Source of the DNA: Candidatus Pacearchaeota archaeon
GTDB lineage: Archaea; Nanobdellota; Nanobdellia; Pacearchaeales; GW2011-AR1
Direction: 5' to 3'
DNA: 64,000 bases
Assembly (NCBI GenBank): GCA_019659125.1
Contig: JAIFVX010000003.1
Location: 807-64,806 of the forward strand
How positions within the stretch are numbered: position 1 is the first letter of the stretch; each line of letters opens with the position of its first letter. This document shows, in pieces, positions 1-64,000 of the stretch. Made by a program: the position numbers and the translations under genes. The notes beneath the pieces were generated by a model. The model worked only from the letters and a program-made list of their open reading frames with translations, did not search any database and was not told where the DNA came from.

Positions 1-491
1 TTGAATGAGGATATAATTCCTAGATTTTTCACCACGCAGAATACGCTTGCAAAGCTCATGAAGATGAGAACTCCCAGAAGGCTTGCGGCGATAAGAAGGA
101 ACAATATAATGACTGAGAATTGTCCTAGAAAAGGTAGGGTGAGAAAGGCTATCAAAGAAGAAAGGCCATACTGAGGCATAAGAAGTGCTGATCCTACGAT
201 AAGCGTCAGGGCTATGATAACGAAATTCCTCAATGTGTATTTTGAGTATGATAATGGATTTTTCCCAAATGCATAAAGGCCCATCATAATGGAAAGAAAG
301 AATGATCCGGCGACAAGAACTAATACGGTGAATATAATGAACCAGACTGTTGCCGTCAGGGAATTCTGCAGATGTGGCACAACTTTGTATGAGATGAACT
401 GCAAGAGACTAAGAACTCCAAACAAAAGAAGAGATGGAAGAATAAGCCAGGGATTTTTTACAAGATCCTTAAGAGATGATAGAAGTTTCAC
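1..491 (-). CDS. Multi-pass membrane protein, partial (3' end leaves window)
   Basis: Absent from ORF track. My minus-strand translation from GTG at 491 (GTGA overlap with the stop of the 488..868 gene) stays open to base 3: MKLLSSLKDLVKNPWLILPSLLLFGVLSLLQF...VIILFLLIAASLLGVLIFMSF. Several hydrophobic helices. Confidence 0.5.
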   Translation of the reverse strand, partial: MKLLSSLKDLVKNPWLILPSLLLFGVLSLLQFISYKVVPHLQNSLTATVWFIIFTVLVLVAGSFFLSIMMGLYAFGKNPLSYSKYTLRNFVIIALTLIVGSALLMPQYGLSSLIAFLTLPFLGQFSVIILFLLIAASLLGVLIFMSFASVFCVVKNLGIISSF

Positions 492-868
492 GATGATAGG
501 GATGACAAATATTCAGTGATTGCATCTCCCTTCACGAGCACGAAGATAATGGCCCCTACAAGAATGAAGAGGATCAATAAGAGAAATACAATCAAGACCA
601 TATTCTTTTTTCTTGGTTGACTCTGGAGTGGCCGTGAGATAACTGGGGGAGGAATCGACTGCGAAGGAGGAAGAGGATATTTTGATTTTTGGGTAACAGG
701 TTCCTGAGGAGATATGATTGTTGACGTCGTATCTCCTGTCAATGCCTTTGCCGCCTCTCGCACTTCCATAGCATTATATCCTGCATTGATAAAACTATTA
801 ACTGCATCATCAACGGAAGAACCTCGTTCCATCGCGTTCTTAAGTCCTGCAAGGATCTCATCCCTCAT
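488..868 (-). CDS. Small tail-anchored membrane protein of unknown function
   Basis: ORF with ATGA overlap to the RNase J stop. Soluble N-terminal ~45 aa domain, Pro-rich linker, one C-terminal TM helix. N-domain is paralogous to 29845..30108. Confidence 0.5.
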   Translation of the reverse strand: MRDEILAGLKNAMERGSSVDDAVNSFINAGYNAMEVREAAKALTGDTTSTIISPQEPVTQKSKYPLPPSQSIPPPVISRPLQSQPRKKNMVLIVFLLLILFILVGAIIFVLVKGDAITEYLSSLSS

Positions 869-2196
869 ATCGTTATGACCTTTCCATTATGCATGAGATG
901 AACTGTCTTGTTGGCCACGTAGCCCATTTCCTCGGCAAGATGAAGCCCTGCCATGAGCTTCTTCAAATCACCATGAGAAGGAATAACATGTTCTGGCCGT
1001 GTTAATTTTATGAGGTCTCGAAGGTCTTCCCTTCCCCCATGCCCTGAAACGTGCACATTATCGAAAATCCTCACTTGATGCTTCTTCAACCGCTTTTCTA
1101 ATTGATCCTTATTTTCCTCGTTGATTGGTGTGGGAATTGTTTTTGAGGAGAATATGATATGATCATTCTTGTCGAGCCTTAAAGGCAGTTGATTTCTTGA
1201 AATCCTGTCGAGAATGGATCCTGGCTCTCCTTGATGACCTGTGCAAACAACAAGATATTTCTTTTTCTCTTTGTTGACTTTGTTCAATACTTTTTCAAGC
1301 TGTTTCCTATAGGTAAATAATCTCACGTTGTTGATGAATGGGGCCTGGCCCACTCTTTTTGCTGCTGTCACGTACTTGTTCAGGCTTCTTCCTAAAAATA
1401 TGATCTCTCTGTTCAGTCTTCTGCCAAATTCAACAATACTTTTCAATCGTGCGATGTGGGAAGAGAACGTTGTGATGACTATCCCAGAATTATGATTGTC
1501 TGTGGTAAACAAGACATCCTCAAGCAAACCACGTGCAATCTTTTCTGATGGAGTTTTCCGGTCATCAGGAGCATATAAACAGTCAACAATCAATGCCTTT
1601 ACACCGATAGCAGCAAGTTCCTTGAGACGCTTATAATTTGGCTTATCTCCAAAGACTGGGGAATTATCGAGCTTGTAATCATTCGCATAGAGAACAATTC
1701 CTTCAGGTGTATGCACGGCGATCAGGGCAGACTGAATGGTGGAGTGAGTCATGTTCACAAACTCTACCTTATAGTTTTTCTTTCCTCGGGCGGTGTAGAC
1801 TCCATTCGGGTGAACTGATACGATTCTATTTTTTATCTTCTGTTTCGAATCTTCCATAAGCACCTTAAGCACTTCCATAGTGAATGAAGTCCCCACTACA
1901 TCCGCATTATAACGGTAAGAATTATAGGGAACTCCACCTACATGATCAAGGTGTGCATGCGATACTAGCAATGCTCTCACCTTATTTCTTAAGCCGTGTT
2001 TCTCGACATAGAGATCGTCAGGCAGTGCTCCGAGGTCACGCATACCTTTCTCAGTTGGCTCTCTTTCTCTTTCCGTAACGCCCACAATTGCTGGCAGAAA
2101 AAGCCCTGAATCAAATAGAATGACATCCTCTCCAACCTCGAGGGCAGTCATATTCTTTCCCACTTCACTGTAACCGCCAATTGCGTGTATCTTCAT
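865..2196 (-). CDS. rnj: Ribonuclease J (metallo-beta-lactamase / beta-CASP)
   Basis: HAHLDHVGG (HxHxDH) motif and archaeal RNase J-like length. Start moved to MKIHAIGGYSEVGKN (ATG 2196), which sits ~25 nt from a TATA-like box. Confidence 0.85.
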   Translation of the reverse strand: MKIHAIGGYSEVGKNMTALEVGEDVILFDSGLFLPAIVGVTEREREPTEKGMRDLGALPDDLYVEKHGLRNKVRALLVSHAHLDHVGGVPYNSYRYNADVVGTSFTMEVLKVLMEDSKQKIKNRIVSVHPNGVYTARGKKNYKVEFVNMTHSTIQSALIAVHTPEGIVLYANDYKLDNSPVFGDKPNYKRLKELAAIGVKALIVDCLYAPDDRKTPSEKIARGLLEDVLFTTDNHNSGIVITTFSSHIARLKSIVEFGRRLNREIIFLGRSLNKYVTAAKRVGQAPFINNVRLFTYRKQLEKVLNKVNKEKKKYLVVCTGHQGEPGSILDRISRNQLPLRLDKNDHIIFSSKTIPTPINEENKDQLEKRLKKHQVRIFDNVHVSGHGGREDLRDLIKLTRPEHVIPSHGDLKKLMAGLHLAEEMGYVANKTVHLMHNGKVITI

Positions 2197-2217
2197 ACAC
2201 AATTGAATCCCTGGTGG

Positions 2218-2250
2218 TTTAAATAGGTTTTTAGACATAAGGTATAAATA
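2218..2250. promoter_or_regulatory. Divergent pair of TATA-like boxes (tttaaata 2218-2225; tataaata 2243-2250)
   Basis: Each box is centred ~25-26 nt from the start codon of its gene (2196 minus strand, 2272 plus strand), implying leaderless transcripts. Confidence 0.5.
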
Positions 2251-2271
2251 GAAAGTTTCACCACAAGAGGG

Positions 2272-3120
2272 ATGGAACATAGAAAGCATCGTAACATTAC
2301 CTATACGATAATCGTTATCGTATTGATTTTACAAGTTGTTTCGTTTGTGACGCTTTCCTTTAAAATATCGCGACTTGAAGGAGATATCAGCTCCACACGG
2401 AAGAATCTTACCCAATCATTCACGGGTGCCCTCACGAGTTACGACCTTCAGAATCAGAAGAATTTCAATGATCTTTCACGGGCAGTTACCAATCAACAGG
2501 CAAGCTTCGAACAGGAGATAAGCATGCTAAAAGCATCTCAAGAAGATTTTTCAGGCGTCATCGAGAACTCTGTTAAAGGAGTAGTGAGCGTGCTCACTGA
2601 CAAGGCAGTAGGAACGGGATTTATTATCCATTCGTCGCTTTTTGAAAGCGTCATTGTCACGAACGAGCATGTCATTAGAGACGCGACCGACATACACGTG
2701 GTGACCTATGATAAACGTGAACTTCCGGCGGTTCTCGTGGGAAGTGATGCCATCCGAGATGTTGCTGTGCTGCAGGTGAAGGGAGAATACCCTTCGATTG
2801 ATATTGCCGATTCTGACAAGCTCCAAGTTGGGAATAAGGTTGTTGCCATAGGTAATCCTCTTGGCCTTTCTTTCAGCGTCACTGAGGGCATTGTTTCAGC
2901 ATTGCATCGAAGGGGTCCTAATGGTCTTAATGAATACATACAAACGGATGTTTCACTGAATCCAGGCAATTCAGGAGGACCGTTGATTGACACGACAGGA
3001 AAAGTTGTAGGAGTTAATAATTTCAAGGTGGGGAATGCTGAAAGCCTTGGATTTGCCCTTGAAAGCAACAGCTTAAAGGAAGTCGTCAACGATATTATGA
3101 ATAACACGGTGATAGTATGA
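2272..3120 (+). CDS. Membrane-anchored trypsin-like serine protease (HtrA/DegP family, no PDZ)
   Basis: N-terminal TM helix. Triad context TNEHVI / IRDVAVLQV / GNSGGPL. Confidence 0.8.
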   Translation: MEHRKHRNITYTIIVIVLILQVVSFVTLSFKISRLEGDISSTRKNLTQSFTGALTSYDLQNQKNFNDLSRAVTNQQASFEQEISMLKASQEDFSGVIENSVKGVVSVLTDKAVGTGFIIHSSLFESVIVTNEHVIRDATDIHVVTYDKRELPAVLVGSDAIRDVAVLQVKGEYPSIDIADSDKLQVGNKVVAIGNPLGLSFSVTEGIVSALHRRGPNGLNEYIQTDVSLNPGNSGGPLIDTTGKVVGVNNFKVGNAESLGFALESNSLKEVVNDIMNNTVIV

Positions 3121-3383
3121 AACTAAAGGCAAGTGCACGAGGGAAAAAGAGATATATTCTTCTTTCGATTGCTGACAAGGAAAAGGCAGAAAAGATATTT
3201 TTAGAATCGCTTGGAACTCTTGGGTGGGCAAAGGCACACCCTTTATTCATGAATCTTGGGAATAAGGTCGTCATCGTTGTTGATTCTGCATGCGTGGATG
3301 ATATCCGGGCAGCATGTGAGCTCTCCTCTGAAGATATTTCCATCATTCGAGTCTCAGGAACACTCAAGGGACTGAAAAGATGA
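3117..3383 (+). CDS. rnp2: RNase P protein component 2 (Pop5-like), short form
   Basis: ARGKKRYILL..., LGTLGWAKAHP and C-terminal RVSGTLKGLKR match the archaeal Pop5 pattern (RxKxRYI ... LGxxG ... SGTIK). Confidence 0.7.
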   Translation: MKLKASARGKKRYILLSIADKEKAEKIFLESLGTLGWAKAHPLFMNLGNKVVIVVDSACVDDIRAACELSSEDISIIRVSGTLKGLKR

Positions 3384-3589
3384 AAAAGAGAATTAAATCA
3401 TTTTTATTTGTATGGATAGTGTGTTTTGTAATAATATACGTAATAGTATATTCCTTTCCTGAAACAAGAGCAAATGATTTTGGTTTGTTTAGTCCTCCTG
3501 CCTATAAGTATGTTACTTTTGTTTTGATAGCTATTGGTTCAGTTATTTTGAGTTTGATAATTACGCGAGTAAAAAAGATACTTTCATAG
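3380..3589 (+). CDS. Small membrane protein (2 TM)
   Basis: ATGA overlap with the Pop5 stop. Two hydrophobic helices. Confidence 0.45.
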   Translation: MKKRIKSFLFVWIVCFVIIYVIVYSFPETRANDFGLFSPPAYKYVTFVLIAIGSVILSLIITRVKKILS

Positions 3590-3640
3590 ATTGAGATAGA
3601 AGAGCGAAACCTTTAATTAGATATTTCCATTATTCGCACA

Positions 3641-4120
3641 ATGAAACGAGGTCAAATTCATCTTTCTTTCGCGATGATATTCTCTATCATCGTTATCATT
3701 GCTACGGTTGCTGTGGCGTTCTATGTCGTCAACTATTTCCTCAAGACAAGCACGGGCGTGTCATGCAAACTGTTCCATAGAGATCTGCAGGACAGGATAA
3801 CCACTGCATGGAATGGAGAGATTACTCAAGACACTTTCAGCGAAGCAGCTCCTTCTGGCGTTTCCGCCGTTTGTATAGGATCCCTGAATGAAGGACCTTT
3901 AAACTCTCAGGATCGAGACAAATATCAAGCTATAAAGGAATATTTTCATAAGGGAAACTTCTTTTTCTATCCTACTGACTCTGAATGCGATTCAGGAAAT
4001 ATCGTCTATAACCTTGATCATATTGCAGCAACGCGGTTTTTCTGCAAGGATGTAGAGCAAGGAAAGATATCAATAACACTGAACAAAGGCCTTTCAGATT
4101 CTTTGGTGACTCTCTCATGA
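3641..4120 (+). CDS. Type IV pilin-like protein (class III signal peptide)
   Basis: N-terminus MKRGQ|IHLSFAMIFSIIVIIATVAVAFYV, i.e. a short basic stretch, G, then a long hydrophobic helix. TATA-like tttaatta at 3612-3619, ~25 nt upstream. Confidence 0.6.
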   Translation: MKRGQIHLSFAMIFSIIVIIATVAVAFYVVNYFLKTSTGVSCKLFHRDLQDRITTAWNGEITQDTFSEAAPSGVSAVCIGSLNEGPLNSQDRDKYQAIKEYFHKGNFFFYPTDSECDSGNIVYNLDHIAATRFFCKDVEQGKISITLNKGLSDSLVTLS

Positions 4121-5031
4121 GGAAAAAAGGATTTGAGTTCAGCTTCGGCTGGATATTCGCAATCATGGTTGGAGCAGTCGTCATCTCCCTGGCATTGTAT
4201 GCAACTTCAAAATTGATAAAGACCGAGCAGCAAGGGCAGAATGCAGAGCTTACAGTGCAACTTGGAACACTCCTTAGTCCTGCAGAAGCAACGATTGAAG
4301 AAAGTACCGTTATGCCTCTTGAATTTCCTAAGGAAAGTACCATTACCAGTCAATGCTCAAGTGCTGGAAGCTTTGGCTCCCAGAGGATTGAGGTTGATGA
4401 GCAAGGAGAAGGGGGAGGAGGTATCAGTTTCCCAAACAAATATATCTTCTCTGAATCACCGCTTCGAGGCAAAAATATTAGTGTTCTTTCTGAGCCTGTA
4501 AACATGCCATTCAAGGTGGCTGATATTCTTATTCTCTGGTCGCAACAACAGTATTGTTTTATCCAGCCTCCAGGAGAGATACAGGATGAGATTGAATCGT
4601 TCAAGCGAGGCATTAGTGTTGTTACATCAAGCTCTGCATGCCCAAAGGCAAGCATTAGCATATGTTTTACGGGAACATGCGATATTATGGTATCTCCTTC
4701 CACGAAGAGTGTTAAGAAGGGAACGCAAACAGTGTTCTATGATGACAGGTTTGGCAATGCACTCTTGTATGCGGCAATCTTTTCTGATGCAAACACCTAT
4801 GAATGTCAGGTCAAACGGCTCATGAAGCGAGCAAGCCATCTTTCTTCTCTCTATAGTTCTAAGGCGGACTACCTAAGTGCTCAAGGATGCAGCTCGACAT
4901 TAAGGGATGACTTAACAGTGTATGCTGCGCAACTCTCCTCAGCTTCCGATTCAAGAGAATTAGCACGCCTGGGTGTACTGGCAGCAGATCTTGAACATAC
5001 TAATGACAATATTCCATGTAAGCTCTTCTAG
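4117..5031 (+). CDS. Type IV pilin-like protein (class III signal peptide), Cys-containing
   Basis: N-terminus MRKKG|FEFSFGWIFAIMVGAVVISLALYA. ATGA overlap with the upstream gene. Confidence 0.6.
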   Translation: MRKKGFEFSFGWIFAIMVGAVVISLALYATSKLIKTEQQGQNAELTVQLGTLLSPAEATIEESTVMPLEFPKESTITSQCSSAGSFGSQRIEVDEQGEGGGGISFPNKYIFSESPLRGKNISVLSEPVNMPFKVADILILWSQQQYCFIQPPGEIQDEIESFKRGISVVTSSSACPKASISICFTGTCDIMVSPSTKSVKKGTQTVFYDDRFGNALLYAAIFSDANTYECQVKRLMKRASHLSSLYSSKADYLSAQGCSSTLRDDLTVYAAQLSSASDSRELARLGVLAADLEHTNDNIPCKLF

Positions 5032-5038
5032 AGCGCAA

Positions 5039-5509
5039 ATGCAGATCCAGCAAATGGCATTCGTCCTCGTAGCATTGCTCATCTTCTTTTCTATGGTTGC
5101 ACTTATCTATGCATCCTTGAGGATTTCCCATCTTAAGGGTCAGGCAGGGACGCTTGCACAGGCACAAGCACAGGAGCTTGCGAGGACGCTTGCATCAGCA
5201 CCTGAACTGCAAGGAAAATGTGACTCGTGCATCGATACTGATAAGGCACTTATATTAAAGGAAAAGCTGAACAGTGAATATAAGGGATTATGGAAAGTCA
5301 GCTATCTACGAATTGAGCGACTCTACCCCAATGCCCAGAACAGGGAGTGCACGCGAATGAACTATCCTGATTGCTCAACACTTACCCTTATTAATGGTAG
5401 TTTGGGGACTGCACAAGGAGCGTTTGTTAACCTTTGCAGGTATGTTGCTGAGAAGAAGTATATTCAGTGCGATATAGGGAAAATCTATGTTTCTCTGGAG
5501 GCCCCGTGA
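5039..5509 (+). CDS. Pilin-like / N-terminally anchored secreted protein
   Basis: Start moved to MQIQQMAFVLVALLIFFSMVALIYASL (ATG 5039, 8 nt after the upstream stop). The track start at 4973 would overlap the upstream gene by 59 nt. Confidence 0.5.
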   Translation: MQIQQMAFVLVALLIFFSMVALIYASLRISHLKGQAGTLAQAQAQELARTLASAPELQGKCDSCIDTDKALILKEKLNSEYKGLWKVSYLRIERLYPNAQNRECTRMNYPDCSTLTLINGSLGTAQGAFVNLCRYVAEKKYIQCDIGKIYVSLEAP

Positions 5510-5985
5510 GAGGGCAGGAAGAGGTTGCAGGATTTGTTGTTATTGTAGTTATTGTCTTAGTGATATCAGTCATTGTTCTTGGGGTAATGGTGAGACAGAG
5601 GCCAGAGCCATTAACGAACAGCCAGGATATCTATAATTTCCTTGAAGCAAGCCTTTCATACACAACATCATGTGCTACCAGCTTTGAGCCCGCTTATCTT
5701 ACTCTTGGTGAATTATTTGAAAAGTGCAGGTCGGGAAGTATTTGCATTTCAGGGAAGTCTGCATGCAGTGTTGCCAATGAAACGCTCAGAGGTATCGTAG
5801 GAGCAAGCTGGAACATAAGTTCTGGAAGCAGTGTCAGAGGATATAGGTTTGTAGCGCGCTATAAGACTAACACGAGTGATAGTGTCATTGTATCTCTTTC
5901 GCAAGGAAACTGCACAGGAAATTTCAAGGAGTCGGAATATCCTTATCCATATCCTATCAAAAGCTCATTTAGATTATGTTCCTAG
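5506..5985 (+). CDS. Type IV pilin-like protein (class III signal peptide)
   Basis: GTG at 5506 forms a GTGA overlap with the upstream stop and follows GGAGG (5497-5501). N-terminus V/M-RGQ|EEVAGFVVIVVIVLVISVIVLGV. Confidence 0.55.
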   Translation: MRGQEEVAGFVVIVVIVLVISVIVLGVMVRQRPEPLTNSQDIYNFLEASLSYTTSCATSFEPAYLTLGELFEKCRSGSICISGKSACSVANETLRGIVGASWNISSGSSVRGYRFVARYKTNTSDSVIVSLSQGNCTGNFKESEYPYPYPIKSSFRLCS

Positions 5986-6006
5986 ATATCTTTAAATATT
6001 ATCAAA

Positions 6007-6255
6007 TTGTCTATTTTTATGGCACATCAAGGCGATACTCTGGTTGAGCATGCATATTTACTCAATCATGATCCTTATATGGCGCAGGTTCTTTATGACC
6101 ACGTAGAAAGGGAAGGAGATAAGGATACGCTTAGCTTACTACGATTAAGCAGACTTCTAAAAGAAGAACTAGGAGATTGGGATGGAAATGCAGGAGTACC
6201 ATCCAGAATTTCACCTAAACCATCACCGTTAGATTCTTCAGCTCATTATTTATAA
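6007..6255 (+). CDS. Hypothetical protein
   Basis: ORF only, no recognisable motif. Likely true start is the internal MAHQGD. Confidence 0.3.
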   Translation: MSIFMAHQGDTLVEHAYLLNHDPYMAQVLYDHVEREGDKDTLSLLRLSRLLKEELGDWDGNAGVPSRISPKPSPLDSSAHYL

Positions 6256-6257
6256 TT

Positions 6258-6617
6258 CTAGAACGTAATATGAATGTTTACTGAGTCAACAATGATGACT
6301 GGCTTGAGCCTGTGCCTTTTTCCAGTCTTTTCAGCGATCATATCAATAAATCCGAATTTTTCAAGTAGTTTTACATCATCAACAACTGACTTAAAATCAC
6401 GCTGAACGAGCTTTGCAAGGTGGTACAATGATTTTGGATGATCGACTTTGATGGCATGAAGTATTTTTGCCTTCTCATTACTGAGGAGTTTTCGCACAGC
6501 ACTGATTCCCTCAAAATCATACGCGTTTGAGTCACGTGTAAATCGCCTGAAGAAGGTCGTAAACGTTCCTCTGTCGTCGGCAATTGTGATTTCGTGAGTT
6601 TTTGATCGTGCTGCCAT
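6258..6617 (-). CDS. Winged-helix DNA-binding protein (COG4190 / HVO_A0114-like)
   Basis: KILHAIKVDHPKSLYHLAKLVQRDFKSVVDDVKLLEKFGFI...KPVIIVDSVNIHITF matches the typical layout of this wHTH family. Confidence 0.55.
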   Translation of the reverse strand: MAARSKTHEITIADDRGTFTTFFRRFTRDSNAYDFEGISAVRKLLSNEKAKILHAIKVDHPKSLYHLAKLVQRDFKSVVDDVKLLEKFGFIDMIAEKTGKRHRLKPVIIVDSVNIHITF

Positions 6618-6853
6618 AGTATGGGTAAATATAGTACGTTTATAGAGACATGATGTATATAGAGTATTTATATGTATCTTTCCTCTATATATTGGGTATT
6701 ATACCATATATATTGCCTCATAGTACATTTTACCATTAAATGAGATATGCAAAAAGAAAGTGTTACTGCAGGCAGTGGTACCGAAAGCTTTATAAAGGAA
6801 TCAACAGCTAGTGAAAACACCGCCTGAAGAGAGGTGAAAAAGCGGGGAAAGCT

Positions 6854-6863
6854 TTTTAAATGA
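6854..6863 (+). promoter_or_regulatory. Candidate TATA box for the S-layer gene (alternative: ctttataaag 6788-6797)
   Basis: tttttaaatg lies ~160 nt upstream of GTG 7023, implying a long 5' UTR. A G-rich SD-like aaagggggtt sits just before the start. Confidence 0.35.
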
Positions 6864-7022
6864 TATATGATTGATGGTAGTAACTCTACTAAGCTTAGAG
6901 TACACATACTGGCTCACAAGGCCAGTACATCCAACGAGCTGCCCATTAAAAAGCAGCTTCCTTTATGAGGGACCCTGAGGGGTTGTTGCTAGTACAAAAG
7001 CTGAAAGGGGGTTTTAAGAAAA

Positions 7023-9641
7023 GTGATAAATTTCAAGAAAATTGCGTCTGTAGTAACGAGCACTTTGATGTTGAGTTCTACGGTGGCTTTGGCCGCTGCA
7101 GCTAACTACCCAGCACCTTTCGTACAGAATGGAGCTGGCAACGTAGCTATAGTTTATGGTTCAAACTTACCAGCAGGATCAACTGACTTAGTAGCTGTTG
7201 CCGAGATCCAAGGATATTTGGCAACACAGCTTGCAAGACAGACAGCAACAGGAGGAACGAGTGTAACTGGTGTTTCAGTTACAGGAGAGGCAGCACCATT
7301 ATTTACAGGAACAAAACTCTATGTAAATGATTCATTGAACGCTGTCAAGACTGTAATGACAAAGACCGAACTGCCAACCGTTTTGGCTTCTGGAACTTTC
7401 TCAGGTAACGTGGATGCAACCTATACTCAAACTATTGATATAGGATCAAACCCACAAGTTACTTTTGCAAAGCAACCAACAAGCTCAGACGACCCACAGT
7501 TTGGACTTACACTGTCAACGAGCACTGCAAACTATCTTTACAACACATCGGTTACCTTCAACAAAGCAATAAACTTCACTCATGCCGACTCCAAGGGAGC
7601 AGATATGACCTTGTTCGGACAGAAGTTTACCGTGGCTTCTTCAACAGATACAACCAACCTAGTGTTGTTGAAAACTGCTGAAAAGATAAGCCTTACCAGC
7701 GATGCACCTTCACAGAAGGTCACCATCGGAGGAAAGGAATACACGATCGAATTAATCTCTGCATCTGACACTTCAGCTACTGTACGAGTTACAGCAAGCG
7801 ATGGAACTTCGGAAACGAAGGAGGTTAATGAGAACAGCTCAAAGAAGGTCAACGGAATCACAGTAGCCGTAACGAACGCTGACGAGACTAACTTAAAGTT
7901 GTCCGCATCAGTAATCGCAGGCGCTGAGAAAGTGACGCTAACAGATGGAAGCGCAGTAGCAATTGGAGAAGACTCCAAAGTAGTTGATGGAACGAAAGTT
8001 ACTCTAACAGGAGGCACTACGGCCACTACCAAAATAACGGTAAGTACCTATGCATCCGACTCAGACCATGACGCACTATTGCCGGGTCAAGAGTTTGTCA
8101 GCCCTACATTCGGAACCTTTAAGATAGACTTCGCTAGCCTTAATGAGCCGGAAAACAGCTCTGCTCGAGAGAACATTAAAATTGTCGCAAGTGGAGATGA
8201 TAAAATGATTGTTGACTTTATGCCAGGATACGCATCAAGCAACAAAGCAATCCAGTTCGCTATCAACAAGAGTACAGGTAGCAGTGGATTCCAACTTCAA
8301 TCCGACAGTGATGGACATAACATCACCGTACAGGAGAGAAGGAAGGCTTTCAAGAACGATTACATCGTTCTTGGAAATGAGGAAAGCGGACGCTTACTAA
8401 AAGTCCAGACCATCACAAACCAGACATCTGGTTACAACCAGGATAAAGTCAGCATGACTGATGTCTTCACAGGAGACACCTATGATGCTACATTAACTGG
8501 TGAAGGATCTGGAAGTATTGTTGTTGGAGGAAAGTCGTATAACCTCATCTATAACGGTACGCCGTCAGATGACTCAAACTTTGTACGATTGAACTATCCA
8601 GACAGTACAGGAAGCGGGGATGTAGTTTTGTTACCAACTTTGAGAACATCAAAGGGAGCAAAAGTTGCATTCTACAAGCCTATCAACAACTTATCGATTG
8701 ATGACTGGGATGGAGACGGAACTGATGCAGCAACGTTGAAATTCCCTAACGGGGATGGATACACGGATGTAGCAACAGTTGCAGGTCTTAACGCAGCAGG
8801 TATCGGAATGACTATTGGAGGCAGCGCGCTTAACGCGTCTCTTCCAGCAGTAACGGCAACTGTAGGTAGATTTACCTACAACTTTACGTATTCCGGTCCT
8901 AACCAAACAACTATTTACTTGCTTTCTCCTGACGGAGGAAACATTGTATCGCCAGCTATTCAGCTTATCGAGGAAAAAGATGACAACTCACAATTCCACG
9001 GAATGGTTGTCACCCTTGAGGGAGCAGGAAGCGGTGATCAAGGAGTAGGAGTTAACGACGTCTCAAGAACCTGGCAAAACGACGCTACCTGGGACCAAAT
9101 TACACTTGCTAGCAATAGCAAGATCAGTAAGGAGGCAGACCTTTACGGTACTATCGTAAGCATAGATTCTTCCGACTCAGACCAGAAATCTACAACCATC
9201 AGTTACCCTGATGAACAAGTTTACGCTAACATATACGCAGCTGAAAAGACTGCAGATATTTCAGGCGGAACAACTTCATCATCTGGAGGATCTGTACGAG
9301 AACTTGGCTCAGTCCTAGTGACTGACAGCGAGGCCTCATCAGTGTCTTCAAAGAATCTGATTGTTGTTGGTGGAAGTTGCGTTAACAAAGTTGCTGCTGA
9401 ATTGCTTGGAGGCTCTCTTTGCGGAGCAGACTTCGAGTCAAAGACAAGCGTTGGATCTGGTTCATTCCTGATTCAGTCGTTCAGTCGATCAAGCGGCGCT
9501 GTTGCAACACTCGTAGCAGGTTACAATGCAGCTGACACAGTCAATGCTGCACGATTCCTAGACACGCACACGGTAGATACTACTGTAGGCAAGAAGTACA
9601 AGGGATCATCTGCAACAAGTGCTGACCTAGTAACAACGTAA
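7023..9641 (+). CDS. S-layer protein (Methanococcales MJ0822-type)
   Basis: GTG start. Signal peptide ...STVALAAAANYPAPFVQNG, Thr/Ser/Gly-rich body, C-terminal LIVVGGSCVNKVAAELLGG ... LVAGYNAADTVNAARFL typical of this family. Confidence 0.7.
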   Translation: MINFKKIASVVTSTLMLSSTVALAAAANYPAPFVQNGAGNVAIVYGSNLPAGSTDLVAVAEIQGYLATQLARQTATGGTSVTGVSVTGEAAPLFTGTKLYVNDSLNAVKTVMTKTELPTVLASGTFSGNVDATYTQTIDIGSNPQVTFAKQPTSSDDPQFGLTLSTSTANYLYNTSVTFNKAINFTHADSKGADMTLFGQKFTVASSTDTTNLVLLKTAEKISLTSDAPSQKVTIGGKEYTIELISASDTSATVRVTASDGTSETKEVNENSSKKVNGITVAVTNADETNLKLSASVIAGAEKVTLTDGSAVAIGEDSKVVDGTKVTLTGGTTATTKITVSTYASDSDHDALLPGQEFVSPTFGTFKIDFASLNEPENSSARENIKIVASGDDKMIVDFMPGYASSNKAIQFAINKSTGSSGFQLQSDSDGHNITVQERRKAFKNDYIVLGNEESGRLLKVQTITNQTSGYNQDKVSMTDVFTGDTYDATLTGEGSGSIVVGGKSYNLIYNGTPSDDSNFVRLNYPDSTGSGDVVLLPTLRTSKGAKVAFYKPINNLSIDDWDGDGTDAATLKFPNGDGYTDVATVAGLNAAGIGMTIGGSALNASLPAVTATVGRFTYNFTYSGPNQTTIYLLSPDGGNIVSPAIQLIEEKDDNSQFHGMVVTLEGAGSGDQGVGVNDVSRTWQNDATWDQITLASNSKISKEADLYGTIVSIDSSDSDQKSTTISYPDEQVYANIYAAEKTADISGGTTSSSGGSVRELGSVLVTDSEASSVSSKNLIVVGGSCVNKVAAELLGGSLCGADFESKTSVGSGSFLIQSFSRSSGAVATLVAGYNAADTVNAARFLDTHTVDTTVGKKYKGSSATSADLVTT

Positions 9642-9648
9642 GCAAAAA

Positions 9649-9680
9649 TTTTATTTTTTTATTTTTCTTTCTTTCTATAT
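9649..9680 (+). terminator. Oligo-T tract after the S-layer gene
   Basis: ttttatttttttatttttctttctttct immediately after the TAA. Archaeal terminators are T-runs. Confidence 0.5.
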
Positions 9681-9710
9681 ATTTTTAAACACTAGATGTT
9701 TCACTGAAAT

Positions 9711-10241
9711 ATGAGATCAATAGAGACTACGGAATTGAAGGAAGAACGGCAGAAAAAGAAAGCCAGGCTTATCAGTGCATTGCTTCTTCTTATGCTTTTA
9801 GGAAGCGTTGCAGGATATGCCTTCCTCTCACAAGGCGATACGGCTGCGCCTGCTGCTCCTCCAGCCCAAAATGGACAATTTACTACTGACTATCAGGGGA
9901 CACAGCTTGCATTTACAAGCCCTCCTAGCTCTGTAACAGCCATTCAAGCTCCCTATGTAACCATAAATCAATATGCTGGAAAGCCGCTCTATATAGTGTC
10001 CGATAGTGAAGCAATCACCTATGAAATATCTTCAACATTGGGAAGGTATGTCGCCCGCTGGCAGCCTGCATGTTATGGAAACTGCACTGAAGACCTGCCA
10101 AGCAAGGACTGCACGGAAAATCTTATTGTGTGGAACCAGTCTGATGAAAACAAGATCTCTCAACAAGACTCATGCGTTTTCATTGATGGAGATATTAGAG
10201 CCGTCGACGCATTTTTGTATAAAGTCTTTGGAATCCAGTAG
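9711..10241 (+). CDS. N-terminally anchored secreted protein, unknown function
   Basis: Basic N-terminus plus one TM helix (ARLISALLLLMLLGSVAGYAFL). Cys-containing ectodomain. Confidence 0.5.
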   Translation: MRSIETTELKEERQKKKARLISALLLLMLLGSVAGYAFLSQGDTAAPAAPPAQNGQFTTDYQGTQLAFTSPPSSVTAIQAPYVTINQYAGKPLYIVSDSEAITYEISSTLGRYVARWQPACYGNCTEDLPSKDCTENLIVWNQSDENKISQQDSCVFIDGDIRAVDAFLYKVFGIQ

Positions 10242-10275
10242 AAACCTTTAAAATGCGCTGGACATTTTATTATCT

Positions 10276-10914
10276 ATGAAGAAAGTCGTTAAAAAAGAAA
10301 ATAGCTCAAGGAGAAGGTTATACTGGATTGTTGGAACAATTGTCGTCCTTGTTGCCGTTTATCTTGCCACATCATATATCATCAGGGGCATGACTCAGTT
10401 CACCTATGAAGGCTTGACCTTCACGAAAGAGACCCAGTATGGCGTTCCCTTTTTCCACCACTATTATTACTTTACAGACTCCCATGGGCAGCTGACAAAA
10501 TACAACCTTTACTTGAGGAATGATCCTCGTACCAATACTGTCCCAGTCAGTGGAAGAGTCCTTTTCAATTTCAATAGAAAAATCTATCTAGGGATTAATA
10601 TCTCGGATCTCGCAGCATGCAGTAACAGCTCGCTTGCGGTCGCCGAGCTCTCATCATTCCTTACCGATAATGAGTTTCAGGTAACAGCAGGAGTACCTGA
10701 CAAGCAACAGGCACAAGAACTGAACCAGACCTATGTATCATGCACTCAATTCTTGGGGAATACAGTCATTATGCTTGAGGGTGGGGAAAACAGTTCCATT
10801 GTAGGAAAGAATGGGTGCTATAAACTCACCGTTTCGCAATGTAAGATCCTTCCCGTCGTGGAAAAGTTCAAAATCCGCGCGTTGCTCGATTCGAGAAACA
10901 CTACTTCTTCCTAA
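10276..10914 (+). CDS. N-terminally anchored secreted protein, unknown function
   Basis: TM helix LYWIVGTIVVLVAVYLATSYII. TATA-like tttaaaat at 10248-10255, ~25 nt upstream. Confidence 0.5.
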   Translation: MKKVVKKENSSRRRLYWIVGTIVVLVAVYLATSYIIRGMTQFTYEGLTFTKETQYGVPFFHHYYYFTDSHGQLTKYNLYLRNDPRTNTVPVSGRVLFNFNRKIYLGINISDLAACSNSSLAVAELSSFLTDNEFQVTAGVPDKQQAQELNQTYVSCTQFLGNTVIMLEGGENSSIVGKNGCYKLTVSQCKILPVVEKFKIRALLDSRNTTSS

Positions 10915-11503
10915 GCAACTCTATAGCTGGAGGGATAAAAGAAAGGATAATAACGATAAGTGTAACAAGTGAGAGATGCCCCTTGATTATCGGGATTGTT
11001 CCAAAGAAATATCCTCCAAATAAGAAGAGGCCCACCCATGTTATTCCTCCGAAGACATTATATCTTAAGAATTTTTTGTATTCCATGCTTCCCAGACCTG
11101 CGACGAATGGTGCAAAGGTCCTTATAATGGGCACAAACCGTGCCAGGACAATTGTCTTGGCTCCATGCTTATGATAGAAGGCATTTGTTTTGTCGATGTA
11201 TTCCTTCTTAAGCTTTGCTATCACTTTCTTCCCGAACGTATTTCCAACCCAGTAATTGACGGTGTCGCCTCCTATAGCTGCAAGAGAAAGCAGCACAAAC
11301 GCTGCTAGCACGACTCCTGGTCGCGCCGCAAGGGTGGCGCCTGCAACAAAGATAATTGAATCTCCCGGAAGAAACGGGGCAAATACAAGGCCAGTCTCAC
11401 AGAAAATAACAAGGATAAGAACACCAAGAGCTACATAGAGCCCATGTCCTGCGATAAAAGAATTAAGATAGGTATCTGTGTGAATGAGAAAGTCGAGAAT
11501 CAT
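10901..11503 (-). CDS. DedA family (VTT domain) membrane protein
   Basis: FAPFLPGDSIIFVAGA ... NYWVG ... FVPIIRTFAPFVAG pattern. Confidence 0.75.
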   Translation of the reverse strand: MILDFLIHTDTYLNSFIAGHGLYVALGVLILVIFCETGLVFAPFLPGDSIIFVAGATLAARPGVVLAAFVLLSLAAIGGDTVNYWVGNTFGKKVIAKLKKEYIDKTNAFYHKHGAKTIVLARFVPIIRTFAPFVAGLGSMEYKKFLRYNVFGGITWVGLFLFGGYFFGTIPIIKGHLSLVTLIVIILSFIPPAIELLRKK

Positions 11504-12021
11504 GATCTCCTCGTTATATCTGTAACAATGTTCATGACGTCCGTATATATGGGGATTTCACGAATCCTGAAGAGGAAAACGTTGGCAAACCATATGAGGA
11601 TAAGAAGAATCGTGCTTCCAAAGTACCAGAAGAGCTCGTGAGCAGTATCAAAGTATTGTGATCCTTGACGAGCAAGATGTGTGAATATAATGATCCGCAA
11701 GACATTCAAGAATAGGAATGAAAGGATAATGAAAAGTAGGCTGTAGAACCTTTTACGTGACTTCATAGGGGTTGATAAGTTCAAAACAAAGAGAAGATAG
11801 TAGGCTGCGCCTGCAATACAGGCAGGGATAAGCTCGATATAGATGCCTTGAACGAATATCGTTGCAGTCCCTTTAATAAGAATTGCTGATGGTAATCCAA
11901 GGGTTACAAGATGAAGCGTTATGGGGGAGAAAACTGCATAAATGACAGCAAGATTAAAAAGCGCAAGAAGTACCAAGGTCATGTATCGAGTAAGAAGGTA
12001 GATCATTTCCTTATCTTTCAT
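11500..12021 (-). CDS. Short exosortase/archaeosortase-family membrane protein (candidate)
   Basis: Polytopic, 173 aa. Candidate catalytic residues in family order: IPACIAG (Cys), LNVLRI (Arg), DTAHELF (His). Transcribed immediately downstream of (3' to) a surface-protein gene with a C-terminal sorting-type tail. Confidence 0.55.
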   Translation of the reverse strand: MKDKEMIYLLTRYMTLVLLALFNLAVIYAVFSPITLHLVTLGLPSAILIKGTATIFVQGIYIELIPACIAGAAYYLLFVLNLSTPMKSRKRFYSLLFIILSFLFLNVLRIIIFTHLARQGSQYFDTAHELFWYFGSTILLILIWFANVFLFRIREIPIYTDVMNIVTDITRRS

Positions 12022-12051
12022 TCAAACAAGAAGCGAAGACTCTTTAATAAC

Positions 12052-13689
12052 TTAACTTCGCTGTGAGAGCCGTACTGCAACAACAATGATGAGGACGATA
12101 AGAACAACGTTAATTATTCCAATAACCCAGATTAATGGATTGCCTGAAAGTGATCCTAATGAGAACCCTTGTGCTCCTGCAATTGAAACAACAACATCCT
12201 TTGATTGTGTTGATGCCCCTGATTGTGCATCAATGGTGAATGTCTTGTCTCCTGAAGCTGCATTGTCTACCGTGAACTTAAGTGTAATATCCTTTGATTC
12301 TCCAGCAGAAAGCGTTACAACTCGGTCTGAGATTGAATCCAGACTTGCCCAAGCATCGTAACCCTTTACATTGACAATTTCAGTCTGAGAGCTTGTTCCC
12401 CTGTTTGTCAGGGTCACTTTGACAGTCATAGGCTGCCCTGCCTTCGCATCTGACTCAAGAGAAGCGCTGATAACAACAGGGTTTGTTCCAGATCCTGAAC
12501 CGGTTCCCGTTGTTGCGCATCCAGCTACTTTTAATGGAACTATTGTCGCCTCATCTGAAGATTCTCGATAGACCCCATTGTTGTAATCGTAGTCTGCTCG
12601 AAGCTCAATGTTGTAGGTCTTGTCCGAAGCTGATCGAGGGACATTGAAGGTGAATCTGATGTTTGAACGGTCTCCCTGGTCAAGATCCTGTCGTATTTCC
12701 CGTACAAGGTCAACGCCAAGTTCTCTGTTCACTGCAGTTACTCGTGTCTGGTCCTGGTCCTCATCGCCGACATTCACCGCATCAAAGCTTAAATCAACAG
12801 AGTCACCGCACGTTGCAGTGTTTGGATTAAGAGATACATCGGTGAATGCAATGAACTTGCCCTCATCGCTTTCCTGGTCTATTGAGATTGAATCGTAAAT
12901 CTGATTTGTGTCAAAATCCTCTGCACGGTCAACACACATGTTTGACTCTCCAAGCTTTGTGCTGTATGCCTTTACTGTAAGTTTGTAGTCGCCAGAGGAT
13001 ATGTCTGCAGGAACCGTGAACTCAAAGGTGGCTGTCTCTCGGTCTCCGTCATTGATTCTTCCCAAACTAATAGTTTCCTCATCAGTGTTTGAGAAGTCGA
13101 GGTCTCCAACCTGGTTTCGTCCTTCTGAATCAAACAATCCAAGCTTTACATCAACATCAGATATATCCTTGTCTCCCGTGTTCCTTACTCGAACTTCTAT
13201 GGTAATCTTGTCAAGAGGCTGCCAGTCCTGGTCGTCGCCCTCTCCCTCATTGCTAATATCTATTGAATCGAGCGTCAGGTTTCCACCTGCAGGCCCGCTT
13301 CGGCAGAAGGTGTTTTCCGTCGTTAAGCCAAGAACATTAGATTCTATTAGCGTTGAATTAGCGGCTGTGTCCGTTCCTTTTGCCTTGACCGTAGCAGTCT
13401 GAGAGCCAAATCGAGTGTCAGTTGAAAGTTTCGTTACACTAATTAATGTGGAACTGTTAGAAGAAAGAGATGCAATAGTAGTAGGTGAGATCTGCACCCC
13501 AGATACTTCGAAAGTTATGCCTGTCACAGTTCCATTTCCAGTGTTTGTTACATTAATGCTTGTAAGGCTCGTGCTGTTAGTTAGTGTTGAAGGTCCTACA
13601 AGCTGAAGCGATAGTGCTGCGCTTGAAAGACTAAGAGTAAGAACTGCTAAAACCGTGAATGCGAATAATGAAAGTAATGTGCGTTTCAT
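12052..13689 (-). CDS. Secreted CARDB-repeat surface protein with C-terminal TM plus basic tail
   Basis: Start moved to ATG (MKRTLLSLFAFTVLAVLTLSLSSA). CARDB-like repeats (ITIEVRVRNTGDKDISDVDVKLGLFD). Many NxS/T sequons. C-terminus ...SGNPLIWVIGIINVVLIVLIIVVAVRLSQRS. Confidence 0.65.
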   Translation of the reverse strand: MKRTLLSLFAFTVLAVLTLSLSSAALSLQLVGPSTLTNSTSLTSINVTNTGNGTVTGITFEVSGVQISPTTIASLSSNSSTLISVTKLSTDTRFGSQTATVKAKGTDTAANSTLIESNVLGLTTENTFCRSGPAGGNLTLDSIDISNEGEGDDQDWQPLDKITIEVRVRNTGDKDISDVDVKLGLFDSEGRNQVGDLDFSNTDEETISLGRINDGDRETATFEFTVPADISSGDYKLTVKAYSTKLGESNMCVDRAEDFDTNQIYDSISIDQESDEGKFIAFTDVSLNPNTATCGDSVDLSFDAVNVGDEDQDQTRVTAVNRELGVDLVREIRQDLDQGDRSNIRFTFNVPRSASDKTYNIELRADYDYNNGVYRESSDEATIVPLKVAGCATTGTGSGSGTNPVVISASLESDAKAGQPMTVKVTLTNRGTSSQTEIVNVKGYDAWASLDSISDRVVTLSAGESKDITLKFTVDNAASGDKTFTIDAQSGASTQSKDVVVSIAGAQGFSLGSLSGNPLIWVIGIINVVLIVLIIVVAVRLSQRS

Positions 13690-13773
13690 TTTATTGTTGT
13701 AACTGGTCAATTACACTACTTTATAAACTTTTCTGTTCTGGAGAACAAACATTATTTAAATGAAATACTCCTT

Positions 13774-14160
13774 ATGTATATGAGAATGATACGTTCACGA
13801 GAGAATCTTATTGGCGCCTGGGCATTTCTCGTTGGAGTATTATTGTCTGTTGGCGTCGGTCTTTTCTCTGTTTTTGCAGGCAAGACAGTCAACCAGGTCA
13901 TTCTTGGTATCCTTGCTATCCTCGGCATTGTCGCAGGCTATTTCGTATCTGAACGGGAAGCCAAAACATTCCTTATTGCCTCAGTCTCCCTTGTTATTGT
14001 CAGTTATGCAGGTATATCCGGTCTTGTGCTGAGTGCTGCAATAGCAGGCATAGACATAGGGAAGATCATATCCTCCACGCTTGGTGCATTATTAATGCTC
14101 TTCGTACCTGCAGCAGTCATTGTTGCATTAAAGACCGTATTTTCAATCTCAACGAGCTAA
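13774..14160 (+). CDS. Membrane protein (about 4 TM), unknown
   Basis: Hydrophobic ORF. The start may be ATG 13780 or 13786, given the TATA-like ttatttaaat at 13753-13762. Confidence 0.45.
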   Translation: MYMRMIRSRENLIGAWAFLVGVLLSVGVGLFSVFAGKTVNQVILGILAILGIVAGYFVSEREAKTFLIASVSLVIVSYAGISGLVLSAAIAGIDIGKIISSTLGALLMLFVPAAVIVALKTVFSISTS

Positions 14161-14200
14161 TTATATAAATCTTTATTAATATAAAAGAGAACATAAAGGC

Positions 14201-14542
14201 ATGAGAGAGCATACTCTAGGTAATTTAGTTACCCTGATAAATGATAATAGGCAATATGATGAAGCTACACTTTCTGCTAGAGCTAGCGCCTATACGAGCA
14301 ACTCTATTGATAGCACATTATTTACATACACAGGAAGCATGAGGTTACGAATCCCAGGGCCGGGCAAGGACAGCCAGTATGAAATGGTCTTTAAGACCGA
14401 TACAAACTCAGGCTCATTCCCGTTCAGAGTTAATGGAAAGATATATGATGAAGCGCGCGGCGACAGAAGAGCAATCATCATACCGACAATACCAAAAGGA
14501 TCGGTCTTTATACTTGAGAATATCGAAGATATTAAGTTCTAA
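14201..14542 (+). CDS. Hypothetical protein
   Basis: ORF only. Confidence 0.35.
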   Translation: MREHTLGNLVTLINDNRQYDEATLSARASAYTSNSIDSTLFTYTGSMRLRIPGPGKDSQYEMVFKTDTNSGSFPFRVNGKIYDEARGDRRAIIIPTIPKGSVFILENIEDIKF

Positions 14543-14556
14543 TTTTTAGAATAGAA

Positions 14557-14937
14557 TTATTCGTGGATAAAGTCCGTCTTCTCTTTGCCCTTTGCAAGAG
14601 GAGCCTTATGGATCTCAGCAAAGGATGGTGTTGCAATGATTGTGTTGTCTCCGAAGCCTGCAATTGAGCCCTCTAATGCATCAACTGTCTTCTTTATCTT
14701 TGCAATTGCTCGCTTCAATTCAATGATATCCTTGGTCTTCAGCGTCTTGATGTCAATAACTGCAATGGTATAGCCTTCCCTTAATGAATTGAGAATATCA
14801 TTTATGTCGTCAAACTGTCGTAGAACAAAAGGCTTTACAACAACCTTGCTTTCTTTTGGTACAGAAGTGTTAAGGTCTATCTCGACATAGTCTGCGCCTT
14901 CCTCTTTTCCAAATAACTTTCTTAAGTTAAATGCCAT
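14557..14937 (-). CDS. sepF: Cell division protein SepF (FtsZ membrane anchor)
   Basis: N-terminal amphipathic MAFNLRKLFGK, then a DUF552 core VVVKPFVLRQFDDINDILNSLREGYTIAVIDIKTL... Confidence 0.75.
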   Translation of the reverse strand: MAFNLRKLFGKEEGADYVEIDLNTSVPKESKVVVKPFVLRQFDDINDILNSLREGYTIAVIDIKTLKTKDIIELKRAIAKIKKTVDALEGSIAGFGDNTIIATPSFAEIHKAPLAKGKEKTDFIHE

Positions 14938-15008
14938 GGTACTTCTTGCATGAGTGGGTATATAAATATTGCTGTGTTTTGCACATCTATTTATCTTCCA
15001 GGTGAATT

Positions 15009-15344
15009 TTATCTTTTTTCCTTAGAATTCTTTTCCATTGAGGAGTTAATTTCCTTCCTCAGCGTCAAAGCTTGCGTATTCACAAGGTTTTCCTGCTTTT
15101 CTATCGACGTAACACGAAGATCAAGCACTTTTTTCTTCTCCTCAAGTTCAGACGTAAGTTTTTTCTTGTCAGATCGAAGCATAATGCCTCCAAGAACCCT
15201 ATACACCTCGTCATCAGCATGTTTTAATTCCTCTAAGGCGTTTAAAATCTCATTCAATTCCATCTGATGGGACTGTTTTTGCATTAATAATGCTTGTAAG
15301 TTCTGCTCAAGAAGCTGAAGCTCCTCTATCTTCTGCTGAATCAT
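15009..15344 (-). CDS. pfdB: Prefoldin beta subunit
   Basis: Coiled coil - beta hairpin - coiled coil layout: QQKIEELQLLEQNLQ...VYRVLGGIMLRSDKKKL... Confidence 0.75.
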   Translation of the reverse strand: MIQQKIEELQLLEQNLQALLMQKQSHQMELNEILNALEELKHADDEVYRVLGGIMLRSDKKKLTSELEEKKKVLDLRVTSIEKQENLVNTQALTLRKEINSSMEKNSKEKR

Positions 15345-15478
15345 AGTGCCTTCAACTTGACAATTTGGGTCCGAGGCTTATAGAATATCTTTGAACCGCA
15401 GTGAGGGCAGACGAACCGCTTCTCAAGAACTTTGCTGCTTATCGGCTTCTCGCATTTGAAACATTTGTATTGTGCCAT
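15341..15478 (-). CDS. rpoP: DNA-directed RNA polymerase subunit P (Rpo12)
   Basis: Not in ORF track (45 aa). My translation: MAQYKCFKCEKPISSKVLEKRFVCPHCGSKIFYKPRTQIVKLKAL. CxxC...CxxC zinc ribbon and a K-x-R-x(n)-VKA tail as in RpoP. ATGA overlap with the prefoldin start. Confidence 0.8.
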   Translation of the reverse strand: MAQYKCFKCEKPISSKVLEKRFVCPHCGSKIFYKPRTQIVKLKAL

Positions 15479-15559
15479 AGTAATATGTAAATTGTAGATT
15501 TTTAAATCTATTGCTTTGCAGCACCATAATTATTAAGAGCTGCACATGTATAAAAGAAT

Positions 15560-15844
15560 ATGGTTGCCTTAGTAGAGAAGAAAAGTGATGAGTACACAGC
15601 AGGTGAAATGGTCGGGTATAAAGAGGGAAACGCCCTGTGTAAAGTACAAATAGTAAAAAACAAGAGCGATAAAGATTACGAGAGATATGATCTACGGCTT
15701 GTTGAAATCTATAGAAAAGCACCTCTTTTTGAAGAGGGAGATATAGGAGATGAATGGGACTACCTTAGGAGCAAGATTGGTGGAGGAGCTCCTGGTATGG
15801 GTTATCTATTCCCATTATCAGATCTAGAATCAATGCTGAAATAA
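15560..15844 (+). CDS. Hypothetical protein
   Basis: ORF only. Confidence 0.35.
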   Translation: MVALVEKKSDEYTAGEMVGYKEGNALCKVQIVKNKSDKDYERYDLRLVEIYRKAPLFEEGDIGDEWDYLRSKIGGGAPGMGYLFPLSDLESMLK

Positions 15845-16072
15845 TTATTTCTTTGCATTAAGGAAGTACGCATCGCCTGCAAAGATCTTGCCCGTTTTGA
15901 CGCATCTCCATATGCCCATGGCAATCCTCTTTACCTTTCCCTTTGGATAGAATGGTGATGTCTGTCGTACTCTTTGTTGTTTCTCAATAGCATTATAGTT
16001 CTTTTTAACTCGTGTTCCATATCCTGCACCGTACTTGCCGAATGCCTGGGATTTCTTTGTTTTCGTTGCCAT
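15845..16072 (-). CDS. rpl37ae: Ribosomal protein L37Ae (eL43), zinc-ribbon cysteines mostly lost
   Basis: FGKYGAGYGTRVKK ... VKRIAMGIWRCVKTGKIFAGDAY matches the eL43 pattern. The CPxC position reads SPFYPKG and the CxxC position reads CVKTG. Confidence 0.75.
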   Translation of the reverse strand: MATKTKKSQAFGKYGAGYGTRVKKNYNAIEKQQRVRQTSPFYPKGKVKRIAMGIWRCVKTGKIFAGDAYFLNAKK

Positions 16073-16118
16073 AATTTAAGGTATAAAGAGGGCTTTTTAA
16101 AATGTTCTATTAATAAAA

Positions 16119-16193
16119 TGGGGATACCCAGATTTGAACTGGGATCGCCTGCTCCCAAAGCAGGAAGCTTAAACCAGGTTGGCCCATATCCCC
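16119..16193 (-). tRNA. tRNA-Pro (anticodon UGG)
   Basis: Hand-folded 75 nt: acceptor GGGGATA/TATCCCC, anticodon stem CCTGC/GCAGG with loop TTTGGGA, T arm CCCAG-TTCAAAT-CTGGG. No encoded CCA. Confidence 0.85.
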
Positions 16194-16217
16194 ATTCCAT
16201 GAAATGGCGAATGAGGG

Positions 16218-16225
16218 TATTTAAC
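16218..16225 (-). promoter_or_regulatory. TATA-like box for tRNA-Pro
   Basis: Minus-strand aaaggttaaata is centred ~28 nt upstream of the tRNA 5' end. Confidence 0.5.
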
Positions 16226-16231
16226 CTTTAC

Positions 16232-16591
16232 TTATAATTGGCTGAGAATACTAAATGCGGCAATCCAGCACGCACCATATAATATGGATACTATGGTTCC
16301 TAGTATCACAAACGCTTTTGCAAGCCGCAATTGACTTCTTTTCTTATAGACACCTGCAAGAACAAAATTAAGGATAATAAGAATTATAGGTCCTCCAAAG
16401 ATAAGAACGACTGCCATGATTGATAAAAATCCGTAAACAGATCGAAGAACGATAGACCCTGATGAATAAGCAAAACCTTGAATCAGAGTCGAAATAAACC
16501 ATAGTATCGCGACCCCAGCTACAACCGCGATATTGATGAGAAATGCTCTTCCTATACCTGGATCATCTTCTGATTGATATTTTCCATCCAT
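16232..16591 (-). CDS. Small membrane protein (paralog of 16591..16911)
   Basis: 3-4 TM. Shared C-terminal motif ...ILYGACWIAAFS. Confidence 0.5.
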   Translation of the reverse strand: MDGKYQSEDDPGIGRAFLINIAVVAGVAILWFISTLIQGFAYSSGSIVLRSVYGFLSIMAVVLIFGGPIILIILNFVLAGVYKKRSQLRLAKAFVILGTIVSILYGACWIAAFSILSQL

Positions 16592-16911
16592 TACCAGCTA
16601 CCCACAGTCGCCCAGCAGGCTCCGTAAATAATTAACACAATAGCGCCTATAATTGCAAGCATTTTAGCTGACCGAGTATTTCCTTTTTTACGCTCTCTGG
16701 CTGCCATGATAAAATTAGCAATTGCCGCAATGGGAAGAGGCGCTGCAACCATCAGAACAATGATAAGAATGCCCTGATCATTTCTTCCAAAGAACCCAAG
16801 CCAGGACGATATAAACATAAAGGCGTAAAGGATGAGAATGACTGCAAGGATAATAAGAACCGTAAATCCGAGAGCCTTACCAAAGGTACGTAACGATGTT
16901 TCTTCTTTCAT
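16591..16911 (-). CDS. Small membrane protein (paralog of 16232..16591)
   Basis: 3 TM. ...LIIYGACWATVGSW. Overlaps the radical SAM stop. Confidence 0.5.
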   Translation of the reverse strand: MKEETSLRTFGKALGFTVLIILAVILILYAFMFISSWLGFFGRNDQGILIIVLMVAAPLPIAAIANFIMAARERKKGNTRSAKMLAIIGAIVLIIYGACWATVGSW

Positions 16912-18368
16912 CTGAGTATAGGAAGAGCAACTCCTCTTTGTGGAGTTTCAGAAGGAACGATCTCTTCACGTAATTGACGTAACTTTTCTTCCATACCTTG
17001 TCTGTAGAATAAATTCATGGTTTCTATAGGGATGAGTTTCTCTCCTTTTGGGTCGACAATATGAACACATGACTTCTTGACTGCCCGGACACTGAAATCG
17101 TATGCATCCATAAATCGAATGCCTATGATCCTAAACAGATTCTCGTATTTAAAGCTTGGGGCAGATACTTGAGGAAGACAACACAAAAGCGTTTGAAGCG
17201 AGTCGCTGGCCGTCTCATGAGAGCTTCCTGTGCTAAATATCTTCATCATCAGACTTTTCCTCAATTGAGGATCATGTTCGAACACAATAGTGTTCCTCGC
17301 TCCTTCAATAAGTGTTTTTGGGTCAAGGTATCGTGTTAGGGGATGCACTTGTCCGTTGAAACGCAACGCATATCCCATGAAGATAGAGTCTGGATTACAA
17401 GGCACAGGAATGATATCATTAGGCTGGAAAATACTAGTTTGGTCAAGAATTGCCTGGCGGACTTCTGTCAACGTATATCTTTCAGTCACTGGATTGAAAT
17501 TGTCATTCCTTCCTGCGCGTTGCGTTGGTTGGAAGGTAACCCCTCGAACGGATCGCTGTTCCAATCCATATTTTATTATCTTTCCAATTTCATCAGTGTT
17601 CACTCCTCGCTGGAGTGTTGACACGAGAGTCGCTGGAAAATTCCTCTCATTGAGGTGTTCAATGGCCTTGTATCTAACATCGGTCAAATCTTCACCTCGT
17701 ATCTTTGTCAATGCTTCAGATTTGAAGGAATCAAACTGCAAATACATTTCAAGGCGAGGCATATACTGAGCGAGACGATCAGCAAAGCCAGGCTCTCGTG
17801 CGATTCTTACCCCATTGGTATTCACCATGAGGTTTTTTATCGGTCTTTTCTTTGCTTCATCGAGAATCTCAAAGAATTGGGGATGAACGGTAGGCTCTCC
17901 TCCTGAAATCTGGACAACATCGGGTTCTCCTTCGCTTCTTACGACAAGATCCATCATTTTTTTCACCTCATCCAATGATCTATGACTTCCAGACGAGGGC
18001 GATGAAAGGGTAAAGCATGTAGGGCATGAAAGATTGCATCTATCGGTAATCTCAATCAATGTCAGACATGAATGTTGTTCATGATCAGGACATAAACCGC
18101 AATCGTAAGGGCAGTTATATTTCATCTTTGTCTGGAAGAATCCGGGCATCTCGCTGTGCTTTAGAAACACTTCCCTTCCTTGACGGTAATAGTTTGCATC
18201 AGTTGACAAAAGGACTCTTTCATGCCCGTGTTCCCTGCAGTACTTGTCCATGAAAACTCGATTATCCTTAAGAATCACCTTTGCAGGGACTCTTCTCAAA
18301 CAGTCCGGATCTTTTGAGCACAGGCTTTCATCTTGGTCATAGTAGAGATAATTACGTGTTTTTTCCAT
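16908..18368 (-). CDS. Radical SAM enzyme, COG1964 / MJ0619 (tetraether lipid synthase Tes/GDGT-MAS)-like
   Basis: CNLSCPTC (CxxxCxxC), preceded by CPYDCGLCPDHEQHSC and an N-terminal Cys/His region (CREHGH). Family placement is from memory of the MJ0619-type layout. Confidence 0.6.
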   Translation of the reverse strand: MEKTRNYLYYDQDESLCSKDPDCLRRVPAKVILKDNRVFMDKYCREHGHERVLLSTDANYYRQGREVFLKHSEMPGFFQTKMKYNCPYDCGLCPDHEQHSCLTLIEITDRCNLSCPTCFTLSSPSSGSHRSLDEVKKMMDLVVRSEGEPDVVQISGGEPTVHPQFFEILDEAKKRPIKNLMVNTNGVRIAREPGFADRLAQYMPRLEMYLQFDSFKSEALTKIRGEDLTDVRYKAIEHLNERNFPATLVSTLQRGVNTDEIGKIIKYGLEQRSVRGVTFQPTQRAGRNDNFNPVTERYTLTEVRQAILDQTSIFQPNDIIPVPCNPDSIFMGYALRFNGQVHPLTRYLDPKTLIEGARNTIVFEHDPQLRKSLMMKIFSTGSSHETASDSLQTLLCCLPQVSAPSFKYENLFRIIGIRFMDAYDFSVRAVKKSCVHIVDPKGEKLIPIETMNLFYRQGMEEKLRQLREEIVPSETPQRGVALPILR

Positions 18369-18374
18369 TGCTAT

Positions 18375-19112
18375 TTACTCCGTGTTGTATAGAAACATGA
18401 TATAATATCCTGCCCCTATAAGGCTTGCAAGCTGAATTGCTGACAGGCCTAGAATAAGTGGATTAAGTGGCTTTATAAATTCTATTGCAATTCTGAATGT
18501 AAGGTATCCTATAACAAAGAGCTTGAACCTCACTCCAGGCTTTAATCTCCATTTTCTTTCAATCCCAAGAATAACAAGCCAGAGAATTCCAAGAAATACA
18601 ATTTCGTAAAGAGAAGTAGGATGACGTGGAAGACCATCTCCCTGGTCAAATGCCCAGGGGACTGAAGAGACAATGCCCACTGTTCTATCACTAACACCTG
18701 TGAGAAAACAACCAATCCTTCCAATAATCATTCCTAATATTAACGGATATGTGAACAAGTCTCCTGAAGGTCTTTTTTCTCCAATGATTTTCTTGGTTAT
18801 CTCTACTCCGATAATTGCTCCCAGAATGCCTCCAACGATCGTCTTTCCCTGGATGTAGTAGAGGAAAGAAGAAGGGTGGAAAAATGAAGCAGGATCTTCA
18901 AGGCTTGCGAGTAACCGTGAAAAAAGCAGTGCTCCAATAGCTCCTCCTAGAATGATGCTTTCCCGATTAGAAAAATGAAGCGGATCCCTCTGCTTCTTCT
19001 GAAGATGGAAATAAAAAACAAATGCGAAGAAAAATGCAAGAATTTCAAACACGGAATGAGAAGGAATAGCAACACTTCCTATATGGAAGTTAATAGGGAA
19101 CTTCATTTCCAT
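18375..19112 (-). CDS. lgt: Prolipoprotein diacylglyceryl transferase (Lgt)-like membrane protein
   Basis: GRIGCFLTG ... PWAFDQGDGLPRHPTSLYE resembles the Lgt signature (GR[IL]GNF ... HPxxLYE). Polytopic. Confidence 0.6.
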   Translation of the reverse strand: MEMKFPINFHIGSVAIPSHSVFEILAFFFAFVFYFHLQKKQRDPLHFSNRESIILGGAIGALLFSRLLASLEDPASFFHPSSFLYYIQGKTIVGGILGAIIGVEITKKIIGEKRPSGDLFTYPLILGMIIGRIGCFLTGVSDRTVGIVSSVPWAFDQGDGLPRHPTSLYEIVFLGILWLVILGIERKWRLKPGVRFKLFVIGYLTFRIAIEFIKPLNPLILGLSAIQLASLIGAGYYIMFLYNTE

Positions 19113-19137
19113 TATATGAAATGAGTGTTTAAATTAG

Positions 19138-19878
19138 TTACTTCTTTGCAGGTTTCTTTTCAGGAGCTTTAGCGGCTTCCTTCTTTTCAGCTGCTGGGGC
19201 TGCTGGAGTTGCTCCTGGGGCTGCTGGAGTTGCTCCTGGGGCTGCTGGAGTTGCTCCTGGCGTCGCTGCTGCGGCTGCTGCCTTAGCTGCTTCCTCAGCT
19301 GCTTTGGCTTCCTCAAGAGCTTTCTTAGCCTTCTCCTGTTCTGCTTTTCTGATTGCAAAGAACCGTGCAAGGTCTGCTTTCTTCTCGGCAGATGGCTCGG
19401 TCACAGCGTTCTTAATCTCGTGATCATATTTTCCTGAATCAATATCCTTCTCTATGTCTTTTGCTTCCTTATTATCAACAAGAACTCCAAGAGAGACACA
19501 CGTGCCTACAACGAGCTTGACTGCTGATTTCAAGTTCTTTGCAAGCAAGTTAGACATCTTTGTCTGTGCAATAGAGATTATTCTTTCAAGAGCGATATTA
19601 CCAACTTTTGTCGTTTTAGCCTCTCCTGAGCCTTTTTCTGCATTAATTTCCTTTTTGATAAGCTCTGCAACAGGTGGAGAAAATACTTTGATCTTATATG
19701 ACTTCGTCTTTGCGTCAACATCAATCTCGACAGGAGCCTTCATTCCTTTGAAACCATGAGTTGCTGTATTTACATCTGCAATAACCTTTCCTAGGTTGAT
19801 TCCCATAGGACCCAGCTGCTGAGCTACTGCTGGACCTGGCTTCATATCTCCTCCGTCAACGATTAATTTAACTTTCAT
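19138..19878 (-). CDS. rpl11: Ribosomal protein L11 with ~85-aa Ala/Pro/Lys/Glu-rich C-terminal extension
   Basis: MKVKLIVDGGDMKPGPAVAQQLGPMGINLGK... Start at ATG 19878, preceded by GGGAGGAAGAGG. The tail contains PGATPAA x3. Confidence 0.85.
   Translation of the reverse strand: MKVKLIVDGGDMKPGPAVAQQLGPMGINLGKVIADVNTATHGFKGMKAPVEIDVDAKTKSYKIKVFSPPVAELIKKEINAEKGSGEAKTTKVGNIALERIISIAQTKMSNLLAKNLKSAVKLVVGTCVSLGVLVDNKEAKDIEKDIDSGKYDHEIKNAVTEPSAEKKADLARFFAIRKAEQEKAKKALEEAKAAEEAAKAAAAAATPGATPAAPGATPAAPGATPAAPAAEKKEAAKAPEKKPAKK
19196..19258. repeat. Perfect 21-bp x 3 tandem repeat (ggggctgctggagttgctcct) inside the L11 tail
   Basis: Read directly from the sequence. Encodes PGATPAA x3 on the minus strand. 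Confidence 0.9.
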
Positions 19879-20329
19879 CCTCTTCCTCCCTATCTTCACG
19901 CCTTATAACCTTTACGTTATCCATCTTGACCGTTACAGGGATAGGGACAGATGCCCCAAGAAGTGAAACGACCACTTCCCCCTTTGCCTTGTCAACTCGA
20001 GTAACTTTAGCCTTTTCATTCTTGAATGGCTCTGCAATCATTTCCACGACGTCACCAATCTCAATCTTGAAGTCCTCAACCTTAGGCTCAAGCATATTCT
20101 TGATTTCCTCATACGTAAGGGTCTTGCCAATAATTCCTTTTACATACGGCAAATTGAATGCTGCCTCTTCTGCTGAATCTCGGTCAGCAGCCTCGAGAAT
20201 AATATATCCTTTCAACCCGTGAGGTCGAATGACAGAGTAAACATTGATGTTCTTTTTCTCAGCGCGGTCGCTAATCATCTCGACTGCCCTGTCTTCCTTG
20301 TTCGTTGTTACTTTGATAATAAATATCAT
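19868..20329 (-). CDS. spt5: Transcription elongation factor Spt5 (NusG)
   Basis: NGN domain followed by KOW (GDVVEMIAEPFKNEKAKVTRVDKAKGEVVVSL). Confidence 0.85.
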   Translation of the reverse strand: MIFIIKVTTNKEDRAVEMISDRAEKKNINVYSVIRPHGLKGYIILEAADRDSAEEAAFNLPYVKGIIGKTLTYEEIKNMLEPKVEDFKIEIGDVVEMIAEPFKNEKAKVTRVDKAKGEVVVSLLGASVPIPVTVKMDNVKVIRREDREEEDES

Positions 20330-20466
20330 GTAGGTTCCACTACTTCCAAAGTATTAGAAGTAGATATATTATTAGCAATATTGGGGTTTATAAAATTATC
20401 TTTTTTCAGTTGGAATGTTAAAGAGAAATTCCAAAGGTTAAAATAGAGAGATTTTTCTTAATAAAG

Positions 20467-21375
20467 ATGAGGTTTAGATTTCTAATAGTAATAATAATAC
20501 TAGTATTATTATTTCAACTCTCTTCCGTTGCCAGCAATGAGAATAATCTCCTCGAGCCACAATATCGCAACTACCATGAATTATTTAATAAAAATGGAAT
20601 TAAAAATACTCTTACTATTGTTGGAAGTCTTTACGAACAGGGCAATCTAACTAGTGATGAATGTCATTTTATCCTCCATGAACTAGGAGATTATGCATCG
20701 AAAAAAATTGGGATAAAAAAATCCCTCCAAGAAGCAACAGAGACATGCAGAGCAGGATTCATCCATGGACTTTTCTTGAATTCCAACTTGACCGAGGTGC
20801 ATGATACGTCCCTATGCACTGGGTTTTTTACTAAGAAGTTGCGTTTACAATGTTTACATGGGCTTGGACATGGGCTAACAGTCTTTTTTGATTACAATCT
20901 TTCAGAGGCACTAGGTGTATGCAAGAGTGGAAAGAACGATGGCTATCAGAGCGCATGTGCCTCCGGGGTCTTTATGGAAGAGTTTAGTCCTCGCGCCCAT
21001 CTGTCTAGAAATGCTACTAATGAAACTTTTGAAATATGCGAGAATAATGATTTCAAATCTGAATGCAATTGGTATATTGGAATACGCATAACTCAGTACA
21101 ATAAGTCATTAACTCAGGGGCTAAAAGAATGCAATAATGCTGGGCAAAATTATCACACAGATTGTGAAAGAGGTATTGGAGTGCTAGCAGCACGAAGGAC
21201 TAACTATGACAAAGAGAATGTATTTTCTATCTGTGGAATTTCTAAGGAATGCTTGTTTGGCGCTGCAAGCGAATTCAGTCTGTCTGAAGGAATTAAAAGG
21301 GGCTTGTTATTTTGCAGACAGTTTCCGATCGAGGACAAAAGAAGATGTTTATCGGAAGTGATGTTCTTATTCTGA
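20467..21375 (+). CDS. Secreted Cys-rich protein, unknown function
   Basis: Signal peptide MRFRFLIVIIILVLLFQLSSVASN. Recurring C...G..HG.. segments (CRAGFIHGLF, CLHGLGHGL, CASGVFME). TATA-like box at 20436-20445. Confidence 0.5.
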   Translation: MRFRFLIVIIILVLLFQLSSVASNENNLLEPQYRNYHELFNKNGIKNTLTIVGSLYEQGNLTSDECHFILHELGDYASKKIGIKKSLQEATETCRAGFIHGLFLNSNLTEVHDTSLCTGFFTKKLRLQCLHGLGHGLTVFFDYNLSEALGVCKSGKNDGYQSACASGVFMEEFSPRAHLSRNATNETFEICENNDFKSECNWYIGIRITQYNKSLTQGLKECNNAGQNYHTDCERGIGVLAARRTNYDKENVFSICGISKECLFGAASEFSLSEGIKRGLLFCRQFPIEDKRRCLSEVMFLF

Positions 21376-21409
21376 AAGCATTTATAAACTATATTTAATT
21401 GCAGATCTG

Positions 21410-21880
21410 ATGAAGGTAAGGTATTCATCCCCATTAGCTTTTCTTTCCTTGATTCCCTTTGCAAGTGCAGATATAGTTTCTCCTCGAGGACTTGATCTAC
21501 TGGCTAGACTATCTCCAGTCTATGTTATTCCCTCTTTTCTGATAATCAACTTTATAATAAATCTTGTAATTATTCAAATATTACTCTATGCCTTCAAAAA
21601 CTTCAAGAAGACGGGTGGAATCAAACAGATCTATCGCGTTATTTTTATAACAATTATTGGAATGATTATTGATTGGTTTGCTTTTGCCACGACAGGCTAT
21701 GTGTATGGGTACTATCAAGGAGCATTCATAGTTGGATCATTAGTACTGGTTGTCGCCGGAACGGCCTCTTACTTATTAATGTTCAAGAAGAGTTTAGAGA
21801 AAAAACAAGCAATTATTTCTTCAATAGTTTTCGGAATAATAAGCAATCCTATCTGGTTGTATTTATTATTACTGAGATAA
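21410..21880 (+). CDS. Membrane protein, unknown
   Basis: Hydrophobic ORF, 4-5 TM. Confidence 0.45.
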   Translation: MKVRYSSPLAFLSLIPFASADIVSPRGLDLLARLSPVYVIPSFLIINFIINLVIIQILLYAFKNFKKTGGIKQIYRVIFITIIGMIIDWFAFATTGYVYGYYQGAFIVGSLVLVVAGTASYLLMFKKSLEKKQAIISSIVFGIISNPIWLYLLLLR

Positions 21881-22330
21881 TCAAGTCTTTTCAAGCTTAG
21901 CTAAATATTCTTTAACCCTTTCTATCGTCTGGGGGATGAGGAAGCGCTCAATCTTATTTTCAAAGAGTTCGGAGATTGGCGCGAACTCTGAAATCCTGTA
22001 CTGATTCTCCTGTTTGTCGACAAGCATTGAATCCCGAAGTCTCTTTAATTGACGACGGATGTTGCTTTCAGCGAGTCCCTTGTTTTCAAGGGAATTATCT
22101 TTCCGTGTTTCTTCGACGAGGTCTTTTATACTGAATGAAGTGAGCCACTCCTTGTTTTTTCTCGCATCTTCCAAGACAAGAAGGATGTCGACGATAATAT
22201 CTCGGGAATCTCCTGGCTGAAGGAGCCCAAGAGACAGACATACTTTCCTGACAATCTCTCGTTTCGAGGAGTCGTAGGGCTTTTCATATTTTCTTAACGT
22301 TATTTCCCCGAGAGGGATATCTTTCACCAT
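21881..22330 (-). CDS. Winged-helix transcriptional regulator (family not resolved)
   Basis: SRDIIVDILLVL... and AESNIRRQLKRLRDSMLVDKQENQYRI are HTH/wing-like. Confidence 0.45.
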   Translation of the reverse strand: MVKDIPLGEITLRKYEKPYDSSKREIVRKVCLSLGLLQPGDSRDIIVDILLVLEDARKNKEWLTSFSIKDLVEETRKDNSLENKGLAESNIRRQLKRLRDSMLVDKQENQYRISEFAPISELFENKIERFLIPQTIERVKEYLAKLEKT

Positions 22331-22350
22331 CTTTTTTTCAGTATAATAAT

Positions 22351-22360
22351 CATTATAAAG
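22351..22360. promoter_or_regulatory. Single TATA-like element (cattataaag) equidistant from two divergent start codons
   Basis: Centre at ~22356, which is 26 nt from ATG 22330 (minus) and 22-25 nt from ATG 22378/22381 (plus). Confidence 0.4.
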
Positions 22361-22377
22361 CTACTGCTTTTTTGCTT

Positions 22378-22737
22378 ATGATGGAACTCGTTGCGTTTAT
22401 CGGAGAAGATAAAGAGCACTGGGGGCAGATATCTGCACTCGTGAAAAAAATGGATTCTGATAGAGTCATCCTTGTAAAAAATAGGAATGCTGGAGATTTC
22501 CCTGTTAGTGTTAATACGGAAATTGTTGAAATAGACTCTGAACGGCCGATGGGAGAGCTTAAGGAGTTCATTCTTGAGGCCATGAAGAAGAAACTGCATG
22601 GAGATTTTGAGGTCGCACTCTCTTTAGCGTCGGGAAATGGAAAGGAACACATGGCATTAATCTCTGCGCTCTTAAGTGTCCCTGTTGGAATACGTCTTGT
22701 AGTCTATACAAAAGAAGGCGTTGAGTTCATCAATTAG
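22378..22737 (+). CDS. Hypothetical protein
   Basis: The ORF track starts at TTG 22372. ATG 22378 fits the leaderless spacing. Confidence 0.4.
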   Translation: MMELVAFIGEDKEHWGQISALVKKMDSDRVILVKNRNAGDFPVSVNTEIVEIDSERPMGELKEFILEAMKKKLHGDFEVALSLASGNGKEHMALISALLSVPVGIRLVVYTKEGVEFIN

Positions 22738-24131
22738 ATAAATACGAAGACCCATTTCGCCATCAACACTACCACTAACGCAAGCATTATCCAGGTCGAG
22801 ATCTTGAATGCTACTCCCGCAACTTTCTTACTCCTTGTGATCCCAAGAATCGTGAGATAGAAGAATCTTCCCCCATCAAATATGCCTGCAGGAAGCATGT
22901 TCACCAACGCGACGCTAATGTTGATGATGAAAATCCACCATAACAAGTCATAGACAAATACCCCAAAGCTTCCCAGCGTGGACTTATAGTAAATCGTAGG
23001 ATCCTTAAGTCTTGTAATCCAGGCCGTTACTTTTCCTATCAGGCCTGATTGCTCATAGGGAATAAAACCTATACCTAGGAATGCTTTTCCCTCTCGGTCT
23101 TGCAAGGTAATGGTATAATCATGAATATTTTCCTGGGCATCTACGGTTGTTACTGCCACCGTATCCCCTGGATGATGGGATCTAATGGCGGACGTTAGAG
23201 AATCATAACTCGATACTTGCTTTTTATCAAAAGAAGTTATGGCTCCCTGCAGCTTTGCCCGGTACGCGGGAGAGTCCTCAAAGGCGACAAGAGAGGTCCT
23301 ATTGGTATCTATGGTTTGCTTTATGAGTGATCCTGGAACAAAATAGGTCTTATTGGAAGTATGTATGTCGATCGCTCCATCGGAAAGAGAGTGATAATTT
23401 GCAAGCGTTGTCCCATTGACAGAGATGATTGCATTCAATGGAATCTCGGCGCTGGCATATGTGTTGAAATAGACTCCTGCAGGAGTAAATGTCCCTAAGA
23501 AGAAGAGAGCCATAAGGATTCCAAATAGAATGGTCATAAGGACATTAGCAAATGTCCCTGCAGCAAGAATACTCAACTGAGGAAATATCTTTGCCTTCTC
23601 CATCTGCTTTTCATCAGGTTCAACGAAGGCAGCTAGGAAAGGGCCTAAAAATCCGAATCCTGTCGAATGTACCCTGATATTATTCAGGCGCGCGAAAATC
23701 CCATGGGCAAACTCATGAGGGATGGCAATGATTGCAATGATTATAATCCAATAGGTGAAATAGAAATGAGGCAAGAAATCGAGCTTGAAAAGCTCTGGAA
23801 GATAGGGGATCAAAGGTGTTAGCACTGGAACTTTTAACGCTTTTGCTGCATACGGAGAGGTAACATAGAAATATGAGAATCGCGCAAGAAGCCAGAGCAT
23901 CCCTATCATAAGAAGGTATCCTGAGATTACAATGAGATACTGCAAAGGTCTTAGTATCTTTCCATATTTTTTGGTAAACCTATCTATAAATTTGACTCCT
24001 ATTTGCGTAGGATAGAGATACAATATACCTTGGCGCTTGAGATTTCTCCTGTTTTTGTAGAGAAAGACACTTCCGCCTACTACAAATAAAACTAGGAATA
24101 CTATATCATATATGATGAACGTTGATAACAC
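22734..24131 (-). CDS. Site-2 protease (M50 family membrane metalloprotease)
   Basis: HEFAHGIF (HExxH) and NMLPAGIFDGG (NxxPxxxxDG). Polytopic, with a central soluble insert. GTG start. Confidence 0.8.
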   Translation of the reverse strand: MLSTFIIYDIVFLVLFVVGGSVFLYKNRRNLKRQGILYLYPTQIGVKFIDRFTKKYGKILRPLQYLIVISGYLLMIGMLWLLARFSYFYVTSPYAAKALKVPVLTPLIPYLPELFKLDFLPHFYFTYWIIIIAIIAIPHEFAHGIFARLNNIRVHSTGFGFLGPFLAAFVEPDEKQMEKAKIFPQLSILAAGTFANVLMTILFGILMALFFLGTFTPAGVYFNTYASAEIPLNAIISVNGTTLANYHSLSDGAIDIHTSNKTYFVPGSLIKQTIDTNRTSLVAFEDSPAYRAKLQGAITSFDKKQVSSYDSLTSAIRSHHPGDTVAVTTVDAQENIHDYTITLQDREGKAFLGIGFIPYEQSGLIGKVTAWITRLKDPTIYYKSTLGSFGVFVYDLLWWIFIINISVALVNMLPAGIFDGGRFFYLTILGITRSKKVAGVAFKISTWIMLALVVVLMAKWVFVFI

Positions 24132-24132
24132 C

Positions 24133-24297
24133 TTATTTCTTCCTTATGGGTCGGAATGAGTGGCCTCCGCAGCGAGGGCACTTAACCTTTCCTGAGATAA
24201 CTCTTACTGCTTGTGTCCGTATCTTCTTGCTGCAGTCTTTGCAGATGAAGACATTTGCAAAGAGCCTTTTTTGAGCGATTGGAATTTTTGTTGCCAT
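24133..24297 (-). CDS. rpl40e: Ribosomal protein L40e
   Basis: Not in ORF track (54 aa). My translation: MATKIPIAQKRLFANVFICKDCSKKIRTQAVRVISGKVKCPRCGGHSFRPIRKK, with CxxC...CxxC. The start overlaps the aIF5A stop (TAATG). Confidence 0.8.
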   Translation of the reverse strand: MATKIPIAQKRLFANVFICKDCSKKIRTQAVRVISGKVKCPRCGGHSFRPIRKK

Positions 24298-24686
24298 TAT
24301 AATACCCTCATGATTGCTTTTGTTCCTTCAATGTCCCAGAATTCAACCTGGACTTCGGGAGCAAGTTGATCCTTAAGATCGGGAAGATACGCTACATCGA
24401 GCGTCTCATAGCTTTCGAGGTCCATAACTGATGCCGTTGAGTCCCCAACGCTAAGAACCTGTGCCTTGTGCTTTTCAATCAATGGGACTTCAAATCGTTC
24501 GCTTCCGGGAACTGCGATGATCCTTTTCTTTCCTGTTAATATCTCAATTGCCTCAATTCGGCATTTACTTGCTCCATGCTTTCCTGTCTTGCTTGTGTCA
24601 TTCGATCGAACCGTGCATGCGTGGCCGTCGACAAGGATTGTTGTCCCGGGCTTTGCCTCGGTTGCATTAATGAGTTTTAAAACCAT
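24297..24686 (-). CDS. eif5a: Translation initiation factor 5A (aIF5A)
   Basis: Hypusine-loop context TSKTGKHGASK. OB-fold C-terminal half. Confidence 0.85.
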   Translation of the reverse strand: MVLKLINATEAKPGTTILVDGHACTVRSNDTSKTGKHGASKCRIEAIEILTGKKRIIAVPGSERFEVPLIEKHKAQVLSVGDSTASVMDLESYETLDVAYLPDLKDQLAPEVQVEFWDIEGTKAIMRVL

Positions 24687-24798
24687 ATCTCCTCATCACG
24701 GAGAACGTTTATAAATCTTTTGAGATACTTCCTCCAAGGCGTTCGAATATAAAAAACCTTGTAGAAGTATTTTTAAACACTCTTTTTATGATTGATTG

Positions 24799-25446
24799 AT
24801 GATAGCAAAGAAGGATTTTGTCGAATTGGAGTATGTAGGGATAACTCAGGGGCAGGTATTTGACTCAAATGTGCCTGAAGAGCTAAAGAAGCTTAACCCT
24901 GAGGCAGTAGCCAAGCCATTGATCATCGCTGTTGGCGAAGGGATGGTTGTCAAGGGATTTGACAGCGCATTAGAAGGCAAGGAAGTAGGAAAGAAGTATC
25001 ATGTCCATGTTGGATTCAAGGAGGCATTCGGAGAGAGGAGAAGAGAGTTAGTAAAAACAATCCCCTTGAAGGTATTTACTGAGAAGAATGTCAATCCATA
25101 TCCGGGCTTAGTGCTTGCGCTAGACGATACGATCGCAAAAATCATTGCTGTGTCTGGAGCGAGAGTCATCACTGATTTTAACAACCCTTTGGCTGGGAAA
25201 GACTTGGATTATACCTTTACCATCACGCGAAAAGTGACTGAAGACAAGGAAAAGGCACAGGCATTGTTTGAAATGATGTTTAAGTTTATCCCCGAATATG
25301 ACGTCAATGAGAAGGTTGTCGTTAAAGGCCCTAAATTCCTTGAGTTCTATATAAAGGCCTTCAATGACAAGTTCAAGGATCTTGTAGGAAAAGAGCTTGC
25401 TTTCGAGCTGAAAGAAACTAAAGAAGAGAAGCATAATCATCATTAA
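24799..25446 (+). CDS. FKBP-type peptidyl-prolyl isomerase (SlyD-like, His-rich tail)
   Basis: FVELEYVGITQGQVFDSN ... NPLAGKDLDYTFTI. Ends ...EEKHNHH. ATG 24799 fits TATA-like atttttaaac at 24769-24778. Confidence 0.75.
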   Translation: MIAKKDFVELEYVGITQGQVFDSNVPEELKKLNPEAVAKPLIIAVGEGMVVKGFDSALEGKEVGKKYHVHVGFKEAFGERRRELVKTIPLKVFTEKNVNPYPGLVLALDDTIAKIIAVSGARVITDFNNPLAGKDLDYTFTITRKVTEDKEKAQALFEMMFKFIPEYDVNEKVVVKGPKFLEFYIKAFNDKFKDLVGKELAFELKETKEEKHNHH

Positions 25447-25471
25447 TTCAGCTATCCTTATACAACAATAC

Positions 25472-25479
25472 TTATAAAT
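25472..25479 (+). promoter_or_regulatory. TATA-like box for ftsZ
   Basis: ttataaat is centred ~25 nt upstream of ATG 25500. Confidence 0.45.
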
Positions 25480-25499
25480 CACCTGCGCTTGCTGTAGCG

Positions 25500-26585
25500 A
25501 TGGCTGAAATATTTATAGAAAGAGATACCTCGTCCAATGAGATGGACCATGAACTTGAGACATTGCTCCAGAAACAATCGGCAAGAATCAAAGTTGTTGG
25601 ATGCGGCGGTGGAGGAGGAAATTCTGTTTCTAGAATGAAGGAGATTGGGATAAAGGGATGCGAAATCGTCGCAATCAATACCGACGCACAAGACCTTTTA
25701 TACAGCACTGCTGACGCTAAAATTCTTATCGGTCGAGAGTTAACACATGGACTCGGCGCGGGAAGCAATCCGAAAATAGGAGAGCAGGCTGCACGAGAAT
25801 CTGAACAAGAAATAAAAAAGAAATTGGGGGAGGTAGACATGGTGTTCATCACGTGCGGACTTGGCGGAGGAACTGGAACAGGGTCTGCTCCCGTTGTTGC
25901 AGAAATCGCAAAGAAAATGGGGGCACTTACCATTGGGGTTGTTACATTGCCTTTCACTGTTGAAGGCCAGAAAAGAATCGAGAATGCTCAATATGGACTA
26001 GAAAGAATGGCCTCAGTCACCGATACATTAATTGTCATTCCTAATGACAAATTACTTGAGATTGCCCCTGAGCTGCCTATTCACACTGCGTTCAAGGTTG
26101 CTGACGAGATCCTGACTAATTCGGTGAAGGGGATAACTGAACTTGTCACGAAGGCTGGACTTGTCAATTTGGATTTTGCTGATATAAAGGCCGTGATGGC
26201 AAATGGAGGTGTCTCCCTGATTGGTATCGGAGAATCTGACTCTAAGGACCGGGCAAAAGAGGCTGTTGAGCGAGCCATTAACAATCCGTTGCTTGATGTC
26301 GATATTACTAACGCCTCTGGTGCGTTGGTGAACATCATTGGAGGCCCTGACATGTCTTTGGATGAGTATAGGAAAGTCATGGAAGTTGTCGGAAGCAAAG
26401 TCGCTCCTGATGCAAAAATAATCTCTGGAGCGCAAATATCTGCCGATATGGAAAAGGCCATCAAGGTTTTGCTTATCGTAACTGGGGTAAAAAGCTCACA
26501 AATCCTTGGCTCTTCTACCGAGCTGACAGGAAAACAGCAGGAAGAGCTTGAAGAGGAACTCGGTATAGACTTTGTAGAGGAATAG
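25500..26585 (+). CDS. ftsZ: Cell division protein FtsZ
   Basis: [13 protein letters not shown] tubulin signature, NTDAQDL, acidic C-terminal tail. Confidence 0.95.
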
Positions 26586-26614
26586 TTTAAAAACTCGTTC
26601 TTATTATTTCAATC

Positions 26615-26803
26615 ATGGAAATCACAGGCAAGGCAAGGTCGTTCTTTGTTCAATGTGTGCGTGTCTGGCACCTGCTTAGAAAGCCAAGCGCATACGAATT
26701 CAAGAGTGTCGCAAAGATTTCTGCACTTGGAGTGCTTGCCATTGGTGCCCTGGGTTTCATAGTTTCTGATATCCTTAGGATTGCAGGCAAGATCGCCGCC
26801 TAG
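26615..26803 (+). CDS. secE: Protein translocase subunit SecE (Sec61 gamma)
   Basis: 62 aa with a single C-terminal TM. Positioned before the L1-L10-L12 genes. TATA-like box at 26586-26595. Confidence 0.7.
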   Translation: MEITGKARSFFVQCVRVWHLLRKPSAYEFKSVAKISALGVLAIGALGFIVSDILRIAGKIAA

Positions 26804-26838
26804 AAAAATTTATATTCTAGTGCTGATGATATCGAGCC

Positions 26839-27192
26839 ATGAATCACCTCGAATTACCTCGTCTTATGAATAATATGGCTAATTCTAATGATATTCTTAT
26901 CGAACATTTTCTGAAGCAAAAAGGCATTGTACCTAGTAAGATGTTGGGTGAAAAGATAAATCAGCTCGAAAAAGAGCTAAAGGTGATTAATCTTCCATTT
27001 GATGGCGAGCACCTTATACAAAGTCTAAGGCGACTCAACGATTATTGGATCATAGTCAAGCATGGTTTTGAGATACTAAATGTTCCCTTCGCATATGTAA
27101 AAGAAGGAGTGGTAACTAAATTTGACGAAGAATTAATAAATACATTAACTTCTGAATTTACAGAAAATCAAGGGAAACTTATGCAAATCTAA
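26839..27192 (+). CDS. Hypothetical protein
   Basis: ORF only. Own TATA-like box at 26806-26815. Confidence 0.35.
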   Translation: MNHLELPRLMNNMANSNDILIEHFLKQKGIVPSKMLGEKINQLEKELKVINLPFDGEHLIQSLRRLNDYWIIVKHGFEILNVPFAYVKEGVVTKFDEELINTLTSEFTENQGKLMQI

Positions 27193-27213
27193 CAATTTAT
27201 ATGATGCAGAAAG

Positions 27214-27223
27214 GTTTAAAAAC
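27214..27223 (+). promoter_or_regulatory. TATA-like box of the L1-L10-L12 operon
   Basis: aaaggtttaaaaac. Predicts a TSS near 27245 and a ~60-nt leader, unlike most genes here. Confidence 0.4.
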
Positions 27224-27307
27224 AGTTTTTCTATGAGGATATATCGCTAAAACTACATACTTTGAGCCTGATATTCTAGGGTTCGAGGTCATAAGGTAGG
27301 AGATACA

Positions 27308-27925
27308 ATGGAACTGAAAGAAGCACTACACGAGTTGAGAAAGGAAGAGAAGAGAAAGTTCGACCAAAGCGTTGACGTAATTGTAAATCTTAAGGGCATC
27401 GATCTAAAGCGAGACAATCTTTCAACTATCATCACCATCCCTCATATTGTAAAAGAAAAAAAAGTGTGCGCATTCCTGACAAAAAAGGCAACAGGGATAA
27501 CAACGGTAACGCAACCAGACTTCCAGAAATATAAAGATAAGAAGACTCTTAAGAATTTAGTGAAAAGCTATGACTTTTTTATTGCAGCTGCGCCACTCAT
27601 GCCGGCTGTCGCCACAACGTTCGGTAAAATCCTTGGGCCAGCAGGAAAAATGCCGTCACCACAACTTGGAATTATTACCCATGAAGATGAGGCAACTATC
27701 AAGGGAATTGTCGGAAAGATCTCTCAATCGGTCAAGATACGAGTGAAAGAGCCTAGCGTGAAGGTAAGTATTGGAAAGGAAAGTATGACTGATGAGAAGA
27801 TCATGGAGAATATTCGAGCAGTCTATCATGGATTGGTGGCCATTCTCCCAACGAAGAAAGAAAACGTTCGATCCGTCATGGTAAAGTTGACTATGAGCAA
27901 GCCGCTCAAGGTGGACATAAAATGA
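27308..27925 (+). CDS. rpl1: Ribosomal protein L1
   Basis: FDQSVDVIVNLKGIDLK ... GKILGPAGKMPSP, typical of uL1. Confidence 0.9.
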   Translation: MELKEALHELRKEEKRKFDQSVDVIVNLKGIDLKRDNLSTIITIPHIVKEKKVCAFLTKKATGITTVTQPDFQKYKDKKTLKNLVKSYDFFIAAAPLMPAVATTFGKILGPAGKMPSPQLGIITHEDEATIKGIVGKISQSVKIRVKEPSVKVSIGKESMTDEKIMENIRAVYHGLVAILPTKKENVRSVMVKLTMSKPLKVDIK

Positions 27926-28743
27926 AATTACAAATGAAGAAGACCATGCGAGAGAAGGAAATTCCTGAGTACAAGGTAAAATTGGTTTCTGATATTGCAC
28001 AGAAAATCAAGAACGCCAAGACAGTTCTTATTGCATCAACAAAAAATCTTCCCAGCTCACAGTTCCATGAGATCAAAAAGAACCTGAGAGGCAAGGCAGA
28101 GATCAGCGTTGCCAAGAAATCTATTGTTATTCGTGCTATCGAGAAGTCTGGAAAGGCTGCCCTTCAACCTCTTAAGGAAACCATCGGTGCTGACGTCGCA
28201 CTCTTCTTCTCAGATATGGATCCTTTCTCCCTCTCAGGATTGTTAACTGACAGCCAGAGCGCTGCAAAGGCAAAGGCCGGAGACATAGCTCCTGAAGACA
28301 TTCATGTAGAACCTCAGCCTACGGACCTTGTTCCTGGACCTGCTATTTCAGAGCTTGCAGGTGTTGGACTAAAAGTCGCTGTTGAAGGTGGAAAACTAGC
28401 CATCAAGCAGCCACATACGATTGCAAAAGCAGGAGATGTCATCAAGGAAAATGTCGCTAGCGTTATGGCTAAACTAGGAATCACCCCTATGAAGGTTGGA
28501 TTTGAGCCTATTGCAGCATATGATGCAGATGCCGATAAGGTGTATGTAGGAATCAAGATCGACAAGAAGGCAGCCTTGGATGAGCTGCGAGATTCTATCA
28601 AGAAAGCTCTTGGCTTTGCTATCAACATGAAGATAGTCATCAAGGAGACTCTCTCATATTTCCTTGCTAAGGCTGCTATGGAAGAGAAAGCGATGGAATC
28701 ATTAACTCACAAACATCATAGTCATCAGGAGGCATCCGCATGA
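27922..28743 (+). CDS. rpl10: Ribosomal stalk protein P0 (L10), short, without the conserved C-terminal tail
   Basis: IPEYKVKLVSDIAQKIKNAKTVLIAS...PSSQFHEIKKNLRG. Ends ...LTHKHHSHQEASA instead of an acidic ...GLxALFG tail. Confidence 0.85.
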   Translation: MKLQMKKTMREKEIPEYKVKLVSDIAQKIKNAKTVLIASTKNLPSSQFHEIKKNLRGKAEISVAKKSIVIRAIEKSGKAALQPLKETIGADVALFFSDMDPFSLSGLLTDSQSAAKAKAGDIAPEDIHVEPQPTDLVPGPAISELAGVGLKVAVEGGKLAIKQPHTIAKAGDVIKENVASVMAKLGITPMKVGFEPIAAYDADADKVYVGIKIDKKAALDELRDSIKKALGFAINMKIVIKETLSYFLAKAAMEEKAMESLTHKHHSHQEASA

Positions 28744-28952
28744 CTCTAATATTAGACGATAATGACTTACTAAGAGCTCATTTAGCAGGAGAGGAAGTAA
28801 CTTTTAGCTTGCCTATCTCACGTACTGCAGAAGGTAACTATACGTTCTCGGGAAGAGTCGGAAGAAGAGAGTACATATCTACTCTCAATGAAGAAACCTA
28901 TCAAAGACTATTCAGAGAATTGTCACATTTTAAATCACGGGAGGCTAAATAA
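28740..28952 (+). CDS. Hypothetical 70-aa protein embedded in the stalk operon
   Basis: ATGA overlap with the P0 stop and TAATG overlap with the P1 start. Confidence 0.45.
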   Translation: MTLILDDNDLLRAHLAGEEVTFSLPISRTAEGNYTFSGRVGRREYISTLNEETYQRLFRELSHFKSREAK

Positions 28953-29239
28953 TGGAATACATATACGGTGCCCTTTTATTGCACAAGCTTGGGCAACCTG
29001 TTGACGAGGCACACTTGCATAAAGTGATATCTGCTACAGGAGCACACGTTGATGAAGCAAAGATAAAGACGCTTATTGCAAGTTTGCACGGCGTTGATAT
29101 CGCAGCTGAGCTAGCAAACGCAAGCGCAGTCAGCTTATCAGCAGGCGCAGCACCAGCACACGCAGCTGAGAAGAAGGAAGAGAAGAAGGAAGAAAAACCA
29201 GTTGAATCTGCTGCAGGTCTTAGCGCACTCTTCGGATAA
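28952..29239 (+). CDS. rpl12: Ribosomal stalk protein P1 (L12)
   Basis: MEYIYGALLLH... EKKEEKKEEKPVESAAGLSALFG. Confidence 0.9.
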   Translation: MEYIYGALLLHKLGQPVDEAHLHKVISATGAHVDEAKIKTLIASLHGVDIAAELANASAVSLSAGAAPAHAAEKKEEKKEEKPVESAAGLSALFG

Positions 29240-29302
29240 TTCTATTATTTAGTTATCCGAAGGTAGCCAAGATAGTAGTGGTAGCTTAGAAAATTCTAAA
29301 GG

Positions 29303-29310
29303 TTTATAAG
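29303..29310 (+). promoter_or_regulatory. TATA-like box for tRNA-Ser
   Basis: aaaggtttataag is centred ~27 nt upstream of the tRNA 5' end. Confidence 0.5.
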
Positions 29311-29332
29311 TCATAATTCTAGATAGTCTTAT

Positions 29333-29414
29333 GCCCGGATGGCACAATGGTACTGCGCTGGTCTTGAGAACCAGTTTCCCTCGGGATATCCCGGTTCGAT
29401 TCCGGGTCCGGGCG
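29333..29414 (+). tRNA. tRNA-Ser (anticodon UGA), long variable arm
   Basis: Hand-folded 82 nt: acceptor GCCCGGA/TCCGGGC, anticodon stem CTGGT/ACCAG with loop CTTGAGA, 15-nt variable arm, T arm CCCGG-TTCGATT-CCGGG, G73. Followed by TTTT. Confidence 0.85.
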
Positions 29415-29457
29415 TTTTAGAAAGGTTTAAAGGCACTCTCCTATTATAAGGTAAAAG

Positions 29458-29859
29458 ATGGAAATCGGGGTAGTACCTGTTATCCGCACATTGTATCCTT
29501 ACTATAGAAAGTACTTTCCTTTTTCACATACGATTGATCTTAGCGGTTCGGCATACGCATTCAATAAGGAAAACCCCATCATTGAAGTACATGGAAAATT
29601 AGATCATAAGAATGTCTCTTTTTTTATGCGCGACCTTTCCGCTCGAATAACCTATCCACTCGTTCTCGTCAACCTTTCGGCTAAGAGCGAAGTCGACATG
29701 AGCTTTGTAGCTTCTATCATCGATTACCTGAGACATCGTCCGGATGTGGATGTAGGAATCTACGGGAAGACTGGAATTTTTCAGGTTGCAAAACTTACAG
29801 GAATGCGACCACGATTGCGCATCGGTGGAAGCTTAGAAGAGGTCTTAGCCGCCAAATAG
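29458..29859 (+). CDS. Hypothetical protein
   Basis: ORF with a TATA-like box at 29424-29433. Family not recognised. Confidence 0.4.
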   Translation: MEIGVVPVIRTLYPYYRKYFPFSHTIDLSGSAYAFNKENPIIEVHGKLDHKNVSFFMRDLSARITYPLVLVNLSAKSEVDMSFVASIIDYLRHRPDVDVGIYGKTGIFQVAKLTGMRPRLRIGGSLEEVLAAK

Positions 29860-30108
29860 GCGCTTCCAGAATGACACCTTTTCCACTTTAGGCTCGACAA
29901 GCTCATAATTGATGGTTGCCTTTGCCCGCAGGATAGGGGCTTCATTAGCAAGCTTCTCATCTGCTAACCTGAGTGCGTTCTCAACCTCAATCTTAGAATA
30001 GCCTTGGTTGATAAGTGCCCACTTGAGAGATTCTTTCGTGTATCCTTTCTTAAGATTTTTTCGAAGATACTCGACAAGCTCATCCATATAATTTTTCTTT
30101 TTATGCAT
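29845..30108 (-). CDS. Small protein sharing its N-terminal domain with 488..868
   Basis: ELVEYLRKNLKKGYTKESLKWALINQGYSKIEVENAL versus EILAGLKNAMERGSSVDDAVNSFINAGYNAMEVREAA. Confidence 0.45.
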   Translation of the reverse strand: MHKKKNYMDELVEYLRKNLKKGYTKESLKWALINQGYSKIEVENALRLADEKLANEAPILRAKATINYELVEPKVEKVSFWKRLFGG

Positions 30109-30139
30109 GCATTATTGAAAGAGTGAGGATATATAAAAA

Positions 30140-31609
30140 TTACGAAACGACAATTGGATTCACAAGATGATACAGCATGAACCCTTCCCTGAGCTTCTCG
30201 GCAGATGCAGAGTAGAGTGTGAGGAGGGGGGTGCCATGGGCAAACTTTTCATTTTTATGCTTATAGAGATAGATGCCAGAACCCTTGTCAACTGGGCATC
30301 CAAGGACTTTTGCAATGCTGTTGATGAGCTTGTTGTCGATGCTCTTTATCTTTCCTGGCTTGGGTGCATAGATCGTTTTTGCATACGGCGCAGGCTGTAG
30401 GTCCTTGATCGACCCACCTTGGGCTTCGATAATCTCCTTGAATTTTTCGAATGCCTGACCAGAACGTAAAATCTGTTGAGCCATAGATCTCCCTTGTCCT
30501 TTTTTTGCCTTACCAACCATCTCAAGCAGCCTGCCTGCAACAACAAGACTTTTGCTCTCCAAATCAGCAGGAGGATGGTCTTGCTTGAGGACTTTGAGGA
30601 CATCAATCATCTCGAGGATAGGGCCGATACCATTACCAATAGGCTGATCACCAAGCGTAAGAAGCACCTCCACTTTAACTCTGAAGTGCTTGCCAAGAGC
30701 AATAAACTTTTTCTTGAGCTTATTCCCTTCAGCTAGCGTTACCTTTGCGCCAAATCCGTAGGGGATATCGATAAGTACATACTTGCTTCCGACTGCAAGC
30801 TTCTTTGCAAAGATCGAGGCAAGAAGCTGAGATTCAGGATCGATGTTTAAAATTCTCTCTATCCTAATAATCTTGTCATCGGCAGGTGCCAGACCAAGAG
30901 AACCTCCCCATGCAAGGCATGCACCCACACTTTTGACAATCTTCTGCAACTCCGATGCAGGAAAATCTACTGGGGAGAGAGTTTCAATGACGTCGGCAGT
31001 TCCTGCCGCACTCGTGATTGCTCTGGACGATGTCTTAGGAATGATAAGTTCTGCCGCTGCACAGATAGGGACGACAATTGGCGTTGTCCTATTTCCCGGA
31101 ATCCCACCGATACAATGCTTGTCGGCAACTAATGATTGCTTCCATGAAAGAATAGTTCCTGTTTGATAGATTGCCTCTGTAAGGTGAAGGGTTTCTTGCC
31201 AGTTCATCCCATGCTCATACACTGCAGATATGAAATAGGCTATCTCGGTCTCTGTAAGGGAATTATCGATAATATCTCTAATTATTGAAAATATCTCATC
31301 ACGGTTCAATACCTTGCCTTGGACTTTCTTTGCGATGAAATGCGCACTCTTTGGCTCATGGGCAAGGCTCACATGGACAAAATCCCGAGCCTTTATTTTC
31401 AAAAGGTGAGTGATATCGTCAGAAAGAGAAATCTCATGGACTTTTATGAATCCCTTGACGACATCAACAATGGCAATGATCTTTCCCGAGTGATAGACTA
31501 TCTCTATCCTCTCGCCAGGGTGTACGTTCAATTCCTTTGCGTCGTCCTCGTGGAGGAATGCGACTGGCCTTCCTGCTCCGAGTGAGATATTTCTTAGTTG
31601 TAGCCTCAT
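30140..31609 (-). CDS. deoA: AMP phosphorylase (archaeal thymidine phosphorylase family)
   Basis: Extra N-terminal domain (MRLQLRNISLGAGRPVAFLHEDDAKEL) and DKHCIGGIPGNRTTPIV. Confidence 0.8.
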   Translation of the reverse strand: MRLQLRNISLGAGRPVAFLHEDDAKELNVHPGERIEIVYHSGKIIAIVDVVKGFIKVHEISLSDDITHLLKIKARDFVHVSLAHEPKSAHFIAKKVQGKVLNRDEIFSIIRDIIDNSLTETEIAYFISAVYEHGMNWQETLHLTEAIYQTGTILSWKQSLVADKHCIGGIPGNRTTPIVVPICAAAELIIPKTSSRAITSAAGTADVIETLSPVDFPASELQKIVKSVGACLAWGGSLGLAPADDKIIRIERILNIDPESQLLASIFAKKLAVGSKYVLIDIPYGFGAKVTLAEGNKLKKKFIALGKHFRVKVEVLLTLGDQPIGNGIGPILEMIDVLKVLKQDHPPADLESKSLVVAGRLLEMVGKAKKGQGRSMAQQILRSGQAFEKFKEIIEAQGGSIKDLQPAPYAKTIYAPKPGKIKSIDNKLINSIAKVLGCPVDKGSGIYLYKHKNEKFAHGTPLLTLYSASAEKLREGFMLYHLVNPIVVS

Positions 31610-31645
31610 TTTTTCATGGAAGACGGTCGGTATTTTTATAGTTTC

Positions 31646-32674
31646 TTATTCTGCAAAAAGACTTGCTAGTGTCTTCTCTTTATATGCCCTTAAGAATGTG
31701 GTGAAATATGCAAGAATCAAAGGCCCTATAATGAGACCTAAGGCTCCAAAAATGAACAGTCCTCCAATCATTCCAACCATGACGACTGCGGGAGAGATAT
31801 CGGCCTTCCTCGATACGATGTATGAGCGCAGGATGTTGTCCACGGTTGATACTATAATAAGGTTATATGCCAGATACAAAGCCCCGGCAGTATTATTGCC
31901 CGCCGCAAACATATAAACTGTGATAGGCAACCAGACAATTCCTGGCCCTACAAAGGGTATGATCGAGAAGACTATCGCAACTACAGTAAGGATGATAGCA
32001 TTCTGTACGCCAAAAATAAGGAATCCAAGACCTGCAAACATTCCTTGGACAAGTCCTACAATAACCTGGCCGTAAATGAGAGAGTCTGTAATGCCTTTGA
32101 ACTGAGCGATCATCACCTTTTCCTGGTTCTTATGAAGAGGAGATATTGCCGATACCATATCTCTCAGCTTATCTGAATCACGCAGCGTGAAGAAAAAGAC
32201 AAATGCCACGATGAAGAACTGCAAGGCTATGGTGGGGATATTAATGAGCCAGTCAGTCAGCGAGTTAAGCGTCGCTGATGTTGCTTTACCTATAATAGAT
32301 GATACTGTAATAGTAAGCTGGGCTATGAATGGCTCTGGTGCTGTTGAAAATAATGCCTGAACAAATTTCTGAACATCAAGCGTCTGCGTAAACTTAAAGA
32401 TCTCGAAAATCTGCTGGACCATGATAGGGACAAGGAACCACAACGGGATGACGATAAATGCTACAATAACAAGCGAAACAAGCGCTGCAGCTGTGTTTTT
32501 TTCTCGGACATAGCGCAATGTCCTCCTATAGAGTGGAAAAAAGACATATCCCAGGATAAGTCCCGCAATAACTGAAAGCAATACTGGCTTGACTACGATA
32601 AAGACGAGAATTCCCAGGAGCACTATCATCAGAATGACTAAAAGTCTTCGTATTTCCTTATCTCCAAAATCCAT
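31646..32674 (-). CDS. AI-2E family transporter (PerM/UPF0118)
   Basis: Polytopic, 342 aa. IPFVGPGIVWLP and DNILRSYIVSRK motifs. Confidence 0.7.
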   Translation of the reverse strand: MDFGDKEIRRLLVILMIVLLGILVFIVVKPVLLSVIAGLILGYVFFPLYRRTLRYVREKNTAAALVSLVIVAFIVIPLWFLVPIMVQQIFEIFKFTQTLDVQKFVQALFSTAPEPFIAQLTITVSSIIGKATSATLNSLTDWLINIPTIALQFFIVAFVFFFTLRDSDKLRDMVSAISPLHKNQEKVMIAQFKGITDSLIYGQVIVGLVQGMFAGLGFLIFGVQNAIILTVVAIVFSIIPFVGPGIVWLPITVYMFAAGNNTAGALYLAYNLIIVSTVDNILRSYIVSRKADISPAVVMVGMIGGLFIFGALGLIIGPLILAYFTTFLRAYKEKTLASLFAE

Positions 32675-32755
32675 GGGTAGAGAGAGAAAGATTACTATAT
32701 AAATTTTGATATATAAACCGAAAAAGTTTATAAAGAAATTTTTTCTATAGATAGA

Positions 32756-33409
32756 ATGGAAAACTTCATCAAAAAAGTATTAGAGGGCAAGGGAGATGAT
32801 GACAGTCATCGTTATTTCGTAAGGTTCGGTAAAGGAGATTATGCCCGAAGATTCCTCATAAGTATGACTAAAGGTTCAAAAATAAAAGTAAAAGCCAGCT
32901 TTGAGCTTGCTAATGATCTTGTCCGGTTTGTCCGAGATATTGGAAATGTAAAGTTTTCAGGAAAAGTTCTTTCCAAAGACAAGGTTGAGGGCATAGAGGG
33001 AAGGAAAAAGGCAGGTGTTTTTGTCTATGAAGTTTCTGACTCCTCACTTCATGAGTTTCATAGCGCTTATTATTACCTTGTTGATGCCAATAATGGCGAT
33101 ATAGTACTAAAGATTAAGAAGAGTCTTCCTAAACCTGGAAAGAATGAAGAGAAGATTGATGATAAATTCTGCTCTCTTGAGGTTCCAGAAAAGCATTGGC
33201 ATGATCTGAAGCAAGCGTTCTTCTGGGATGCTCCCGAAGGCAAAAAGATTTCCATTGCTCATGAATTAAAGATACGTGATATTGTCTTTCCACGAGACGA
33301 GAAGGATCCTGTCAAGATACGCGAGAAGGCAAAGAGGAAAGGAACACTCGTCAGGGCAATAACGGTCGACGGCAATGAAACCAAACGTGACTACCCTCTC
33401 GAAGGCTAG
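32756..33409 (+). CDS. Hypothetical protein
   Basis: ORF with TATA-like gtttataaag at 32727-32736. Soluble, Lys-rich. Confidence 0.4.
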   Translation: MENFIKKVLEGKGDDDSHRYFVRFGKGDYARRFLISMTKGSKIKVKASFELANDLVRFVRDIGNVKFSGKVLSKDKVEGIEGRKKAGVFVYEVSDSSLHEFHSAYYYLVDANNGDIVLKIKKSLPKPGKNEEKIDDKFCSLEVPEKHWHDLKQAFFWDAPEGKKISIAHELKIRDIVFPRDEKDPVKIREKAKRKGTLVRAITVDGNETKRDYPLEG

Positions 33410-33945
33410 TATTCAAGCCCCTTTCTCGCTAGAATTCCCTTATCATAGGGATGTTTTACTTTCTTTATCTCAGTAACGAGGTCAGCAAGCTCAAAGATGT
33501 TTGGAAAGGGCTTATGTGATCCTGTCAGAATGAGCTCTTTCCCTTTAGGCTTTTCCTTGATTAAGGTGAGAACATCTTCTTCCTGAAGGAGGCCAAGTTG
33601 TACCGCATAGAGAATTTCGTCAGCGATGATGATATCATTCTCCTTGTCAAAGCATGAACGAAGATAGTCATATGCCTCTTTTACCTTCTCTATATGCTCC
33701 TCACTTGGCTTGCCAATGATCCATGAGCCTGTTCCAAATCGCTTGAATGAGAAATTCGGGAATTTTTCCAATGCTCTCAGCTCTCCAGGGTAATCTATCT
33801 CGGGATCGCCGGTGCCGTTCTTCATGAACTGTACCATATGTACCGTATAACCATTACCACATGCTCGCACTGCAGTCCCTAAGGCTGAGGTTGTCTTGCC
33901 TTTCCCATTGCCCCAAAATACCTGCACCATACCTGGTTTGTCCAT
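33406..33945 (-). CDS. Cob(I)yrinic acid a,c-diamide adenosyltransferase (CobA/CobO/BtuR type)
   Basis: VFWGNGKGKTTSALG P-loop, ...IIADEILYAV..., ...VTEIKKVKHPYDKG. Confidence 0.75.
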   Translation of the reverse strand: MDKPGMVQVFWGNGKGKTTSALGTAVRACGNGYTVHMVQFMKNGTGDPEIDYPGELRALEKFPNFSFKRFGTGSWIIGKPSEEHIEKVKEAYDYLRSCFDKENDIIIADEILYAVQLGLLQEEDVLTLIKEKPKGKELILTGSHKPFPNIFELADLVTEIKKVKHPYDKGILARKGLEY

Positions 33946-34039
33946 GCTTTTCTAACGATTATAAGTTTAAAGTAATTTGGATAGTCCGAGATAAGCTTTA
34001 TATATAGTCATTTCTATGAACATCCGTTAGTATGTTGTT

Positions 34040-34225
34040 ATGAATATTCATAGTAAAAAGATAGTGCAATACATCTCCAAAGAAGAGGTAGTAACTAGTT
34101 CTGAAATAGCAAAACTTTTGAAGGTCTCATGGAATACTGCTGAGAAATATCTTCTTGAACTTCTTATCGAGGGAAAAGTCAGGCGTATAAAAAAAGAGGG
34201 GGTTAACATATGGCTCGGAAAATGA
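34040..34225 (+). CDS. Small winged-helix DNA-binding protein
   Basis: 61 aa. VTSSEIAKLLKVSWNTAEKYLLELLIEGKVRRI. Confidence 0.55.
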   Translation: MNIHSKKIVQYISKEEVVTSSEIAKLLKVSWNTAEKYLLELLIEGKVRRIKKEGVNIWLGK

Positions 34226-34971
34226 AACGGGGGCAGATGGCGATATGGATTATCCTCGCCATTGTGTTAGTGGGGACAATGATCTTGTTCTTCACCGTCG
34301 AAAGAAAGGTAAACACGACGCAACCAGAGATACTCAGCCCTGAACTTCAAGTCAGGCAATGCACCAAGGAGGCAGTGAATTCCGTTCTTGCACAAACGCT
34401 TCCGCATGGAGGATTTGTCGAGCCGAGAAATACAAAGCTCTACAAGGGAATCAATATATCTTACCTATGCGACAACATAGGATTCTACAAGCCTTGCATC
34501 AATCAGCATCCTCTTCTCATCAAGGAAATGAACGCTGAGATCAAGGAGAAGATCACCCCTGAACTTCAGACATGCTTCTCTATTATTGATGGAGATTATG
34601 CCTCTCGAAATGCGGAGTTGGAGACTGGTCCATTAAGCTTTGATGTGAGACTCGCTCCTGGAAGAGTGTATGTAGATATCAATAGAAGTATGACTATTAC
34701 ACAGAGAGGATCAAGCAGGACATTCTCATCATACCAGGTTGAAATCCCTAGCCCTGCATATGATCTTGGCTCTATCGCTTCAGAGATTGCAAGTCAGGAA
34801 GCAAAATACTGCTACTTTGAGTATGTTGGATACATGCTTCTTTACCCTTCATTCAGGATATCAAAGACAGCATTACCTGATTCCACTAAGATTTACACTA
34901 TCACTGACAAAAAATCAGGAGATGCTATGAATATCGCCATCAGGAGTTGTGCGATACCTCAAGGAATATGA
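34222..34971 (+). CDS. Type IV pilin-like protein (class III signal), paralog of 38780..39586
   Basis: ATG 34222 forms an ATGA overlap with the wHTH stop (alternative ATG 34210). MKRGQ|MAIWIILAIVLVGTMILFF. Conserved Cys pattern shared with its paralog. Confidence 0.6.
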   Translation: MKRGQMAIWIILAIVLVGTMILFFTVERKVNTTQPEILSPELQVRQCTKEAVNSVLAQTLPHGGFVEPRNTKLYKGINISYLCDNIGFYKPCINQHPLLIKEMNAEIKEKITPELQTCFSIIDGDYASRNAELETGPLSFDVRLAPGRVYVDINRSMTITQRGSSRTFSSYQVEIPSPAYDLGSIASEIASQEAKYCYFEYVGYMLLYPSFRISKTALPDSTKIYTITDKKSGDAMNIAIRSCAIPQGI

Positions 34972-37900
34972 GAACGAACATTATTGTAGGCATTGAAATC
35001 ATACTTCTTATCAGCATGAGCTTTGCAATCTCGTATACTCTTCATGCTGAAGATAGCGTTGCATATGATTACAACCAATCTCCTAAAGATTTAGCATTTA
35101 AGATTATAAATCACCTATTCGGAAAGGGGATAGTTTCGGCACTCGACTCCTCTGATTTGAAGAATGGAGTCTCAACCTGTCTGCTTTCAAAGAATAATAA
35201 GGTATGCCAAGAATATCCCTCCAGTGAATGCGGGGGCAAGTGTACAACTGCATGCATTCCTTCTTCAAAATCCCAAGTTTCTGCATGCAGTGTTGGAACG
35301 TGCGTCGATCCTGTTGAAGGTATATGTCAGCCTGGATCCCCTAAATCTGCATGTGAGAATGATGGGGGACAATGGTATAATGATCCCAACGGAAATATAG
35401 CCCAATGCAAGCTTGGATGTTGCCTCCTTGGAGACCAGGCAAGTTTCATCACTTCACAACAATGTTCGCGTAAATCTGTGCTTCTTGGTGTCACGAGCAA
35501 TTTCAAGCCCGAGATAGGAAGTGAGATCGAATGCCTTGCTCTTGCAAAGACGCAAGAAGAGGGGGCATGCGTCTATGAACAAGACTTTCAAAAAAGCTGC
35601 ACGTTTACTACAAAGGCTTCATGCCTGCAGAAGACAGGAAGAGCAGATTCATTTTATCCAGGATTGCTGTGCTCAAATCCAGCATTGAACACGACATGCA
35701 AGAAACAGGCACGGACTGCATGTGTCGAGGGCAAAGATGAGATCTATTGGTTTGACAGCTGTGGAAACAGGGAGAATATCTATGATGCTAATAAGGCTCA
35801 GAGCTGGAATGAAGGTAAAGTATTAGCAAAACAAGACAGCTGTACACTTGATGCTGGAAAAAATCTTCTTGCCCATCAAAGCAGTTGCGGAAACTGCAAT
35901 TATTTCCTCGGCAGTATATGTGGTCAAAAAGCAGGAAATCAGAAATTATCTGACTCTTCACAAAATGTTGTTTGCAAAGATCTATCCTGTACTGATGCCC
36001 AAGGGAAAAAGAGAAAAAATGGGGAGAGCTGGTGCGCCTATCAGGGTTCTATCGGCGTCGATGAGAAGAACAATCGGGCCACTGATACCCCTGGCAGCAG
36101 CCATTATAGGGAAGTATGTATCGATGGAGTAATACAAACAGAAGCCTGCGCTGATGCACGAAGAGAGGTATGCATCGAATCGCAGACGCAGACAAATTAT
36201 GGAAAAATATCTTCCGCTGCATGCAGGGCTAATCTCTGGACTCAATGCTCTGAGTACAACACCGAAGTCACGGGAGAAGGAAATGCACGAATAGCATCGG
36301 AAAAGCAGAGAGATAACAAATGCTCACAAAATCCTGATTGCTTTGTCAAAAAAGTAGATATTTCTGACAATTTCAAATTCAATCTCTGTGCTCCACGGTA
36401 TCCTCCCGGATTTGATCTTTCGGCCAACTCTGATAGTGCTGAAATGGTGTGCGGGCTTGCTAGCCAGACATGCACTGCCATCTATGTAAAGAAGCTCTTT
36501 TCCGGATGGAAGTGCGAAGCGAATTGTGAATGTGAAGATGCTATCTTCACGGAAAAGATGAATGATCTTTGTATTAGTTTAGGGGATTGTGGGGCAAAAG
36601 TCAATTATAACGGACAATACAGAAAAAATTACCAGGCCTATAACGCTGAAAAAGTTCCTGACTCTTATATTGAAGGATTGAAGAAATATTCTGCAACGGT
36701 AACTGGACAATTCGCGGATGCTGGTTCATATAAGCAATTTTACACAAGCCTAGGGATTCCAAGCGATCTAGGGGCTGCAGGAAAACTTAAGGATCAAAAC
36801 GAGGCTGCACTCAAGGCTGCACTCGTAACAAGTGGCTCGGCAGGCATCCTTGTGCTTGCAGCATATCATGCAGGAATCGCATCATCATTTGGTGCTGGAG
36901 GGGCTGCAATCATCTCAAAGATTCCTATCTTGTCAAGCCTTGTCGGAAAAAGCGCAGGAGTATCGTCTGCTGTAGCAGATCCTACAGGAGAATTTGGAGT
37001 AGCTGCCAATCCCTCTATCGCCGCCTATGGAGGTGCAGTTGCGGGAGCATCTCTAGGTCTTGCTGTCACTTCCCTTTTGATTAAGTTCACAGGCATAGGT
37101 CCAGGGCTTGACCCATACGTGACCAACTCCTTACTTGTTGCAGGGGCTTATTCAGGAGCAATCATTGGAGCAAATATTGGAAGTGGGGGTACAGGGATAT
37201 TCGGTGGACTAGGTGCAAGTGGATCTGCATCACTTGCTTTTGCATGGGTCATAGGAGTCGCAATTGTCCTAGCGATCGTCATATTCAAACTCTTGGGTAT
37301 CGGGAAGACAAAAGAGGTGAAGGTTGAATTCCAGTGCCAGCCCTGGCAGGCACCTACTGGAGGAAAAGCGTGCAAGCAATGTGGAAAAGATGGATTTCCA
37401 TGTACGCCGTATGCCTGCCATTCTCTTGGACAGACATGCGAGTTCGTGAATGAGGGATCGGGACAGGAAGCATGTATTGATAATAATCCTAATGATGCTT
37501 CTCCTCCAGTCATCCATCCACTCAAGAAAGTATTAGCTGAGGGATACAGTTATCAGGACGAAAATGAGAATGGTGTGAAACTTGTGGGACCTGAAGAGTG
37601 TATCAAAGCATATACTCCTGTAACCTTTGGAGTTGGCCTTGACGAACCCGGACAGTGTAAGTATGATGTAGAACATACGCAGTCCTATGATGATATGGAA
37701 TTTTATGTAGGGGATAGAAATCTCTACATCAGGAACCACAGCATGGCATTCACACTTCCTTCGCTTGAAAGTTTGGGGCTTCCAGGGTATGAACCAAGCA
37801 GGAAAGCAAACTATAACATGTACATCAGATGCGAGGATACGAATGGAAATAAGAACGAGAAAGAATATGCGATAAACTTCTGCGTGAAGCCTGGAGAAGA

Positions 37901-38783
37901 CCTCACACCTCCATCCATTTCCCCTGGGGATTACAACGAGTATGTTGCATATAACGCCACGTCAGTTGTTGCAAGCATCTACACAAGCGAGCCAGCTGAA
38001 TGCAAATGGGATACTAATGATAAGGAGTATGATGCTATGGCCTACTCATGGGTGTGCGATAGCGGGTTTGAAAACCAGACGTTTCTTGGATGGAAGTGCT
38101 CAGCAACACTTCCTATAAACAACGATTCTACCTTCTCTGTGCGATGTAGCGATCAGCCCTGGCTGAATGCAAGTACAAAGAGAAATGAAAATCATGAGAG
38201 CTATCCACTTACCTTCAAGAAATCGAAGATTCCTCTTACTATTACCTCCCTGACTCCTGACAACTCGACTATTATCGCCGGCACTGATGCTGTCTCAGTT
38301 GAGGTAGTTGCTAAAGTATCGGGAGGTGCTGATGGGACAGCGAAATGTAGTTACAAGATCGATAATTATTATGTTGATTTCCTGGACACCTTGAAGAGTG
38401 AGAGCAGGAATGTTTTCAACCAGTTCACTCCAGGAGCAAAAGTGCTTGCCGTAAAATGTGAGGATCGGGCAGGAAATAGAGCGGAAAGAACTGCAAGATT
38501 CAGCATTGAGCTTGACAGTGCAGCTCCTGAAGTCACGCGAGTCTACGAAAAGAGCGGTTCACTGGTTGTCATTACCAATGAGCCTGCACGTTGCTCATTT
38601 GTCCATTTCCTAAACAGAACTAGGGATACCTGCAGCTTCCAGTTCCCAGAAGGGGAAGTGTTGGAGGGGAGTGATTTGATCCATACGGCGCCTCTCGAGC
38701 AATTACCCTATTATATCAAGTGCAAGGATCGATTTGAGAATATAGCGGGAGCATGCAGCATGATCGTGCAGGCAAAGGTATGA
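34968..38783 (+). CDS. Giant (1271 aa) Cys-rich membrane/surface protein, fusion of 39583-type and 41836-type proteins
   Basis: ATGA overlap start. Layout: signal anchor IILLISMSFAISY, ~550-aa Cys-rich domain, ~170-aa Gly/Ala-rich hydrophobic region, then a ~480-aa C-terminal region with 4 repeats. Confidence 0.7.
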   Translation: MRTNIIVGIEIILLISMSFAISYTLHAEDSVAYDYNQSPKDLAFKIINHLFGKGIVSALDSSDLKNGVSTCLLSKNNKVCQEYPSSECGGKCTTACIPSSKSQVSACSVGTCVDPVEGICQPGSPKSACENDGGQWYNDPNGNIAQCKLGCCLLGDQASFITSQQCSRKSVLLGVTSNFKPEIGSEIECLALAKTQEEGACVYEQDFQKSCTFTTKASCLQKTGRADSFYPGLLCSNPALNTTCKKQARTACVEGKDEIYWFDSCGNRENIYDANKAQSWNEGKVLAKQDSCTLDAGKNLLAHQSSCGNCNYFLGSICGQKAGNQKLSDSSQNVVCKDLSCTDAQGKKRKNGESWCAYQGSIGVDEKNNRATDTPGSSHYREVCIDGVIQTEACADARREVCIESQTQTNYGKISSAACRANLWTQCSEYNTEVTGEGNARIASEKQRDNKCSQNPDCFVKKVDISDNFKFNLCAPRYPPGFDLSANSDSAEMVCGLASQTCTAIYVKKLFSGWKCEANCECEDAIFTEKMNDLCISLGDCGAKVNYNGQYRKNYQAYNAEKVPDSYIEGLKKYSATVTGQFADAGSYKQFYTSLGIPSDLGAAGKLKDQNEAALKAALVTSGSAGILVLAAYHAGIASSFGAGGAAIISKIPILSSLVGKSAGVSSAVADPTGEFGVAANPSIAAYGGAVAGASLGLAVTSLLIKFTGIGPGLDPYVTNSLLVAGAYSGAIIGANIGSGGTGIFGGLGASGSASLAFAWVIGVAIVLAIVIFKLLGIGKTKEVKVEFQCQPWQAPTGGKACKQCGKDGFPCTPYACHSLGQTCEFVNEGSGQEACIDNNPNDASPPVIHPLKKVLAEGYSYQDENENGVKLVGPEECIKAYTPVTFGVGLDEPGQCKYDVEHTQSYDDMEFYVGDRNLYIRNHSMAFTLPSLESLGLPGYEPSRKANYNMYIRCEDTNGNKNEKEYAINFCVKPGEDLTPPSISPGDYNEYVAYNATSVVASIYTSEPAECKWDTNDKEYDAMAYSWVCDSGFENQTFLGWKCSATLPINNDSTFSVRCSDQPWLNASTKRNENHESYPLTFKKSKIPLTITSLTPDNSTIIAGTDAVSVEVVAKVSGGADGTAKCSYKIDNYYVDFLDTLKSESRNVFNQFTPGAKVLAVKCEDRAGNRAERTARFSIELDSAAPEVTRVYEKSGSLVVITNEPARCSFVHFLNRTRDTCSFQFPEGEVLEGSDLIHTAPLEQLPYYIKCKDRFENIAGACSMIVQAKV

Positions 38784-39586
38784 GACGCAACAATTATAAA
38801 CAAAATTATTCTTTGACTGGCATGCAATTCGGCAAAAGAGGACAGCTTGCGATTATCATTATTATAGCCATTGTCATTATCGCTGCCGTTCTTATCTTTT
38901 TTTTCTATCCACGGATAGGGCCAAGCATATCAACTACCTTCTCTCCCACTAAATATCTGGAATCATGCATCGATCCAGTATTTTCCTCGACCTTGACAAC
39001 AGTAACGAAACAGGGAGGATATCGCGATCCTCAAGGGTTTGCATTATACCAGGGGGAGAAGATAAAATATCTCTGTTACACTTCTGAATATTATACAACC
39101 TGCTCTGTACAGCAACCTATGATCAAGAATCATGTTGAGGATGAACTTGCTCAAGCATTGCGGGAAAAGGCACAAGAGTGCATGCAGGGATTAAAGAGTG
39201 AATACCAATCACGAGGATACAGTGTCTCTTCAGGCCCTGTAAGTAGTGATGTCTCAATTATCCCTGGAAAAATACAGGTTCATTTTATAGCACCTCTAAC
39301 GGTAACAAAGAATGGCGCAACGCAAAGCTTCAAGGGGTTTGATGTCGAGAAAAGCAGCCAGTTATATGATCTCTTGTTCACTGCAAGCAGCATCATCGAT
39401 TACGAATCTTTCTATGGAGATTCTGAGACTACCTTATATCTCCAGTATTATCCTGACTTGAAGATTGAGAAAACAAAACTGAGCGATGGGACAAAGATTT
39501 ATACACTCTCAAATGTTGTGACTAAAGAAACATTTACCTTTGCCTCTAGGAGCCTTTCATGGCCCCCAGGGTATGGATTAGAATGA
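38780..39586 (+). CDS. Type IV pilin-like protein (class III signal), paralog of 34222..34971
   Basis: ATGA overlap start (alternative ATG 38822, MQFGKRGQ|LAIIIIIAIVIIAAVLIFFF). Aligns with its paralog, e.g. GGYRDPQGFALYQGEKIKYLC versus GGFVEPRNTKLYKGINISYLC. Confidence 0.6.
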   Translation: MRRNNYKQNYSLTGMQFGKRGQLAIIIIIAIVIIAAVLIFFFYPRIGPSISTTFSPTKYLESCIDPVFSSTLTTVTKQGGYRDPQGFALYQGEKIKYLCYTSEYYTTCSVQQPMIKNHVEDELAQALREKAQECMQGLKSEYQSRGYSVSSGPVSSDVSIIPGKIQVHFIAPLTVTKNGATQSFKGFDVEKSSQLYDLLFTASSIIDYESFYGDSETTLYLQYYPDLKIEKTKLSDGTKIYTLSNVVTKETFTFASRSLSWPPGYGLE

Positions 39587-41112
39587 TCACAAAAACTCAC
39601 ATGATTCGCCTCGGCATCTTTATTGCAGCATTTGCAGTACTACTCGCATCAGCGTCAGCCTTGAATGCCACTGTATGCTGTGAGAAGACTACCTCTGGAG
39701 AGTTTTGCCAAAACGTCCCTAGCAGCCAATGCGCTCCAGGTTCAAGACAGGTGCAAAGCTCATGTGATTCTGTTTCCTATTGCAAGCCAGGAGTATGCTA
39801 TGATTCTAAGGAAGGGACGTGCTCGAGCAAGACTTCGCAATTAGTATGCAACGCAAACAATGGGACATGGAGTGAGCAGTCGCCTCCTCAATGTGCCTTG
39901 GGATGTTGCACACTCGGGGACCAGGCAGCGTTTGTCTCTCTTGTTCGATGCAAGAAGCTCTCAGGATTTCTTGGTCTGCAAACAAATTATAACAGCGGTA
40001 TAAAAGATGAGACACAATGTATCCTCTCTGTACAAAACCAGGATAAGGGTGCATGTGTTTATACATTTGAATTCGAAAAAACATGTAAGTTCACGACGAG
40101 GGCTGAATGCTCTTCAGGCGTGAATGGAACTGGAAAAGGAGCATTCTTTAAAGGGAAACTATGCTCGGCTGAAGAGCTCGGCACTACGTGCGGACCGACA
40201 AAGCCAGCAAAGACGACATGTATTCCGGGAAAAGATGAGGTGTACTTTGTTGACACGTGTGGAAATGCGGCAAATATCTATGATGCCAGCAAAGTAAATG
40301 ATCCAGACTACTGGACCAATATAAAAGATAAGAGCGAATCCTGTAATCCGAGCGGTGCGAATGCAAACTCCGCCGGATGCGGGAATTGCAATTACTTGCA
40401 GGGAAGTGTATGTAGACCTTCCGAAACAGGAAAAAAAGCTACTTATGGAAGCACTATGTGCGCTAACTTGAACTGCGTGAACACGCAGAACGGTAAATCA
40501 TACAAACATGGAGAGAGCTGGTGCGTGTACAATGATGAGGGAACTACGGGAGAAGGAAAAGATGCTGTAGGAAGCAGATTCTATAAGCATATTTGCATCA
40601 ACGGCGAGGAAGTTCTTGAGCAATGTGCTGACTTCAGACAGGAGGAATGTATCGAAGACAAAATACAGGTACCGCAAGGAACGTTCTCACAGGCAGCATG
40701 CAGGGTCAACCGATGGCAGGATTGTGTTGCACAAACTGATCAGCTTGATTGCCAGAATAAGGACAAGCGTGACTGCTACTGGCAACCTGATGTGAAGCTT
40801 CCTCAATATGAGGCGAATGAGACTATCACGGGAACATGCCTTCCCATAAATCCTCCAGGGTTGAAATTCTGGGAGGGTGAAGAGGCAAAGACTATCTGTG
40901 CGCAGGGCAATGCAGCATGCGTCGTGACTTTTGAGAAAGGATTGTTTGGAGGAGAGAAATGCTCGAAGAATTGCGAGTGCCTTGATGGAACATGGCAGAA
41001 AGAGAGAAGCGATCTCTGCGTAAGCTTGGGAGACTGCGGACCAAATGTAAACTGGATCGGGCAACAAGGGTACAAGCCAGGGTATAATATCTCTATAACA
41101 AAAATAAAGTAG
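39583..41112 (+). CDS. Secreted Cys-rich protein (509 aa), homolog of the N-terminal half of 34968..38783
   Basis: ATGA overlap start. Signal peptide LGIFIAAFAVLLASASALNA. About 43 Cys by my count. Collinear conserved blocks (GCC.LGDQA.F, C.GKDE.Y..D.CGN..NIYDA, CGNCNY, GESWC, LC.SLGDCG). Confidence 0.7.
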   Translation: MITKTHMIRLGIFIAAFAVLLASASALNATVCCEKTTSGEFCQNVPSSQCAPGSRQVQSSCDSVSYCKPGVCYDSKEGTCSSKTSQLVCNANNGTWSEQSPPQCALGCCTLGDQAAFVSLVRCKKLSGFLGLQTNYNSGIKDETQCILSVQNQDKGACVYTFEFEKTCKFTTRAECSSGVNGTGKGAFFKGKLCSAEELGTTCGPTKPAKTTCIPGKDEVYFVDTCGNAANIYDASKVNDPDYWTNIKDKSESCNPSGANANSAGCGNCNYLQGSVCRPSETGKKATYGSTMCANLNCVNTQNGKSYKHGESWCVYNDEGTTGEGKDAVGSRFYKHICINGEEVLEQCADFRQEECIEDKIQVPQGTFSQAACRVNRWQDCVAQTDQLDCQNKDKRDCYWQPDVKLPQYEANETITGTCLPINPPGLKFWEGEEAKTICAQGNAACVVTFEKGLFGGEKCSKNCECLDGTWQKERSDLCVSLGDCGPNVNWIGQQGYKPGYNISITKIK

Positions 41113-41179
41113 ATTTTGTACTTTCTCAATAGTGATAACAAATAGTAAGATTTAAATATTCATCATTAGTATGATTTCT

Positions 41180-41794
41180 ATGAGAAATTCAATCAAAAAG
41201 AATCTTGCAATGATTGTCCTAGGTTCTACTATGGCTGCCGGACTATCAGGATGCGGTGCTGCAATGCAGATGGCTGCTCCTTTCTCTAAGACTGTAGAAG
41301 CTGGTATGGCTCTTAATGCGGCAGGTCAGGCAGTAACTGCCTATGAAGTTGCTGAAATGAATAAAACTGAGGTCAACGTTACGGTACAGCAGCCTCAACC
41401 TAATCATCCTGTATATCATAAATATCTTGGAGCACTCGAGATCTGCAACGACCCGGTAGGAGGGACCATTGTACTTACTACCTGCAAAGAATTCAAGGAT
41501 TATGATGGTGATGGGATTATAATGTTTCCCCATGAATATAGAGGGAAAAAAGAACGTTTTTCTAAAAACGAGAATATTTCTATCGCTGTTGGTGTAGAGA
41601 ATAAGGTAAGTGGCATTCATTATATTCTTAAGGATGGGGAAAATAAAACAATTAAGGACTTCTTGATAGAACAGGACTCGTATGGAACGCATGACGACTT
41701 TAAAGAGGGAGAGCTTGAAACAGGCACCTATACTGCTGAATTTTATCTCAAAAACAGGCCTCTTGGAAAGCTCAAATTTACTGTAGAGGACTAA
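41180..41794 (+). CDS. Putative lipoprotein (lipobox LSGC)
   Basis: MRNSIKKNLAMIVLGSTMAAGLSGC. ATG 41180 fits TATA-like tttaaata at 41151-41158 (track start is 41171). Confidence 0.5.
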   Translation: MRNSIKKNLAMIVLGSTMAAGLSGCGAAMQMAAPFSKTVEAGMALNAAGQAVTAYEVAEMNKTEVNVTVQQPQPNHPVYHKYLGALEICNDPVGGTIVLTTCKEFKDYDGDGIIMFPHEYRGKKERFSKNENISIAVGVENKVSGIHYILKDGENKTIKDFLIEQDSYGTHDDFKEGELETGTYTAEFYLKNRPLGKLKFTVED

Positions 41795-41806
41795 CTCTCG
41801 AGAATA

Positions 41807-41814
41807 TTTATAAA
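41807..41814 (+). promoter_or_regulatory. TATA-like box for the 708-aa gene
   Basis: atatttataaag is centred ~25 nt upstream of ATG 41836. Confidence 0.45.
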
Positions 41815-41835
41815 GAACTCTTTTCTTCATAGGGA

Positions 41836-43962
41836 ATGCAAAAGGTGCGCAGAAAAATAGGTGTTTTTCCAGTAGTTTTCATCCAACTATTCCTTCTTGT
41901 CAGCATGAGTTTTGCTGTTGCGTTCATCATTTCAAGCGAGAGTGTCTCTGCTGTCGATCCTGGAATTACTAACGTTCCTACAAAGTCTGCCCCACTCCCT
42001 AATAGGCCGTCTATCGGAGATGATACACCTAATTTGGGACAAGCGGCGCCGGCCGCTGCAGGAACGGGTGGTGGTACCTTGACAAAGGCAACAGGAGGAA
42101 ATGCATTCAAGAATATCTATGGTGGACATCTGTTTGGCATTGGCCCTGAGAGTTCTCTTGTTGCAGGATTAGCATGGGCAGCGACTGCATATTTTGCAGT
42201 AAAACTAGTGGCAGGATTGTTTGGAGCAAGTCCAGGCCTTACCAATGCGCTTGCAACATCGGTTGGAGTTGCTGCAGGGGTTGGTGGATTCCTTCAGTCT
42301 GCATGGGCTGGACAGGCAACTACCTTAGCGAATAATCCTATTCTTAGTATTTTTGTTGAGCATCCGTGGATTACTAGCATTGGGATTGGAGTGGTTATTT
42401 TTGTATTAACGTATAGATCTGAGAAAAAACAACTTGTTAGCTTCCAATGCCTGCCTTACGAGCCCCCATTAGGAGGAAGCCAATGCGAGCAGTGCAATAA
42501 AGATCCTTTTAGACCCTGCTCTGAATATCGATGCCAATCCCTGGGGCAGGCATGCAAGCTCTTGAATCCTGGAACGACAAATGAGAAGTGCACGTGGGTA
42601 AGCAAGTTTGATGTCAACTCTCCGGTGATTGAAGTCTGGAACCTGGCACTTTCTCCTCAAGGATTAAAATTCACACCCGATGATGCAATACGTCCTCCAA
42701 ACCGTGGAGTAAAAATACAGGCATCAAACGGTGGATGCTTGCCTGCATATACTCCATTGAAGTTTGGACTGCAGACGAATGAACCTGCACAGTGCAAGAT
42801 CGATTACAACAATAACGCATCGTTCAAAGACATGCAATATTATTTTGGAGAAAGCAATTATTATGAATACAATCATACGCAGACATTACGTCTTCCAGGA
42901 CCAGATACTGGAGTGCAAGGAACGCTATCACCGATCTTACAGAATGATGGGACGTTCAACCTCTATGTTCGATGCCAGGATGCAAATGGAAATGCTAATG
43001 TTGATTTGTTTGCTATAAACTTCTGCGTTGATAAGGGTCCTGACACAACCCCTCCTTTGATTGAAGCAACTTCAATTATTTCAGGAAGTCCTGTCCGGTA
43101 CAACGCTGATAATGTGCCGATGCAAGTGTTCGTGAATGAACCTGCACAATGTAAATGGAGCAGATCGGATAAGGATTACAAGGATATGGAGAACTCAATG
43201 CAGTGCGGCACTGAAAGCTATCAGGTCAATGCAAACTTGCAATACACCTGCTCGGGAAACCTTACAGGAATCAAGAACAGAGAGAGCAATACATTCTACT
43301 TCAGATGTGAAGACCAGCCAAACAAAGCTGAGAGCCAAAGGAATCCTATGCGGCAGAGTACTGCTCTTGTACTACGAGGAAGCCAGCCATTGAACATTGT
43401 GAGCGCACAGCCTAACGGAACAATCTATGGAAGCACTGAGACAATTCCTATGACTCTTTCAGTTCAAACGGATGATGGAAGCGATGAAGGGAAAGCAACC
43501 TGCTACTTCTCATCAACAGGAGCACAAAACAGTTACACCTCAATGATTAATACCAATGACTTCAAGCATAGTCAGCCTCTTGACCTGCCTTCAGGAACAT
43601 ACACTTATTTCTTCAGATGTATTGATGCTGGAGGAAATGCTGCAGATGCTAAGATCTCATTTAGTGTTATCGCTGATAGAGAAGCACCTAGTGTAACACG
43701 AGTATATCGGGATAGCACCGATAGTATGAAAGTCATAACCAATGAAGATGCTGAATGTGCGTACTCATTAAATAGCTGCGACTTCACTCTTAAAGAAGGA
43801 ACTGCGTTGCTTTCAACGCCAAGCAATAAAGTTGCCCATTTCGGACCTTGGAAACCAGGAGTGACGTACTACATAAAATGTAAGGACTTGCTAGGAAATG
43901 AACCAAGTCCTAACGAGTGCAGTCTTATTGCGAGTGCAACGCAGATTGCGAAGCAGCTCTAG
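41836..43962 (+). CDS. Membrane/surface protein (708 aa), homolog of the C-terminal half of 34968..38783
   Basis: Signal anchor LFLLVSMSFAVAF (compare LLISMSFAISY), Gly/Ala-rich hydrophobic region, then FQCLPYEPPLGGSQCEQC... and 4 repeats collinear with the fused protein. Confidence 0.7.
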   Translation: MQKVRRKIGVFPVVFIQLFLLVSMSFAVAFIISSESVSAVDPGITNVPTKSAPLPNRPSIGDDTPNLGQAAPAAAGTGGGTLTKATGGNAFKNIYGGHLFGIGPESSLVAGLAWAATAYFAVKLVAGLFGASPGLTNALATSVGVAAGVGGFLQSAWAGQATTLANNPILSIFVEHPWITSIGIGVVIFVLTYRSEKKQLVSFQCLPYEPPLGGSQCEQCNKDPFRPCSEYRCQSLGQACKLLNPGTTNEKCTWVSKFDVNSPVIEVWNLALSPQGLKFTPDDAIRPPNRGVKIQASNGGCLPAYTPLKFGLQTNEPAQCKIDYNNNASFKDMQYYFGESNYYEYNHTQTLRLPGPDTGVQGTLSPILQNDGTFNLYVRCQDANGNANVDLFAINFCVDKGPDTTPPLIEATSIISGSPVRYNADNVPMQVFVNEPAQCKWSRSDKDYKDMENSMQCGTESYQVNANLQYTCSGNLTGIKNRESNTFYFRCEDQPNKAESQRNPMRQSTALVLRGSQPLNIVSAQPNGTIYGSTETIPMTLSVQTDDGSDEGKATCYFSSTGAQNSYTSMINTNDFKHSQPLDLPSGTYTYFFRCIDAGGNAADAKISFSVIADREAPSVTRVYRDSTDSMKVITNEDAECAYSLNSCDFTLKEGTALLSTPSNKVAHFGPWKPGVTYYIKCKDLLGNEPSPNECSLIASATQIAKQL

Positions 43963-44314
43963 ATTCATAGACTAAAAATGCAACCAGCACTGCGCCCATC
44001 AATAAAGGTACATCTCTAAAGACAATAAACAGTTGATCAAGATTTGAAAGAATAATGAATGTGAAATTGAGTGCCGATAAAATCGCCCCATAGAATCTCG
44101 TCTTTGGGTAGAGAATAAGCAGTGCAATGGCAATATCAAGGAATGCGTGAAGATAGAGCACTGAGGATACAGAAATGAGAGAAGTTATCCACGCCGGAAC
44201 GAATATCTGCCATTGACTTGGATTGGTAAGCGTCCCGAGACCTGCATAAGCGTGAGCAAACGCTAAAGCAATGGATAGGGCAAGAATGATTGTCTTTTTT
44301 TCTATGCTATGCAT
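43925..44314 (-). CDS. Membrane protein (4 TM), unknown
   Basis: Hydrophobic ORF. Its 3' end overlaps the convergent 708-aa gene by 38 nt. Confidence 0.4.
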   Translation of the reverse strand: MHSIEKKTIILALSIALAFAHAYAGLGTLTNPSQWQIFVPAWITSLISVSSVLYLHAFLDIAIALLILYPKTRFYGAILSALNFTFIILSNLDQLFIVFRDVPLLMGAVLVAFLVYESRAASQSALHSQ

Positions 44315-44717
44315 CGTGTATCAGATAGTGATCAAAAAATTGGCTAAACCTCTTTCCTTTTTCGAGCGCTGTTTCCAGGGAAATGACCCAGTTCTTTCCT
44401 GAATCTACAAGGAAACTGGGATCTAGGAAAATCCAGCCTTGGCGATTGAAACGGACTGCAATTACCGGTGTTAAGCCGATGTTATGAGAGAAAAGCATGA
44501 AATCCTGGATCTGCTGCCTTGTTATGTATATACGGGCGCTTTTGCTTGATTTGGCCTCTATGGTGTATCCGTGTCTGCCAGATTTTGCTGCAATAATATC
44601 ACACGGAGAGTCATCATTAACTCCTGAGCCAGCTACACGTACTGCCCGCCAGCCCTGCTCGGTGAACAGGCGGACAAGCTCCCGTTCGGCATTCGCCCCT
44701 TTTGCCTTATTCGACAT
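44307..44717 (-). CDS. hjc: Holliday junction resolvase Hjc
   Basis: KGANAERELVRLF ... SPCDIIAAK ... TIEAKSSK (E...D...ExK nuclease motif). Confidence 0.8.
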   Translation of the reverse strand: MSNKAKGANAERELVRLFTEQGWRAVRVAGSGVNDDSPCDIIAAKSGRHGYTIEAKSSKSARIYITRQQIQDFMLFSHNIGLTPVIAVRFNRQGWIFLDPSFLVDSGKNWVISLETALEKGKRFSQFFDHYLIHDA

Positions 44718-44749
44718 GGAGATAAAACGGCAGCGCTGTATAAATAGTT

Positions 44750-44917
44750 TTACAAATCTTTTGCCTGCAGCGTGCGTCTGCCATTCAGCTTTGCCCGCTT
44801 CGCCGCTTCATCGAGCAGTTCAAGCAGCTTCTTGTTCAGCGCGTCAGGAACGTCACCTGCTACATTCATGTCAGGCACGGCTGACTTTATCTTACTTTTT
44901 ATGATGAGGTCTACCAT
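44750..44917 (-). CDS. DUF1931-like histone-fold small protein
   Basis: Not in ORF track (55 aa). My translation: MVDLIIKSKIKSAVPDMNVAGDVPDALNKKLLELLDEAAKRAKLNGRRTLQAKDL. The start lies inside the last 26 nt of lysS. Confidence 0.55.
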   Translation of the reverse strand: MVDLIIKSKIKSAVPDMNVAGDVPDALNKKLLELLDEAAKRAKLNGRRTLQAKDL

Positions 44918-46424
44918 GGTCCTCCTTTTTCTCCTGTGGCTTCATGAACGGAAAGAGAACAACATCTCGAATGGAATCCTGGCCGGTAAGCAACATAGTA
45001 AGTCTATCAATGCCCATCCCATACCCTGCTGTTGGAGGCATTCCATATTTCAATGCAGTGATAAAATCATCATCATATGGCATTGCCTCTCCTGCTCCTG
45101 ACTGAAGCAATTTTTGCTGCTCTTTCAGTCGGTCTTCCTGGTCTATGGGATCGTTCAGTTCGTCATAGGCCTTCAGTATCTCCGCACCATCAATAATAAG
45201 CTGGACTGAATTTATTTTTGTCTTATCTTTCTCATTCCTTTTTGCAAGCGCAATCATTTCAACAGGATAGTGAGTAAGGAAAGTTGGTTGAATAATGCTT
45301 GGCCGTGCAATTCTCTTATAGAGTTCATCAAGCAGCGAACCATAATGGGTGGCTTCTTTCAGATTGATATTTGCAATCTTCTTTTTCACTATTTCTGATT
45401 TTAATTTATCAAATGTATTTGCCTTGTCTATGTCAATGCCTGCCTTGTCCATAATAAGATCCCGAAACGTTATCTTCTTGAAAGGAGGCTCAAGAGATAT
45501 CTGCTTACCACGATATCCTATCATTGCAGTCATGTTGAGTTCTTTTAATAGTCTTTTAAACAGCTCTTCTGTAAATTCTATGTGGAACTCATAATTATCA
45601 TAGGCAGAATAATATTCCATCATGGTAAACTCGGGATTGTGCTGGAAATCTATTCCTTCATTCCTAAAGTTCTTGCATATCGTGAAGACTCTATCAAAAC
45701 CTCCAACAATAAGTCTTTTTAGATAAAGCTCGGGAGATATTGAAAGGAAGAGGTCTATATCGAGGGCGTTAAGATGGGTAGTAAAGGGTGTTGCTGAGGC
45801 CCCCCCATAGACTGCCTGCAAGAGCGGCGTCTCTACCTCTACAAATTCTTTTTCTTTCAACAATCCACGCACCACGTCAATGATCTTTTCTCTTTTCAAG
45901 AACACCTCTTTTACCTTAGGATCCATAACAAGATCGAGGTATCTTTTCCTGTATCTTTCTTCCTTATCTTCAAGTCCATGCCATTTATCAGGAAGAGGAA
46001 GTATTGATTTTGAAAGTAGTGTTATATCTTTGACAACAACGGAGAGCTCGCCTCTCTGCGTCCTAAAAATCGGACCTTCCACTCCTATAAAGTCTCCAAC
46101 ATCCACATATTTCTTGGCAAAGTCCTTGATTTTTTCAGGAGTTTCCTTTTCTTCTATAACCACCTGTATTTTTCCAGTCGCATCTTGAACAACTCCAAAG
46201 GCGATTTTCCCTAGGTCCCTGAAACTCATCAATCTTCCTGCAATGGTCGCCTTATATTTGTCTTTGCCTTCATTCTTCAGTTTTTTATATTTAGATTGTA
46301 AATCTGCAGCGGTGTCTTTCCTTTCAAATTTCTGGGGATAAGGATCTATCCCTTTATCACGGAGTTCTTTTAATTTCTTCAGCCGTTCGGCAGTAATTTC
46401 GTCTTGACGTCCCATAAAGGACAC
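44892..46424 (-). CDS. lysS: Lysyl-tRNA synthetase, class II
   Basis: OB anticodon-binding N-domain. Class II core with CKNFRNEGIDFQHNPEFTMMEYY. GTG 46424 or ATG 46415 start. Confidence 0.9.
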   Translation of the reverse strand: MSFMGRQDEITAERLKKLKELRDKGIDPYPQKFERKDTAADLQSKYKKLKNEGKDKYKATIAGRLMSFRDLGKIAFGVVQDATGKIQVVIEEKETPEKIKDFAKKYVDVGDFIGVEGPIFRTQRGELSVVVKDITLLSKSILPLPDKWHGLEDKEERYRKRYLDLVMDPKVKEVFLKREKIIDVVRGLLKEKEFVEVETPLLQAVYGGASATPFTTHLNALDIDLFLSISPELYLKRLIVGGFDRVFTICKNFRNEGIDFQHNPEFTMMEYYSAYDNYEFHIEFTEELFKRLLKELNMTAMIGYRGKQISLEPPFKKITFRDLIMDKAGIDIDKANTFDKLKSEIVKKKIANINLKEATHYGSLLDELYKRIARPSIIQPTFLTHYPVEMIALAKRNEKDKTKINSVQLIIDGAEILKAYDELNDPIDQEDRLKEQQKLLQSGAGEAMPYDDDFITALKYGMPPTAGYGMGIDRLTMLLTGQDSIRDVVLFPFMKPQEKKEDHGRPHHKK

Positions 46425-46447
46425 TAGAAAAATGTATTTATATAGTT

Positions 46448-46723
46448 TTAGAAGTTTATGATCTTGAAATCCTTGAAATCCTGCAACCGTTCCTCTTTCT
46501 CCTCGATCTTTCTCATGACGGCATGTTTCGGTCCGGCGCGGCAGACTGCGAGAAATGCATCGACATTCAAGGAATCCCCTTCGGCGAATATCTCCATACG
46601 TAGATCTTCTAATTTTCTCACAAAACCTCGAACATTCCCTTTATCGGCATGGTCTTTGATGAACTGCCTAAAAAACATACCTTGCACGCTTCCCGTGATA
46701 TACATTCGAACTGCTTTTTTCAT
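46448..46723 (-). CDS. acyP: Acylphosphatase
   Basis: YITGSVQGMFFRQF ... VRGFVRKLEDLRMEIFAEG pattern. Confidence 0.75.
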   Translation of the reverse strand: MKKAVRMYITGSVQGMFFRQFIKDHADKGNVRGFVRKLEDLRMEIFAEGDSLNVDAFLAVCRAGPKHAVMRKIEEKEERLQDFKDFKIINF

Positions 46724-46754
46724 AGTATGAAAGAATATTGGAGATTAATATAGT

Positions 46755-47528
46755 TTACCCTTCTTTTGCTGTATTCTTGACGCTCTTGGCAAGCATTTCA
46801 GCGGCAAAGCTCTCGTCAACCAACCGTATGTAGCCTACACCCTTCCAGTCTTTTCCAAGCGCCTTCGCTGCCTGCTTATCTATCTCAAGAGGCTGGCCTG
46901 CAAGAATCATTCCCTGCTCTGAAGCATCTATGACTCCAAGAGAAGGCATCTTGCATCGAAGAACATCATGAATCGCAAACTTCAAAGGCCATTTTCGTAT
47001 CTTGTTTTTTGTGCTTGAGAAGAATCCTCGGTAGTAGGAAAGAGGGAATGCGCCAAGCATGTTTGACAAACTTGCTTGTATATCTGTCTCTTCATCCTCT
47101 GCAAGCTTTGGAAGGGATATGATAAAGCTTTCAAGAAGAATCTTTGGGTACATGACCGTTCCAAACTTCATGAATTCCCCATCCTGTATCTCTTCAACCT
47201 CTGCATTGTTAAGATCGATCAATCCTACAGAATAGGTCTCTGCAAGTTTCTTGTACTGTTTCTGCTCAAACAGGTCCATAGTGATGTTTCTGTCCGATCC
47301 TTCTGCTATGAACACTTCGGCTGCAGGATTCTTATGCCTCATACAGTATTTCAGGACTTCCTCCACAAACTCTACCGGTGTATGATGGGACTCCTCATCC
47401 TTCAATGAAGGTTTCAGGACTATCTTACTGTGCTTTTTCAGCTCGCCTTCCAATTTAATGACATCGAGAAGTTTTGGAACTGTCTCGGCGTAAGACTTGA
47501 ATTTTATTGACACTCCTTTTACCATCAC
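46755..47528 (-). CDS. DUF362 domain protein
   Basis: KIVLKPSLKDEESHHTPVEFVEEVLKY...VFIAEGSD layout. Family recalled from the pattern only. Confidence 0.45.
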   Translation of the reverse strand: MMVKGVSIKFKSYAETVPKLLDVIKLEGELKKHSKIVLKPSLKDEESHHTPVEFVEEVLKYCMRHKNPAAEVFIAEGSDRNITMDLFEQKQYKKLAETYSVGLIDLNNAEVEEIQDGEFMKFGTVMYPKILLESFIISLPKLAEDEETDIQASLSNMLGAFPLSYYRGFFSSTKNKIRKWPLKFAIHDVLRCKMPSLGVIDASEQGMILAGQPLEIDKQAAKALGKDWKGVGYIRLVDESFAAEMLAKSVKNTAKEG

Positions 47529-47559
47529 GGATTAGGAATCTCTGGGCTTTTAAAGATTG

Positions 47560-48168
47560 TTATACTGAACTATCGATTCTTCTATCGATCTCATTATTCA
47601 CAATGGCGACGGTTTGTGATGCAAAGTACGTCCGTTTTCCTATGGAGACAGAGGTGCATATCTTTTTCAGGCGCTTCAGCTCTTTTGCAGGCAATCCTAG
47701 ATGATCCCCAAGGATAAAAACAGGGTTCTCGGCTATGTTTGCTGTCCGGATATCCTCTCCATCTGCATCCAAGATATATAATGATCGCCCGCTATCATTC
47801 AATTCGTTTGCTAGCTCGAGAAATCCTTTTTTCTCAATCCAATATCCTGGAAAGACTTCATGCTTCTCCCCTTTTCTATACTTATAGAGCATTTTCTTGA
47901 TGATGGACCCTACATCTTTCTTGTTCAGGTAGATCTTATCCACTCCTGTCTCACCTTCCAACACGGGTTTCATCTCAAGGTGCTTTGGGGGATCAGGCAT
48001 CCCTGCAAAAATCAAATGAAGGGTCGTATCGGTCCTGATCTTGTGGCTTAGGAAGAATGCTGCAATGACTGTGTGGATTGCAATATCTATCCTTCCAGCC
48101 TTCATAAGATCATCGCCAAAGTTTCCGGATGTTGGCGCAGACCTTGAATAGTAAATGAATTCTCTCAT
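47560..48168 (-). CDS. trmY: tRNA (pseudouridine54-N1)-methyltransferase TrmY
   Basis: MREFIYYSRSAPTSGNF..DLMKAGRIDIAIHTVIAAFFLSHKIRTDT, typical of SPOUT DUF358/TrmY. Confidence 0.75.
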   Translation of the reverse strand: MREFIYYSRSAPTSGNFGDDLMKAGRIDIAIHTVIAAFFLSHKIRTDTTLHLIFAGMPDPPKHLEMKPVLEGETGVDKIYLNKKDVGSIIKKMLYKYRKGEKHEVFPGYWIEKKGFLELANELNDSGRSLYILDADGEDIRTANIAENPVFILGDHLGLPAKELKRLKKICTSVSIGKRTYFASQTVAIVNNEIDRRIDSSV

Positions 48169-48233
48169 ATGAGTAGAAAGACTCGCTCTTTTTAAATCTC
48201 ATTATTTAAAAAGTCGATTTCCTTTGGGTACTG

Positions 48234-48821
48234 ATGATGCTTATTGATAGCTTGGTGGATAATGTGCAGAGCCATTCCCACCTTGTCCTCCTTATTGCCT
48301 CTCTATTCATTGGGGAGGAAGCCATGGTGTTCTTCGCTTTCATCGCAGGTGAAGGATTCCTATCATTCTGGCAGGTCTTCATTTATAGCATCATCGGCAT
48401 CATCATTGCAGATAGCATCATATTCTGGCTTGGGAGCGCTCATGTCGTTGACTTTCTGAAGAAGAGAGTGAATGTGGGGAGATATAAGAAGGCCATCAAT
48501 TTCATCCATAGAACTGCCGGAAAAAGCCAGATCCTCTCCCTTACACTGAGCAAATTTGTGTATGGATCGAGGATAGTGACTATATTCTACTTCAGTTCCC
48601 GAACCACTTTTAAAAAATTCTTACTTTCAGATATCATTGCAATATTCATATGGTCTGCAATCATGCTCCCTCTTGCATGGCTCGCTGGAAAGGGCTTAAG
48701 CTTATCATTCCATGCGGTAAGGCATTTTGAAAAGGTGATGAGCGTCATATTGCTCTTCGTCGTCATCATGTATGTGATCAATAAATTCGTACGGCTCTGG
48801 CTTGTGAGGAAGTCCACGTAG
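48234..48821 (+). CDS. DedA-like membrane protein
   Basis: Polytopic. FIGEEAMVFFAFIAG... TATA-like box at 48203-48212. Confidence 0.5.
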   Translation: MMLIDSLVDNVQSHSHLVLLIASLFIGEEAMVFFAFIAGEGFLSFWQVFIYSIIGIIIADSIIFWLGSAHVVDFLKKRVNVGRYKKAINFIHRTAGKSQILSLTLSKFVYGSRIVTIFYFSSRTTFKKFLLSDIIAIFIWSAIMLPLAWLAGKGLSLSFHAVRHFEKVMSVILLFVVIMYVINKFVRLWLVRKST

Positions 48822-48860
48822 GCCATCTCAATTTAAAAAGTTAGGAATACCTACTGTTTC

Positions 48861-50072
48861 ATGAAGGGGGCTGCGATCGTCATAATTCTCGTACTATCTT
48901 TAAGCATAGTTTCGAGTTTTGTTTTTTTCCTTTCAACATCACATAAACAGCAAGAATACTCGCCAGGTGACTCTCGGGCGAAAAAAGATTGTTCAGGAAA
49001 TGGAACGGTGGACCTTATTTCACCTATGAACTTAGAGGATATTGGAATTATAATTCCTATGGGTGCTGTCATTGGGGGCCACGTGACACCTATCGATCAT
49101 ATGTATTTTCAGCCAGTAGTTTTCAATTCCAGGCCTGATACGTATGATGTCTATGCAGATGCAGATGGGGTTATAGATGGCATTGGCAGCGAGCCTCTTG
49201 GAAATGGGAACAGGTATCCCAAATATAGATTGACAATTCTTCATACATGCGATTTCTATAGCATCTATAACCTTCTTACCAGTCTTTCACCGCAACTATC
49301 GAATATCACGGGTCCTATTGATCCTGGCAGCTACTACTTCAAGCCTATTGCAGTGAAGAAGGGAGATCTCCTTGGAAAAATCGGAGGGCAGACTCTCGAC
49401 CTGAGTGTCAATTATGACAAGTCAGTATTGAAAGGTTTCATTGTTCCAGAACATTATGAAGCAGAATCATGGAAAATTCATACAGTTGATCCCTTCGATT
49501 ATTTTATCGAGCCCATACGCACTCAGCTCTTGGGAAAAAATGTCAGGCAGGCAGAACCCCGTGGAGGAAAGATAGATTATGATGTAGATGGGAGGTTGGT
49601 GGGAAATTGGTTCATTGAAGGCACGGGTGGATATGCTGGAGGGGCAAAGGATCCGCAGGGATATTGGAAAACACATGCAGCATTTGTCTATGACCACATA
49701 GATCCAACCCATATCATAGTGTCCTTGGGAAACTACAGTGATATCGCAGAGCGCTTCACGGGAGAAAATCCTAATTCTATCCATCTTCAATATGGTGTCA
49801 AAGGAAACTCCCCTGATCCAAAGAATGTTGGTGTCAGCACCGGGTTGACAAAATATGAGCTTGTTGACACTGCCTATGTTCTCTCTGATAGCGGTCAGAT
49901 GTGGAATCGGATGAGCTATGCGAACAACATACGGGCTGTAAGCGGAAACTACACCCACGGTGTCGTACTGGTGCAACTCATTTCTGAAAGAAAAATGAAG
50001 CTAGAAATTTTTCCTGGAAAAAATAGCTCCGAGGTTTTAGGTTTTGTAAATCCCACAGTCTATGAGCGATAG
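48861..50072 (+). CDS. N-terminally anchored secreted protein with a possible degenerate M23/LytM-like core
   Basis: TM helix, then GGHVTPIDHMYF ... VYADADGVIDGIG ... LTILHTCDFYSIY ... VKKGDLLGKIGG, which resembles M23 strand order. No terminal HxH seen. Confidence 0.35.
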   Translation: MKGAAIVIILVLSLSIVSSFVFFLSTSHKQQEYSPGDSRAKKDCSGNGTVDLISPMNLEDIGIIIPMGAVIGGHVTPIDHMYFQPVVFNSRPDTYDVYADADGVIDGIGSEPLGNGNRYPKYRLTILHTCDFYSIYNLLTSLSPQLSNITGPIDPGSYYFKPIAVKKGDLLGKIGGQTLDLSVNYDKSVLKGFIVPEHYEAESWKIHTVDPFDYFIEPIRTQLLGKNVRQAEPRGGKIDYDVDGRLVGNWFIEGTGGYAGGAKDPQGYWKTHAAFVYDHIDPTHIIVSLGNYSDIAERFTGENPNSIHLQYGVKGNSPDPKNVGVSTGLTKYELVDTAYVLSDSGQMWNRMSYANNIRAVSGNYTHGVVLVQLISERKMKLEIFPGKNSSEVLGFVNPTVYER

Positions 50073-50073
50073 A

Positions 50074-50931
50074 TTAGTTAAAAACAAATTCAGGGACTGC
50101 AATCACTTCACCTTCATTCACAACTCGATAGCAGCCGATAAACCTGCTCTTAAGGAATACTGCAATCTTTTCATCCTTTTTATAGGATGCTTTCTTTTCG
50201 ATAAATAGTTCAAACAATGGAGAGCCAGTAAGGCATTTTTTAAGCGCTTCTTCCTTGATGAATGCTAGGGGAATGATGGTGGAGATTATTTCTGCAGGAA
50301 CGATCATTTCACGCAGCTTCTTGTCATCTCCTTTCTTGTACTCTTCCACAGCCTTCTCAAACTCATAGAGATTGTATATCTTATCTTCACCAAACATGCC
50401 TGCTTTCGTCCTTCGCAGCTCAAGCATATGTGCACCCCCTATTGTTTCGCCAAGATCATGAATAAGTTTTCGGATATAGGTTCCTGCCTGTACGAGTGTT
50501 GAAAAGAGAACATCTTTTCCATCTCTCTCAAGAATATTAAATTCCTTGACTTCACGAACTCTTTCTTCGCGCTTTACTCGTGATCTTACAGGAGGAAGCT
50601 GCGTTATCTTTCCCACAAAATTTTTTAATTCCTTTTCAAGGACTTTCTCATCGACATCCTCATGCAGCCTCATGATCCCTACATACTCCTTATCTCTATG
50701 CATAAAATAATCACTGAGCCTGCATGCTCTTCCGAGCAATACTGGAAGGACTCCTGTTACCATGGGATCAAGGGTCCCGAGATGTGATGTCTTATTCAGA
50801 TCCAAGGAATTCTTGATAAATTCAGATACGGTAAAGCTTGTAGGCCCTGAAGGCTTGTCTATATTGATGATTCCAAATTTTAACAAATCAGAAGTCGATT
50901 TCTTTCTTTTCAGATCGTCCAGATCAAGCAT
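50074..50931 (-). CDS. cbf5: H/ACA RNP pseudouridine synthase Cbf5 (TruB family) with PUA domain
   Basis: INIDKPSGPTS ... HLGTLDPMVTGVLPVLLG. Confidence 0.85.
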   Translation of the reverse strand: MLDLDDLKRKKSTSDLLKFGIINIDKPSGPTSFTVSEFIKNSLDLNKTSHLGTLDPMVTGVLPVLLGRACRLSDYFMHRDKEYVGIMRLHEDVDEKVLEKELKNFVGKITQLPPVRSRVKREERVREVKEFNILERDGKDVLFSTLVQAGTYIRKLIHDLGETIGGAHMLELRRTKAGMFGEDKIYNLYEFEKAVEEYKKGDDKKLREMIVPAEIISTIIPLAFIKEEALKKCLTGSPLFELFIEKKASYKKDEKIAVFLKSRFIGCYRVVNEGEVIAVPEFVFN

Positions 50932-50933
50932 AA

Positions 50934-51452
50934 TTACTTCTGCAATGCCATTCGCTGAGGCCTTTGAGCTTTCTCAGGCTTCGTTGAATGCTTTTCTGCT
51001 TTTGACTCTGCCTTGAATTCCTTGATGTTCGCTTCAGCAACTGACTTTTCCTTTTCCTTCTCTTCAACTCTCTTTTCCACTTCTTCCGGAGTAGGAGCTT
51101 CTTTCTCTTCCTTCTTTTCTGGTTTCACATGCATCTTTCCATGCTTTGCCTTTAGGAATTTTACATGCTCTGGCGTCTCTACGAATTCAACTTTAACAAT
51201 ATCTCCATCTTTCCTTGCCCTTACCTTTACTTTCGCTGGTGGATGGCGTCTGCCTCTGAACCACAATTCATTGTTGAAATAAACATCAAGCTTTACTTTA
51301 GATACGTCCCGATCTACCACTTTCATATGCTTAGCTATGAATTTCTTGATCGTCTTGATTGCCTTGCCCGTCCTTTCGTAATGAGGTACGTTAATCCAGG
51401 CTCGCCTCAATGGAATGATATATTCTCGCTCAAGTATTTTTGTCTCTGCCAT
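50934..51452 (-). CDS. rpl31e: Ribosomal protein L31e with ~75-aa Lys/Glu-rich C-terminal extension
   Basis: EREYIIPLRRAW...AIKTIKKFIAKHMK...LDVYFNNELWFRGRRHPPAKVKV, then a KE-rich tail. Confidence 0.8.
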   Translation of the reverse strand: MAETKILEREYIIPLRRAWINVPHYERTGKAIKTIKKFIAKHMKVVDRDVSKVKLDVYFNNELWFRGRRHPPAKVKVRARKDGDIVKVEFVETPEHVKFLKAKHGKMHVKPEKKEEKEAPTPEEVEKRVEEKEKEKSVAEANIKEFKAESKAEKHSTKPEKAQRPQRMALQK

Positions 51453-51453
51453 G

Positions 51454-51654
51454 TTATCCTAGATGTTGTTTTGGAGTGCTTCGTGGCTTAACTCTCAGCT
51501 TTGTACGCCTCCAGTGTCGCCTATGCTTAGTCATCTGTGAAGGATGCACTCGCTTCTTTACTCCATATTTTCTTACGACTGCCCAAAATGGAGCCCACTT
51601 TGTCCTTTTGTTATGCACTCCTAGTTTAACTTTTTTCTGGTATGATAATGTCAT
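51454..51654 (-). CDS. rpl39e: Ribosomal protein L39e (slightly extended C-terminus)
   Basis: KKVKLGVHNKRTKWAPFWAVV...HRRHWRRTKL. Confidence 0.75.
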   Translation of the reverse strand: MTLSYQKKVKLGVHNKRTKWAPFWAVVRKYGVKKRVHPSQMTKHRRHWRRTKLRVKPRSTPKQHLG

Positions 51655-52226
51655 TTTTGCATCTGTAACTTACGTTTAATCTCTTGTAAATATGAAATAT
51701 CTCCGTTCGTTAGTGGAGCATATTTTCTTTGAACCAGATATTCTTCCAGATTAAAAGAAGGGTCCCTTTTAGCAAATCTTGAATCAACGAAAAAATAATT
51801 TCTTGGAGCTACGACTGCCAAAGCCACTTCATTCTGTTTCACCTTCCTCGAAAGATTTTCTACAAAAATCGGTGGATGACCTTCTACTCCAAAATAGATC
51901 ATGTTGTTTTTTTGCATATACAGTCGGACAAAAGAAGTGTCTGGATTTTTAGAGAATGCGTTATCAGTCGACCATGATAAGTAGGCTGTTGCTTGAGTAT
52001 CTACTTTAAGGATCGAGCGAAAGTCTGATGGATTACCTCTGTTTGGGATAGTACTCATTTTATGAAGCTCGAATGGGGCTATTCCAGGTATGGAAACTCG
52101 TACACTTCTTCCAGGCATAATTTCGAATTCATTACCTAAAGTGAGACCAAGATAGTAGGGAGTCTTGATGGGCGATCCTGCATTCCCCAAATAAGCACGT
52201 CGTGCTTCTCTCATTTCAGGCATCAT
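51651..52226 (-). CDS. Hypothetical 191-aa protein embedded in the S19e-L39e-L31e operon
   Basis: Overlaps both neighbours (ATGA-type junctions). No family recognised. Confidence 0.45.
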   Translation of the reverse strand: MMPEMREARRAYLGNAGSPIKTPYYLGLTLGNEFEIMPGRSVRVSIPGIAPFELHKMSTIPNRGNPSDFRSILKVDTQATAYLSWSTDNAFSKNPDTSFVRLYMQKNNMIYFGVEGHPPIFVENLSRKVKQNEVALAVVAPRNYFFVDSRFAKRDPSFNLEEYLVQRKYAPLTNGDISYLQEIKRKLQMQK

Positions 52227-52630
52227 TTCAAGCTCTCCAGGAATTCTCTCCCTTTCTTCGTCATGATTCTTCCAGCTTTCTTTCCTTTAGCCTTTTCAAG
52301 AAGGCCTGCGGCCTCTGCCTGTTGCAAGATTGTCCTGATGATTTTTCCCCCTGATTTAACAAATCGTGGAGGCTGCATTCCTCTATCCTTTCTTCCACCA
52401 TATCGTGTTCGTAGACGCTCAACACCTACAGTGCCTCGGATGTAAATCTGTCTTAGAATACTTGCTGATCGATTGTGCCAGAAATCCGCATCGATGGTTG
52501 GTCGCATCTTGTGAGCACTTGTCTTCACGAGGTCGACCCATACTGGCTTCTCAAAGTCTCCAGACTTCTTGAGTGCCTCTGCAAGCATTTTATTATATTT
52601 TCCTGATTCAATAGTACGTATATCTGCCAT
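52223..52630 (-). CDS. rps19e: Ribosomal protein S19e
   Basis: PVWVDLVKTSAHKMRPT..DFWHNRSASILRQIY..G.VGVERLRTRYGG. Confidence 0.85.
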   Translation of the reverse strand: MADIRTIESGKYNKMLAEALKKSGDFEKPVWVDLVKTSAHKMRPTIDADFWHNRSASILRQIYIRGTVGVERLRTRYGGRKDRGMQPPRFVKSGGKIIRTILQQAEAAGLLEKAKGKKAGRIMTKKGREFLESLK

Positions 52631-52661
52631 TCCAGTAGTTAAAAAACACCCCTTATAAACC

Positions 52662-52916
52662 TTACTTCTTCAAACCGGCTTTTTTAAGGATGATAGTGAA
52701 TCCTATGATCTTGGTGAAATAAGCGCCTGTATACTTCTCTGAGAGCCGCCTCTTAATATCTTCGGCAAGTGCTTCCATGCTATTCCTATCCCTTCCTGAT
52801 GACTTGAGGGTTGAAATTCTCACCTGGTGATGGTTCTTAAGGGATGAAAACAATGAATCTATGACTCCGTCAGTAACTCCTGATTTTCCTACCTGGAATC
52901 GGGCGACAAGGCTCAT
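52662..52916 (-). CDS. YhbY/CRM-domain RNA-binding protein
   Basis: FQVGKSGVTDGVIDSLFSSLKNHHQVRISTLKS. Confidence 0.65.
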   Translation of the reverse strand: MSLVARFQVGKSGVTDGVIDSLFSSLKNHHQVRISTLKSSGRDRNSMEALAEDIKRRLSEKYTGAYFTKIIGFTIILKKAGLKK

Positions 52917-53491
52917 CGGAGAATCCTAAATCCTCCAGCTGGCAATGCTGATAGCACTTCTTCTTGCGGATAGGGGGTATCAAGCTCCAATTCTATCTTG
53001 GCAGGCATGTCCTGCTTATTAATCCTTCCCGGAGAAAGCGCCAGCAGCTTACCTTTTTTCACGGTTGCTTCAGGAACTGCCCGTAGAACTCCCTTCTGTT
53101 TTATGAGTGCCAATTTTAAGGGAACTGAAACTTTTTTTACCGGTCCAAGGACTCCCCAGGTCCCTGACTTCATTGATGAATCTTTTGAAAGCTGGGAAAG
53201 GCGGAAGATGTGGATAATTGCTTCGTTCTTTCCTGCTCTCCAGGCCCTGCTAAAGCATCCTGTAAAAACCGCGCATTCCTCATACTCTTCCTGCTTTAAA
53301 GAGTCGACAGGTGCAACTATGGCACAAAAAGGGCTGCCTGGCTCTTTCGTATGCATGATGACATAATCCTTCTTTGTCGTTCGCAATCGTGAAAGAAGCT
53401 CATCATTCTGCGCTCCACTCTTTCCTCCAACGACAAGACTTCCTTGGGAGGTGAAGAACCAGCGATATTTCTGATAGTCCTTGAATTCCAT
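52913..53491 (-). CDS. NFACT-R/DUF814 domain protein (ribosome quality control-related family)
   Basis: GSLVVGGKSGAQNDELLSRL...DYVIMHTKEPGSPFCAIV resembles the DUF814 core. Confidence 0.55.
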   Translation of the reverse strand: MEFKDYQKYRWFFTSQGSLVVGGKSGAQNDELLSRLRTTKKDYVIMHTKEPGSPFCAIVAPVDSLKQEEYEECAVFTGCFSRAWRAGKNEAIIHIFRLSQLSKDSSMKSGTWGVLGPVKKVSVPLKLALIKQKGVLRAVPEATVKKGKLLALSPGRINKQDMPAKIELELDTPYPQEEVLSALPAGGFRILR

Positions 53492-53545
53492 AAATATGTA
53501 GATAAAGACAGGTTTTTAAGCGTTTGTAGGAAGGTTTCTTAGGTG

Positions 53546-54139
53546 CTAGAACAAGCCACCCTTAAGGATCTCTAACTTGAATGAGGTTGCCCCGATGATA
53601 TCTCCCGAAGCCTTATCCTGGACATCGACAAATACTTTCTGTGTACAACTGGCCGTGCCTTTAGGAACATTCACGTCTATGTTCGCAAGTGCAACAGAAA
53701 AGTCCTTGAGTGCATCAAACTGTAAGAATTGATCAAGACGGGTTTCAAACAATGCTTTTGTCTTGGCCACTCCCAGCTTGTTGGCGCTGATGCAGTTGCT
53801 TCCAGTAGCTTCCTCAAGCGAGAGCTTGTATTGCAATTGATCTCGTGCATTGATTCTGGCTCCATCAGGATTCCTCGCTCCTAGGCCAATCGTCAAACTG
53901 CTGTCAGGTCGCACCGTTGCAGTCCTATCCTTGCCTAGGTTGACAATGACATCATCACTATCATCAGTAAATAAGGAGGCAATTGCATTCTGGACCTTGC
54001 TTTGCAATACATCGACTGTTGCCGTCGTTCCTGTAAATATATTCTTAATGAGCACAAGACCGAGGATAAGCATTGACATTGCCAAGACAACAATAACGAT
54101 CGTACTTACAGAAAGCTCAATCGCTGCCTTTCTTCTCAT
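53546..54139 (-). CDS. Pilin-like protein (class III signal-like N-terminus)
   Basis: MRRKA|AIELSVSTIVIVVLAMSMLILGLVLI. Confidence 0.5.
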   Translation of the reverse strand: MRRKAAIELSVSTIVIVVLAMSMLILGLVLIKNIFTGTTATVDVLQSKVQNAIASLFTDDSDDVIVNLGKDRTATVRPDSSLTIGLGARNPDGARINARDQLQYKLSLEEATGSNCISANKLGVAKTKALFETRLDQFLQFDALKDFSVALANIDVNVPKGTASCTQKVFVDVQDKASGDIIGATSFKLEILKGGLF

Positions 54140-54414
54140 GGGCTATATCCTGCCTGAGAGAGAAAGTCTGGATGCTGTGCAAGATAATAGATACTTGCAA
54201 TGGCCAGCAAAGCGCTTAATACAATACCTATAATAGCAAGCACTCTTCCCGACTTTGACCATTGGTTGGAGGCATATTTCCTCTGCTTATTGGAGAATAC
54301 TAATGCAGTAATACCAAGCGCGAGACCTGCAAGGGGAGAACCCATGAACACGATGCTCATAATGCTGAGGACGACGCCTGCAACACCAAAACTATTGTCA
54401 GCCTCTTTCTTCAT
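54136..54414 (-). CDS. Small membrane protein (DUF4190-like)
   Basis: Two TM helices with a basic loop (SNKQRKYASNQWSKSGR). Confidence 0.4.
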   Translation of the reverse strand: MKKEADNSFGVAGVVLSIMSIVFMGSPLAGLALGITALVFSNKQRKYASNQWSKSGRVLAIIGIVLSALLAIASIYYLAQHPDFLSQAGYSP

Positions 54415-54463
54415 TGCCTATGCAGACAATCATATTTTATAAAGGTTATGCAATGATACACTC

Positions 54464-54712
54464 TTACTTTATCTTATTTTTCAATCGCTCTTCTTTGCCG
54501 ATCCTTCTCATCTCTTTTGCAAGCATGACTTCTGCGGGGAGCATGACGAGGATTCCCACAATCATAATTATCAGACCTATCATTCTTCCCAGATTGAAGT
54601 GTACTGCGAGAACGATGCCAAGGCCGACTCCAAAAACTATTTTAGAAAGAATATAATTCACCCCTAGACGCGGCGGAAGCTTCTTGACTGCCCGCCAGTA
54701 ATGTGCTAGCAT
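54464..54712 (-). CDS. Small membrane protein
   Basis: Two TM helices. ORF only. Confidence 0.35.
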   Translation of the reverse strand: MLAHYWRAVKKLPPRLGVNYILSKIVFGVGLGIVLAVHFNLGRMIGLIIMIVGILVMLPAEVMLAKEMRRIGKEERLKNKIK

Positions 54713-54744
54713 TGTTCATCTTGGTAACGAATGCTTAAAAATCT

Positions 54745-55581
54745 TTAGTGAGGCGCCCATGCGTACAATGCGCGTATCTCTGTCTCATTCAACGCTTTCC
54801 TAAAGATCATGACATCATCCATTGATCCTTTGAAGTAACTGTCTCCATCTGACGTTCCTAGATTAAGAGAGGCATTTCCTTTCTGCAGGTGAATTCCATA
54901 GTCGGTAAGCGGAGCAGAGTGCTTAAGAATCCCATTCTTCCATATTTCAACTGACGTGCCATTATACACTCCAGTAAGAAACATCCATTCATGGGGGGTG
55001 ATAGGCTCATCAAGGTCTCCACTTACGCCAAGCCCTCCTGAACGGTTAAATAAATAGAATGCAATCCTATTGTTCTTTCCCTCGGCATTTGAGCTATTGT
55101 ACTGCCTGAACATATATTCATAGTCATCGCCATTGCCTCCCTTTCCAAGGAAATGGACATAATTATTGCCACTTCCCTCACCGACAAAATTTGTCCTGTC
55201 AAATTTTATCCATAGTGCTACCGTGAATCCAGAGGCGGTTGCAGGGCTTAGAAGTTTAGAGTCGCGGATAGTAATCCGGTCATTCTTTCCATCGAACTCA
55301 AATGCCCCATCATGAAAGGGCCCTCCTGTTTCATTCCATAGTGCACTGATGACGGTGCCAGAATTCTTCTTTCCTGAAAAATCATAGGTCTTTGTAGGAT
55401 TGTAGAGTGTTTCGTTCTCAAACGGCATGAAGAGCACAAGAGCCTTGCTCAACCTTGGAGGGAAGGTAAGAGAATTTCCCGTGTTTGCAGAGAAAGGAAA
55501 ATAGTAGTAGAAAAGTATGTTTGCCATGATAAGCATTGCTACGCCAAGCGATGTGAACAAGAATAGCCTCTTAGATGCCAT
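54745..55581 (-). CDS. Membrane-anchored LamG (concanavalin A-like lectin) domain protein
   Basis: FDGKNDRITI ... FTVALWIKF ... WMFLTGVYNG..VEIWKNG ... FKGSMDDVMIFRKALNETEI. Confidence 0.65.
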   Translation of the reverse strand: MASKRLFLFTSLGVAMLIMANILFYYYFPFSANTGNSLTFPPRLSKALVLFMPFENETLYNPTKTYDFSGKKNSGTVISALWNETGGPFHDGAFEFDGKNDRITIRDSKLLSPATASGFTVALWIKFDRTNFVGEGSGNNYVHFLGKGGNGDDYEYMFRQYNSSNAEGKNNRIAFYLFNRSGGLGVSGDLDEPITPHEWMFLTGVYNGTSVEIWKNGILKHSAPLTDYGIHLQKGNASLNLGTSDGDSYFKGSMDDVMIFRKALNETEIRALYAWAPH

Positions 55582-55622
55582 AGAATACGCTTTTCATAAG
55601 ACAAGCGATTATTTATAACTTA

Positions 55623-55694
55623 TGGGAGCGGAGGGAGTCGAACCCCCGACACCACGAGCTTCAATCGTGTGCTCTCCCGCTGAGCTACGCTCCC
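55623..55694 (-). tRNA. tRNA-Phe (anticodon GAA)
   Basis: Hand-folded 72 nt: acceptor GGGAGCG/CGCTCCC, D arm GCTC-AGCGGGA-GAGC, anticodon stem CACGA/TCGTG with loop TTGAAGC, T arm GGGGG-TTCGACT-CCCTC. Confidence 0.85.
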
Positions 55695-55717
55695 GTATTG
55701 AAGCTACAAGTAGATGA

Positions 55718-55725
55718 CTTTTAAA
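55718..55725 (-). promoter_or_regulatory. TATA-like box for tRNA-Phe
   Basis: Minus-strand catttaaaag is centred ~27 nt upstream of the tRNA 5' end. Confidence 0.45.
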
Positions 55726-55730
55726 TGTTT

Positions 55731-56018
55731 TTAGAAGCAATTCCTGTCGTAAATGCAGTCGCCAAGAAATGACTCTGGATGGTCATCCCGAGGCCATTGA
55801 AGTATGTCATAGTACTCGTGAGTTTCTCGAGCAAGCCGAATATCGAGCTCAGTTATTTTTTTGGACAACATATGATTGAATTTTCCATCTACCATAATGT
55901 AAAACGCTGGTGTGCCTTCTTCAGGACAGCATCCACTATATACTCGCATTATTTCAGGGTTTTCCTCTGCAAATGTCCTCAATCTGTCTTCAAGATATAA
56001 CGAAGAAATTCCAGCCAT
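55731..56018 (-). CDS. Hypothetical protein
   Basis: ORF only. Confidence 0.35.
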   Translation of the reverse strand: MAGISSLYLEDRLRTFAEENPEIMRVYSGCCPEEGTPAFYIMVDGKFNHMLSKKITELDIRLARETHEYYDILQWPRDDHPESFLGDCIYDRNCF

Positions 56019-56039
56019 GTATGCTATAGTATATAATTC

Positions 56040-56420
56040 TTAATAAATGTTTTCAGAACGGGTATTTACCTTCGCGTGCCTTCTGGCTCGTGATTTGGAA
56101 TAATTAGATGAAAATGAATCTATAATGTTGCTTGCTTCCCTGCTAGGAGAGGTATAGTCTATAAACGTGTTCTCTTCTTGAGGTAGCTCAATGCCGCTCG
56201 CATATTTCCATGAACCTCTCAAGGACGTCAGAACCCTCTCAAGACTCAACTCAAGGTCATCACAATTCATTACCGTGAATATAAGTTCCCTATCCGGCGA
56301 TTGAAATCCTCCCTCTAGAAAATCATGTTCATATTCATTCCAAATATTCTGCGCTTTTCGAGGATTATCATACGACTGGAATTCATGAAAGTCCCAATCC
56401 TCTCGCAATTGTGATGACAT
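56040..56420 (-). CDS. Hypothetical protein
   Basis: ORF only. Confidence 0.35.
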   Translation of the reverse strand: MSSQLREDWDFHEFQSYDNPRKAQNIWNEYEHDFLEGGFQSPDRELIFTVMNCDDLELSLERVLTSLRGSWKYASGIELPQEENTFIDYTSPSREASNIIDSFSSNYSKSRARRHAKVNTRSENIY

Positions 56421-56458
56421 AGTAAGAATTGGATTTTACGATATTTAAAGCTTTTTGA

Positions 56459-56722
56459 TTAGATATCTGAAAGAATCAGGCGCTCAATGGTTACTTCTGG
56501 CACTTCTGGAATAAGGTTCAACCTTTTACCATCCGGATCTACAGAAACTAATCGAGTAGGATGATTGACATGCTTAACGGTATAGGTTGCATGATCCGCA
56601 GGGCTATTTATGGTATAGCTATCTCCTACTCTTGGAAGCTCTCCTTTTTTATCATCTATTTCTGCTCTTTGGCTATGGACTCCTGACTTGTTATTAATAA
56701 TAAATAGATCATATCTAACCAT
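56459..56722 (-). CDS. Hypothetical protein
   Basis: ORF only. Confidence 0.35.
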   Translation of the reverse strand: MVRYDLFIINNKSGVHSQRAEIDDKKGELPRVGDSYTINSPADHATYTVKHVNHPTRLVSVDPDGKRLNLIPEVPEVTIERLILSDI

Positions 56723-56735
56723 AAATGCATAGAAG

Positions 56736-57014
56736 TCATTTAATATTTAAGCATTTATATGATGATGTGAGTCGGGCGTAGGCCAGATTCTGTCGGATGT
56801 CGTAATCGAACCATCCGTGCTGACATCGGTCTATGCGAGCGGCGAGGGCTCTTGCATCAGCGAAGTCGCCCGTGTCAAGATCAGAGATCTTGAGCACCCC
56901 AAGATCGCCCTGAAGCGATCTTGACGTTTCATCATATCCTTCATCTCGTTGCTTCCTGCAAAGTTCATCGCTCAATGAAGGCTGTGTCGTTTCTGTTGCG
57001 GAGCTCTGCCTCAC
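56736..57014 (-). pseudogene. High-GC ORF fragment, possible remnant of a foreign gene
   Basis: 92-aa ORF with a GTG start inside a patch counting 57% GC (56761-56860). Upstream 57015-57150 has only short broken ORFs in other frames. Confidence 0.3.
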
Positions 57015-57332
57015 GACAGCCCATTTTCATGGGTCGCTACTTCCTGTTTCCAGGGATGTCCGGACCTTCCTCAGACGTAGAAATCATTACATTTCTCTCC
57101 AATTTAATGGAAACGCCCGTGATCAGCTGCCCGACTCATAAATGTAGATAGAATATGGCTTTTAAACTTATCCTATTTCTTAAAAAGTATATTTTATATA
57201 TTTAAACGACGTGATAGGTATATGTATTTTCTTTGTTGTCCAGAACACTGTATAGCGTTAGTAATGGTGTCAGTACCCATGGCAATCGCTTTCTATCAGG
57301 TTGTACAGATTCTCATGGAAAAGAGATAGATT

Positions 57333-57707
57333 TTATTCTACAATAATTTTTCCTTTAGTCATCCCCATGCTGCAGGTAAAGACATATGTCCCTGCTTTTT
57401 CAGGGGTAAACGTTAGAGTGTCTTCAGGAGTAGGAAGGTCTTTTGTGATTCCGAAGTCATTGATGATTATACCTCTACGACATCCGTTCACGCTTGAATC
57501 CAACGAAATGCTGACAGGTTGACCTGCTTTTACATGTATCTCTTTAGGAGCATAATTGTAATTTTTCTGACTCAACACAATCTTTTGTACATCTGCCGTG
57601 TTGGTTTTTACATTTTCTATAGGAGCCTTAGCGTGGGAAAACATGAGGAACCCTATAACAACAACGACTGCGGTGATTATTCCCATGACGAAGAACTTGT
57701 TTTCCAT
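57333..57707 (-). CDS. Membrane-anchored cupredoxin-like protein (Cys/Met variant), copy A
   Basis: N-terminal TM. KEIHVKAGQPVSISLDSSVNGC ... TFTPEKAGTYVFTCSMGMTKGKIIVE. Confidence 0.6.
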   Translation of the reverse strand: MENKFFVMGIITAVVVVIGFLMFSHAKAPIENVKTNTADVQKIVLSQKNYNYAPKEIHVKAGQPVSISLDSSVNGCRRGIIINDFGITKDLPTPEDTLTFTPEKAGTYVFTCSMGMTKGKIIVE

Positions 57708-57776
57708 TATGCCAAGGCCCCCGTTCGAGGACCATCCGTCATACCCATAATAAGACGATAATAAATATAAATGTTA

Positions 57777-58226
57777 CTATCTTCGATTTAACATCCACAA
57801 ACTTATCACGAGGATAACAATTGAGCCTACCTGTACTTCTATTCCATGAAAAGGCAAACTTGCAAAAGAAAATGAAACTCCCAATAGACCTAAAATAAGA
57901 GGTAGGAGACCGGTAACACATAATGGGCAAACACCTGCTGCTAAACCACCCAGAGTTCCAATGGTTGCAACAGTTCCTGCTTCTTTGCATTGTCTTCTTT
58001 GCTTATACTTGATATAGAGTAGTACTGCATTAGAAGAAACGAGCAATCCTATGATCAGCGATAGAATAAGAGAGACTATTAACTTAGACCAGAAAACAGA
58101 TTGTGCATTTGCTATAATGAGGGGAATCGTATTATAAAATCCACTAAAGAGGACTACAAGAATAAGATAAGCAAAAAAGATTAGGATGGTACTGAAGAGA
58201 TAAGGCTTTCTGAATAGAATCTTCAT
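57777..58226 (-). CDS. Membrane protein with an intramembrane CPLC motif
   Basis: 4 TM. TLGGLAAGVCPLCVTGLLPLILG. Confidence 0.45.
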   Translation of the reverse strand: MKILFRKPYLFSTILIFFAYLILVVLFSGFYNTIPLIIANAQSVFWSKLIVSLILSLIIGLLVSSNAVLLYIKYKQRRQCKEAGTVATIGTLGGLAAGVCPLCVTGLLPLILGLLGVSFSFASLPFHGIEVQVGSIVILVISLWMLNRR

Positions 58227-58609
58227 TCTACTACTATCGTTCCGTAACCCATGCCCATGCTACAAGCAAAACTGAAAGTACCTGCCTTTGTTGGTGTGAA
58301 GGTGATCTTATCGCTTGCAGTTTTAGCAAACTTTGAGACGCCAAGATCTTTTATCACAAATGATCGTAAACAACCTTGAACACTGCTATCCAAGGTAATT
58401 TCCACAGGCTGATTTGCTTTAACGGTTATTCGAGAGGGATAGTAATTCAGATTACGCTCACTCAGCGTTACTTGTTGCTTTTGACCCTGTAAAGAATTTG
58501 CATTATCAGTGATCACGTTTCCCGTAGGCGATTCCCCATTGATAAAAAATAACGCCCCCAGTATAACAACTGCAATAACAACCAACGCTAAAATGGTAGT
58601 GTTTTTCAT
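58223..58609 (-). CDS. Membrane-anchored cupredoxin-like protein (Cys/Met variant), copy B
   Basis: Paralog of copy A: SRITVKANQPVEITLDSSVQGC ... TFTPTKAGTFSFACSMGMGYGTIVVE. Confidence 0.6.
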   Translation of the reverse strand: MKNTTILALVVIAVVILGALFFINGESPTGNVITDNANSLQGQKQQVTLSERNLNYYPSRITVKANQPVEITLDSSVQGCLRSFVIKDLGVSKFAKTASDKITFTPTKAGTFSFACSMGMGYGTIVVE

Positions 58610-58638
58610 ATTTTCTTAATGTGCATTTCCTATTTAAA

Positions 58639-59325
58639 TTAACCGAAGACTCCGCTTCGTGGTCCAAAGACCATAAGGCATGTGGTGATTATGATTAAGA
58701 TAAATGTTAGGATGATTGAAAATAGGTGATTTTCATGTCTCTTCCGTTCCTCTCGCTTCATCTCTCCATAGATCATGTAATTTAAGGCAAAAAGGATACT
58801 AGCAGAGATACAGAAAACTATGACTGTGGCAATCTTGAGATGATCATTTAATAACATAAACGCAGTCATTGCACCCATAAGCCCTCCCATAAATCCGGCC
58901 ATGATTCCTTCCATAACTCCCATGACTCCACAGCACTTTCCATTCCAGACTCCTAGAATAATTCCAACAGCCATACCAAAGACAGATCCTACAAACATTC
59001 CATTAGTTGAAGCAACAAAAAAGCCTGGTAAGAAGCCTGCCACCATTCCAGTTGTCATACCAACCATCATACCACTCATGCAGGGCATTTCCATATATGC
59101 TCTTACTTGTCTAATAGTAGGAGCGATCAATCCATAACTTAAAGCTGCGAAAAATAGAAAGAATCCTTGTTTAGACATGAATCCTTCAATATATCTAAAT
59201 CGTGCAAAATAAAGAATACCCAGGACAATGAATGAAGTAAGAACGGAATAGATAAGCGTCTTTATCAATTCTCCTTCAACTCGTTCTTTTCTATTCAATT
59301 CCTTAACAAACTCTTTAACAGCCAT
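58639..59325 (-). CDS. Met/Gly-rich polytopic membrane protein
   Basis: MEMPCMSGMMVGMTTGMVAG ... GKCCGVMGVMEGIMAGFMGGLMGAM. Confidence 0.45.
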   Translation of the reverse strand: MAVKEFVKELNRKERVEGELIKTLIYSVLTSFIVLGILYFARFRYIEGFMSKQGFFLFFAALSYGLIAPTIRQVRAYMEMPCMSGMMVGMTTGMVAGFLPGFFVASTNGMFVGSVFGMAVGIILGVWNGKCCGVMGVMEGIMAGFMGGLMGAMTAFMLLNDHLKIATVIVFCISASILFALNYMIYGEMKREERKRHENHLFSIILTFILIIITTCLMVFGPRSGVFG

Positions 59326-59349
59326 AGTATAACAATCTTAAAATACTTT

Positions 59350-61317
59350 TTAAATCCTTATCCTCCTTAGTAAGTTAGCATTCGTTATTACACTGATAGA
59401 AGATAGAGCCATAGCCACCTCTGCGAAAATAGGATTAAGAATGCCTGCAATAGCGAGTGGAATCATAACAACATTGTATCCGAAGGCCCAAAACAAATTC
59501 TGCTTTATCTTTTTGAACGTGGCCTGACTTAAATTGAGCGCAGCTATTACACCTCTCAAAGACCCTCTCACCAACACTATGTCTCCTGCTTCGATAGCAA
59601 TGTCTGTTCCTGAACCCATGGCAATTCCTACATTACTCTGTTTCAATGCAGGTGCATCATTGATTCCATCTCCTACAAATGCAACCATTCCATATTTCTG
59701 AAGCTCCTCTACCTTCTTTGCCTTATCTTCTGGAAGGACATTTGCAATGACATTTTTGATTCCTACTTGGAAGGCTATTGCCCTGGCCGTTAGCTCATTA
59801 TCACCAGTGAGTATCACCGTCTTATACTTACGTTGATTCAATATATTAATGGCCTGAGCAGAATCCTCTTTGATTGCATCGGCGACTGCAATTATGCCTA
59901 GAGCCTTTTTGTTTTCGGCAACAATCATAACCGTCTTTCCTTGCGATTCAAATTCCTTAATGTTTTTATCGAAATCTTCATATTTTATGTTTTTGTCAGT
60001 CATTAGAGACCTATTTCCAATCACGACATCGTTGCTTCCTATTTTTCCTATAACTCCTTTTCCTCTCACAATGCTAAAATTAGTAACTTTCCCGTATTTC
60101 TTCACGTTTGCTTTAGAAACTATAGCATGAGCAATAGGATGCTCGCTTAATGTTTCAAGAGAAGCAGCAATATCCAAGAGGTAGTTTTCCTTGACTTTAG
60201 AATAAATATTGGTTACTTCAGGCTTTCCTTTAGTTATAGTTCCAGTTTTATCAAAAACGAATATCTTTACCTCCTTCATCGTTTGGATGGCCTCTCCCTT
60301 TCTTATGAGAATCCCGCGCTTAGATCCCATTCCAGATCCAACCATCAGTGCTATGGGAACTGCAAGACCAAGAGCACAAGGACAAGCAATCACTAATACA
60401 GATATCCCGATACCTAACGATCTATTTATGTCTCCCGTAAAATAAAACCATGCAATAAATGTTAGTACTGCAATAATAAGGATAGTAGGAACAAATATAC
60501 TTGTTACTTTATCAGCAAGTCTTTGTATTGGAATCTTAGTTCCTTGTGCTTCCTCAACAAGGTTGATAATGTGAGCTAGAAATGTATCGCTTCCTATTTT
60601 GGTTGCTTTTACATACAAAATCCCATCCTGGTTTAATGTTGCACCTATGACTGTGTTTCCTTTTCCTTTTTCCACAGGAAGAGACTCACCACTGATCATA
60701 GATTCATCAACAGCGCTTTCTCCACGAACAACAATTCCATCGGTAGGTATCTTTTCTCCAGGCTTAATGATCATGATATCACCAATCTTCAATTCAGAAA
60801 TATCAACCTCAGCTTCTTCTTTTCCTCGGAGAATGCGTGCTTTCTTAGCCCCTAATTCAAGAAGTTTCTTTATTTCCTGCGTTGCCTGACCTCGTGCTTT
60901 TGTCTCAATATATTTTCCTGTGACGAAAATAGCCATAATCATTGCAGAAACCCCAGAATAATCTCCATTCTTGAAAAAAATATGCGATAATCCGCTAAAA
61001 TAGGCAATAAGTGTTCCCAATGCAATCAAGGAGTCCATATTGAAGTAGAATGTAAAGAGTCCACGTAATCCTCCCTTGATGGTTTGCCAACCGGTAATAA
61101 AAATAACGGGAAATGCAAGAATGAGGATAATAATATGCATAACTATATCTGGAAATGGCTCAAAACCTAATAATCGTTCACCAAGCATAAGAAGTGCAAT
61201 AGGAATAGTAAATATCCAGGCCCACATCATCTTTCTCTTCCACCCTCGAATTTCCATTTCTTCGATGCTTGGCTCTTGCATCTTAGCATGGTCGTGTTCG
61301 CTCATCTTATGATCCAT
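59350..61317 (-). CDS. copA: Copper-translocating P1B-type ATPase (no fused HMA domain)
   Basis: ACPCALGLA (CPC), [15 protein letters not shown]. His/Met-rich N-terminus [15 protein letters not shown]. Confidence 0.9.
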
Positions 61318-61318
61318 A

Positions 61319-61534
61319 TTATTTTTCTATGCTTACAACGTGGTATCCTGCTCGTGCAACTGCTTTTTTTAAGTCATCTTCCTTGACATTATCCTCACAT
61401 TCAATAATGCTTTTACGTGTCATCAAGCTGACTGAGCAACTTTTGACTCCAGAAACTTTTCCAACACTTCTTTCAACGTTTGAAGCACAGCTTGCACAAT
61501 GCATTCCCTGGATAAGCACTTTAACTTTCTTCAT
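61319..61534 (-). CDS. copZ: Copper chaperone (HMA domain, CopZ-like)
   Basis: [12 protein letters not shown] (GMxCxxC). Stop lies 1 nt before the copA ATG. Confidence 0.85.
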
Positions 61535-61895
61535 GTTTTCCTTTCATTCCTCTAAGAATGTGAATACAATGATCTTCCATATGTTTCTCTATAATTTCCA
61601 TCATGGGCCTTATGGTGACAGTATTAAGCCGATAGTAGACAAACTTGCCCTCTCGTTCAGCTATGACAAATCCACAATCCTTCAGTCTTCTCAAGTCATG
61701 GCTGACTGCTGTCTGATCTCCTTTTAGTTCCCCTATAAGCTCTGATACATTCTTCTTGCCCTTTCTTAATACATTAATTATCTTCAATCGGGATTCAGAA
61801 ACAAGTGTGCCAAAGAAAATCCTATAGGCTCCATATAATTCTTCTACATTAAACCCTTCCTTATGACATTCATGTAATATGTCTTTGCTTATCAT
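61521..61895 (-). CDS. ArsR/SmtB family metalloregulator
   Basis: RLKIINVLRKGKKNVSELIGELKGDQTAVSHDLRRLKDCGFV. Start moved to MISKDIL (ATG 61895), ~30 nt downstream of minus-strand aaatatttatatag. Confidence 0.75.
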   Translation of the reverse strand: MISKDILHECHKEGFNVEELYGAYRIFFGTLVSESRLKIINVLRKGKKNVSELIGELKGDQTAVSHDLRRLKDCGFVIAEREGKFVYYRLNTVTIRPMMEIIEKHMEDHCIHILRGMKGKHEES

Positions 61896-61983
61896 ATGAT
61901 ATACTGATACATATATTCTATATAAATATTTCCTACAAGGTATACAAAGTCGCAGGTTTCCACCTGGCAACATTTAAATAGCC

Positions 61984-62388
61984 ATGTGGTCTGATGAAGG
62001 AATGAATTTGAGGAGTCGAAAGGTTGTGAGGACGGTTCAGATTGTTTTTGGACTTTTCCTTGTTTTTCTTGTTGTTAGCGGCTATTTCCAGCTTCTACCT
62101 CCTCCAACATTCAATGAAGCAGGAATGTCTTTCTTAGGCTCTTTGATGAATACAGGCTATCTGCTTCATGTCATGAATATTGTCTTTTTGCTAGCAGGAT
62201 TAATGTTCATATTTAATATGTGGTCTCCATTGGGTGCACTTTTACTAGCACCTATAACTTTGAACATTGCACTATTCCATATCTTCCTTGACTCTACTGG
62301 TTGGTGGATGGCACTCATCGAAGTCGTGTTGAACATCTATCTTCTGGTAATCCACTGGCACCGATACAAGCCAATTTTTCAGAAGTAA
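61984..62388 (+). CDS. Membrane protein (4 TM), unknown
   Basis: Hydrophobic ORF. Confidence 0.4.
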   Translation: MWSDEGMNLRSRKVVRTVQIVFGLFLVFLVVSGYFQLLPPPTFNEAGMSFLGSLMNTGYLLHVMNIVFLLAGLMFIFNMWSPLGALLLAPITLNIALFHIFLDSTGWWMALIEVVLNIYLLVIHWHRYKPIFQK

Positions 62389-62391
62389 GAA

Positions 62392-62745
62392 TTATTTTTT
62401 TGCGTCGTTATACTTAACTCGGGATTTAACCAGCTTTTTTATAAGTGAAATAGGAAGCTTCTTGTTCAGAGGAAAACGAACGGTTGCCTTGGCAGTCTCG
62501 TATTTTTTCAGTTCTTTCTTGTGGTCCTGGATGATTGGAGGAGGCACATACAGTCCGATATGATTCTTTGCATACGCAAAATACGCAAGCCTTCCCTTGT
62601 AGCCATAATATGGCATCCCATAACTCATCTTTTCTAAGGCCTTTGGAGCAGTTGTCTTTATGGCAGAACGCATTTGTTTAAGCTTTCCTTGTATATCTTT
62701 TGGGGCAGAAGCAATATAGGCATTCACACTTTTTGCTTTTTTCAT
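62392..62745 (-). CDS. DUF1801 (YdhG-like) protein
   Basis: Start moved to MKKAKSVNAYIASAPKDIQGKL (ATGA overlap with the upstream stop). ...YGMPYYGYKGRLAYFAYAKNHIGLY. Confidence 0.6.
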   Translation of the reverse strand: MKKAKSVNAYIASAPKDIQGKLKQMRSAIKTTAPKALEKMSYGMPYYGYKGRLAYFAYAKNHIGLYVPPPIIQDHKKELKKYETAKATVRFPLNKKLPISLIKKLVKSRVKYNDAKK

Positions 62746-63119
62746 TTCACTCTTAGTTTTCCGCCAAGCCACGTGCATGGCAAAGTAATCACTATCAACA
62801 GAATTGGATACCATGCTGCTGACTTGTCCCAATTTGCTAGAGTACCAAGAATAGTTACCACGACTCCGATGATACCAAGAATGAATGCATGACGCATTGG
62901 TTTATTGGGTGCTAGTGCTGCAGTGACGTACCCCGACGCTATTGTGTAAACCCCTCGATAGGTAAGCGCGACCAGCAACATCCATGGTGCTAAAACCCCT
63001 TGACTGATAGGTGGAAAAATACCTGTTGACTCTAGCAGGAAATCTGTGCCTATAGACAAAAGAGCTCCTGTAGCTGCTCCTAGAAGTATTGCCCCAATGC
63101 TCTTGAAAATCTTTTTCAT
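62742..63119 (-). CDS. Membrane protein (4 TM), unknown
   Basis: Hydrophobic ORF with ATGA overlaps on both sides. Confidence 0.4.
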   Translation of the reverse strand: MKKIFKSIGAILLGAATGALLSIGTDFLLESTGIFPPISQGVLAPWMLLVALTYRGVYTIASGYVTAALAPNKPMRHAFILGIIGVVVTILGTLANWDKSAAWYPILLIVITLPCTWLGGKLRVK

Positions 63120-63997
63120 CTGCCCTCGTAAGCTTTCTTTAATTGAGCAATATCAAACTTCTTCATCTTAAGGAACGCTTGAGTTACTCTCTCTTCCTGC
63201 TCTTTGGTGCCCTTGGATAGCATATCATTCAGGACAGAAGGAATAATCTGCCATGACACTCCATATTTATCCTTCAGCCAGCCGCATTGCTCTGCCTTCG
63301 GATCAGCGGAAAGCTTTGCCCAACAATGATCTATTTCCTTCTGGTCTTTGCAGTGCACCATGTACGATATTGCCTCGTTGAACGAGAAATTATGTTTCAT
63401 GGCAGAGTCCATGATCCCAAACTCCATTCCTGAGAGATTAAAGTGAGCATATCGTACTGTTCCTTTCTTATCTGGCCCTTTGTCTCCTTCATAGCGATCA
63501 ATAAAATCTATTTTTGAATCGGGGAATAGTGATGTGTAAAACTTAACTGCCTCTTCTGCTTTGCCACATACATTTCCCACGAACATAAGGACGGGAGTAA
63601 TCCCCTTACTCATTTTCTCACCCACATAAATAACTTGCCATGAAAGACCGTACTTATCTTGCGCCCAGCCATAGCGTTCGCTGAAGGGATACTTTCCAAG
63701 TTCCATCAACACTTTTCCTCCTTTTGAGATTTTTGCCCAGATTGCATCTACCTCCTCTTTTGTTTTACATTTGATGTGGAAGGAGATGGAAGGATTGAAC
63801 TTGAATAGGGGGCCTGCGCTGATAGCCTGAAATGGTTGACCTGAAAGCTCAAAGGAAACAATATCACAATCCCCTGTCGGCGTGCCGTGAATTGTCTTTA
63901 TGCTATGTATCTTAGAATTCGGAATTATTGATGTATAGAGCTTCGCCGCTTCCTTAGCTTCCTTGTCATACCATAGATGCGTTGAAATCTTGTTCAT
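63116..63997 (-). CDS. Tandem VOC/PhnB-like (3-demethylubiquinone-9 3-methyltransferase domain) protein
   Basis: Two repeats, each ending in ...GWAQDKYGLSWQVI / ...CGWLKDKYGVSWQIIP. Confidence 0.7.
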   Translation of the reverse strand: MNKISTHLWYDKEAKEAAKLYTSIIPNSKIHSIKTIHGTPTGDCDIVSFELSGQPFQAISAGPLFKFNPSISFHIKCKTKEEVDAIWAKISKGGKVLMELGKYPFSERYGWAQDKYGLSWQVIYVGEKMSKGITPVLMFVGNVCGKAEEAVKFYTSLFPDSKIDFIDRYEGDKGPDKKGTVRYAHFNLSGMEFGIMDSAMKHNFSFNEAISYMVHCKDQKEIDHCWAKLSADPKAEQCGWLKDKYGVSWQIIPSVLNDMLSKGTKEQEERVTQAFLKMKKFDIAQLKKAYEGR

Positions 63998-64000
63998 AGT

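Follow-up and report, generated by a model that had tools for sequence, protein, structure and literature searches.

A conserved quartet of class III-signal genes beside the S-layer gene of Pacearchaeota and related DPANN archaea

The core sets of minor pilins and pseudopilins in bacteria are GspH-I-J-K of type II secretion and FimU-PilV-PilW-PilX, the latter with the PilY1 adhesin. Among archaea, the EppA-processed (DUF361-type) pilins of Methanococcus maripaludis (EpdA-C, MMP1283 and MMP0600/0601) carry Gly as the last leader residue and Gln at +1, and their genes often lie away from those for the ATPase and platform protein (PMC3875500). Archaeal TFF loci, represented in DPANN lineages by system 1, Aap-like and 4A types, are defined by a co-localised ATPase (T2SSE/FlaI) and platform (T2SSF/FlaJ), and they combine class III proteins with adhesin-like giant partners (Makarova 2016; Sivabalasarma and Albers 2026). 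In archaellum loci, TFF components are linked with S-layer-like proteins. The S-layer of Sulfolobales follows a stalk-and-canopy design in which SlaA is held by SlaB. DPANN archaea have been described as encoding TFF systems, Pacearchaeota as strongly host-attached, and ultrasmall cells as bearing pili-like appendages, and a review of archaeal S-layers has little or no S-layer information for these newer phyla. In the literature we found neither a description of the gene cluster reported here nor a statement on SPIII peptidases in Pacearchaeota.

The contig analysed comes from the genome of a Candidatus Pacearchaeota (DPANN), a tiny symbiotic archaeon, and the window referred to throughout is the whole stretch of 64,000 nucleotides examined. 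Four consecutive plus-strand ORFs with pilin-type N-termini had been reported at 3641-5985 in a first-pass annotation, and all four are present in both the ORF list and the sequence. They are listed here with predicted cleavage sites marked by a slash.

TATA-box-like element: 3612-3619, plus strand; TTTAATTA, about 25 nt 5' of the g1 ATG, picked out by eye from the sequence
g1: 3641-4120, plus strand; class III-signal protein of 159 aa, MKRGQIHLSF..., MKRG/QIHLSFAMIFSII..., 4 Cys
g2: 4117-5031, plus strand; class III-signal protein of 304 aa, MRKKG/FEFSFGWIFAI..., 8 Cys
g3: 5003-5509, plus strand; class III-signal protein of 168 aa, MTIFHVSSSRA/QMQIQQMAFVLVA..., 6 Cys; parent ORF 4973-5509
g4: 5506-5985, plus strand; class III-signal protein of 159 aa with a GTG start, MRG/QEEVAGFVVIV..., 6 Cys

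Given the general architecture of archaeal promoters, the TATA-box-like element would give g1 a leaderless or near-leaderless transcript. A sigma-70 and terminator scan of the window is inapplicable because the host is an archaeon. The reported overlaps of g1 with g2 (ATGA, 4117-4120) and of g3 with g4 (GTGA, 5506-5509, with GGAGG at 5497-5501) are as described, and only the start of g3 had to be moved. The 8-nt gap given ahead of an ATG at 5039 counts as 7 nt (5032-5038), and 5039 is also not the start. In all 78 homologues of g3 the hydrophobic core is preceded by the motif [GAS]-Q-[LMI]-K-I-Q-Q; the window version of this junction, SSRA/QMQIQQMAF, lies 5' of 5039, so that an in-frame upstream start is needed to regain it, and the gene is accordingly placed at 5003-5509. 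Read from ATG 5003, g3 begins MTIFHVSSSRAQ..., and its leader matches in length and style those of the related loci L045 (MKHLPVSSSRAQIK) and L022. The revised gene overlaps g2 by 29 nt. In related quartet loci, a median of 19-22 nt separates a stop codon from the +1 codon of the gene after it, so that each leader reaches back into the gene before it, an arrangement implying coupled expression.

The four families share one N-terminal plan: a short basic leader ending in K/R-G/A/S, then Gln (Phe or Tyr in g2), a hydrophobic helix of about 20-30 residues, and a Cys-rich domain. These domains are predicted to be extracellular and have no recognised fold, and the Cys residues attributed earlier to all four ectodomains are indeed there, in even numbers throughout. 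As in class III signals, the leader is basic, K/R occupying -2 or -3 and G/A, or rarely S, occupying -1, and a run of some 20 hydrophobic residues without charge begins directly after the predicted cleavage site. Individual columns were read from about 78 orthologues per family in related loci. Among 69 members of the g1 family, -1 is Gly in 45 and Ala in 20, and +1 is Gln in 51. The g3 family has Ala (37), Gly (37) or Ser (4) at -1, K/R at -2 in 67 of 78, Gln at +1 in 78/78 and Lys at +3 in 76/78. In the g4 family, -1 is Gly (39), Ala (33) or Ser (5) and -2 is K/R in 69 of 77; the mature side reads Q+1 (77/77), E+2 (76/77), and E+3, G+6 and F+7 (each 77/77). Members of the g3 and g4 families thus always carry G/A/S at -1 and Gln at +1, and in the N-terminal alignments leader length and sequence vary freely while these two positions stay fixed; some g4 leaders have only 3-4 residues. 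Taken position by position, the conservation of the junction across the aligned orthologues is far beyond chance. The motif predicts removal of the leader by an SPIII peptidase of the A24 family (PibD/FlaK/EppA).

In these features the quartet resembles the EppA pilins, with their short basic leader, Gln at +1 (g4 77/77, g3 78/78, g1 51/69), hydrophobic helix, lengths of about 130-300 aa, neighbouring genes for several distinct pilin-like proteins, and a frequent location away from ATPase and platform genes (PMC3875500). The g2 family has Phe or Tyr at +1 instead. However, the quartet proteins differ from EppA substrates and from bacterial pilins in lacking the typical +5 Glu: the residue is Val in g4, Gln in g3 and Ser in g1, and acidic residues are found instead at +2/+3 (g4) or +2 (g2). 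Unlike EppA pilins, they also have no Pfam Class_IIIsignal or DUF361 match, their Cys-rich ectodomains are unrelated, and they form a fixed quartet tied to an S-layer gene; no Epd-type locus was seen.

The genes that follow the quartet in the window are:

wHTH protein (HVO_A0114 family): 6258-6617, minus strand; Pfam PF25212, E 6.4e-16
S-layer protein: 7023-9641, plus strand; 872 aa, Sec-type signal, no membrane anchor, PF05124 S_layer_C at 35.1 bits against a cut-off of 23.9
d1: 9711-10241, plus strand; N-terminally anchored protein, paralogue of d2, from the ORF list
d2: 10276-10914, plus strand; N-terminally anchored protein, paralogue of d1, from the ORF list

The wHTH gene faces g4 tail to tail and the S-layer gene head to head, and the N-termini of d1 and d2 have no conserved G/A at -1. 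This neighbourhood is strongly conserved. The order of the quartet is kept in 69 of 72 loci, with each gene in single copy and the four similarly conserved; the wHTH gene (on the minus strand) and the S-layer gene follow it in 49 of the 50 loci with enough flank, and d1/d2 lie downstream of the S-layer gene in 42 of 44. A g1 family member is present in 80 of 86 loci. The g2 family, found in at least 250 species genomes, yielded 126 homologues, all from DPANN archaea and all annotated 'hypothetical', and the g4 family falls into 816 clusters at 50% identity. The quartet is confined to DPANN archaea labelled Pacearchaeota or Woesearchaeota. Large contigs bearing it are CAZNJU010000001.1 (760 kb), CAYJQB010000001.1 (660 kb), JBFOMZ010000006.1 (639 kb), CAZOEF010000001.1 (422 kb) and JAIYLA010000002.1 (405 kb). 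Since it recurs beside the S-layer gene in hundreds of related genomes, the quartet is probably a new building block of the surface of these archaea. The partner here is the main S-layer family protein (PF05124), whereas in TFF loci it is an accessory Ig-fold protein. About 5.5 kb downstream, the window also encodes a pacearchaeosortase.

A second group of related genes lies further along the window, all taken from the ORF list:

cIIIa: 34210-34971, plus strand; class III protein
GiantA: 34947-38783, plus strand; giant Cys-rich protein
cIIIb: 38753-39586, plus strand; class III protein
GiantB_N: 39559-41112, plus strand
Lipobox protein: 41171-41794, plus strand
GiantB_C: 41836-43962, plus strand

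Members of this array are found upstream of g1 and on the same strand in 43 related loci (about half), where they and the quartet make up one contiguous 10-gene array. For example, in L045 the array occupies 427-9525 and g1 comes next at 9489. Judged by gene order, the window's 34210-43962 segment is the detached half of the array to which the quartet belongs; the ancestral array had about ten genes, those for another two class III proteins and for the giant Cys-rich membrane or surface proteins lying directly 5' of the quartet. The proteins encoded at 34210 and 38753 form a family with the junction K-G/Q-V-T-I-F-I-I, whose N-terminal profile is common to g1 and g4. The seven candidate class III proteins of the window, the last of them at 53546, had been remarked on in the first-pass annotation as an unusually high density. 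That density arises because six of the seven come from one ancestral array. The pairing of class III proteins with giant partners recalls that of TFF loci.

The reading we favour, which seems to us to have about equal chances of being right or wrong, is that g1-g4 are a set of minor-pilin-like proteins within a surface apparatus that is particular to this lineage and tied to the S-layer. The leaders would be cut off by a prepilin (SPIII) peptidase whose gene lies elsewhere, and the four mature proteins, in about equal amounts, would join by way of their N-terminal helices. The product, by analogy with the bacterial minor-pilin/pseudopilin core, would be a short heteromeric pilin bundle that caps, primes or itself forms a short pilus-like stalk. 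This stalk may span the pseudo-periplasm and the S-layer and bear the giant proteins as host-attachment adhesins; the assembly ATPase and platform, if used, would be unlinked. The analogy is one of operon design: four families in fixed order with overlapping genes, and, as in GspH-I-J-K and FimU-PilV-PilW-PilX, four different pilin-like proteins per operon of which one is about twice as large, with a surface protein of >1000 aa encoded next to them and homology limited to the N-terminal helix. Sizes of 159, 304, 168 and 159 aa next to a neighbour of more than 1200 aa likewise recall minor-pilin/PilY1 operons (for minor pilins, PMC3875500). However, the likeness to the bacterial sets is in design only, as no sequence or structure similarity to them was detected, the cleavage motif is of the archaeal type, and no machinery is linked.

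Structure prediction addressed g2 and g4. The AlphaFold model of g2 (pLDDT 87.8) has a long N-terminal helix (10-52), a beta domain (strands 64-207) and a C-terminal helical bundle (helices 215-297), and that of g4 (pLDDT 94.1), built on an alignment of exhaustive phmmer matches, has a helix at 3-30, an alpha/beta domain and a C-terminal 4-stranded sheet. A word-indexed search with g1 returned only 4 proteins, and the alignment was too shallow for a structure model. Foldseek comparison of the g2 and g4 models with the PDB found no solved pilin and nothing meaningful; the best matches were a DnaK substrate-binding domain (E 0.076) and ribosomal uS3 (E 0.017), and no TM-score exceeded 0.33. A pilin fold would combine an extended N-terminal helix with a globular domain bearing an antiparallel beta-sheet; the models have the N-terminal helix and, in g4, the 4-stranded sheet, and neither matches a solved pilin. 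Pilin head domains are very diverse, and a structural miss is not decisive.

The lack of pilin resemblance in the ectodomains would fit a different role, in which the quartet forms a membrane-held Cys-rich complex, cleaved or not, in the pseudo-periplasm and anchors or spaces the S-layer protein, as SlaB holds SlaA in Sulfolobales, with no ATPase-driven assembly. None of 54 S-layer homologues has a C-terminal TM-like stretch or other membrane anchor, so some tethering partner is needed, and the adjacency of the quartet in 49 of 50 loci and the absence of linked assembly machinery are consistent with its being that partner. The arrangement is like SlaA/SlaB in that an anchor-less S-layer protein is encoded beside small membrane-anchored proteins, but there is no homology, SlaB is a single and C-terminally anchored protein, and the link of the quartet to the S-layer is genomic only. 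Moreover, d1 and d2, co-directional with and directly 3' of the S-layer gene, are more obvious anchors; the quartet forms a transcription unit of its own that runs towards the wHTH gene, and about half of the genomes have it joined to the giant-protein array and not to the S-layer operon. Plain anchoring also leaves the invariant G/A/S-Q junction with its variable leader unexplained. A tethering role strikes us as doubtful.

The minor-pilin-like reading places the assembly machinery, if any, elsewhere. Approximately 1.3 Mb of sequence round 86 loci, together with the window, was searched for it using a Walker-A regex with a size screen and clustering of multi-TM ORFs. No SPIII (A24) peptidase was found within 10 kb on either side of the 86 loci, and no platform gene (T2SSF/FlaJ) was found there or in the window. 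The absence of pilus machinery noted near the quartet in the window therefore extends to related loci with one exception in 86 (±10 kb), a T2SSE ATPase in L028 whose relatives are PilB proteins of CPR bacteria. Since it is CPR-type and the few Pacearchaeota PilB copies examined are solitary, with neither a T2SSF nor an A24 gene adjoining, this protein was rejected as a general assembly motor. Archaeal TFF loci are recognised by the co-localised ATPase and platform, and in 85 of 86 quartet loci there is neither.

These results bear on the proposal that the cluster encodes a full adhesive type IV pilus, with one gene such as g1 as the major pilin, the rest as minor pilins, canonical TFF machinery at an unlinked site, and the S-layer adjacency reflecting a cell-surface gene island only. 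The class III-type N-termini are as expected for such a pilus, g1 comes first in the cluster and varies most of the four families (mean column identity of 39% versus 44-50% for g2-g4), archaeal pilins are often unlinked to their machinery (PMC3875500 among others), and ultrasmall host-attached cells do carry pili-like appendages. However, single-copy genes, evenly conserved and in fixed order, are the pattern of a stoichiometric complex and not of a major pilin, which is fast-evolving and often duplicated. In view of this pattern, the missing pilin-fold match, and the failure to locate machinery round the 86 loci, we judge a full pilus to be improbable.

A more conservative proposal is that all four are ordinary Sec-dependent signal-anchor (type II) proteins in which the K/R-G/A-Q junction is kept for helix capping or oligomerisation. 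It draws on the database searches. When the four proteins and 43 g1 members were scanned against Pfam, NCBIfam and PHROGs, no model reached its threshold; Pfam gave the quartet proteins of the window no match even at E<=1, and the 43 g1 members none at E<=0.01; and PDB profile searches with all four family alignments had no significant result, an N-terminal match to PilE1 (E 0.55) being discarded as noise. The expectation that curated N-terminal models (Class_IIIsignal, Pilin_N, NCBIfam) would recognise these signals was thus disappointed, and, on these searches, each protein is the founder of a family without a Pfam, NCBIfam or PDB relative. Among curated models, g1 registers with just one, TIGR04205, a class III signal peptide protein tied to archaeosortase D/PIP-CTERM, at E 7.9e-4 and a sub-threshold 19 bits against a cut-off of 65, confined to the N-terminal 35 residues and weakly present in 4 of 43 g1 members. 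Like these proteins, the quartet has a class III protein near an archaeosortase system, but they are about 67 aa long and have no ectodomain. The lack of a nearby peptidase in 86 loci and the 16 window ORFs caught by a loose class III regex, unrelated ones among them, also favour simple anchors.

However, in two families none of the 77-78 orthologues departs from G/A/S at -1 with Gln at +1, a junction also common in three other families, and the weak TIGR04205 matches point the same way. The true signal-anchor neighbours d1 and d2 have neither the motif nor profile similarity: by hhalign, N-terminal profiles of the class III families match one another at 55-97% probability but match those of d1 and d2 at only 2-20%, while d1 and d2 match each other at 97%. 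Profile comparison also showed that the g1-g4 families are mutually similar in the N-terminal segment only. The signal-anchor proposal therefore appears quite unlikely to us. What stands of the pilin-like, prepilin-route assignment in the first-pass annotation is the class III-type N-termini of all four proteins and of those at 34210 and 38753; a match to a solved pilin or an above-threshold hit to a curated class III or pilin model does not accompany them. That g1-g4 are bindosome-like substrate-binding proteins feeding a transporter is scarcely credible: class III signals are indeed widespread on archaeal non-pilin binding proteins, according to the literature, but Pfam and NCBIfam detected no solute-binding domain and no syntenic neighbourhood holds an ABC transporter. 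The PHROGs scan gave no support for a viral or defence origin.

A bolder and rather unlikely possibility is that an undescribed DPANN envelope organelle is encoded jointly by the quartet, the genes for the other two class III proteins and for the giant, polytopic Cys-rich proteins, and the S-layer locus. This would be a pilin-derived stalk without a dedicated linked TFF ATPase or platform, built into the S-layer, tethering it and displaying host-attachment adhesins, and the giant membrane proteins might serve as its base. In any case, four to six new class III-signal families have been overlooked by current pilin models, and their organisation raises the question of whether pilin-like proteins can serve a cell with no assembly motor encoded beside them. 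With their minimal genomes, Pacearchaeota and related lineages are abundant archaea that live attached to hosts and are uncultured, and the questions addressed here are how they build an envelope and hold on to a host. Present in at least 250 species-level genomes, unannotated in the libraries searched and linked to the S-layer, the quartet offers specific candidates for the apparatus by which these cells attach to hosts or build their envelope.

The window is archaeal, since it encodes ribosomal proteins, FtsZ, aIF5A, RNase J and Spt5. Its g2 product was found to be 100% identical to the NCBI entry 'hypothetical protein KW805_04575 [Candidatus Pacearchaeota archaeon]', which makes the organism a DPANN archaeon. 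The gene belongs to a quartet, g1–g4, encoding proteins with class III (prepilin-type) N-termini. ORF calling recovered all four plus-strand reading frames listed in the first-pass annotation, and the sequence also bore out the ATGA overlap of g1 and g2 at 4117 and the GTGA overlap of g3 and g4 at 5506, with a GGAGG at 5497–5501. The 8-nt gap described before g3 at 5039, however, vanishes once g3 starts at ATG 5003. All 78 of 78 homologues carry [G/A/S]-Q-[L/M/I]-K-I-Q-Q ahead of the g3 hydrophobic core; the window version (...SSRA/QMQIQQMAF, the slash marking the putative cleavage site) is truncated by a start at ATG 5039, whereas the in-frame ATG 5003 gives MTIFHVSSSRAQ..., matching the leaders of relatives such as that in locus L045 (MKHLPVSSSRAQIK). 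Because the motif and these leaders need ATG 5003, g3 was set at 5003–5509, overlapping g2 by 29 nt.

Features of the window (coordinates, strand, description)
3641–4120, plus: g1, ORF of 159 aa
4117–5031, plus: g2, ORF of 304 aa
5003–5509, plus: g3, ORF with revised start, set by homologue motif
5506–5985, plus: g4, 159 aa from GTG 5506
6258–6617, minus: wHTH gene, PF25212
7023–9641, plus: S-layer protein gene, PF05124, 35 bits, above cut-off
9711–10241 and 10276–10914, plus: d1 and d2, N-terminally anchored paralogues (hhalign 97% over 168 columns)
34210–43962, plus: six-gene array of two class III proteins, giant proteins and a 207-aa protein

Relatives of g2 are encoded in 250 genomes, from which 80 related loci were sampled using species representatives; 5 further loci came from exact-protein-sequence look-ups, and ORFs were called in every locus and classified by phmmer. 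The g2 family comprises 126 clusters at 90% identity and the g4 family 816 clusters at 50% identity (566 with E<=1e-10). The quartet is lineage-wide. Its proteins join N-termini of class III type to novel ectodomains rich in Cys, and its genes are closely spaced, overlapping or abutting one another in most loci; the quartet is complete, with order and strand kept, in 69 of the 72 loci with enough flank. From the stop codon of one quartet gene to the +1 codon of its successor the median distance is 19–22 nt, so that leader-coding segments overlap or abut the preceding gene, an arrangement that points to coupled expression. An 18-nt repeat, AGATATTTCCATYATTCG, occurs twice in the window (3332–3349 and 3619–3636), ending 31 nt before the start of a 69-aa membrane ORF (3380) and 5 nt before that of g1 (3641), and may serve both genes as a promoter or initiation element. 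Upstream of the quartet in L003 (GCA_053534515.1), the RNase J orthologue (2537–5248, minus, 903 aa) contains an intein with a LAGLIDADG endonuclease according to Pfam; the window copy (865–2289) is intein-free.

The genomic link of the quartet to the S-layer locus is fixed: the minus-strand wHTH gene and then the S-layer gene follow it in 49 of 50 loci, and the d1/d2 pair comes next in 42 of 44. Because a C-terminal membrane anchor was present in 0 of 54 S-layer homologues, d1 and d2 are candidate S-layer tethers. That the quartet, itself so firmly tied to this locus, is instead the S-layer tether and forms no filament at all is unlikely, though the foremost of the alternatives. Between the wHTH and S-layer genes lie BRE/TATA-like direct repeats 64 nt apart, GAAAGCTTTATAAAGGA (6783–6799) and GAAAGCTTTTTAAATGA (6847–6863), which may be tandem or divergent promoters. 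Farther downstream, a pacearchaeosortase gene (NCBIfam NF033505, 176 bits, cut-off 80; 11500–12021, minus) adjoins one for a 552-aa CARDB-domain protein (12052–13710, minus), a likely sorting substrate given its C-terminal TM helix and basic tail; this pair and a DedA/VTT gene are kept downstream of the S-layer locus in ~40 loci.

The quartet is also ancestrally linked to two further class III proteins and to giant surface proteins. Members of an array matching window 34210–43962 were found upstream of g1, on the same strand, in 43 related loci; when complete (class III genes cIIIa and cIIIb, and GiantA, GiantB_N and GiantB_C) they lie in one tight run of ~ten genes, and in L045 the array spans 427–9525 with g1 starting at 9489. 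The seven class III proteins first counted in the window must therefore be reread, as six are parts of one ancestral array that is split in this genome. GiantA is a Cys-rich protein of 1278 aa with a hydrophobic middle rich in Gly/Ala, and GiantB is a giant of the same type divided into an N part (517 aa) and a C part (708 aa) with the 207-aa protein between them; GiantA resembles the GiantB_N and GiantB_C types fused together. No Pfam domain was found in the giant proteins. The 207-aa protein (41171–41794, plus) has a lipobox-like start (...AAGLSGC), and the window encodes a bacterial-type prolipoprotein diacylglyceryl transferase, Lgt (18375–19112, minus; PF01790, 91 bits). The seventh candidate (53546–54139, minus; 197 aa), MRRKA/AIELSVSTIVIVV, has no family match and only 2 matches among the loci sampled; a Laminin_G_3 (LamG-like) membrane protein is encoded nearby (54745–55581, minus).

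A screen of the window and all 86 loci (~1.3 Mb) looked for Walker A motifs of secretion ATPases, membrane proteins with an A24-like G-x-G-D-x-K motif, and multi-TM proteins. The initial observation of no pilus machinery nearby held, with a T2SSE ATPase absent throughout except in L028. There, in a Pacearchaeota genome, a 609-aa T2SSE/PilB ATPase (7489–9318, minus; PF00437, E 2.7e-109) is divergent from the adjoining g1; it is most closely related to PilB proteins of CPR (Patescibacteria) bacteria. Related copies in other DPANN contigs, L086 (10001–11821, annotated Pacearchaeota) and L087/L088 (L087 5101–6954), stand alone among housekeeping genes, and no platform or peptidase gene was found beside those inspected. 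L086 is syntenic with the window, yet in the window no such ATPase gene separates aIF5A from FKBP. According to the literature searched, type IV filament systems occur in DPANN archaea generally; we found nothing there specific to Pacearchaeota. A full pilus built by remote machinery is a reading we hold improbable.

All four families share a basic leader that varies in length and sequence, a near-fixed junction and at least ~20 uncharged hydrophobic residues, an arrangement that by sequence is that of archaeal class III (prepilin) signals.

Junctions (positions relative to the putative cleavage site)
g1: −1 G45/A20 of 69; +1 Q 51/69; then x-x-[LIM]-S-F-G-M-I-F-S-I
g2: KKG/FEFSF[GA]W[IL]FA; in one sub-clade [GA]/YLQISFAWLFA
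g3: −2 K/R 67/78; −1 A37/G37/S4; +1 Q 78/78; K+3 76/78
g4: −3 K/R 70/77; −2 K/R 69/77; −1 G39/A33/S5; +1 Q 77/77; E+2 76/77; E+3, G+6 and F+7 each 77/77

Since a loose class III regular expression matches 16 ORFs in the window, the case rests on this family-level conservation (~78 homologues for g3/g4), which upholds the pilin-type N-termini originally proposed. Gly at −1 followed by Gln at +1 is also the pattern reported for EppA substrates of Methanococcus maripaludis (PMC3875500); their +5 Glu is absent from the quartet. In profile-profile comparisons the families are related over the first 35–60 residues only (g1–g2 97% probability, g1–g4 92–94%, g3–g4 82%, g1–g3 51–55%), and g1 and g4 have this N-terminal profile in common with the cIII family (junction K-G/Q-V-T-I-F-I-I). 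The control pair d1/d2, ordinary N-terminal membrane anchors, has no junction motif and reached 2–20% against class III families. That the quartet proteins are plain Sec signal anchors is quite improbable.

Searches of Pfam, NCBIfam, PHROG and PDB sequences gave no relative at threshold for any of g1–g4; the sole, faint hint was a sub-threshold match (E 7.9e-4) of the g1 N-terminus to the class III signal domain model TIGR04205, which 4 of 43 g1 members hit. AlphaFold predicted with confidence for g2 (pLDDT 87.8, pTM 0.82) a helix (10–52), a beta-rich domain (64–207) and a helical bundle (215–297), and for g4 (pLDDT 94.1) a helix (3–30) followed by an alpha/beta domain with a terminal four-stranded sheet. 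Foldseek searches of both models against the PDB returned nothing significant and no pilin, so the pilin-like identity suggested earlier rests on the N-terminus; the head domains, as modeled, are new folds as far as the PDB goes. Cys residues are present in all four ectodomains, as first noted (4, 8, 6 and 6 in g1–g4), consistent with disulfide-bonded extracellular domains. Bindosome-like binding proteins are a very remote prospect for such a quartet.

Our best reading, to which we give even odds, is an SPIII-processed, minor-pilin-like heteromeric complex or stalk with giant adhesins. The leaders would be cut by an SPIII (prepilin) peptidase encoded elsewhere, and the N-terminal helices of the four mature proteins would hold these together in a heteromeric bundle of the minor-pilin or pseudopilin kind. 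Such a bundle could cap, prime or itself form a short stalk that crosses the pseudo-periplasm and S-layer, with the giant proteins carried as adhesins. The design would be like that of bacterial GspH-I-J-K and FimU-PilVWX/PilY1, to which the quartet is not homologous. As a kind, class III signal proteins are already known, but the quartet families lie outside every curated model and their folds have no solved relative. We found no literature description of a fixed pairing of a class III quartet with the main S-layer gene lacking a linked ATPase or platform, the nearest remark concerning S-layer-like accessory proteins in archaellum loci. The quartet might even, though this is doubtful, represent an envelope organelle that derives from pilins, works independently of a motor and is integrated into the S-layer.

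Follow-up and report, generated by a model that had tools for sequence, protein, structure and literature searches.

The window, a stretch of 64,000 nucleotides from a Pacearchaeota genome, contains a short polytopic membrane protein gene directly preceded, on the same strand, by the gene of a CARDB-repeat surface protein. The pair and its neighbours comprise the following features, in order of position:

7023..9641, plus strand: 872-aa S-layer-like protein with no C-terminal anchor (Pfam S_layer_C 35.1 bits, cut-off 23.9).
9711-10241, plus strand: N-terminally anchored protein of 176 aa (70 of 80 related loci).
10276-10914, plus strand: N-terminally anchored protein of 212 aa (75 of 80 related loci).
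10901..11503, minus strand: DedA/VTT-domain membrane protein (Pfam VTT_dom 69.2 bits, cut-off 33.9).
11500..12021, minus strand: pacearchaeosortase of 173 aa (NF033505, TIGR04178, invariant triad, AlphaFold2 model).
11640-11638, minus strand: codon of putative catalytic His128, within DTAHELF.
11697-11695, minus strand: codon of putative catalytic Arg109, within LNVLRI.
11820-11818, minus strand: codon of putative catalytic Cys68, within IPACIAG.
12052..13689, minus strand: PACE-CTERM target protein, 545 aa from ATG 13689 (NF033506, Pfam CARDB, AlphaFold2).
12055..12174, minus strand: predicted C-terminal sorting signal, last 40 aa of the target, AQGFSLGSLSGNPLIWVIGIINVVLIVLIIVVAVRLSQRS (profile of 78 tails).
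13720..13727, minus strand: candidate TATA box of archaeal type, TTTATAAA, preceding ATG 13689 by 30 nt.
13774..14160, plus strand: small polytopic membrane protein of 128 aa, divergent (53 of 80 related loci).

The 173-aa ORF had been placed in the exosortase/archaeosortase family by the first-pass annotation, and profile searches bear this out. The NCBIfam pacearchaeosortase model NF033505, of a kind that the annotation had correctly expected to exist, matches the ORF with 175.7 bits (cut-off 80), aligning residues 7-169 to model positions 2-166 of 167, while the exosortase/archaeosortase signature TIGR04178 scores 29.5 bits (cut-off 23). When the whole genome was scanned with NF033505, only this one enzyme was found (175.1 bits). 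The Cys, Arg and His residues picked out in IPACIAG, LNVLRI and DTAHELF are all present, and these three residues make up the triad suspected for the family (Haft preprint, 10.1101/2023.06.07.544157). Cys68, Arg109 and His128 are unchanged in 31/31 orthologues, and in 81/81 of a larger set; hence the motifs are not a product of chance.

An AlphaFold2 model of the enzyme (pLDDT 89.9) consists of four long helices (residues 3-42, 66-83, 88-118 and 124-150) and a small beta sheet. The hydropathy peaks and the four model helices describe a polytopic integral membrane protein, with basic residues located at the N-terminus (K2, K4 and R12), in KSRKR 87-91 and at R152/R154. Read with the positive-inside rule, this charge pattern predicts that Cys68, Arg109 and His128 lie in the membrane's outer half. 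The protease family of pacearchaeosortase is without a detectable solved relative, PDB sequence-profile and Foldseek searches having returned no match for the enzyme.

The enzyme shares its superfamily, as defined by the TIGR04178 signature, with Haloferax volcanii ArtA, and the 41 residues separating the essential ArtA residues Cys173 and Arg214 (PMC9263693) equal the spacing between Cys68 and Arg109. It is far shorter, as had been noted from the translation: 173 aa against ~303 aa for the product of the 912 bp artA gene (PMC7157517). No ArtA model is found among NCBIfam matches at E <= 1, and ArtE (19.6 bits, cut-off 95) is the sole named archaeosortase subfamily to appear. ArtE, XrtH, XrtR, XrtX, XrtY and heimdallarchaeosortase are weak secondary matches that cover the same signature region and have similar model lengths (153-199 positions), but all fall far under their own cut-offs and belong to other lineages with other cognate signals. 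The model lengths of these related short families indicate that 173 aa is a normal length, and the four-helix sortase is among the smallest enzymes of the exosortase family.

The upstream gene had been described as encoding a secreted CARDB protein in the same transcriptional direction, and this holds: the product carries a hydrophobic N-terminal signal, and Pfam CARDB is matched in 4 stretches (56.9 bits). Its longest ORF, 552 aa, runs from TTG 13710 (12052-13710, minus strand). Since this TTG lies between the candidate TATA box and the expected transcription start, the ATG at 13689, on which the first-pass annotation had based its coordinates, is the favoured start. The target scores 515 bits against NF033506, "PACE-CTERM-PROT, putative S-layer protein" (cut-off 110), with residues 37-551 aligned to model positions 116-627 of 627, and thus to the last model position; like many relatives, it belongs to a short form in which roughly the first 115 positions of the model have no counterpart. 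No other protein of the genome exceeds the NF033506 cut-off. The architecture comprises a signal peptide, four Ig-like/CARDB beta-sandwich domains, a flexible linker and the C-terminal sorting signal, with the AlphaFold2 model (pLDDT 84.7) showing four beta domains and a C-terminal helix at 518-544 (545-aa numbering). Foldseek recovered generic tandem Ig/MG-domain proteins only, and PDB sequence searches with the target and with the 872-aa protein gave no match. An S-layer role for the target is putative, stemming from the NF033506 family name. The earlier description of the target as sequon-rich does not stand, as its 6 N-x-S/T sites compare with 7.3 +/- 2.2 in shuffled sequences; all six are located within the first 144 residues.

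The target ends in ...GFSLGSLSGNPLIWVIGIINVVLIVLIIVVAVRLSQRS, with a Kyte-Doolittle value of 3.33 for the 19-residue window 526-544. The first-pass annotation had proposed a tripartite tail with GFSLG as its short motif. The tripartite architecture is retained, whereas GFSLG is only weakly conserved across orthologues. The consensus is instead N-x3-W-x-I-G-x2-N...VAV[RK]-x-S-R-R, with the N-x3-W-x-I-G-x2-N element placed at and inside the TM helix and followed by the basic end. Among 78 orthologous tails, conservation by column is N 62/78, W 75/78, G 63/78, N 75/78, A 75/78 and R/K 76/78. As in the PGF-CTERM substrates of ArtA, a tripartite signal abuts a TM helix, but the tail profile contains no PGF, in agreement with the earlier claim that the motif is of another type.

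Tail HMMs, a first built from 24 sequences and a second from 78, were run over the ORFs of the genome. The 78-sequence HMM finds the target as its sole significant match (58.6 bits, E 8.5e-17). In contrast, a simple pattern of a hydrophobic stretch plus basic end, applied to all genome ORFs, fails to detect the target because of the Asn within the helix. Three other proteins were considered as second substrates and rejected. C1:417608-418243 (E ~0.03 with the 24-sequence HMM) is outside the best 20 matches listed for the 78-sequence HMM; C1:399992-400576 went from E ~0.03 to 0.14 between the two HMMs; and a 432-aa CARDB paralogue (C1:9483-10781; 45.5 bits on NF033506, under the cut-off) has a tail HMM E of 5.6 and a different tail ending in TRKPAKTEEFGESYY.

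Among enzyme-bearing genomes the tail is found again at 78 of 80 related loci, and 63 of the 81 genomes from the same family have it, 62 of them in single copy. At the level of the order, 190/201 genomes encode the enzyme and 197/201 the target, with three genomes having neither. Across a sample of the phylum, 46/66 enzyme-positive and 7/235 enzyme-negative genomes have a strong target match, equivalent to an odds ratio of 75 among genomes that are not phylogenetically independent. Relatives of the enzyme all derive from Pacearchaeota, Woesearchaeota or Nanoarchaeota MAGs, and beyond the order the enzyme and target genes still adjoin, mostly in divergent orientation. These data support the assignment of enzyme and target as a genuine sortase-substrate pair, and the one-enzyme, one-substrate system is core to the order.

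One relative, G035 (95% complete, 4 contigs), has cleanly lost the sortase gene and kept the tail intact; the tail is therefore evidently able to serve as a plain TM anchor. This bears on whether the tail might always be a permanent C-terminal TM anchor, with the small membrane protein having another function, such as chaperoning or assisting assembly. Other CARDB surface proteins of the genome, with unrelated plain C-terminal anchors, fit such an arrangement as well. The triad is nevertheless invariant in every one of the 81 sequences, both curated cut-offs are passed, and the position-by-position conservation of the tail, including the intrahelical Asn and the Trp, exceeds what a passive anchor needs. 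We hence consider a permanent anchor highly improbable, and favour a tail that is processed by the enzyme.

The locus forms part of a conserved envelope block, made up of the sortase-target pair, SepF, DedA, two membrane proteins without known family and the 872-aa S-layer-like gene. Only 30 nt separate the target stop codon from the sortase ATG, and the target is directly upstream of the sortase on the same strand in 78/80 related loci. In 49/80 the gene immediately after the sortase, in the same direction, is DedA; in the window the sortase stop codon overlaps the DedA ATG as ATGA, an overlap from which DedA is predicted to be translationally coupled to the sortase. The DedA product scores 216.9 bits on NF008102, just under the cut-off of 236 of this E. 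coli-type equivalog, and is far under the cut-off of the UptA models. Where present, the 128-aa membrane protein gene always adjoins the target on the opposite strand; its product has no Pfam or NCBIfam match. The 176-aa and 212-aa genes, located between the S-layer gene and DedA, likewise encode proteins without a Pfam or NCBIfam family. The 872-aa S-layer-like gene is a conserved convergent neighbour in at least 57 of 80 loci, the length of the flanks having limited this count. Its product has an N-terminal hydrophobic segment only, and the claim that it lacks a tail of the target type is correct, there being no C-terminal TM.

The pair is already in NCBIfam for Pacearchaeota as NF033505/NF033506, and GenBank records of homologues already carry the name "pacearchaeosortase". 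Lineage (Pacearchaeota and relatives), size class, adjacency and C-terminal region are the same, and nothing essential differs here. The locus is therefore a correct rediscovery, not a new system, with sorting enzyme and signal having been recognised from sequence alone, without database searches. The term "pacearchaeosortase" does not occur in the papers searched, and a Pacearchaeota metaproteome paper mentions neither S-layer nor sortase. What is added here is the envelope block, the DedA coupling, the absence of PssA/PssD and the loss of a sortase with retention of the tail. The pair marks the core block of envelope genes in an archaeal order that is uncultivated and probably symbiotic. With its small enzyme, its single neighbouring substrate and its clearly delimited signal, it offers a compact candidate for biochemistry or structural study.

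We consider it very probable that the locus encodes a dedicated pacearchaeosortase system of a DPANN archaeon, by which the tail would be cleaved and the target probably lipid-anchored. The target, a chain of four Ig-like/CARDB domains, would leave the cell via its Sec-type signal peptide, with the C-terminal helix first keeping it in the membrane; both steps are drawn from sequence and structure prediction. The later steps of recognition, cleavage and re-anchoring we infer, the cut itself, its position and the attachment of a lipid being extrapolated from ArtA. The four-helix membrane enzyme would bind the conserved tail N-x3-W-x-I-G-x2-N ... VAVR-x-S-R-R, and the Cys68/Arg109/His128 site at the outer membrane face would, by analogy with Haloferax ArtA, remove it. 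The new C-terminus would probably be joined to a membrane lipid, leaving the target on the cell surface as an envelope or S-layer component. In both systems a major Ig-domain surface protein is the substrate, that of ArtA being the S-layer glycoprotein. The system described here differs in having one substrate per genome, with the enzyme gene adjoining the substrate gene.

A further difference from ArtA concerns the lipid acceptor. The genome, which is 85.6% complete, contains neither PssD nor a CDP-alcohol phosphatidyltransferase such as PssA (PF02666 and PF01066, respectively), with control genomes positive; this indicates that the cell cannot make an ArtA-type ethanolamine-lipid acceptor. 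PssA/PssD are needed for ArtA-dependent lipidation in Haloferax (PMC7157517), and the one-step transpeptidase nature of exosortase-family enzymes is unsettled (10.1101/2023.06.07.544157). Both points would agree with an enzyme that acts as a releasing or maturation protease only, the target being shed or passed to the 872-aa S-layer lattice with no lipid attached. However, in a cell without an outer membrane a released protein is lost unless bound to another envelope component, and the strictly conserved basic end and long helix fit a membrane-embedded handover. Furthermore, DPANN cells are able to take lipids from their hosts, so the absence of biosynthesis is compatible with a lipid acceptor. 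We thus regard a protease-only role as unlikely, and retain lipid anchoring of the target as the preferred reading. The absence of PssA/PssD and the DedA coupling raise the question of how a lipid-scavenging cell lipid-anchors its surface proteins.

The gene layout resembles that of the two-component SlaA/SlaB S-layer of Sulfolobales, in which the gene of a large anchorless protein lies close to that of a partner held in the membrane by its C-terminus. The likeness lies in the proximity of genes for anchorless and anchored surface proteins, and SlaB is not known to be sortase-processed. Synteny suggests a possible partnership between the target and the 872-aa protein. As a possible but rather doubtful extension, the pair might provide the membrane anchor of an envelope made of two proteins, in which the lipid- or TM-anchored four-Ig target tethers the 872-aa protein and the order-wide block, from SepF and the small membrane protein to the S-layer gene, builds both. 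Given the absence of PssA/PssD, the coupled DedA could then provide or flip a lipid acceptor obtained from the host, in the role of the artA-adjacent pssA/pssD of Methanosarcina.

The 173-aa polytopic membrane protein is matched end to end by the NCBIfam model NF033505 ("pacearchaeosortase") with 175.7 bits (cut-off 80), and also exceeds the cut-off of the general exosortase/archaeosortase signature TIGR04178 (29.5 bits, cut-off 23). Every remaining NCBIfam sortase subfamily model scored far under its own cut-off, and no Pfam model matched the protein. The adjacent CARDB surface protein, the presumed target, scores 515 bits against NF033506 ("PACE-CTERM-PROT, putative S-layer protein"; cut-off 110), the match reaching the last model position. 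Homologues of the enzyme already carry the name "pacearchaeosortase" in GenBank and the JGI label "exosortase/archaeosortase family protein"; this pair of families is already curated, and enzyme and target are ordinary representatives of it. The first-pass annotation had proposed a short archaeosortase-family enzyme with the neighbouring CARDB protein as a substrate bearing a C-terminal sorting signal. Both proposals are borne out, by the model scores, by invariant Cys, Arg and His residues in the enzyme and by a target tail conserved in 78 orthologues. The genes concerned are co-directional:

10901-11503, minus strand: DedA-type protein, 200 aa
11500-12021, minus strand: polytopic membrane protein (enzyme), 173 aa
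12052-13710 as longest ORF, 12052-13689 from ATG, minus strand: surface protein (target), 552 aa, or 545 aa from ATG

The target and sortase genes are separated by 30 nt, and the sortase stop codon overlaps the DedA start ATG (ATGA). A TTTATAAA box at 13727-13720 (minus strand) lies 30 nt 5' of the target ATG at 13689, and thus favours this ATG over an upstream TTG as the probable true start.

The Cys, Arg and His previously picked out in three motifs correspond to Cys68, Arg109 and His128, which are invariant in 31 orthologues and in 81/81 of a second sequence set, as are R12, Y13, N81, R91, N106, W132, W144 and P157. The catalytic triad suspected for the exosortase-type protease family is Cys/Arg/His (Haft preprint, 10.1101/2023.06.07.544157), and Cys173, Arg214 and Arg253 were found critical in Haloferax ArtA by mutagenesis (review PMC9263693). 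Cys68 and Arg109 are 41 residues apart, exactly as are Cys173 and Arg214 of ArtA. In the AlphaFold2 model, which is confident (pLDDT 89.9), a small beta sheet on the extracytoplasmic side and a terminal amphipathic helix accompany four long helices. Under the positive-inside rule, the basic N-terminus and basic loops (KSRKR 87-91, R152/R154) would place the three residues in the membrane's outer half. Neither sequence-profile (PDB) nor fold (Foldseek) searches returned a similar solved structure.

The 78 orthologue tails could be aligned without difficulty, the resulting HMM giving the consensus GLTGFSLGGNSLIWIIGIINVILIILIIVVAVRVSRR. The signature residues are not those originally selected, as the G-x-[ST]-G stretch is only loosely conserved; they are instead an Asn (62 of 78), a Trp four residues on (75), a Gly (63) and an intramembrane Asn (75), accompanied by Leu (74), Ala (75) and a basic terminus. 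Searching the whole 0.81-Mb genome with the tail HMM gave one significant match, the target itself (E 8.5e-17; runner-up 0.09). Among same-family genomes, 63/81 contain a match, and 62 of these 63 contain exactly one. This is hence a one-enzyme, one-substrate system. In a few lineages (loci L103, L105, L027 and L018) the enzyme retains Cys/Arg/His and the target tails (e.g. ...SLVAILIALISAIVIAIIIVLIVKASRKK) are devoid of the Trp and intramembrane Asn signature, which suggests a drifted signal or relaxed recognition.

The target is acidic (pI 4.3), contains Pfam CARDB and related Ig-like domains, and has the same kind of signal peptide as its orthologues, whose signals end ...SA-A. In its AlphaFold2 model (pLDDT 84.7), four beta-sandwich domains are followed by a linker of low confidence and a single C-terminal helix, with Foldseek matches to generic tandem Ig/MG-domain proteins. 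The description of this protein as sequon-rich does not hold: a shuffle test predicts 7.3 +/- 2.2 N-x-S/T sequons and six are observed. All six fall within residues 45-144 (552-aa numbering), the region of the first Ig-like domain, leaving the remaining ~400 residues with none. A 432-aa CARDB paralogue located outside the window (C1:9483-10781, minus strand) does not reach the NF033506 cut-off (45.5 bits). Its C-terminus carries a TM anchor of its own and a cytoplasmic end that is acidic/aromatic (TRKPAKTEEFGESYY), and proteins of this kind, about 420-450 aa long, are found throughout the class.

A survey of 80 loci with 4-kb flanks revealed the conserved order prefoldin-beta, SepF, a divergent 128-aa membrane protein (53/80), target, sortase and DedA. 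The target lies 5' of the sortase on the same strand in 78/80 loci, and DedA directly 3' in 49/80. Past DedA, in convergent orientation, follow anchored proteins of 212 aa (75/80) and 176 aa (70/80) belonging to no known family, then an 872-aa S-layer-like gene (57/80, a count limited by flank length). The block from prefoldin-beta to the S-layer-like gene (7023-15344, about 8 kb) is conserved order-wide and brings cell division and envelope genes together.

Every relative is a MAG of Pacearchaeota, Woesearchaeota or Nanoarchaeota. Within the order, 190/201 genomes encode the enzyme and 197/201 the target, with both absent in three. In a phylum sample of 301 genomes the enzyme exceeds the cut-off in 66; strong target matches (E <= 1e-40) occur in 46/66 of these versus 7/235 enzyme-negative genomes (odds ratio 75, not corrected for phylogeny). 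In lineages outside the order the two genes still adjoin, mostly divergently. There, pacearchaeosortase homologues with lower scores (85-160 bits) lie beside target-like genes, and the two genes are divergent instead of co-directional (e.g. G309:C1:160179-164537, G445:C1:533626-535651 and G350:C1:424215-426018), and genomes G338 and G468 each have two tandem sortase copies.

The family assignment, conserved triad, conserved unique tail and tight linkage are established; the reaction is modelled on ArtA. Following Sec export, the tail helix would dock to the enzyme within the membrane, Cys68 would attack near the helix's outer end, and the tail would be cut off and the new C-terminus handed to a lipid. 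Neither PssD (phosphatidylserine decarboxylase, PF02666) nor a CDP-alcohol phosphatidyltransferase (PF01066) was detected in this DPANN genome (5 contigs, 85.6% complete). Hence, either any lipid that is attached has to come from scavenging or the enzyme's action may stop at cleavage; the absence fits a DPANN lifestyle based on lipid scavenging. A same-family genome (G035, 95% complete) represents a natural enzyme knock-out: at its locus L117 (C1 around 378198-380126) the target is directly followed by DedA, the sortase gene being cleanly missing, and no sortase match occurs anywhere in the genome. Its PACE-CTERM tail is nevertheless intact (...SSLIWIIAAVNLVLIILIILVAVRLSHR), indicating that cells can do without the enzyme. 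Bacterial DedA proteins transport polyprenyl phosphate or lipids, so the DedA coupling may concern surface-protein glycosylation rather than the sortase reaction; for eukaryotes and archaea, participation of DedA-superfamily or PopT homologues in the recycling of dolichol phosphate is speculation only.

Follow-up and report, generated by a model that had tools for sequence, protein, structure and literature searches.

The four minus-strand genes at positions 16,232 to 19,112 of the window (the whole stretch of 64,000 nt that was analysed) are arranged like an operon. They code for an Lgt-like transferase, a radical SAM enzyme and two small membrane proteins. We observed that an Lgt-like protein, a radical SAM enzyme and one or two small proteins form a self-contained and widespread membrane module with three components. 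The module, which occurs very commonly among bacteria of soil and water, is apparently undescribed so far; we found neither a curated family nor a paper describing it.

Gene order and distribution of the cassette

All four ORFs were found exactly where an earlier note on this DNA had placed them (Table 1), and the operon-like packing it proposed was confirmed at the junctions. The Lgt-like gene starts 25 nt after the stop of the L11 gene, as read directly from the junction, and its own stop is separated by 6 nt from the start of the radical SAM gene. The stop of the radical SAM gene overlaps the first small gene by 4 nt (ATGA), and the two small genes overlap by 1 nt (TAATG). A gap of 37 nt then leads to a tRNA-Pro gene, which marks the boundary of the cassette and belongs to its context rather than to its functional part.

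Table 1. Positions in the window of the cassette genes, of the sites discussed in the text and of the adjacent tRNA gene.
Feature	Position	Strand	Length	Basis or remark
Lgt-family integral membrane transferase, non-canonical subfamily	18375..19112	-	245 aa	PF01790
His19 codon, Lgt-like protein (E. coli Lgt Tyr26 position)	19056..19058	-		His in 122/122
G131-R132-I-G134-C135, altered Lgt signature (E. coli G142-R143-L-G145-N146)	18708..18722	-		alignment
Y203...R207...E211 (E. coli Y235, R239, E243), kept catalytic-centre residues	18480..18506	-		alignment
Radical SAM enzyme, MJ0619/Tes/TrsS superfamily, distinct clade	16908..18368	-	486 aa	PF23545 + PF04055, tree
C17-X5-C23-X20-C44-X2-H47, rubredoxin-like metal site	18228..18320	-		motif comparison with GDGT-MAS
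C86-X3-C90-X2-C93...H96/H99...C101, N-terminal auxiliary [4Fe-4S] motif	18066..18113	-		corresponds to GDGT-MAS C73, C77, C80 + His (PMC9433317)
C111-X3-C115-X2-C118, radical SAM cluster motif	18015..18038	-		invariant; inside PF04055 match 105-266
Small membrane protein 1, 3 predicted TM segments	16591..16911	-	106 aa	bacterial small-protein HMM
Cys99 codon, small membrane protein 1	16615..16617	-		
Small membrane protein 2, paralogue of protein 1	16232..16591	-	119 aa	bacterial small-protein HMM
tRNA-Pro(UGG)	16118..16194	-		ARAGORN; cassette boundary

Among 80 genome loci found via the radical SAM gene, the Lgt-like gene was located upstream on the same strand in 78. Independently, 63 metagenome loci, each extending 600 nt or more downstream of the gene, were found via the Lgt-like motif, and the radical SAM gene followed downstream in 60 of them. 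The association of the two genes is far beyond chance, and the conservation of the pair elsewhere, which the earlier note had left to a co-occurrence check, is thus established. A match to the small-protein HMM was present in 42 of the 49 Lgt-found metagenome loci that had enough sequence. No other conserved neighbour was observed, with the largest neighbour cluster occurring in 14 of the 80 loci. Where genes were inserted between the two enzymes, they were unrelated ones, such as toxin-antitoxin modules and TPR proteins.

At least 596 species genomes of bacteria contain the cassette, and most of the best matches among them are Bacteroidota. It was also found in CPR bacteria and on at least three further contigs that are probably from DPANN archaea. 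The same gene order was seen in Bacteroidota, Paenibacillus and Rhodanobacter, in a probable CPR contig, on a plasmid and in probable DPANN contigs. At one related locus (L090), a gene of the squalene/phytoene-synthase family is situated directly downstream.

The three components

The Lgt-like protein scored 91 bits (E 9e-26) against the Pfam family LGT, PF01790, well above the GA value of 24.9. Against the NCBIfam lgt equivalog TIGR00544, it scored 58.4 bits, below the cut-off of 118.9. In the AlphaFold model (pLDDT 91.6), the protein has the Lgt fold known from E. coli (5AZB/5AZC, PF01790), and the E. coli structure 5AZB was the only significant PDB match (E 3e-8, TM 0.63).

For a comparison of residues, 122 members of the Lgt-like subfamily were aligned to E. 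coli Lgt. The catalytic-centre residues Y235, R239 and E243, whose roles were described for the E. coli enzyme by Mao et al. 2016 (PMC4728403), are kept: Y203 and R207 are invariant, and all but one of the 122 sequences have Glu or Asp at the E211 position. Also retained are E202 (E170, Glu in 121/122), the catalytic R143 (Arg132, 122/122), G142/G145 and the RHP...YE motif. On the other hand, N146 is replaced by Cys135 in all 122 sequences, and the positions of H103 (HGGL motif), E151 and D129 are taken, invariantly or nearly so, by V/A, V/I and Leu, respectively. In E. coli Lgt, Tyr26, which is His here, touches the sn-2 ester of phosphatidylglycerol; the Y26A/F/Q variants are inactive, and H103 and E151 are essential as well (PMC4728403). 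As judged from the alignment, the Lgt-like protein keeps the diacylglyceryl-transfer centre, while the first, donor-selecting phosphatidylglycerol site is replaced. The earlier assignment to Lgt therefore stands for the family, the fold and the catalytic centre. It does not stand for canonical Lgt, an identity that we rejected on the TIGR00544 score and on the replacement of Y26, H103, N146 and E151. Since three residues essential in E. coli (Y26, H103 and E151) are missing, the Lgt-like protein may carry out other chemistry or none.

Like E. coli Lgt, the Lgt-like protein would be expected to target, at the outer face of the membrane, a Cys preceded by a basic loop and a hydrophobic helix. 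It is shorter than the E. coli enzyme (245 aa compared to 291 aa), with a periplasmic head that appears reduced from the gaps in the alignment. Canonical Lgt transfers diacylglyceryl from phosphatidylglycerol to the lipobox Cys in the N-terminal signal peptides of many proteins. A further difference is that the gene of the Lgt-like protein is tied to a radical SAM enzyme and to one or two putative substrates of its own, which bear a non-canonical motif near the C-terminus.

The radical SAM protein belongs, by its profile matches, to the MJ0619/COG1964 (HMPTM zinc-ribbon) superfamily, the home of Tes/GDGT-MAS. It matched PF23545 (Zn_ribbon_HMPTM) with 51 bits (GA 27) and PF04055 (Radical_SAM) with 82 bits (GA 29.5), and its best solved relative was 7TOL (E 5e-61). 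The earlier note had named this family from CPYDCGLCPDHEQHSC and CNLSCPTC; both were found in the translation, and the family assignment proved correct. The rubredoxin-like site, the N-terminal CX3CX2C(+His) site and the radical SAM CX3CX2C site are all common to this protein and Tes/GDGT-MAS (MJ0619, 7TOL, NF045702). The rubredoxin-like motif of GDGT-MAS, C9X2C12X20C33X2H36 (PMC9433317), differs only in the first spacer, and the four ligands C17, C23, C44 and H47 are invariant both in TrsS and across 121 members of the family. The N-terminal auxiliary cluster motif is invariant in the family, but ligands of this cluster are missing from some cassette enzymes (loci L085 and L088).

The same protein cannot be called Tes, to which the earlier note had likened it. 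Its score against the Tes model NF045702 was 247.8 bits compared to a cut-off of 450 (which none of 20 sampled superfamily representatives passed either), only residues 14-324 were aligned, and a tree of superfamily representatives placed the protein in a clade of its own with bacterial sequences. In GDGT-MAS, the C-terminal domain houses an auxiliary cluster with a labile Met and two lipid pockets. The C-terminal domain of the cassette enzyme appears to be different and has its own invariant set of cysteines in the family, namely C324, C396-C397 and C434, whereas in GDGT-MAS the C324 position is occupied by Ser and the M451 position by Tyr, and no Cys aligns with 396/397. The C-terminal half, on the substrate side, was aligned to 7TOL only weakly (29.6 bits), and the structure model (pLDDT 52) was too poor for a comparison of this part with GDGT-MAS. 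Moreover, an Lgt-like partner lies beside the radical SAM gene, while none is mentioned in the Tes literature examined. The cassette enzyme is mainly bacterial, and its carriers are not known as makers of biphytanyl chains. Still, superfamily membership holds and the gene pair is strongly conserved, so that the protein was not placed outright in a clade unrelated to Tes/MJ0619, nor was the pair confined to this locus.

The best-scoring curated model was TrsS (NF045646), to which the protein was aligned end to end (residues 13-458 versus 3-436 of 441). The TrsS identity was rejected too, with 295 bits at a cut-off of 490 (the true member P0353 scored 545 bits) and with the absence of an Lgt-like gene from the two TrsS loci examined, where URO-D-family, AMP-binding and other radical SAM genes were near. 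C324, C434 and H436 are common to both proteins; the C396-C397 pair is absent from TrsS. The true TrsS proteins are archaeal, from Hadarchaea and Methanomassiliicoccales. By analogy with Tes/GDGT-MAS, the cassette enzyme is probably lipid-directed.

The small proteins, which the earlier note had treated as accessories, form the third conserved component of the module and give the best clue to what it does. The 401 ORFs of the window were searched with an HMM made from small proteins of bacterial cassettes (63 sequences). Small protein 1 ranked first (E 2e-6) and small protein 2 second (E 3e-4), in line with the paralogy proposed earlier. Their C-termini are ...LIIYGACWATVGSW and ...SILYGACWIAAFSILSQL. 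The C-terminal segment of small protein 1, RERKKGNTRSAK-MLAIIGAIVLIIYGA-C99-WATVGSW, is a candidate lipid acceptor on the basis of its sequence; small protein 2 ends with ...KKRSQLRLAK-AFVILGTIVSILYGA-C108-WIAAFSILSQL.

In the 80 genome loci, a C-terminal Cys was present in 64 of about 67 hydrophobic downstream ORFs; the small proteins of two loci (L019, L062) had none. The HMM for the metagenome loci was seeded with Cys-containing sequences, and the Cys invariance observed there is therefore partly circular. For 123 distinct small proteins, the consensus was G at -4 (89 sequences), F/L at -3, G/S/A at -2, I/T/V/A at -1 and then Cys. The Cys follows an uncharged run with a median of 16 residues, preceded by a loop with a mean net charge of +2, and the tail after it has 3-13 residues that are almost uncharged and poorly conserved in sequence. 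The sole conserved feature of these proteins is a C-terminal segment resembling a lipoprotein signal peptide, in which a basic loop leads into a hydrophobic stretch of about 16 residues and then G-[FLY]-[GSA]-x-Cys.

A lipoprotein signal peptide has the same succession of basic n-region, hydrophobic h-region and Cys. However, it is N-terminal and is followed by the mature protein, while the segment of the small proteins is the C-terminal helix. The canonical lipobox [LVI][ASTVI][GAS]C was matched by 4 of the 123 small proteins and the PROSITE core by 27. Tandem paralogues with divergent bodies and the same C-terminus are common in other loci as well.

Possible functions of the cassette

From these sequences, we tentatively favour a system dedicated to S-lipidation, in which the radical SAM enzyme remodels the lipid, although we stop short of calling it probable. 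The small protein would serve as the dedicated acceptor. By the positive-inside rule, its last helix is predicted to start inside and end outside, which would place the Cys at the outer membrane interface, on the side that active sites of Lgt enzymes face. The Lgt-like enzyme would take a glyceryl-lipid group off a membrane lipid and attach it to the Cys thiol, and the donor would probably not be chosen in the way that canonical Lgt chooses phosphatidylglycerol. The radical SAM enzyme, presumably at the cytoplasmic face like Tes, would abstract hydrogen from a lipid tail and cause a coupling or cross-link, either before or after the transfer. The product would be a small membrane protein covalently bearing an unusual lipid.

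In favour of S-lipidation are the linkage of the genes, the Cys-bearing C-termini of the small proteins, the Lgt fold with its kept catalytic centre, and the conserved cofactor motifs of the radical SAM enzyme, whose closest solved relative, GDGT-MAS, couples lipid tails. Against it, the Cys motif seldom fits the canonical lipobox and lies at the wrong end of the protein for a signal peptide, residues essential in E. coli Lgt are missing, the Cys is lacking at two loci, cluster ligands are lost in some cassette enzymes, and the C-terminal half of the radical SAM enzyme aligns poorly with GDGT-MAS. With the radical SAM enzyme in the cytoplasm and the Cys predicted on the opposite face, direct action of this enzyme on the Cys would be topologically awkward.

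A possible but rather unlikely alternative is that the two enzymes produce a free membrane lipid of a specialised kind. The radical SAM enzyme would couple iso-branched or isoprenoid tails into membrane-spanning or macrocyclic lipids, the Lgt-like enzyme would move diacylglyceryl to a non-protein acceptor, and the small protein would be a scaffold or anchor with a structural or cofactor-binding Cys. Such a pathway would agree with the loss in the Lgt-like protein of three residues essential for canonical prolipoprotein modification and with the squalene/phytoene-synthase family gene next to locus L090. A small membrane partner could also serve as a tether for the radical SAM enzyme, which itself lacks a membrane segment. 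Bacterial Tes homologues have also been proposed as makers of membrane-spanning lipids (PMC8941075, PMC9433317). However, all that is conserved in the small protein is a Cys in surroundings that resemble a signal peptide, the type of target that Lgt enzymes use, and tandem duplicates with divergent bodies and the same C-terminus fit substrates better than stoichiometric subunits. Besides, we know of no tetraethers or diabolic acids in the cassette-bearing Bacteroidota.

S-lipidation could also take a more specific form, which we consider unlikely: a private Lgt paralogue would lipidate the C-terminal Cys of the small protein with a membrane lipid, and the Tes-like enzyme would then couple the tail of this lipid to a second lipid tail across the bilayer. 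A membrane-spanning or macrocyclic lipid anchored to a protein would result, and with it a previously unrecognised protein lipidation.

More doubtful still is a RiPP-like pathway to a lipopeptide. Here, the small protein would be a precursor modified near its Cys by the radical SAM enzyme and lipidated by the Lgt-like enzyme, and a peptidase would free a lipopeptide of 4-14 residues starting at the Cys. The order of two enzymes and variable small tandem ORFs does resemble that of precursor-peptide loci, merely 3-13 residues follow the Cys, and peptide maturation is common among radical SAM enzymes. Yet Pfam and NCBIfam profile searches detected no SPASM/twitch or RiPP-recognition domain in the radical SAM protein, whose solved relative works on lipids, and no peptidase or exporter was conserved among the neighbours. 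The residue at -1 is mostly I, T or V, which is unfavourable for signal peptidase II, and the poor conservation of the tail also argues against a released peptide.

Origin of the cassette and its meaning

The archaeal assignment of the window is supported by its flanking genes, which are archaeal (Spt5-NGN, L11, L37Ae, prefoldin beta, SepF and L10P), and NCBI lists the exact proteins under Candidatus Pacearchaeota archaeon. The closest relatives of the radical SAM protein are, however, bacterial, with 57-65% identity, and this Pacearchaeota lineage probably acquired the cassette from bacteria.

These observations bear on a reading built on the earlier note, a lipid-remodelling speciality of DPANN archaea in which a Tes orthologue joins scavenged archaeal lipid tails into tetraethers next to a regular Lgt. 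The GDGT-MAS superfamily and cofactor layout do recur in the radical SAM enzyme, and bacterial-type lipid-modifying genes were reported in DPANN MAGs (PMC11868695). Nevertheless, family tests largely refute this very improbable reading: the Tes equivalog cut-off was missed with the N-terminal two thirds alone aligned, and the canonical Lgt residues are absent. The nearest relatives, as noted, are bacterial, and the cassette is bacterial and widespread, being common even in aerobic Bacteroidota.

It is hardly credible that bacterial cassette DNA was misjoined to an archaeal contig in assembly or binning, as the bacterial relatives and the source, a metagenome-assembled genome, might suggest, given that the DNA is unbroken from 25 nt past the archaeal L11 gene to 37 nt short of the tRNA, that the tetranucleotide composition of the cassette ranks among the nearest to the mean of the window (distance at the 3rd percentile; GC 0.414), and that the cassette occurs in two independent MAG contigs, one from another Pacearchaeota MAG and the other with an S3Ae gene, the second locus being present in a Logan assembly too.

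No archaeal homologues of Lgt are known according to Hong et al. 2025 (PMC12462473), who proposed AliA/AliB for its job in archaea. These proteins have two conserved arginines in common with Lgt and a marginal likeness to PF01790 (HHpred probability 29%; PMC12462473). Compared with this published description, the Lgt-like protein is a clear PF01790 member, and its gene is part of a cassette that is probably of bacterial origin and tied to private small substrates.

If the coupled protein-lipid reading is true, the product would be overlooked by ordinary solvent-extraction lipidomics. Many "bacterial Tes homologues" taken as markers of tetraether potential would then belong to a different process, and the same chemistry would have been exchanged among bacteria (Bacteroidota, CPR) and DPANN archaea.

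Layout and genomic setting of the cassette

The four minus-strand ORFs described in the earlier note were all recovered with identical coordinates, and the cysteine motifs and ...YGACW... C-termini quoted there were present in the translations. Reading the junctions directly, we found that 25 nt separate the L11 gene from the Lgt-like gene, and 6 nt the Lgt-like gene from the radical SAM gene; the radical SAM gene and the first small gene overlap at ATGA, and the two small genes at TAATG. The last two are the overlaps that had been claimed for the last three genes.

Coordinates of the cassette genes and the adjacent tRNA gene in the window
Feature	Coordinates	Strand	Remark
Lgt-like gene, 245 aa	18375..19112	-	ORF
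Radical SAM gene, 486 aa	16908..18368	-	ORF
Small gene 1, 106 aa	16591..16911	-	ORF
Small gene 2, 119 aa	16232..16591	-	ORF
tRNA-Pro(UGG)	16118..16194		37 nt past the last stop of the cassette

Proteins identical to the radical SAM and Lgt-like proteins are present in NCBI under Candidatus Pacearchaeota archaeon (70.7-kb contig); an exact search of the contig index with the window radical SAM protein returned no record. The neighbors of the cassette are archaeal, and code for Spt5-NGN, L11, L37Ae, prefoldin beta, SepF, FtsZ, L10P and an S-layer-like protein.

The usual archaeal gene run is spt5-rpl11-rpl1-rpl10. In the window this run is split (19138..20329 versus 27308..28743), with spt5-rpl11 on the minus strand followed by the cassette, and with rpl10 (27922..28743), preceded by a probable rpl1, on the plus strand about 8 kb away. 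The L11 protein (gene 19138..19899, minus strand) has 253 aa, while its Pfam L11 domains stop at residue 141; the C-terminal ~110 residues (19138..19476) make an Ala/Pro/Lys/Glu-rich extension with three copies of PGATPAA, which to our knowledge is unusual for an archaeal L11.

The cassette has rpl11 on one side and, on the other, a tRNA gene, a type of gene at which integration is common. Among the neighboring genes scanned within the window no integrase was found; at another archaeal locus (L086/L087) a phage-type integrase is situated ~2 kb upstream of the cassette. About 5 kb from the window cassette there is a gene for a VTT/DedA-domain membrane protein (10901..11503) that showed no linkage to the cassette in other loci; VTT/DedA proteins have been connected with flipping of lipids or lipid carriers. 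The 302-aa product of the ORF at 20467..21375 is Cys-rich, has a hydrophobic segment at its N-terminus and matched nothing in Pfam; the ORFs 21881..22330 and 11500..12021 likewise had no Pfam match.

Distribution of the cassette and its small membrane proteins

The Lgt-like, radical SAM and small membrane protein genes make a tightly linked trio. The nearest relatives of the radical SAM enzyme had 57-65% identity and a length of ~465 aa, and were bacterial where named. When GTDB was scanned with each species represented by a single genome, at least 596 genomes were seen to encode a relative. Among the best 80 of these loci, whose neighborhoods we analyzed, nearly all were from Bacteroidota (Chitinophaga, Mucilaginibacter, Pedobacter, Flavobacterium, Hymenobacter, Ferruginibacter, Saprospiraceae), with one Paenibacillus and one Rhodanobacter MAG in addition. 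In 78 of the 80, the radical SAM gene was preceded on its own strand, mostly as the immediate neighbor, by an Lgt-like gene 37-52% identical to that of the window.

The reciprocal scan of metagenome contigs, made with motifs specific for the Lgt-like subfamily, gave at least 475 loci, of which the best 80 were analyzed. A radical SAM gene was present downstream in 60 of the 63 loci that had at least 600 nt of downstream sequence (within 200 nt in 46). The pairing of the two enzyme genes pointed out in the earlier note thus recurs elsewhere in both directions of search. Furthermore, a match to the small-protein HMM, which was seeded from 63 Cys-containing bacterial members so that the constancy of the Cys among metagenome matches is partly circular, was detected in 42 of the 49 loci with at least 2 kb downstream. 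Further conserved neighbors (peptidase, exporter, acyltransferase) were sought around the cassettes and none were found; the genes sometimes inserted between the two enzyme genes were unrelated.

The closest relatives of the Lgt-like protein, 57-62% identical, included entries from another Pacearchaeota MAG, Peregrinibacteria and Parcubacteria. Also close were proteins of a second MAG, probably archaeal, in which an S3Ae gene lies nearby, and of a contig that we interpret as CPR on the basis of gene content and of close homologs bearing CPR names. The same cassette was seen at every inspected locus of these relatives. The archaeal contig L087 has two motif-bearing small genes, like the window; in the Pacearchaeota locus L085 a single such gene precedes a membrane ORF that does not carry the motif. 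At the probable CPR locus L088 (8001..10713) a 160-aa Cys-ended membrane protein is encoded between the two enzyme genes.

A complete three-gene cassette also resides on the 162-kb Chondrinema litorale plasmid NZ_CP111057.1 (54932..57252), typed as non-mobilizable by PLSDB; the RefSeq labels there are 'prolipoprotein diacylglyceryl transferase family protein', 'radical SAM protein' and 'hypothetical protein'. A second match is located on a 1.07-Mb Persicobacter replicon. At one more metagenome locus (L090, 7517..8911) the cassette is directly followed by a squalene/phytoene-synthase family gene, then by genes for inorganic pyrophosphatase and a HAD hydrolase; its small protein (...IIYGACWGIIGLGSIF) has the IIYGACW motif of the window.

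The small membrane proteins are the key clue to the cassette. The ORF that comes next after the radical SAM gene in the genome loci mostly shares 4 nt with it or begins no more than ~25 nt further on, and encodes a hydrophobic protein of 58-106 aa with a conserved terminal motif. For 123 distinct sequences the consensus was G(-4)-[F/L](-3)-[G/S/A](-2)-[I/T/V/A](-1)-Cys; the Cys is preceded by an uncharged run (median 16 residues) with a loop of mean net charge +2 ahead of it. Beyond the Cys comes a tail with almost no charge, of 3-13 residues in the 63 genome-locus proteins measured. At the level of sequence, this Lgt-substrate-like Cys is the only conserved feature of the small protein. The order of n-region, h-region and Cys is like that of a lipoprotein signal peptide, but the segment is C-terminal, and the canonical lipobox was fitted by only 4 of the 123 proteins. 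By the positive-inside rule, the Cys is predicted at the outer membrane interface, the side which the Lgt active site faces (PMC4728403).

The two small ORFs of the window ranked first and second among its 401 ORFs in the HMM search (E 2e-6 and 3e-4), and other archaeal small genes matched at E 3e-15 to 7e-13. Two weaker matches in the window (54136..54414 and 54464..54712) were rejected as having no Cys motif. In Pfam and NCBIfam, ten cassette small proteins had noise-level matches only, with no covering model; an HsmA match of a window small protein (E 0.02) was dropped as it was not reproduced on relatives. Tandem paralogs with divergent bodies and a shared C-terminus were frequent (at least 12 metagenome loci), and variants without the Cys were seen at two genome loci. 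In many bacterial members the tail ends in His (...NFH, ...NMH, ...SMH, ...GIH), e.g., in L002 (9417..9674) and L027 (7413..7694). Such tails belong mostly to small proteins of Chitinophagaceae and Sphingobacteriaceae type, and to the Rhodanobacter MAG (L077); Flavobacteriaceae have ...CGSMMM-like tails instead.

The two enzymes

The Lgt-like protein, named a transferase in the earlier note, is a member of PF01790 (91 bits against a cut-off of 24.9) and has the Lgt fold: its structure model (pLDDT 91.6) had E. coli Lgt as the sole significant PDB match (E 3e-8, TM 0.63). However, it scored 58 bits with the NCBIfam lgt equivalog, below the cut-off of 119, and is not a canonical Lgt.

We aligned 122 members of the subfamily to E. 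coli Lgt, whose numbering is used here. The positions R143, Y235, R239, the R195-H196-P197 motif and G142/G145 were invariant or had one exception; E202 and E243 were Glu or Asp in all 122 sequences, save for one Asn at E243. The transfer centre, R143/R239 in E. coli (Mao et al., PMC4728403), and the residues of the catalytic second phosphatidylglycerol site are therefore retained. On the other hand, Y26 was replaced by His and N146 by Cys in 122 of 122 sequences, and the subfamily has Val/Ala for H103, Val/Ile for E151 and Leu for D129. In E. coli Lgt, Y26 and E151 touch phosphatidylglycerol in the first site, forming a "substrate-selection filter", and mutations of Y26, H103 or E151 abolish activity (Mao et al., PMC4728403). 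Because the second-site residues are kept and the first-site residues Y26 and E151 are replaced, we infer that the enzyme has probably kept the transfer chemistry with an altered donor selection. The invariant His/Cys pair in the cavity could be catalytic or metal-binding.

The radical SAM enzyme comprises an HMPTM zinc ribbon and a radical SAM domain, and its nearest solved relative is the tetraether lipid synthase GDGT-MAS (7TOL, E 5e-61), which bears out the MJ0619/Tes-like family placement of the earlier note. Judging from motifs, it is a Tes-superfamily enzyme with three of the Tes cofactor motifs, in the arrangement that PMC9433317 gives for GDGT-MAS: C17-X5-C23-X20-C44-X2-H47, C86-X3-C90-X2-C93 with the His, and C111-X3-C115-X2-C118. 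By profile scores it is not Tes. With the Tes model the score was 248 bits (cut-off 450) and the alignment covered residues 14-324 alone; the TrsS model (NF045646) scored higher, 295 bits with an end-to-end alignment, yet also fell below its cut-off of 490. The C-terminal part aligned weakly to 7TOL (30 bits). Its residues invariant in the family are C324, C396-C397, C434, H436 and M451, some of them common to TrsS and some not. Membership in the TrsS system was rejected, as both true TrsS loci inspected had no Lgt-like gene.

Among 1.84 billion cluster representatives searched, 597 matched with E < 1e-30. In a neighbor-joining tree of 85 full-length representatives, built without support values and read only for grouping with the cassette family apart from the TrsS representative, the window protein grouped with cassette proteins of Bacteroidota and Acidobacteriota and one archaeal homolog. 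Only 1 of 20 proteins in an NCBIfam scan (17 tree representatives, the L085 and L088 proteins and one Bacteroidota family member) was above the TrsS cut-off and none were above that of Tes. The AlphaFold model from a 13-sequence alignment (mean pLDDT 52, C-terminal half below 50) was excluded from the fold comparison. In L085 (4010..5341) the equivalents of C44, C86, C90 and C93 are lost, and in L088 (9304..10713) those of C93 and H96; both enzymes still carry the radical SAM motif, C324, C434 and H436.

Possible function, origin and significance

We tentatively favor a reading in which the Lgt-like enzyme would have the small protein as its dedicated acceptor, and in which the radical SAM enzyme would remodel the tails of the lipid from the cytoplasmic side, by analogy with Tes. 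A pathway that concerns lipids alone, the small protein being a scaffold, is unlikely, though it deserves consideration, and a lipopeptide-precursor pathway is decidedly improbable. The combination of Tes with Lgt proposed in the earlier note has very little probability left, both enzymes scoring below the respective cut-offs. An assembly artefact is hardly credible: the junctions, neighbors and composition of the window cassette gave no sign of a chimeric join, and a recent insertion or chimera was rejected given the window-like composition (tetranucleotide distance from the window average at the 3rd percentile, GC 0.414) and the independent archaeal loci with the cassette.

Archaea have otherwise been reported to have no PF01790/Lgt homologs (PMC12462473), the cassette family is overwhelmingly bacterial and the archaeal copies occupy differing genomic sites; therefore, transfer from bacteria into DPANN is the most economical reading, the direction being suggested by these distributions rather than by supported trees. 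The similarity patterns of the two window enzymes differ: the Lgt-like protein is nearest to DPANN/CPR versions (59-61% identity vs 46-49% to Bacteroidota), and the radical SAM protein to Bacteroidota (63% vs 43-59% for archaeal copies and 28% for the CPR copy). For example, the Lgt-like and radical SAM proteins have 61% and 43% identity to those of the window in L085 (3268..5341), and 59% and 28% in L088 (8001..10713), where the latter belongs to another clade.

Among open-access papers and preprints, we found no paper or curated model linking bacterial Tes homologs to an Lgt paralog or to the small proteins of the cassette, which is not proof of absence. Searches that paired Lgt with either Tes, radical SAM enzymes or the lipobox, on Lgt-like or paralog, and on '6-hydroxymethylpterin dimethyltransferase' (the IMG annotation) gave nothing relevant; PMC7641849 contains all the terms, in unrelated contexts. 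The cassette, which we classify as known kinds of parts in a new arrangement, is apparently a large unnamed module.

The function of bacterial Tes/GDGT-MAS homologs was left open by the Tes papers; some authors guess that they make branched tetraethers, and producers of branched tetraethers are already predicted from them. A different function is probable for the Lgt-linked clade, and the cassette is a lead on the role of these homologs. Since the cassette is found in Bacteroidota that are in culture and open to genetic work (e.g., Chitinophaga, Mucilaginibacter, Pedobacter, Flavobacterium), the lipidation hypothesis is directly testable. Several DPANN MAGs carry clear PF01790 proteins, against the stated absence of the family from archaea, in a cassette that was probably acquired. 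DPANN archaea largely have no lipid synthesis, and the cassette adds evidence that they acquire bacterial membrane-modifying genes.
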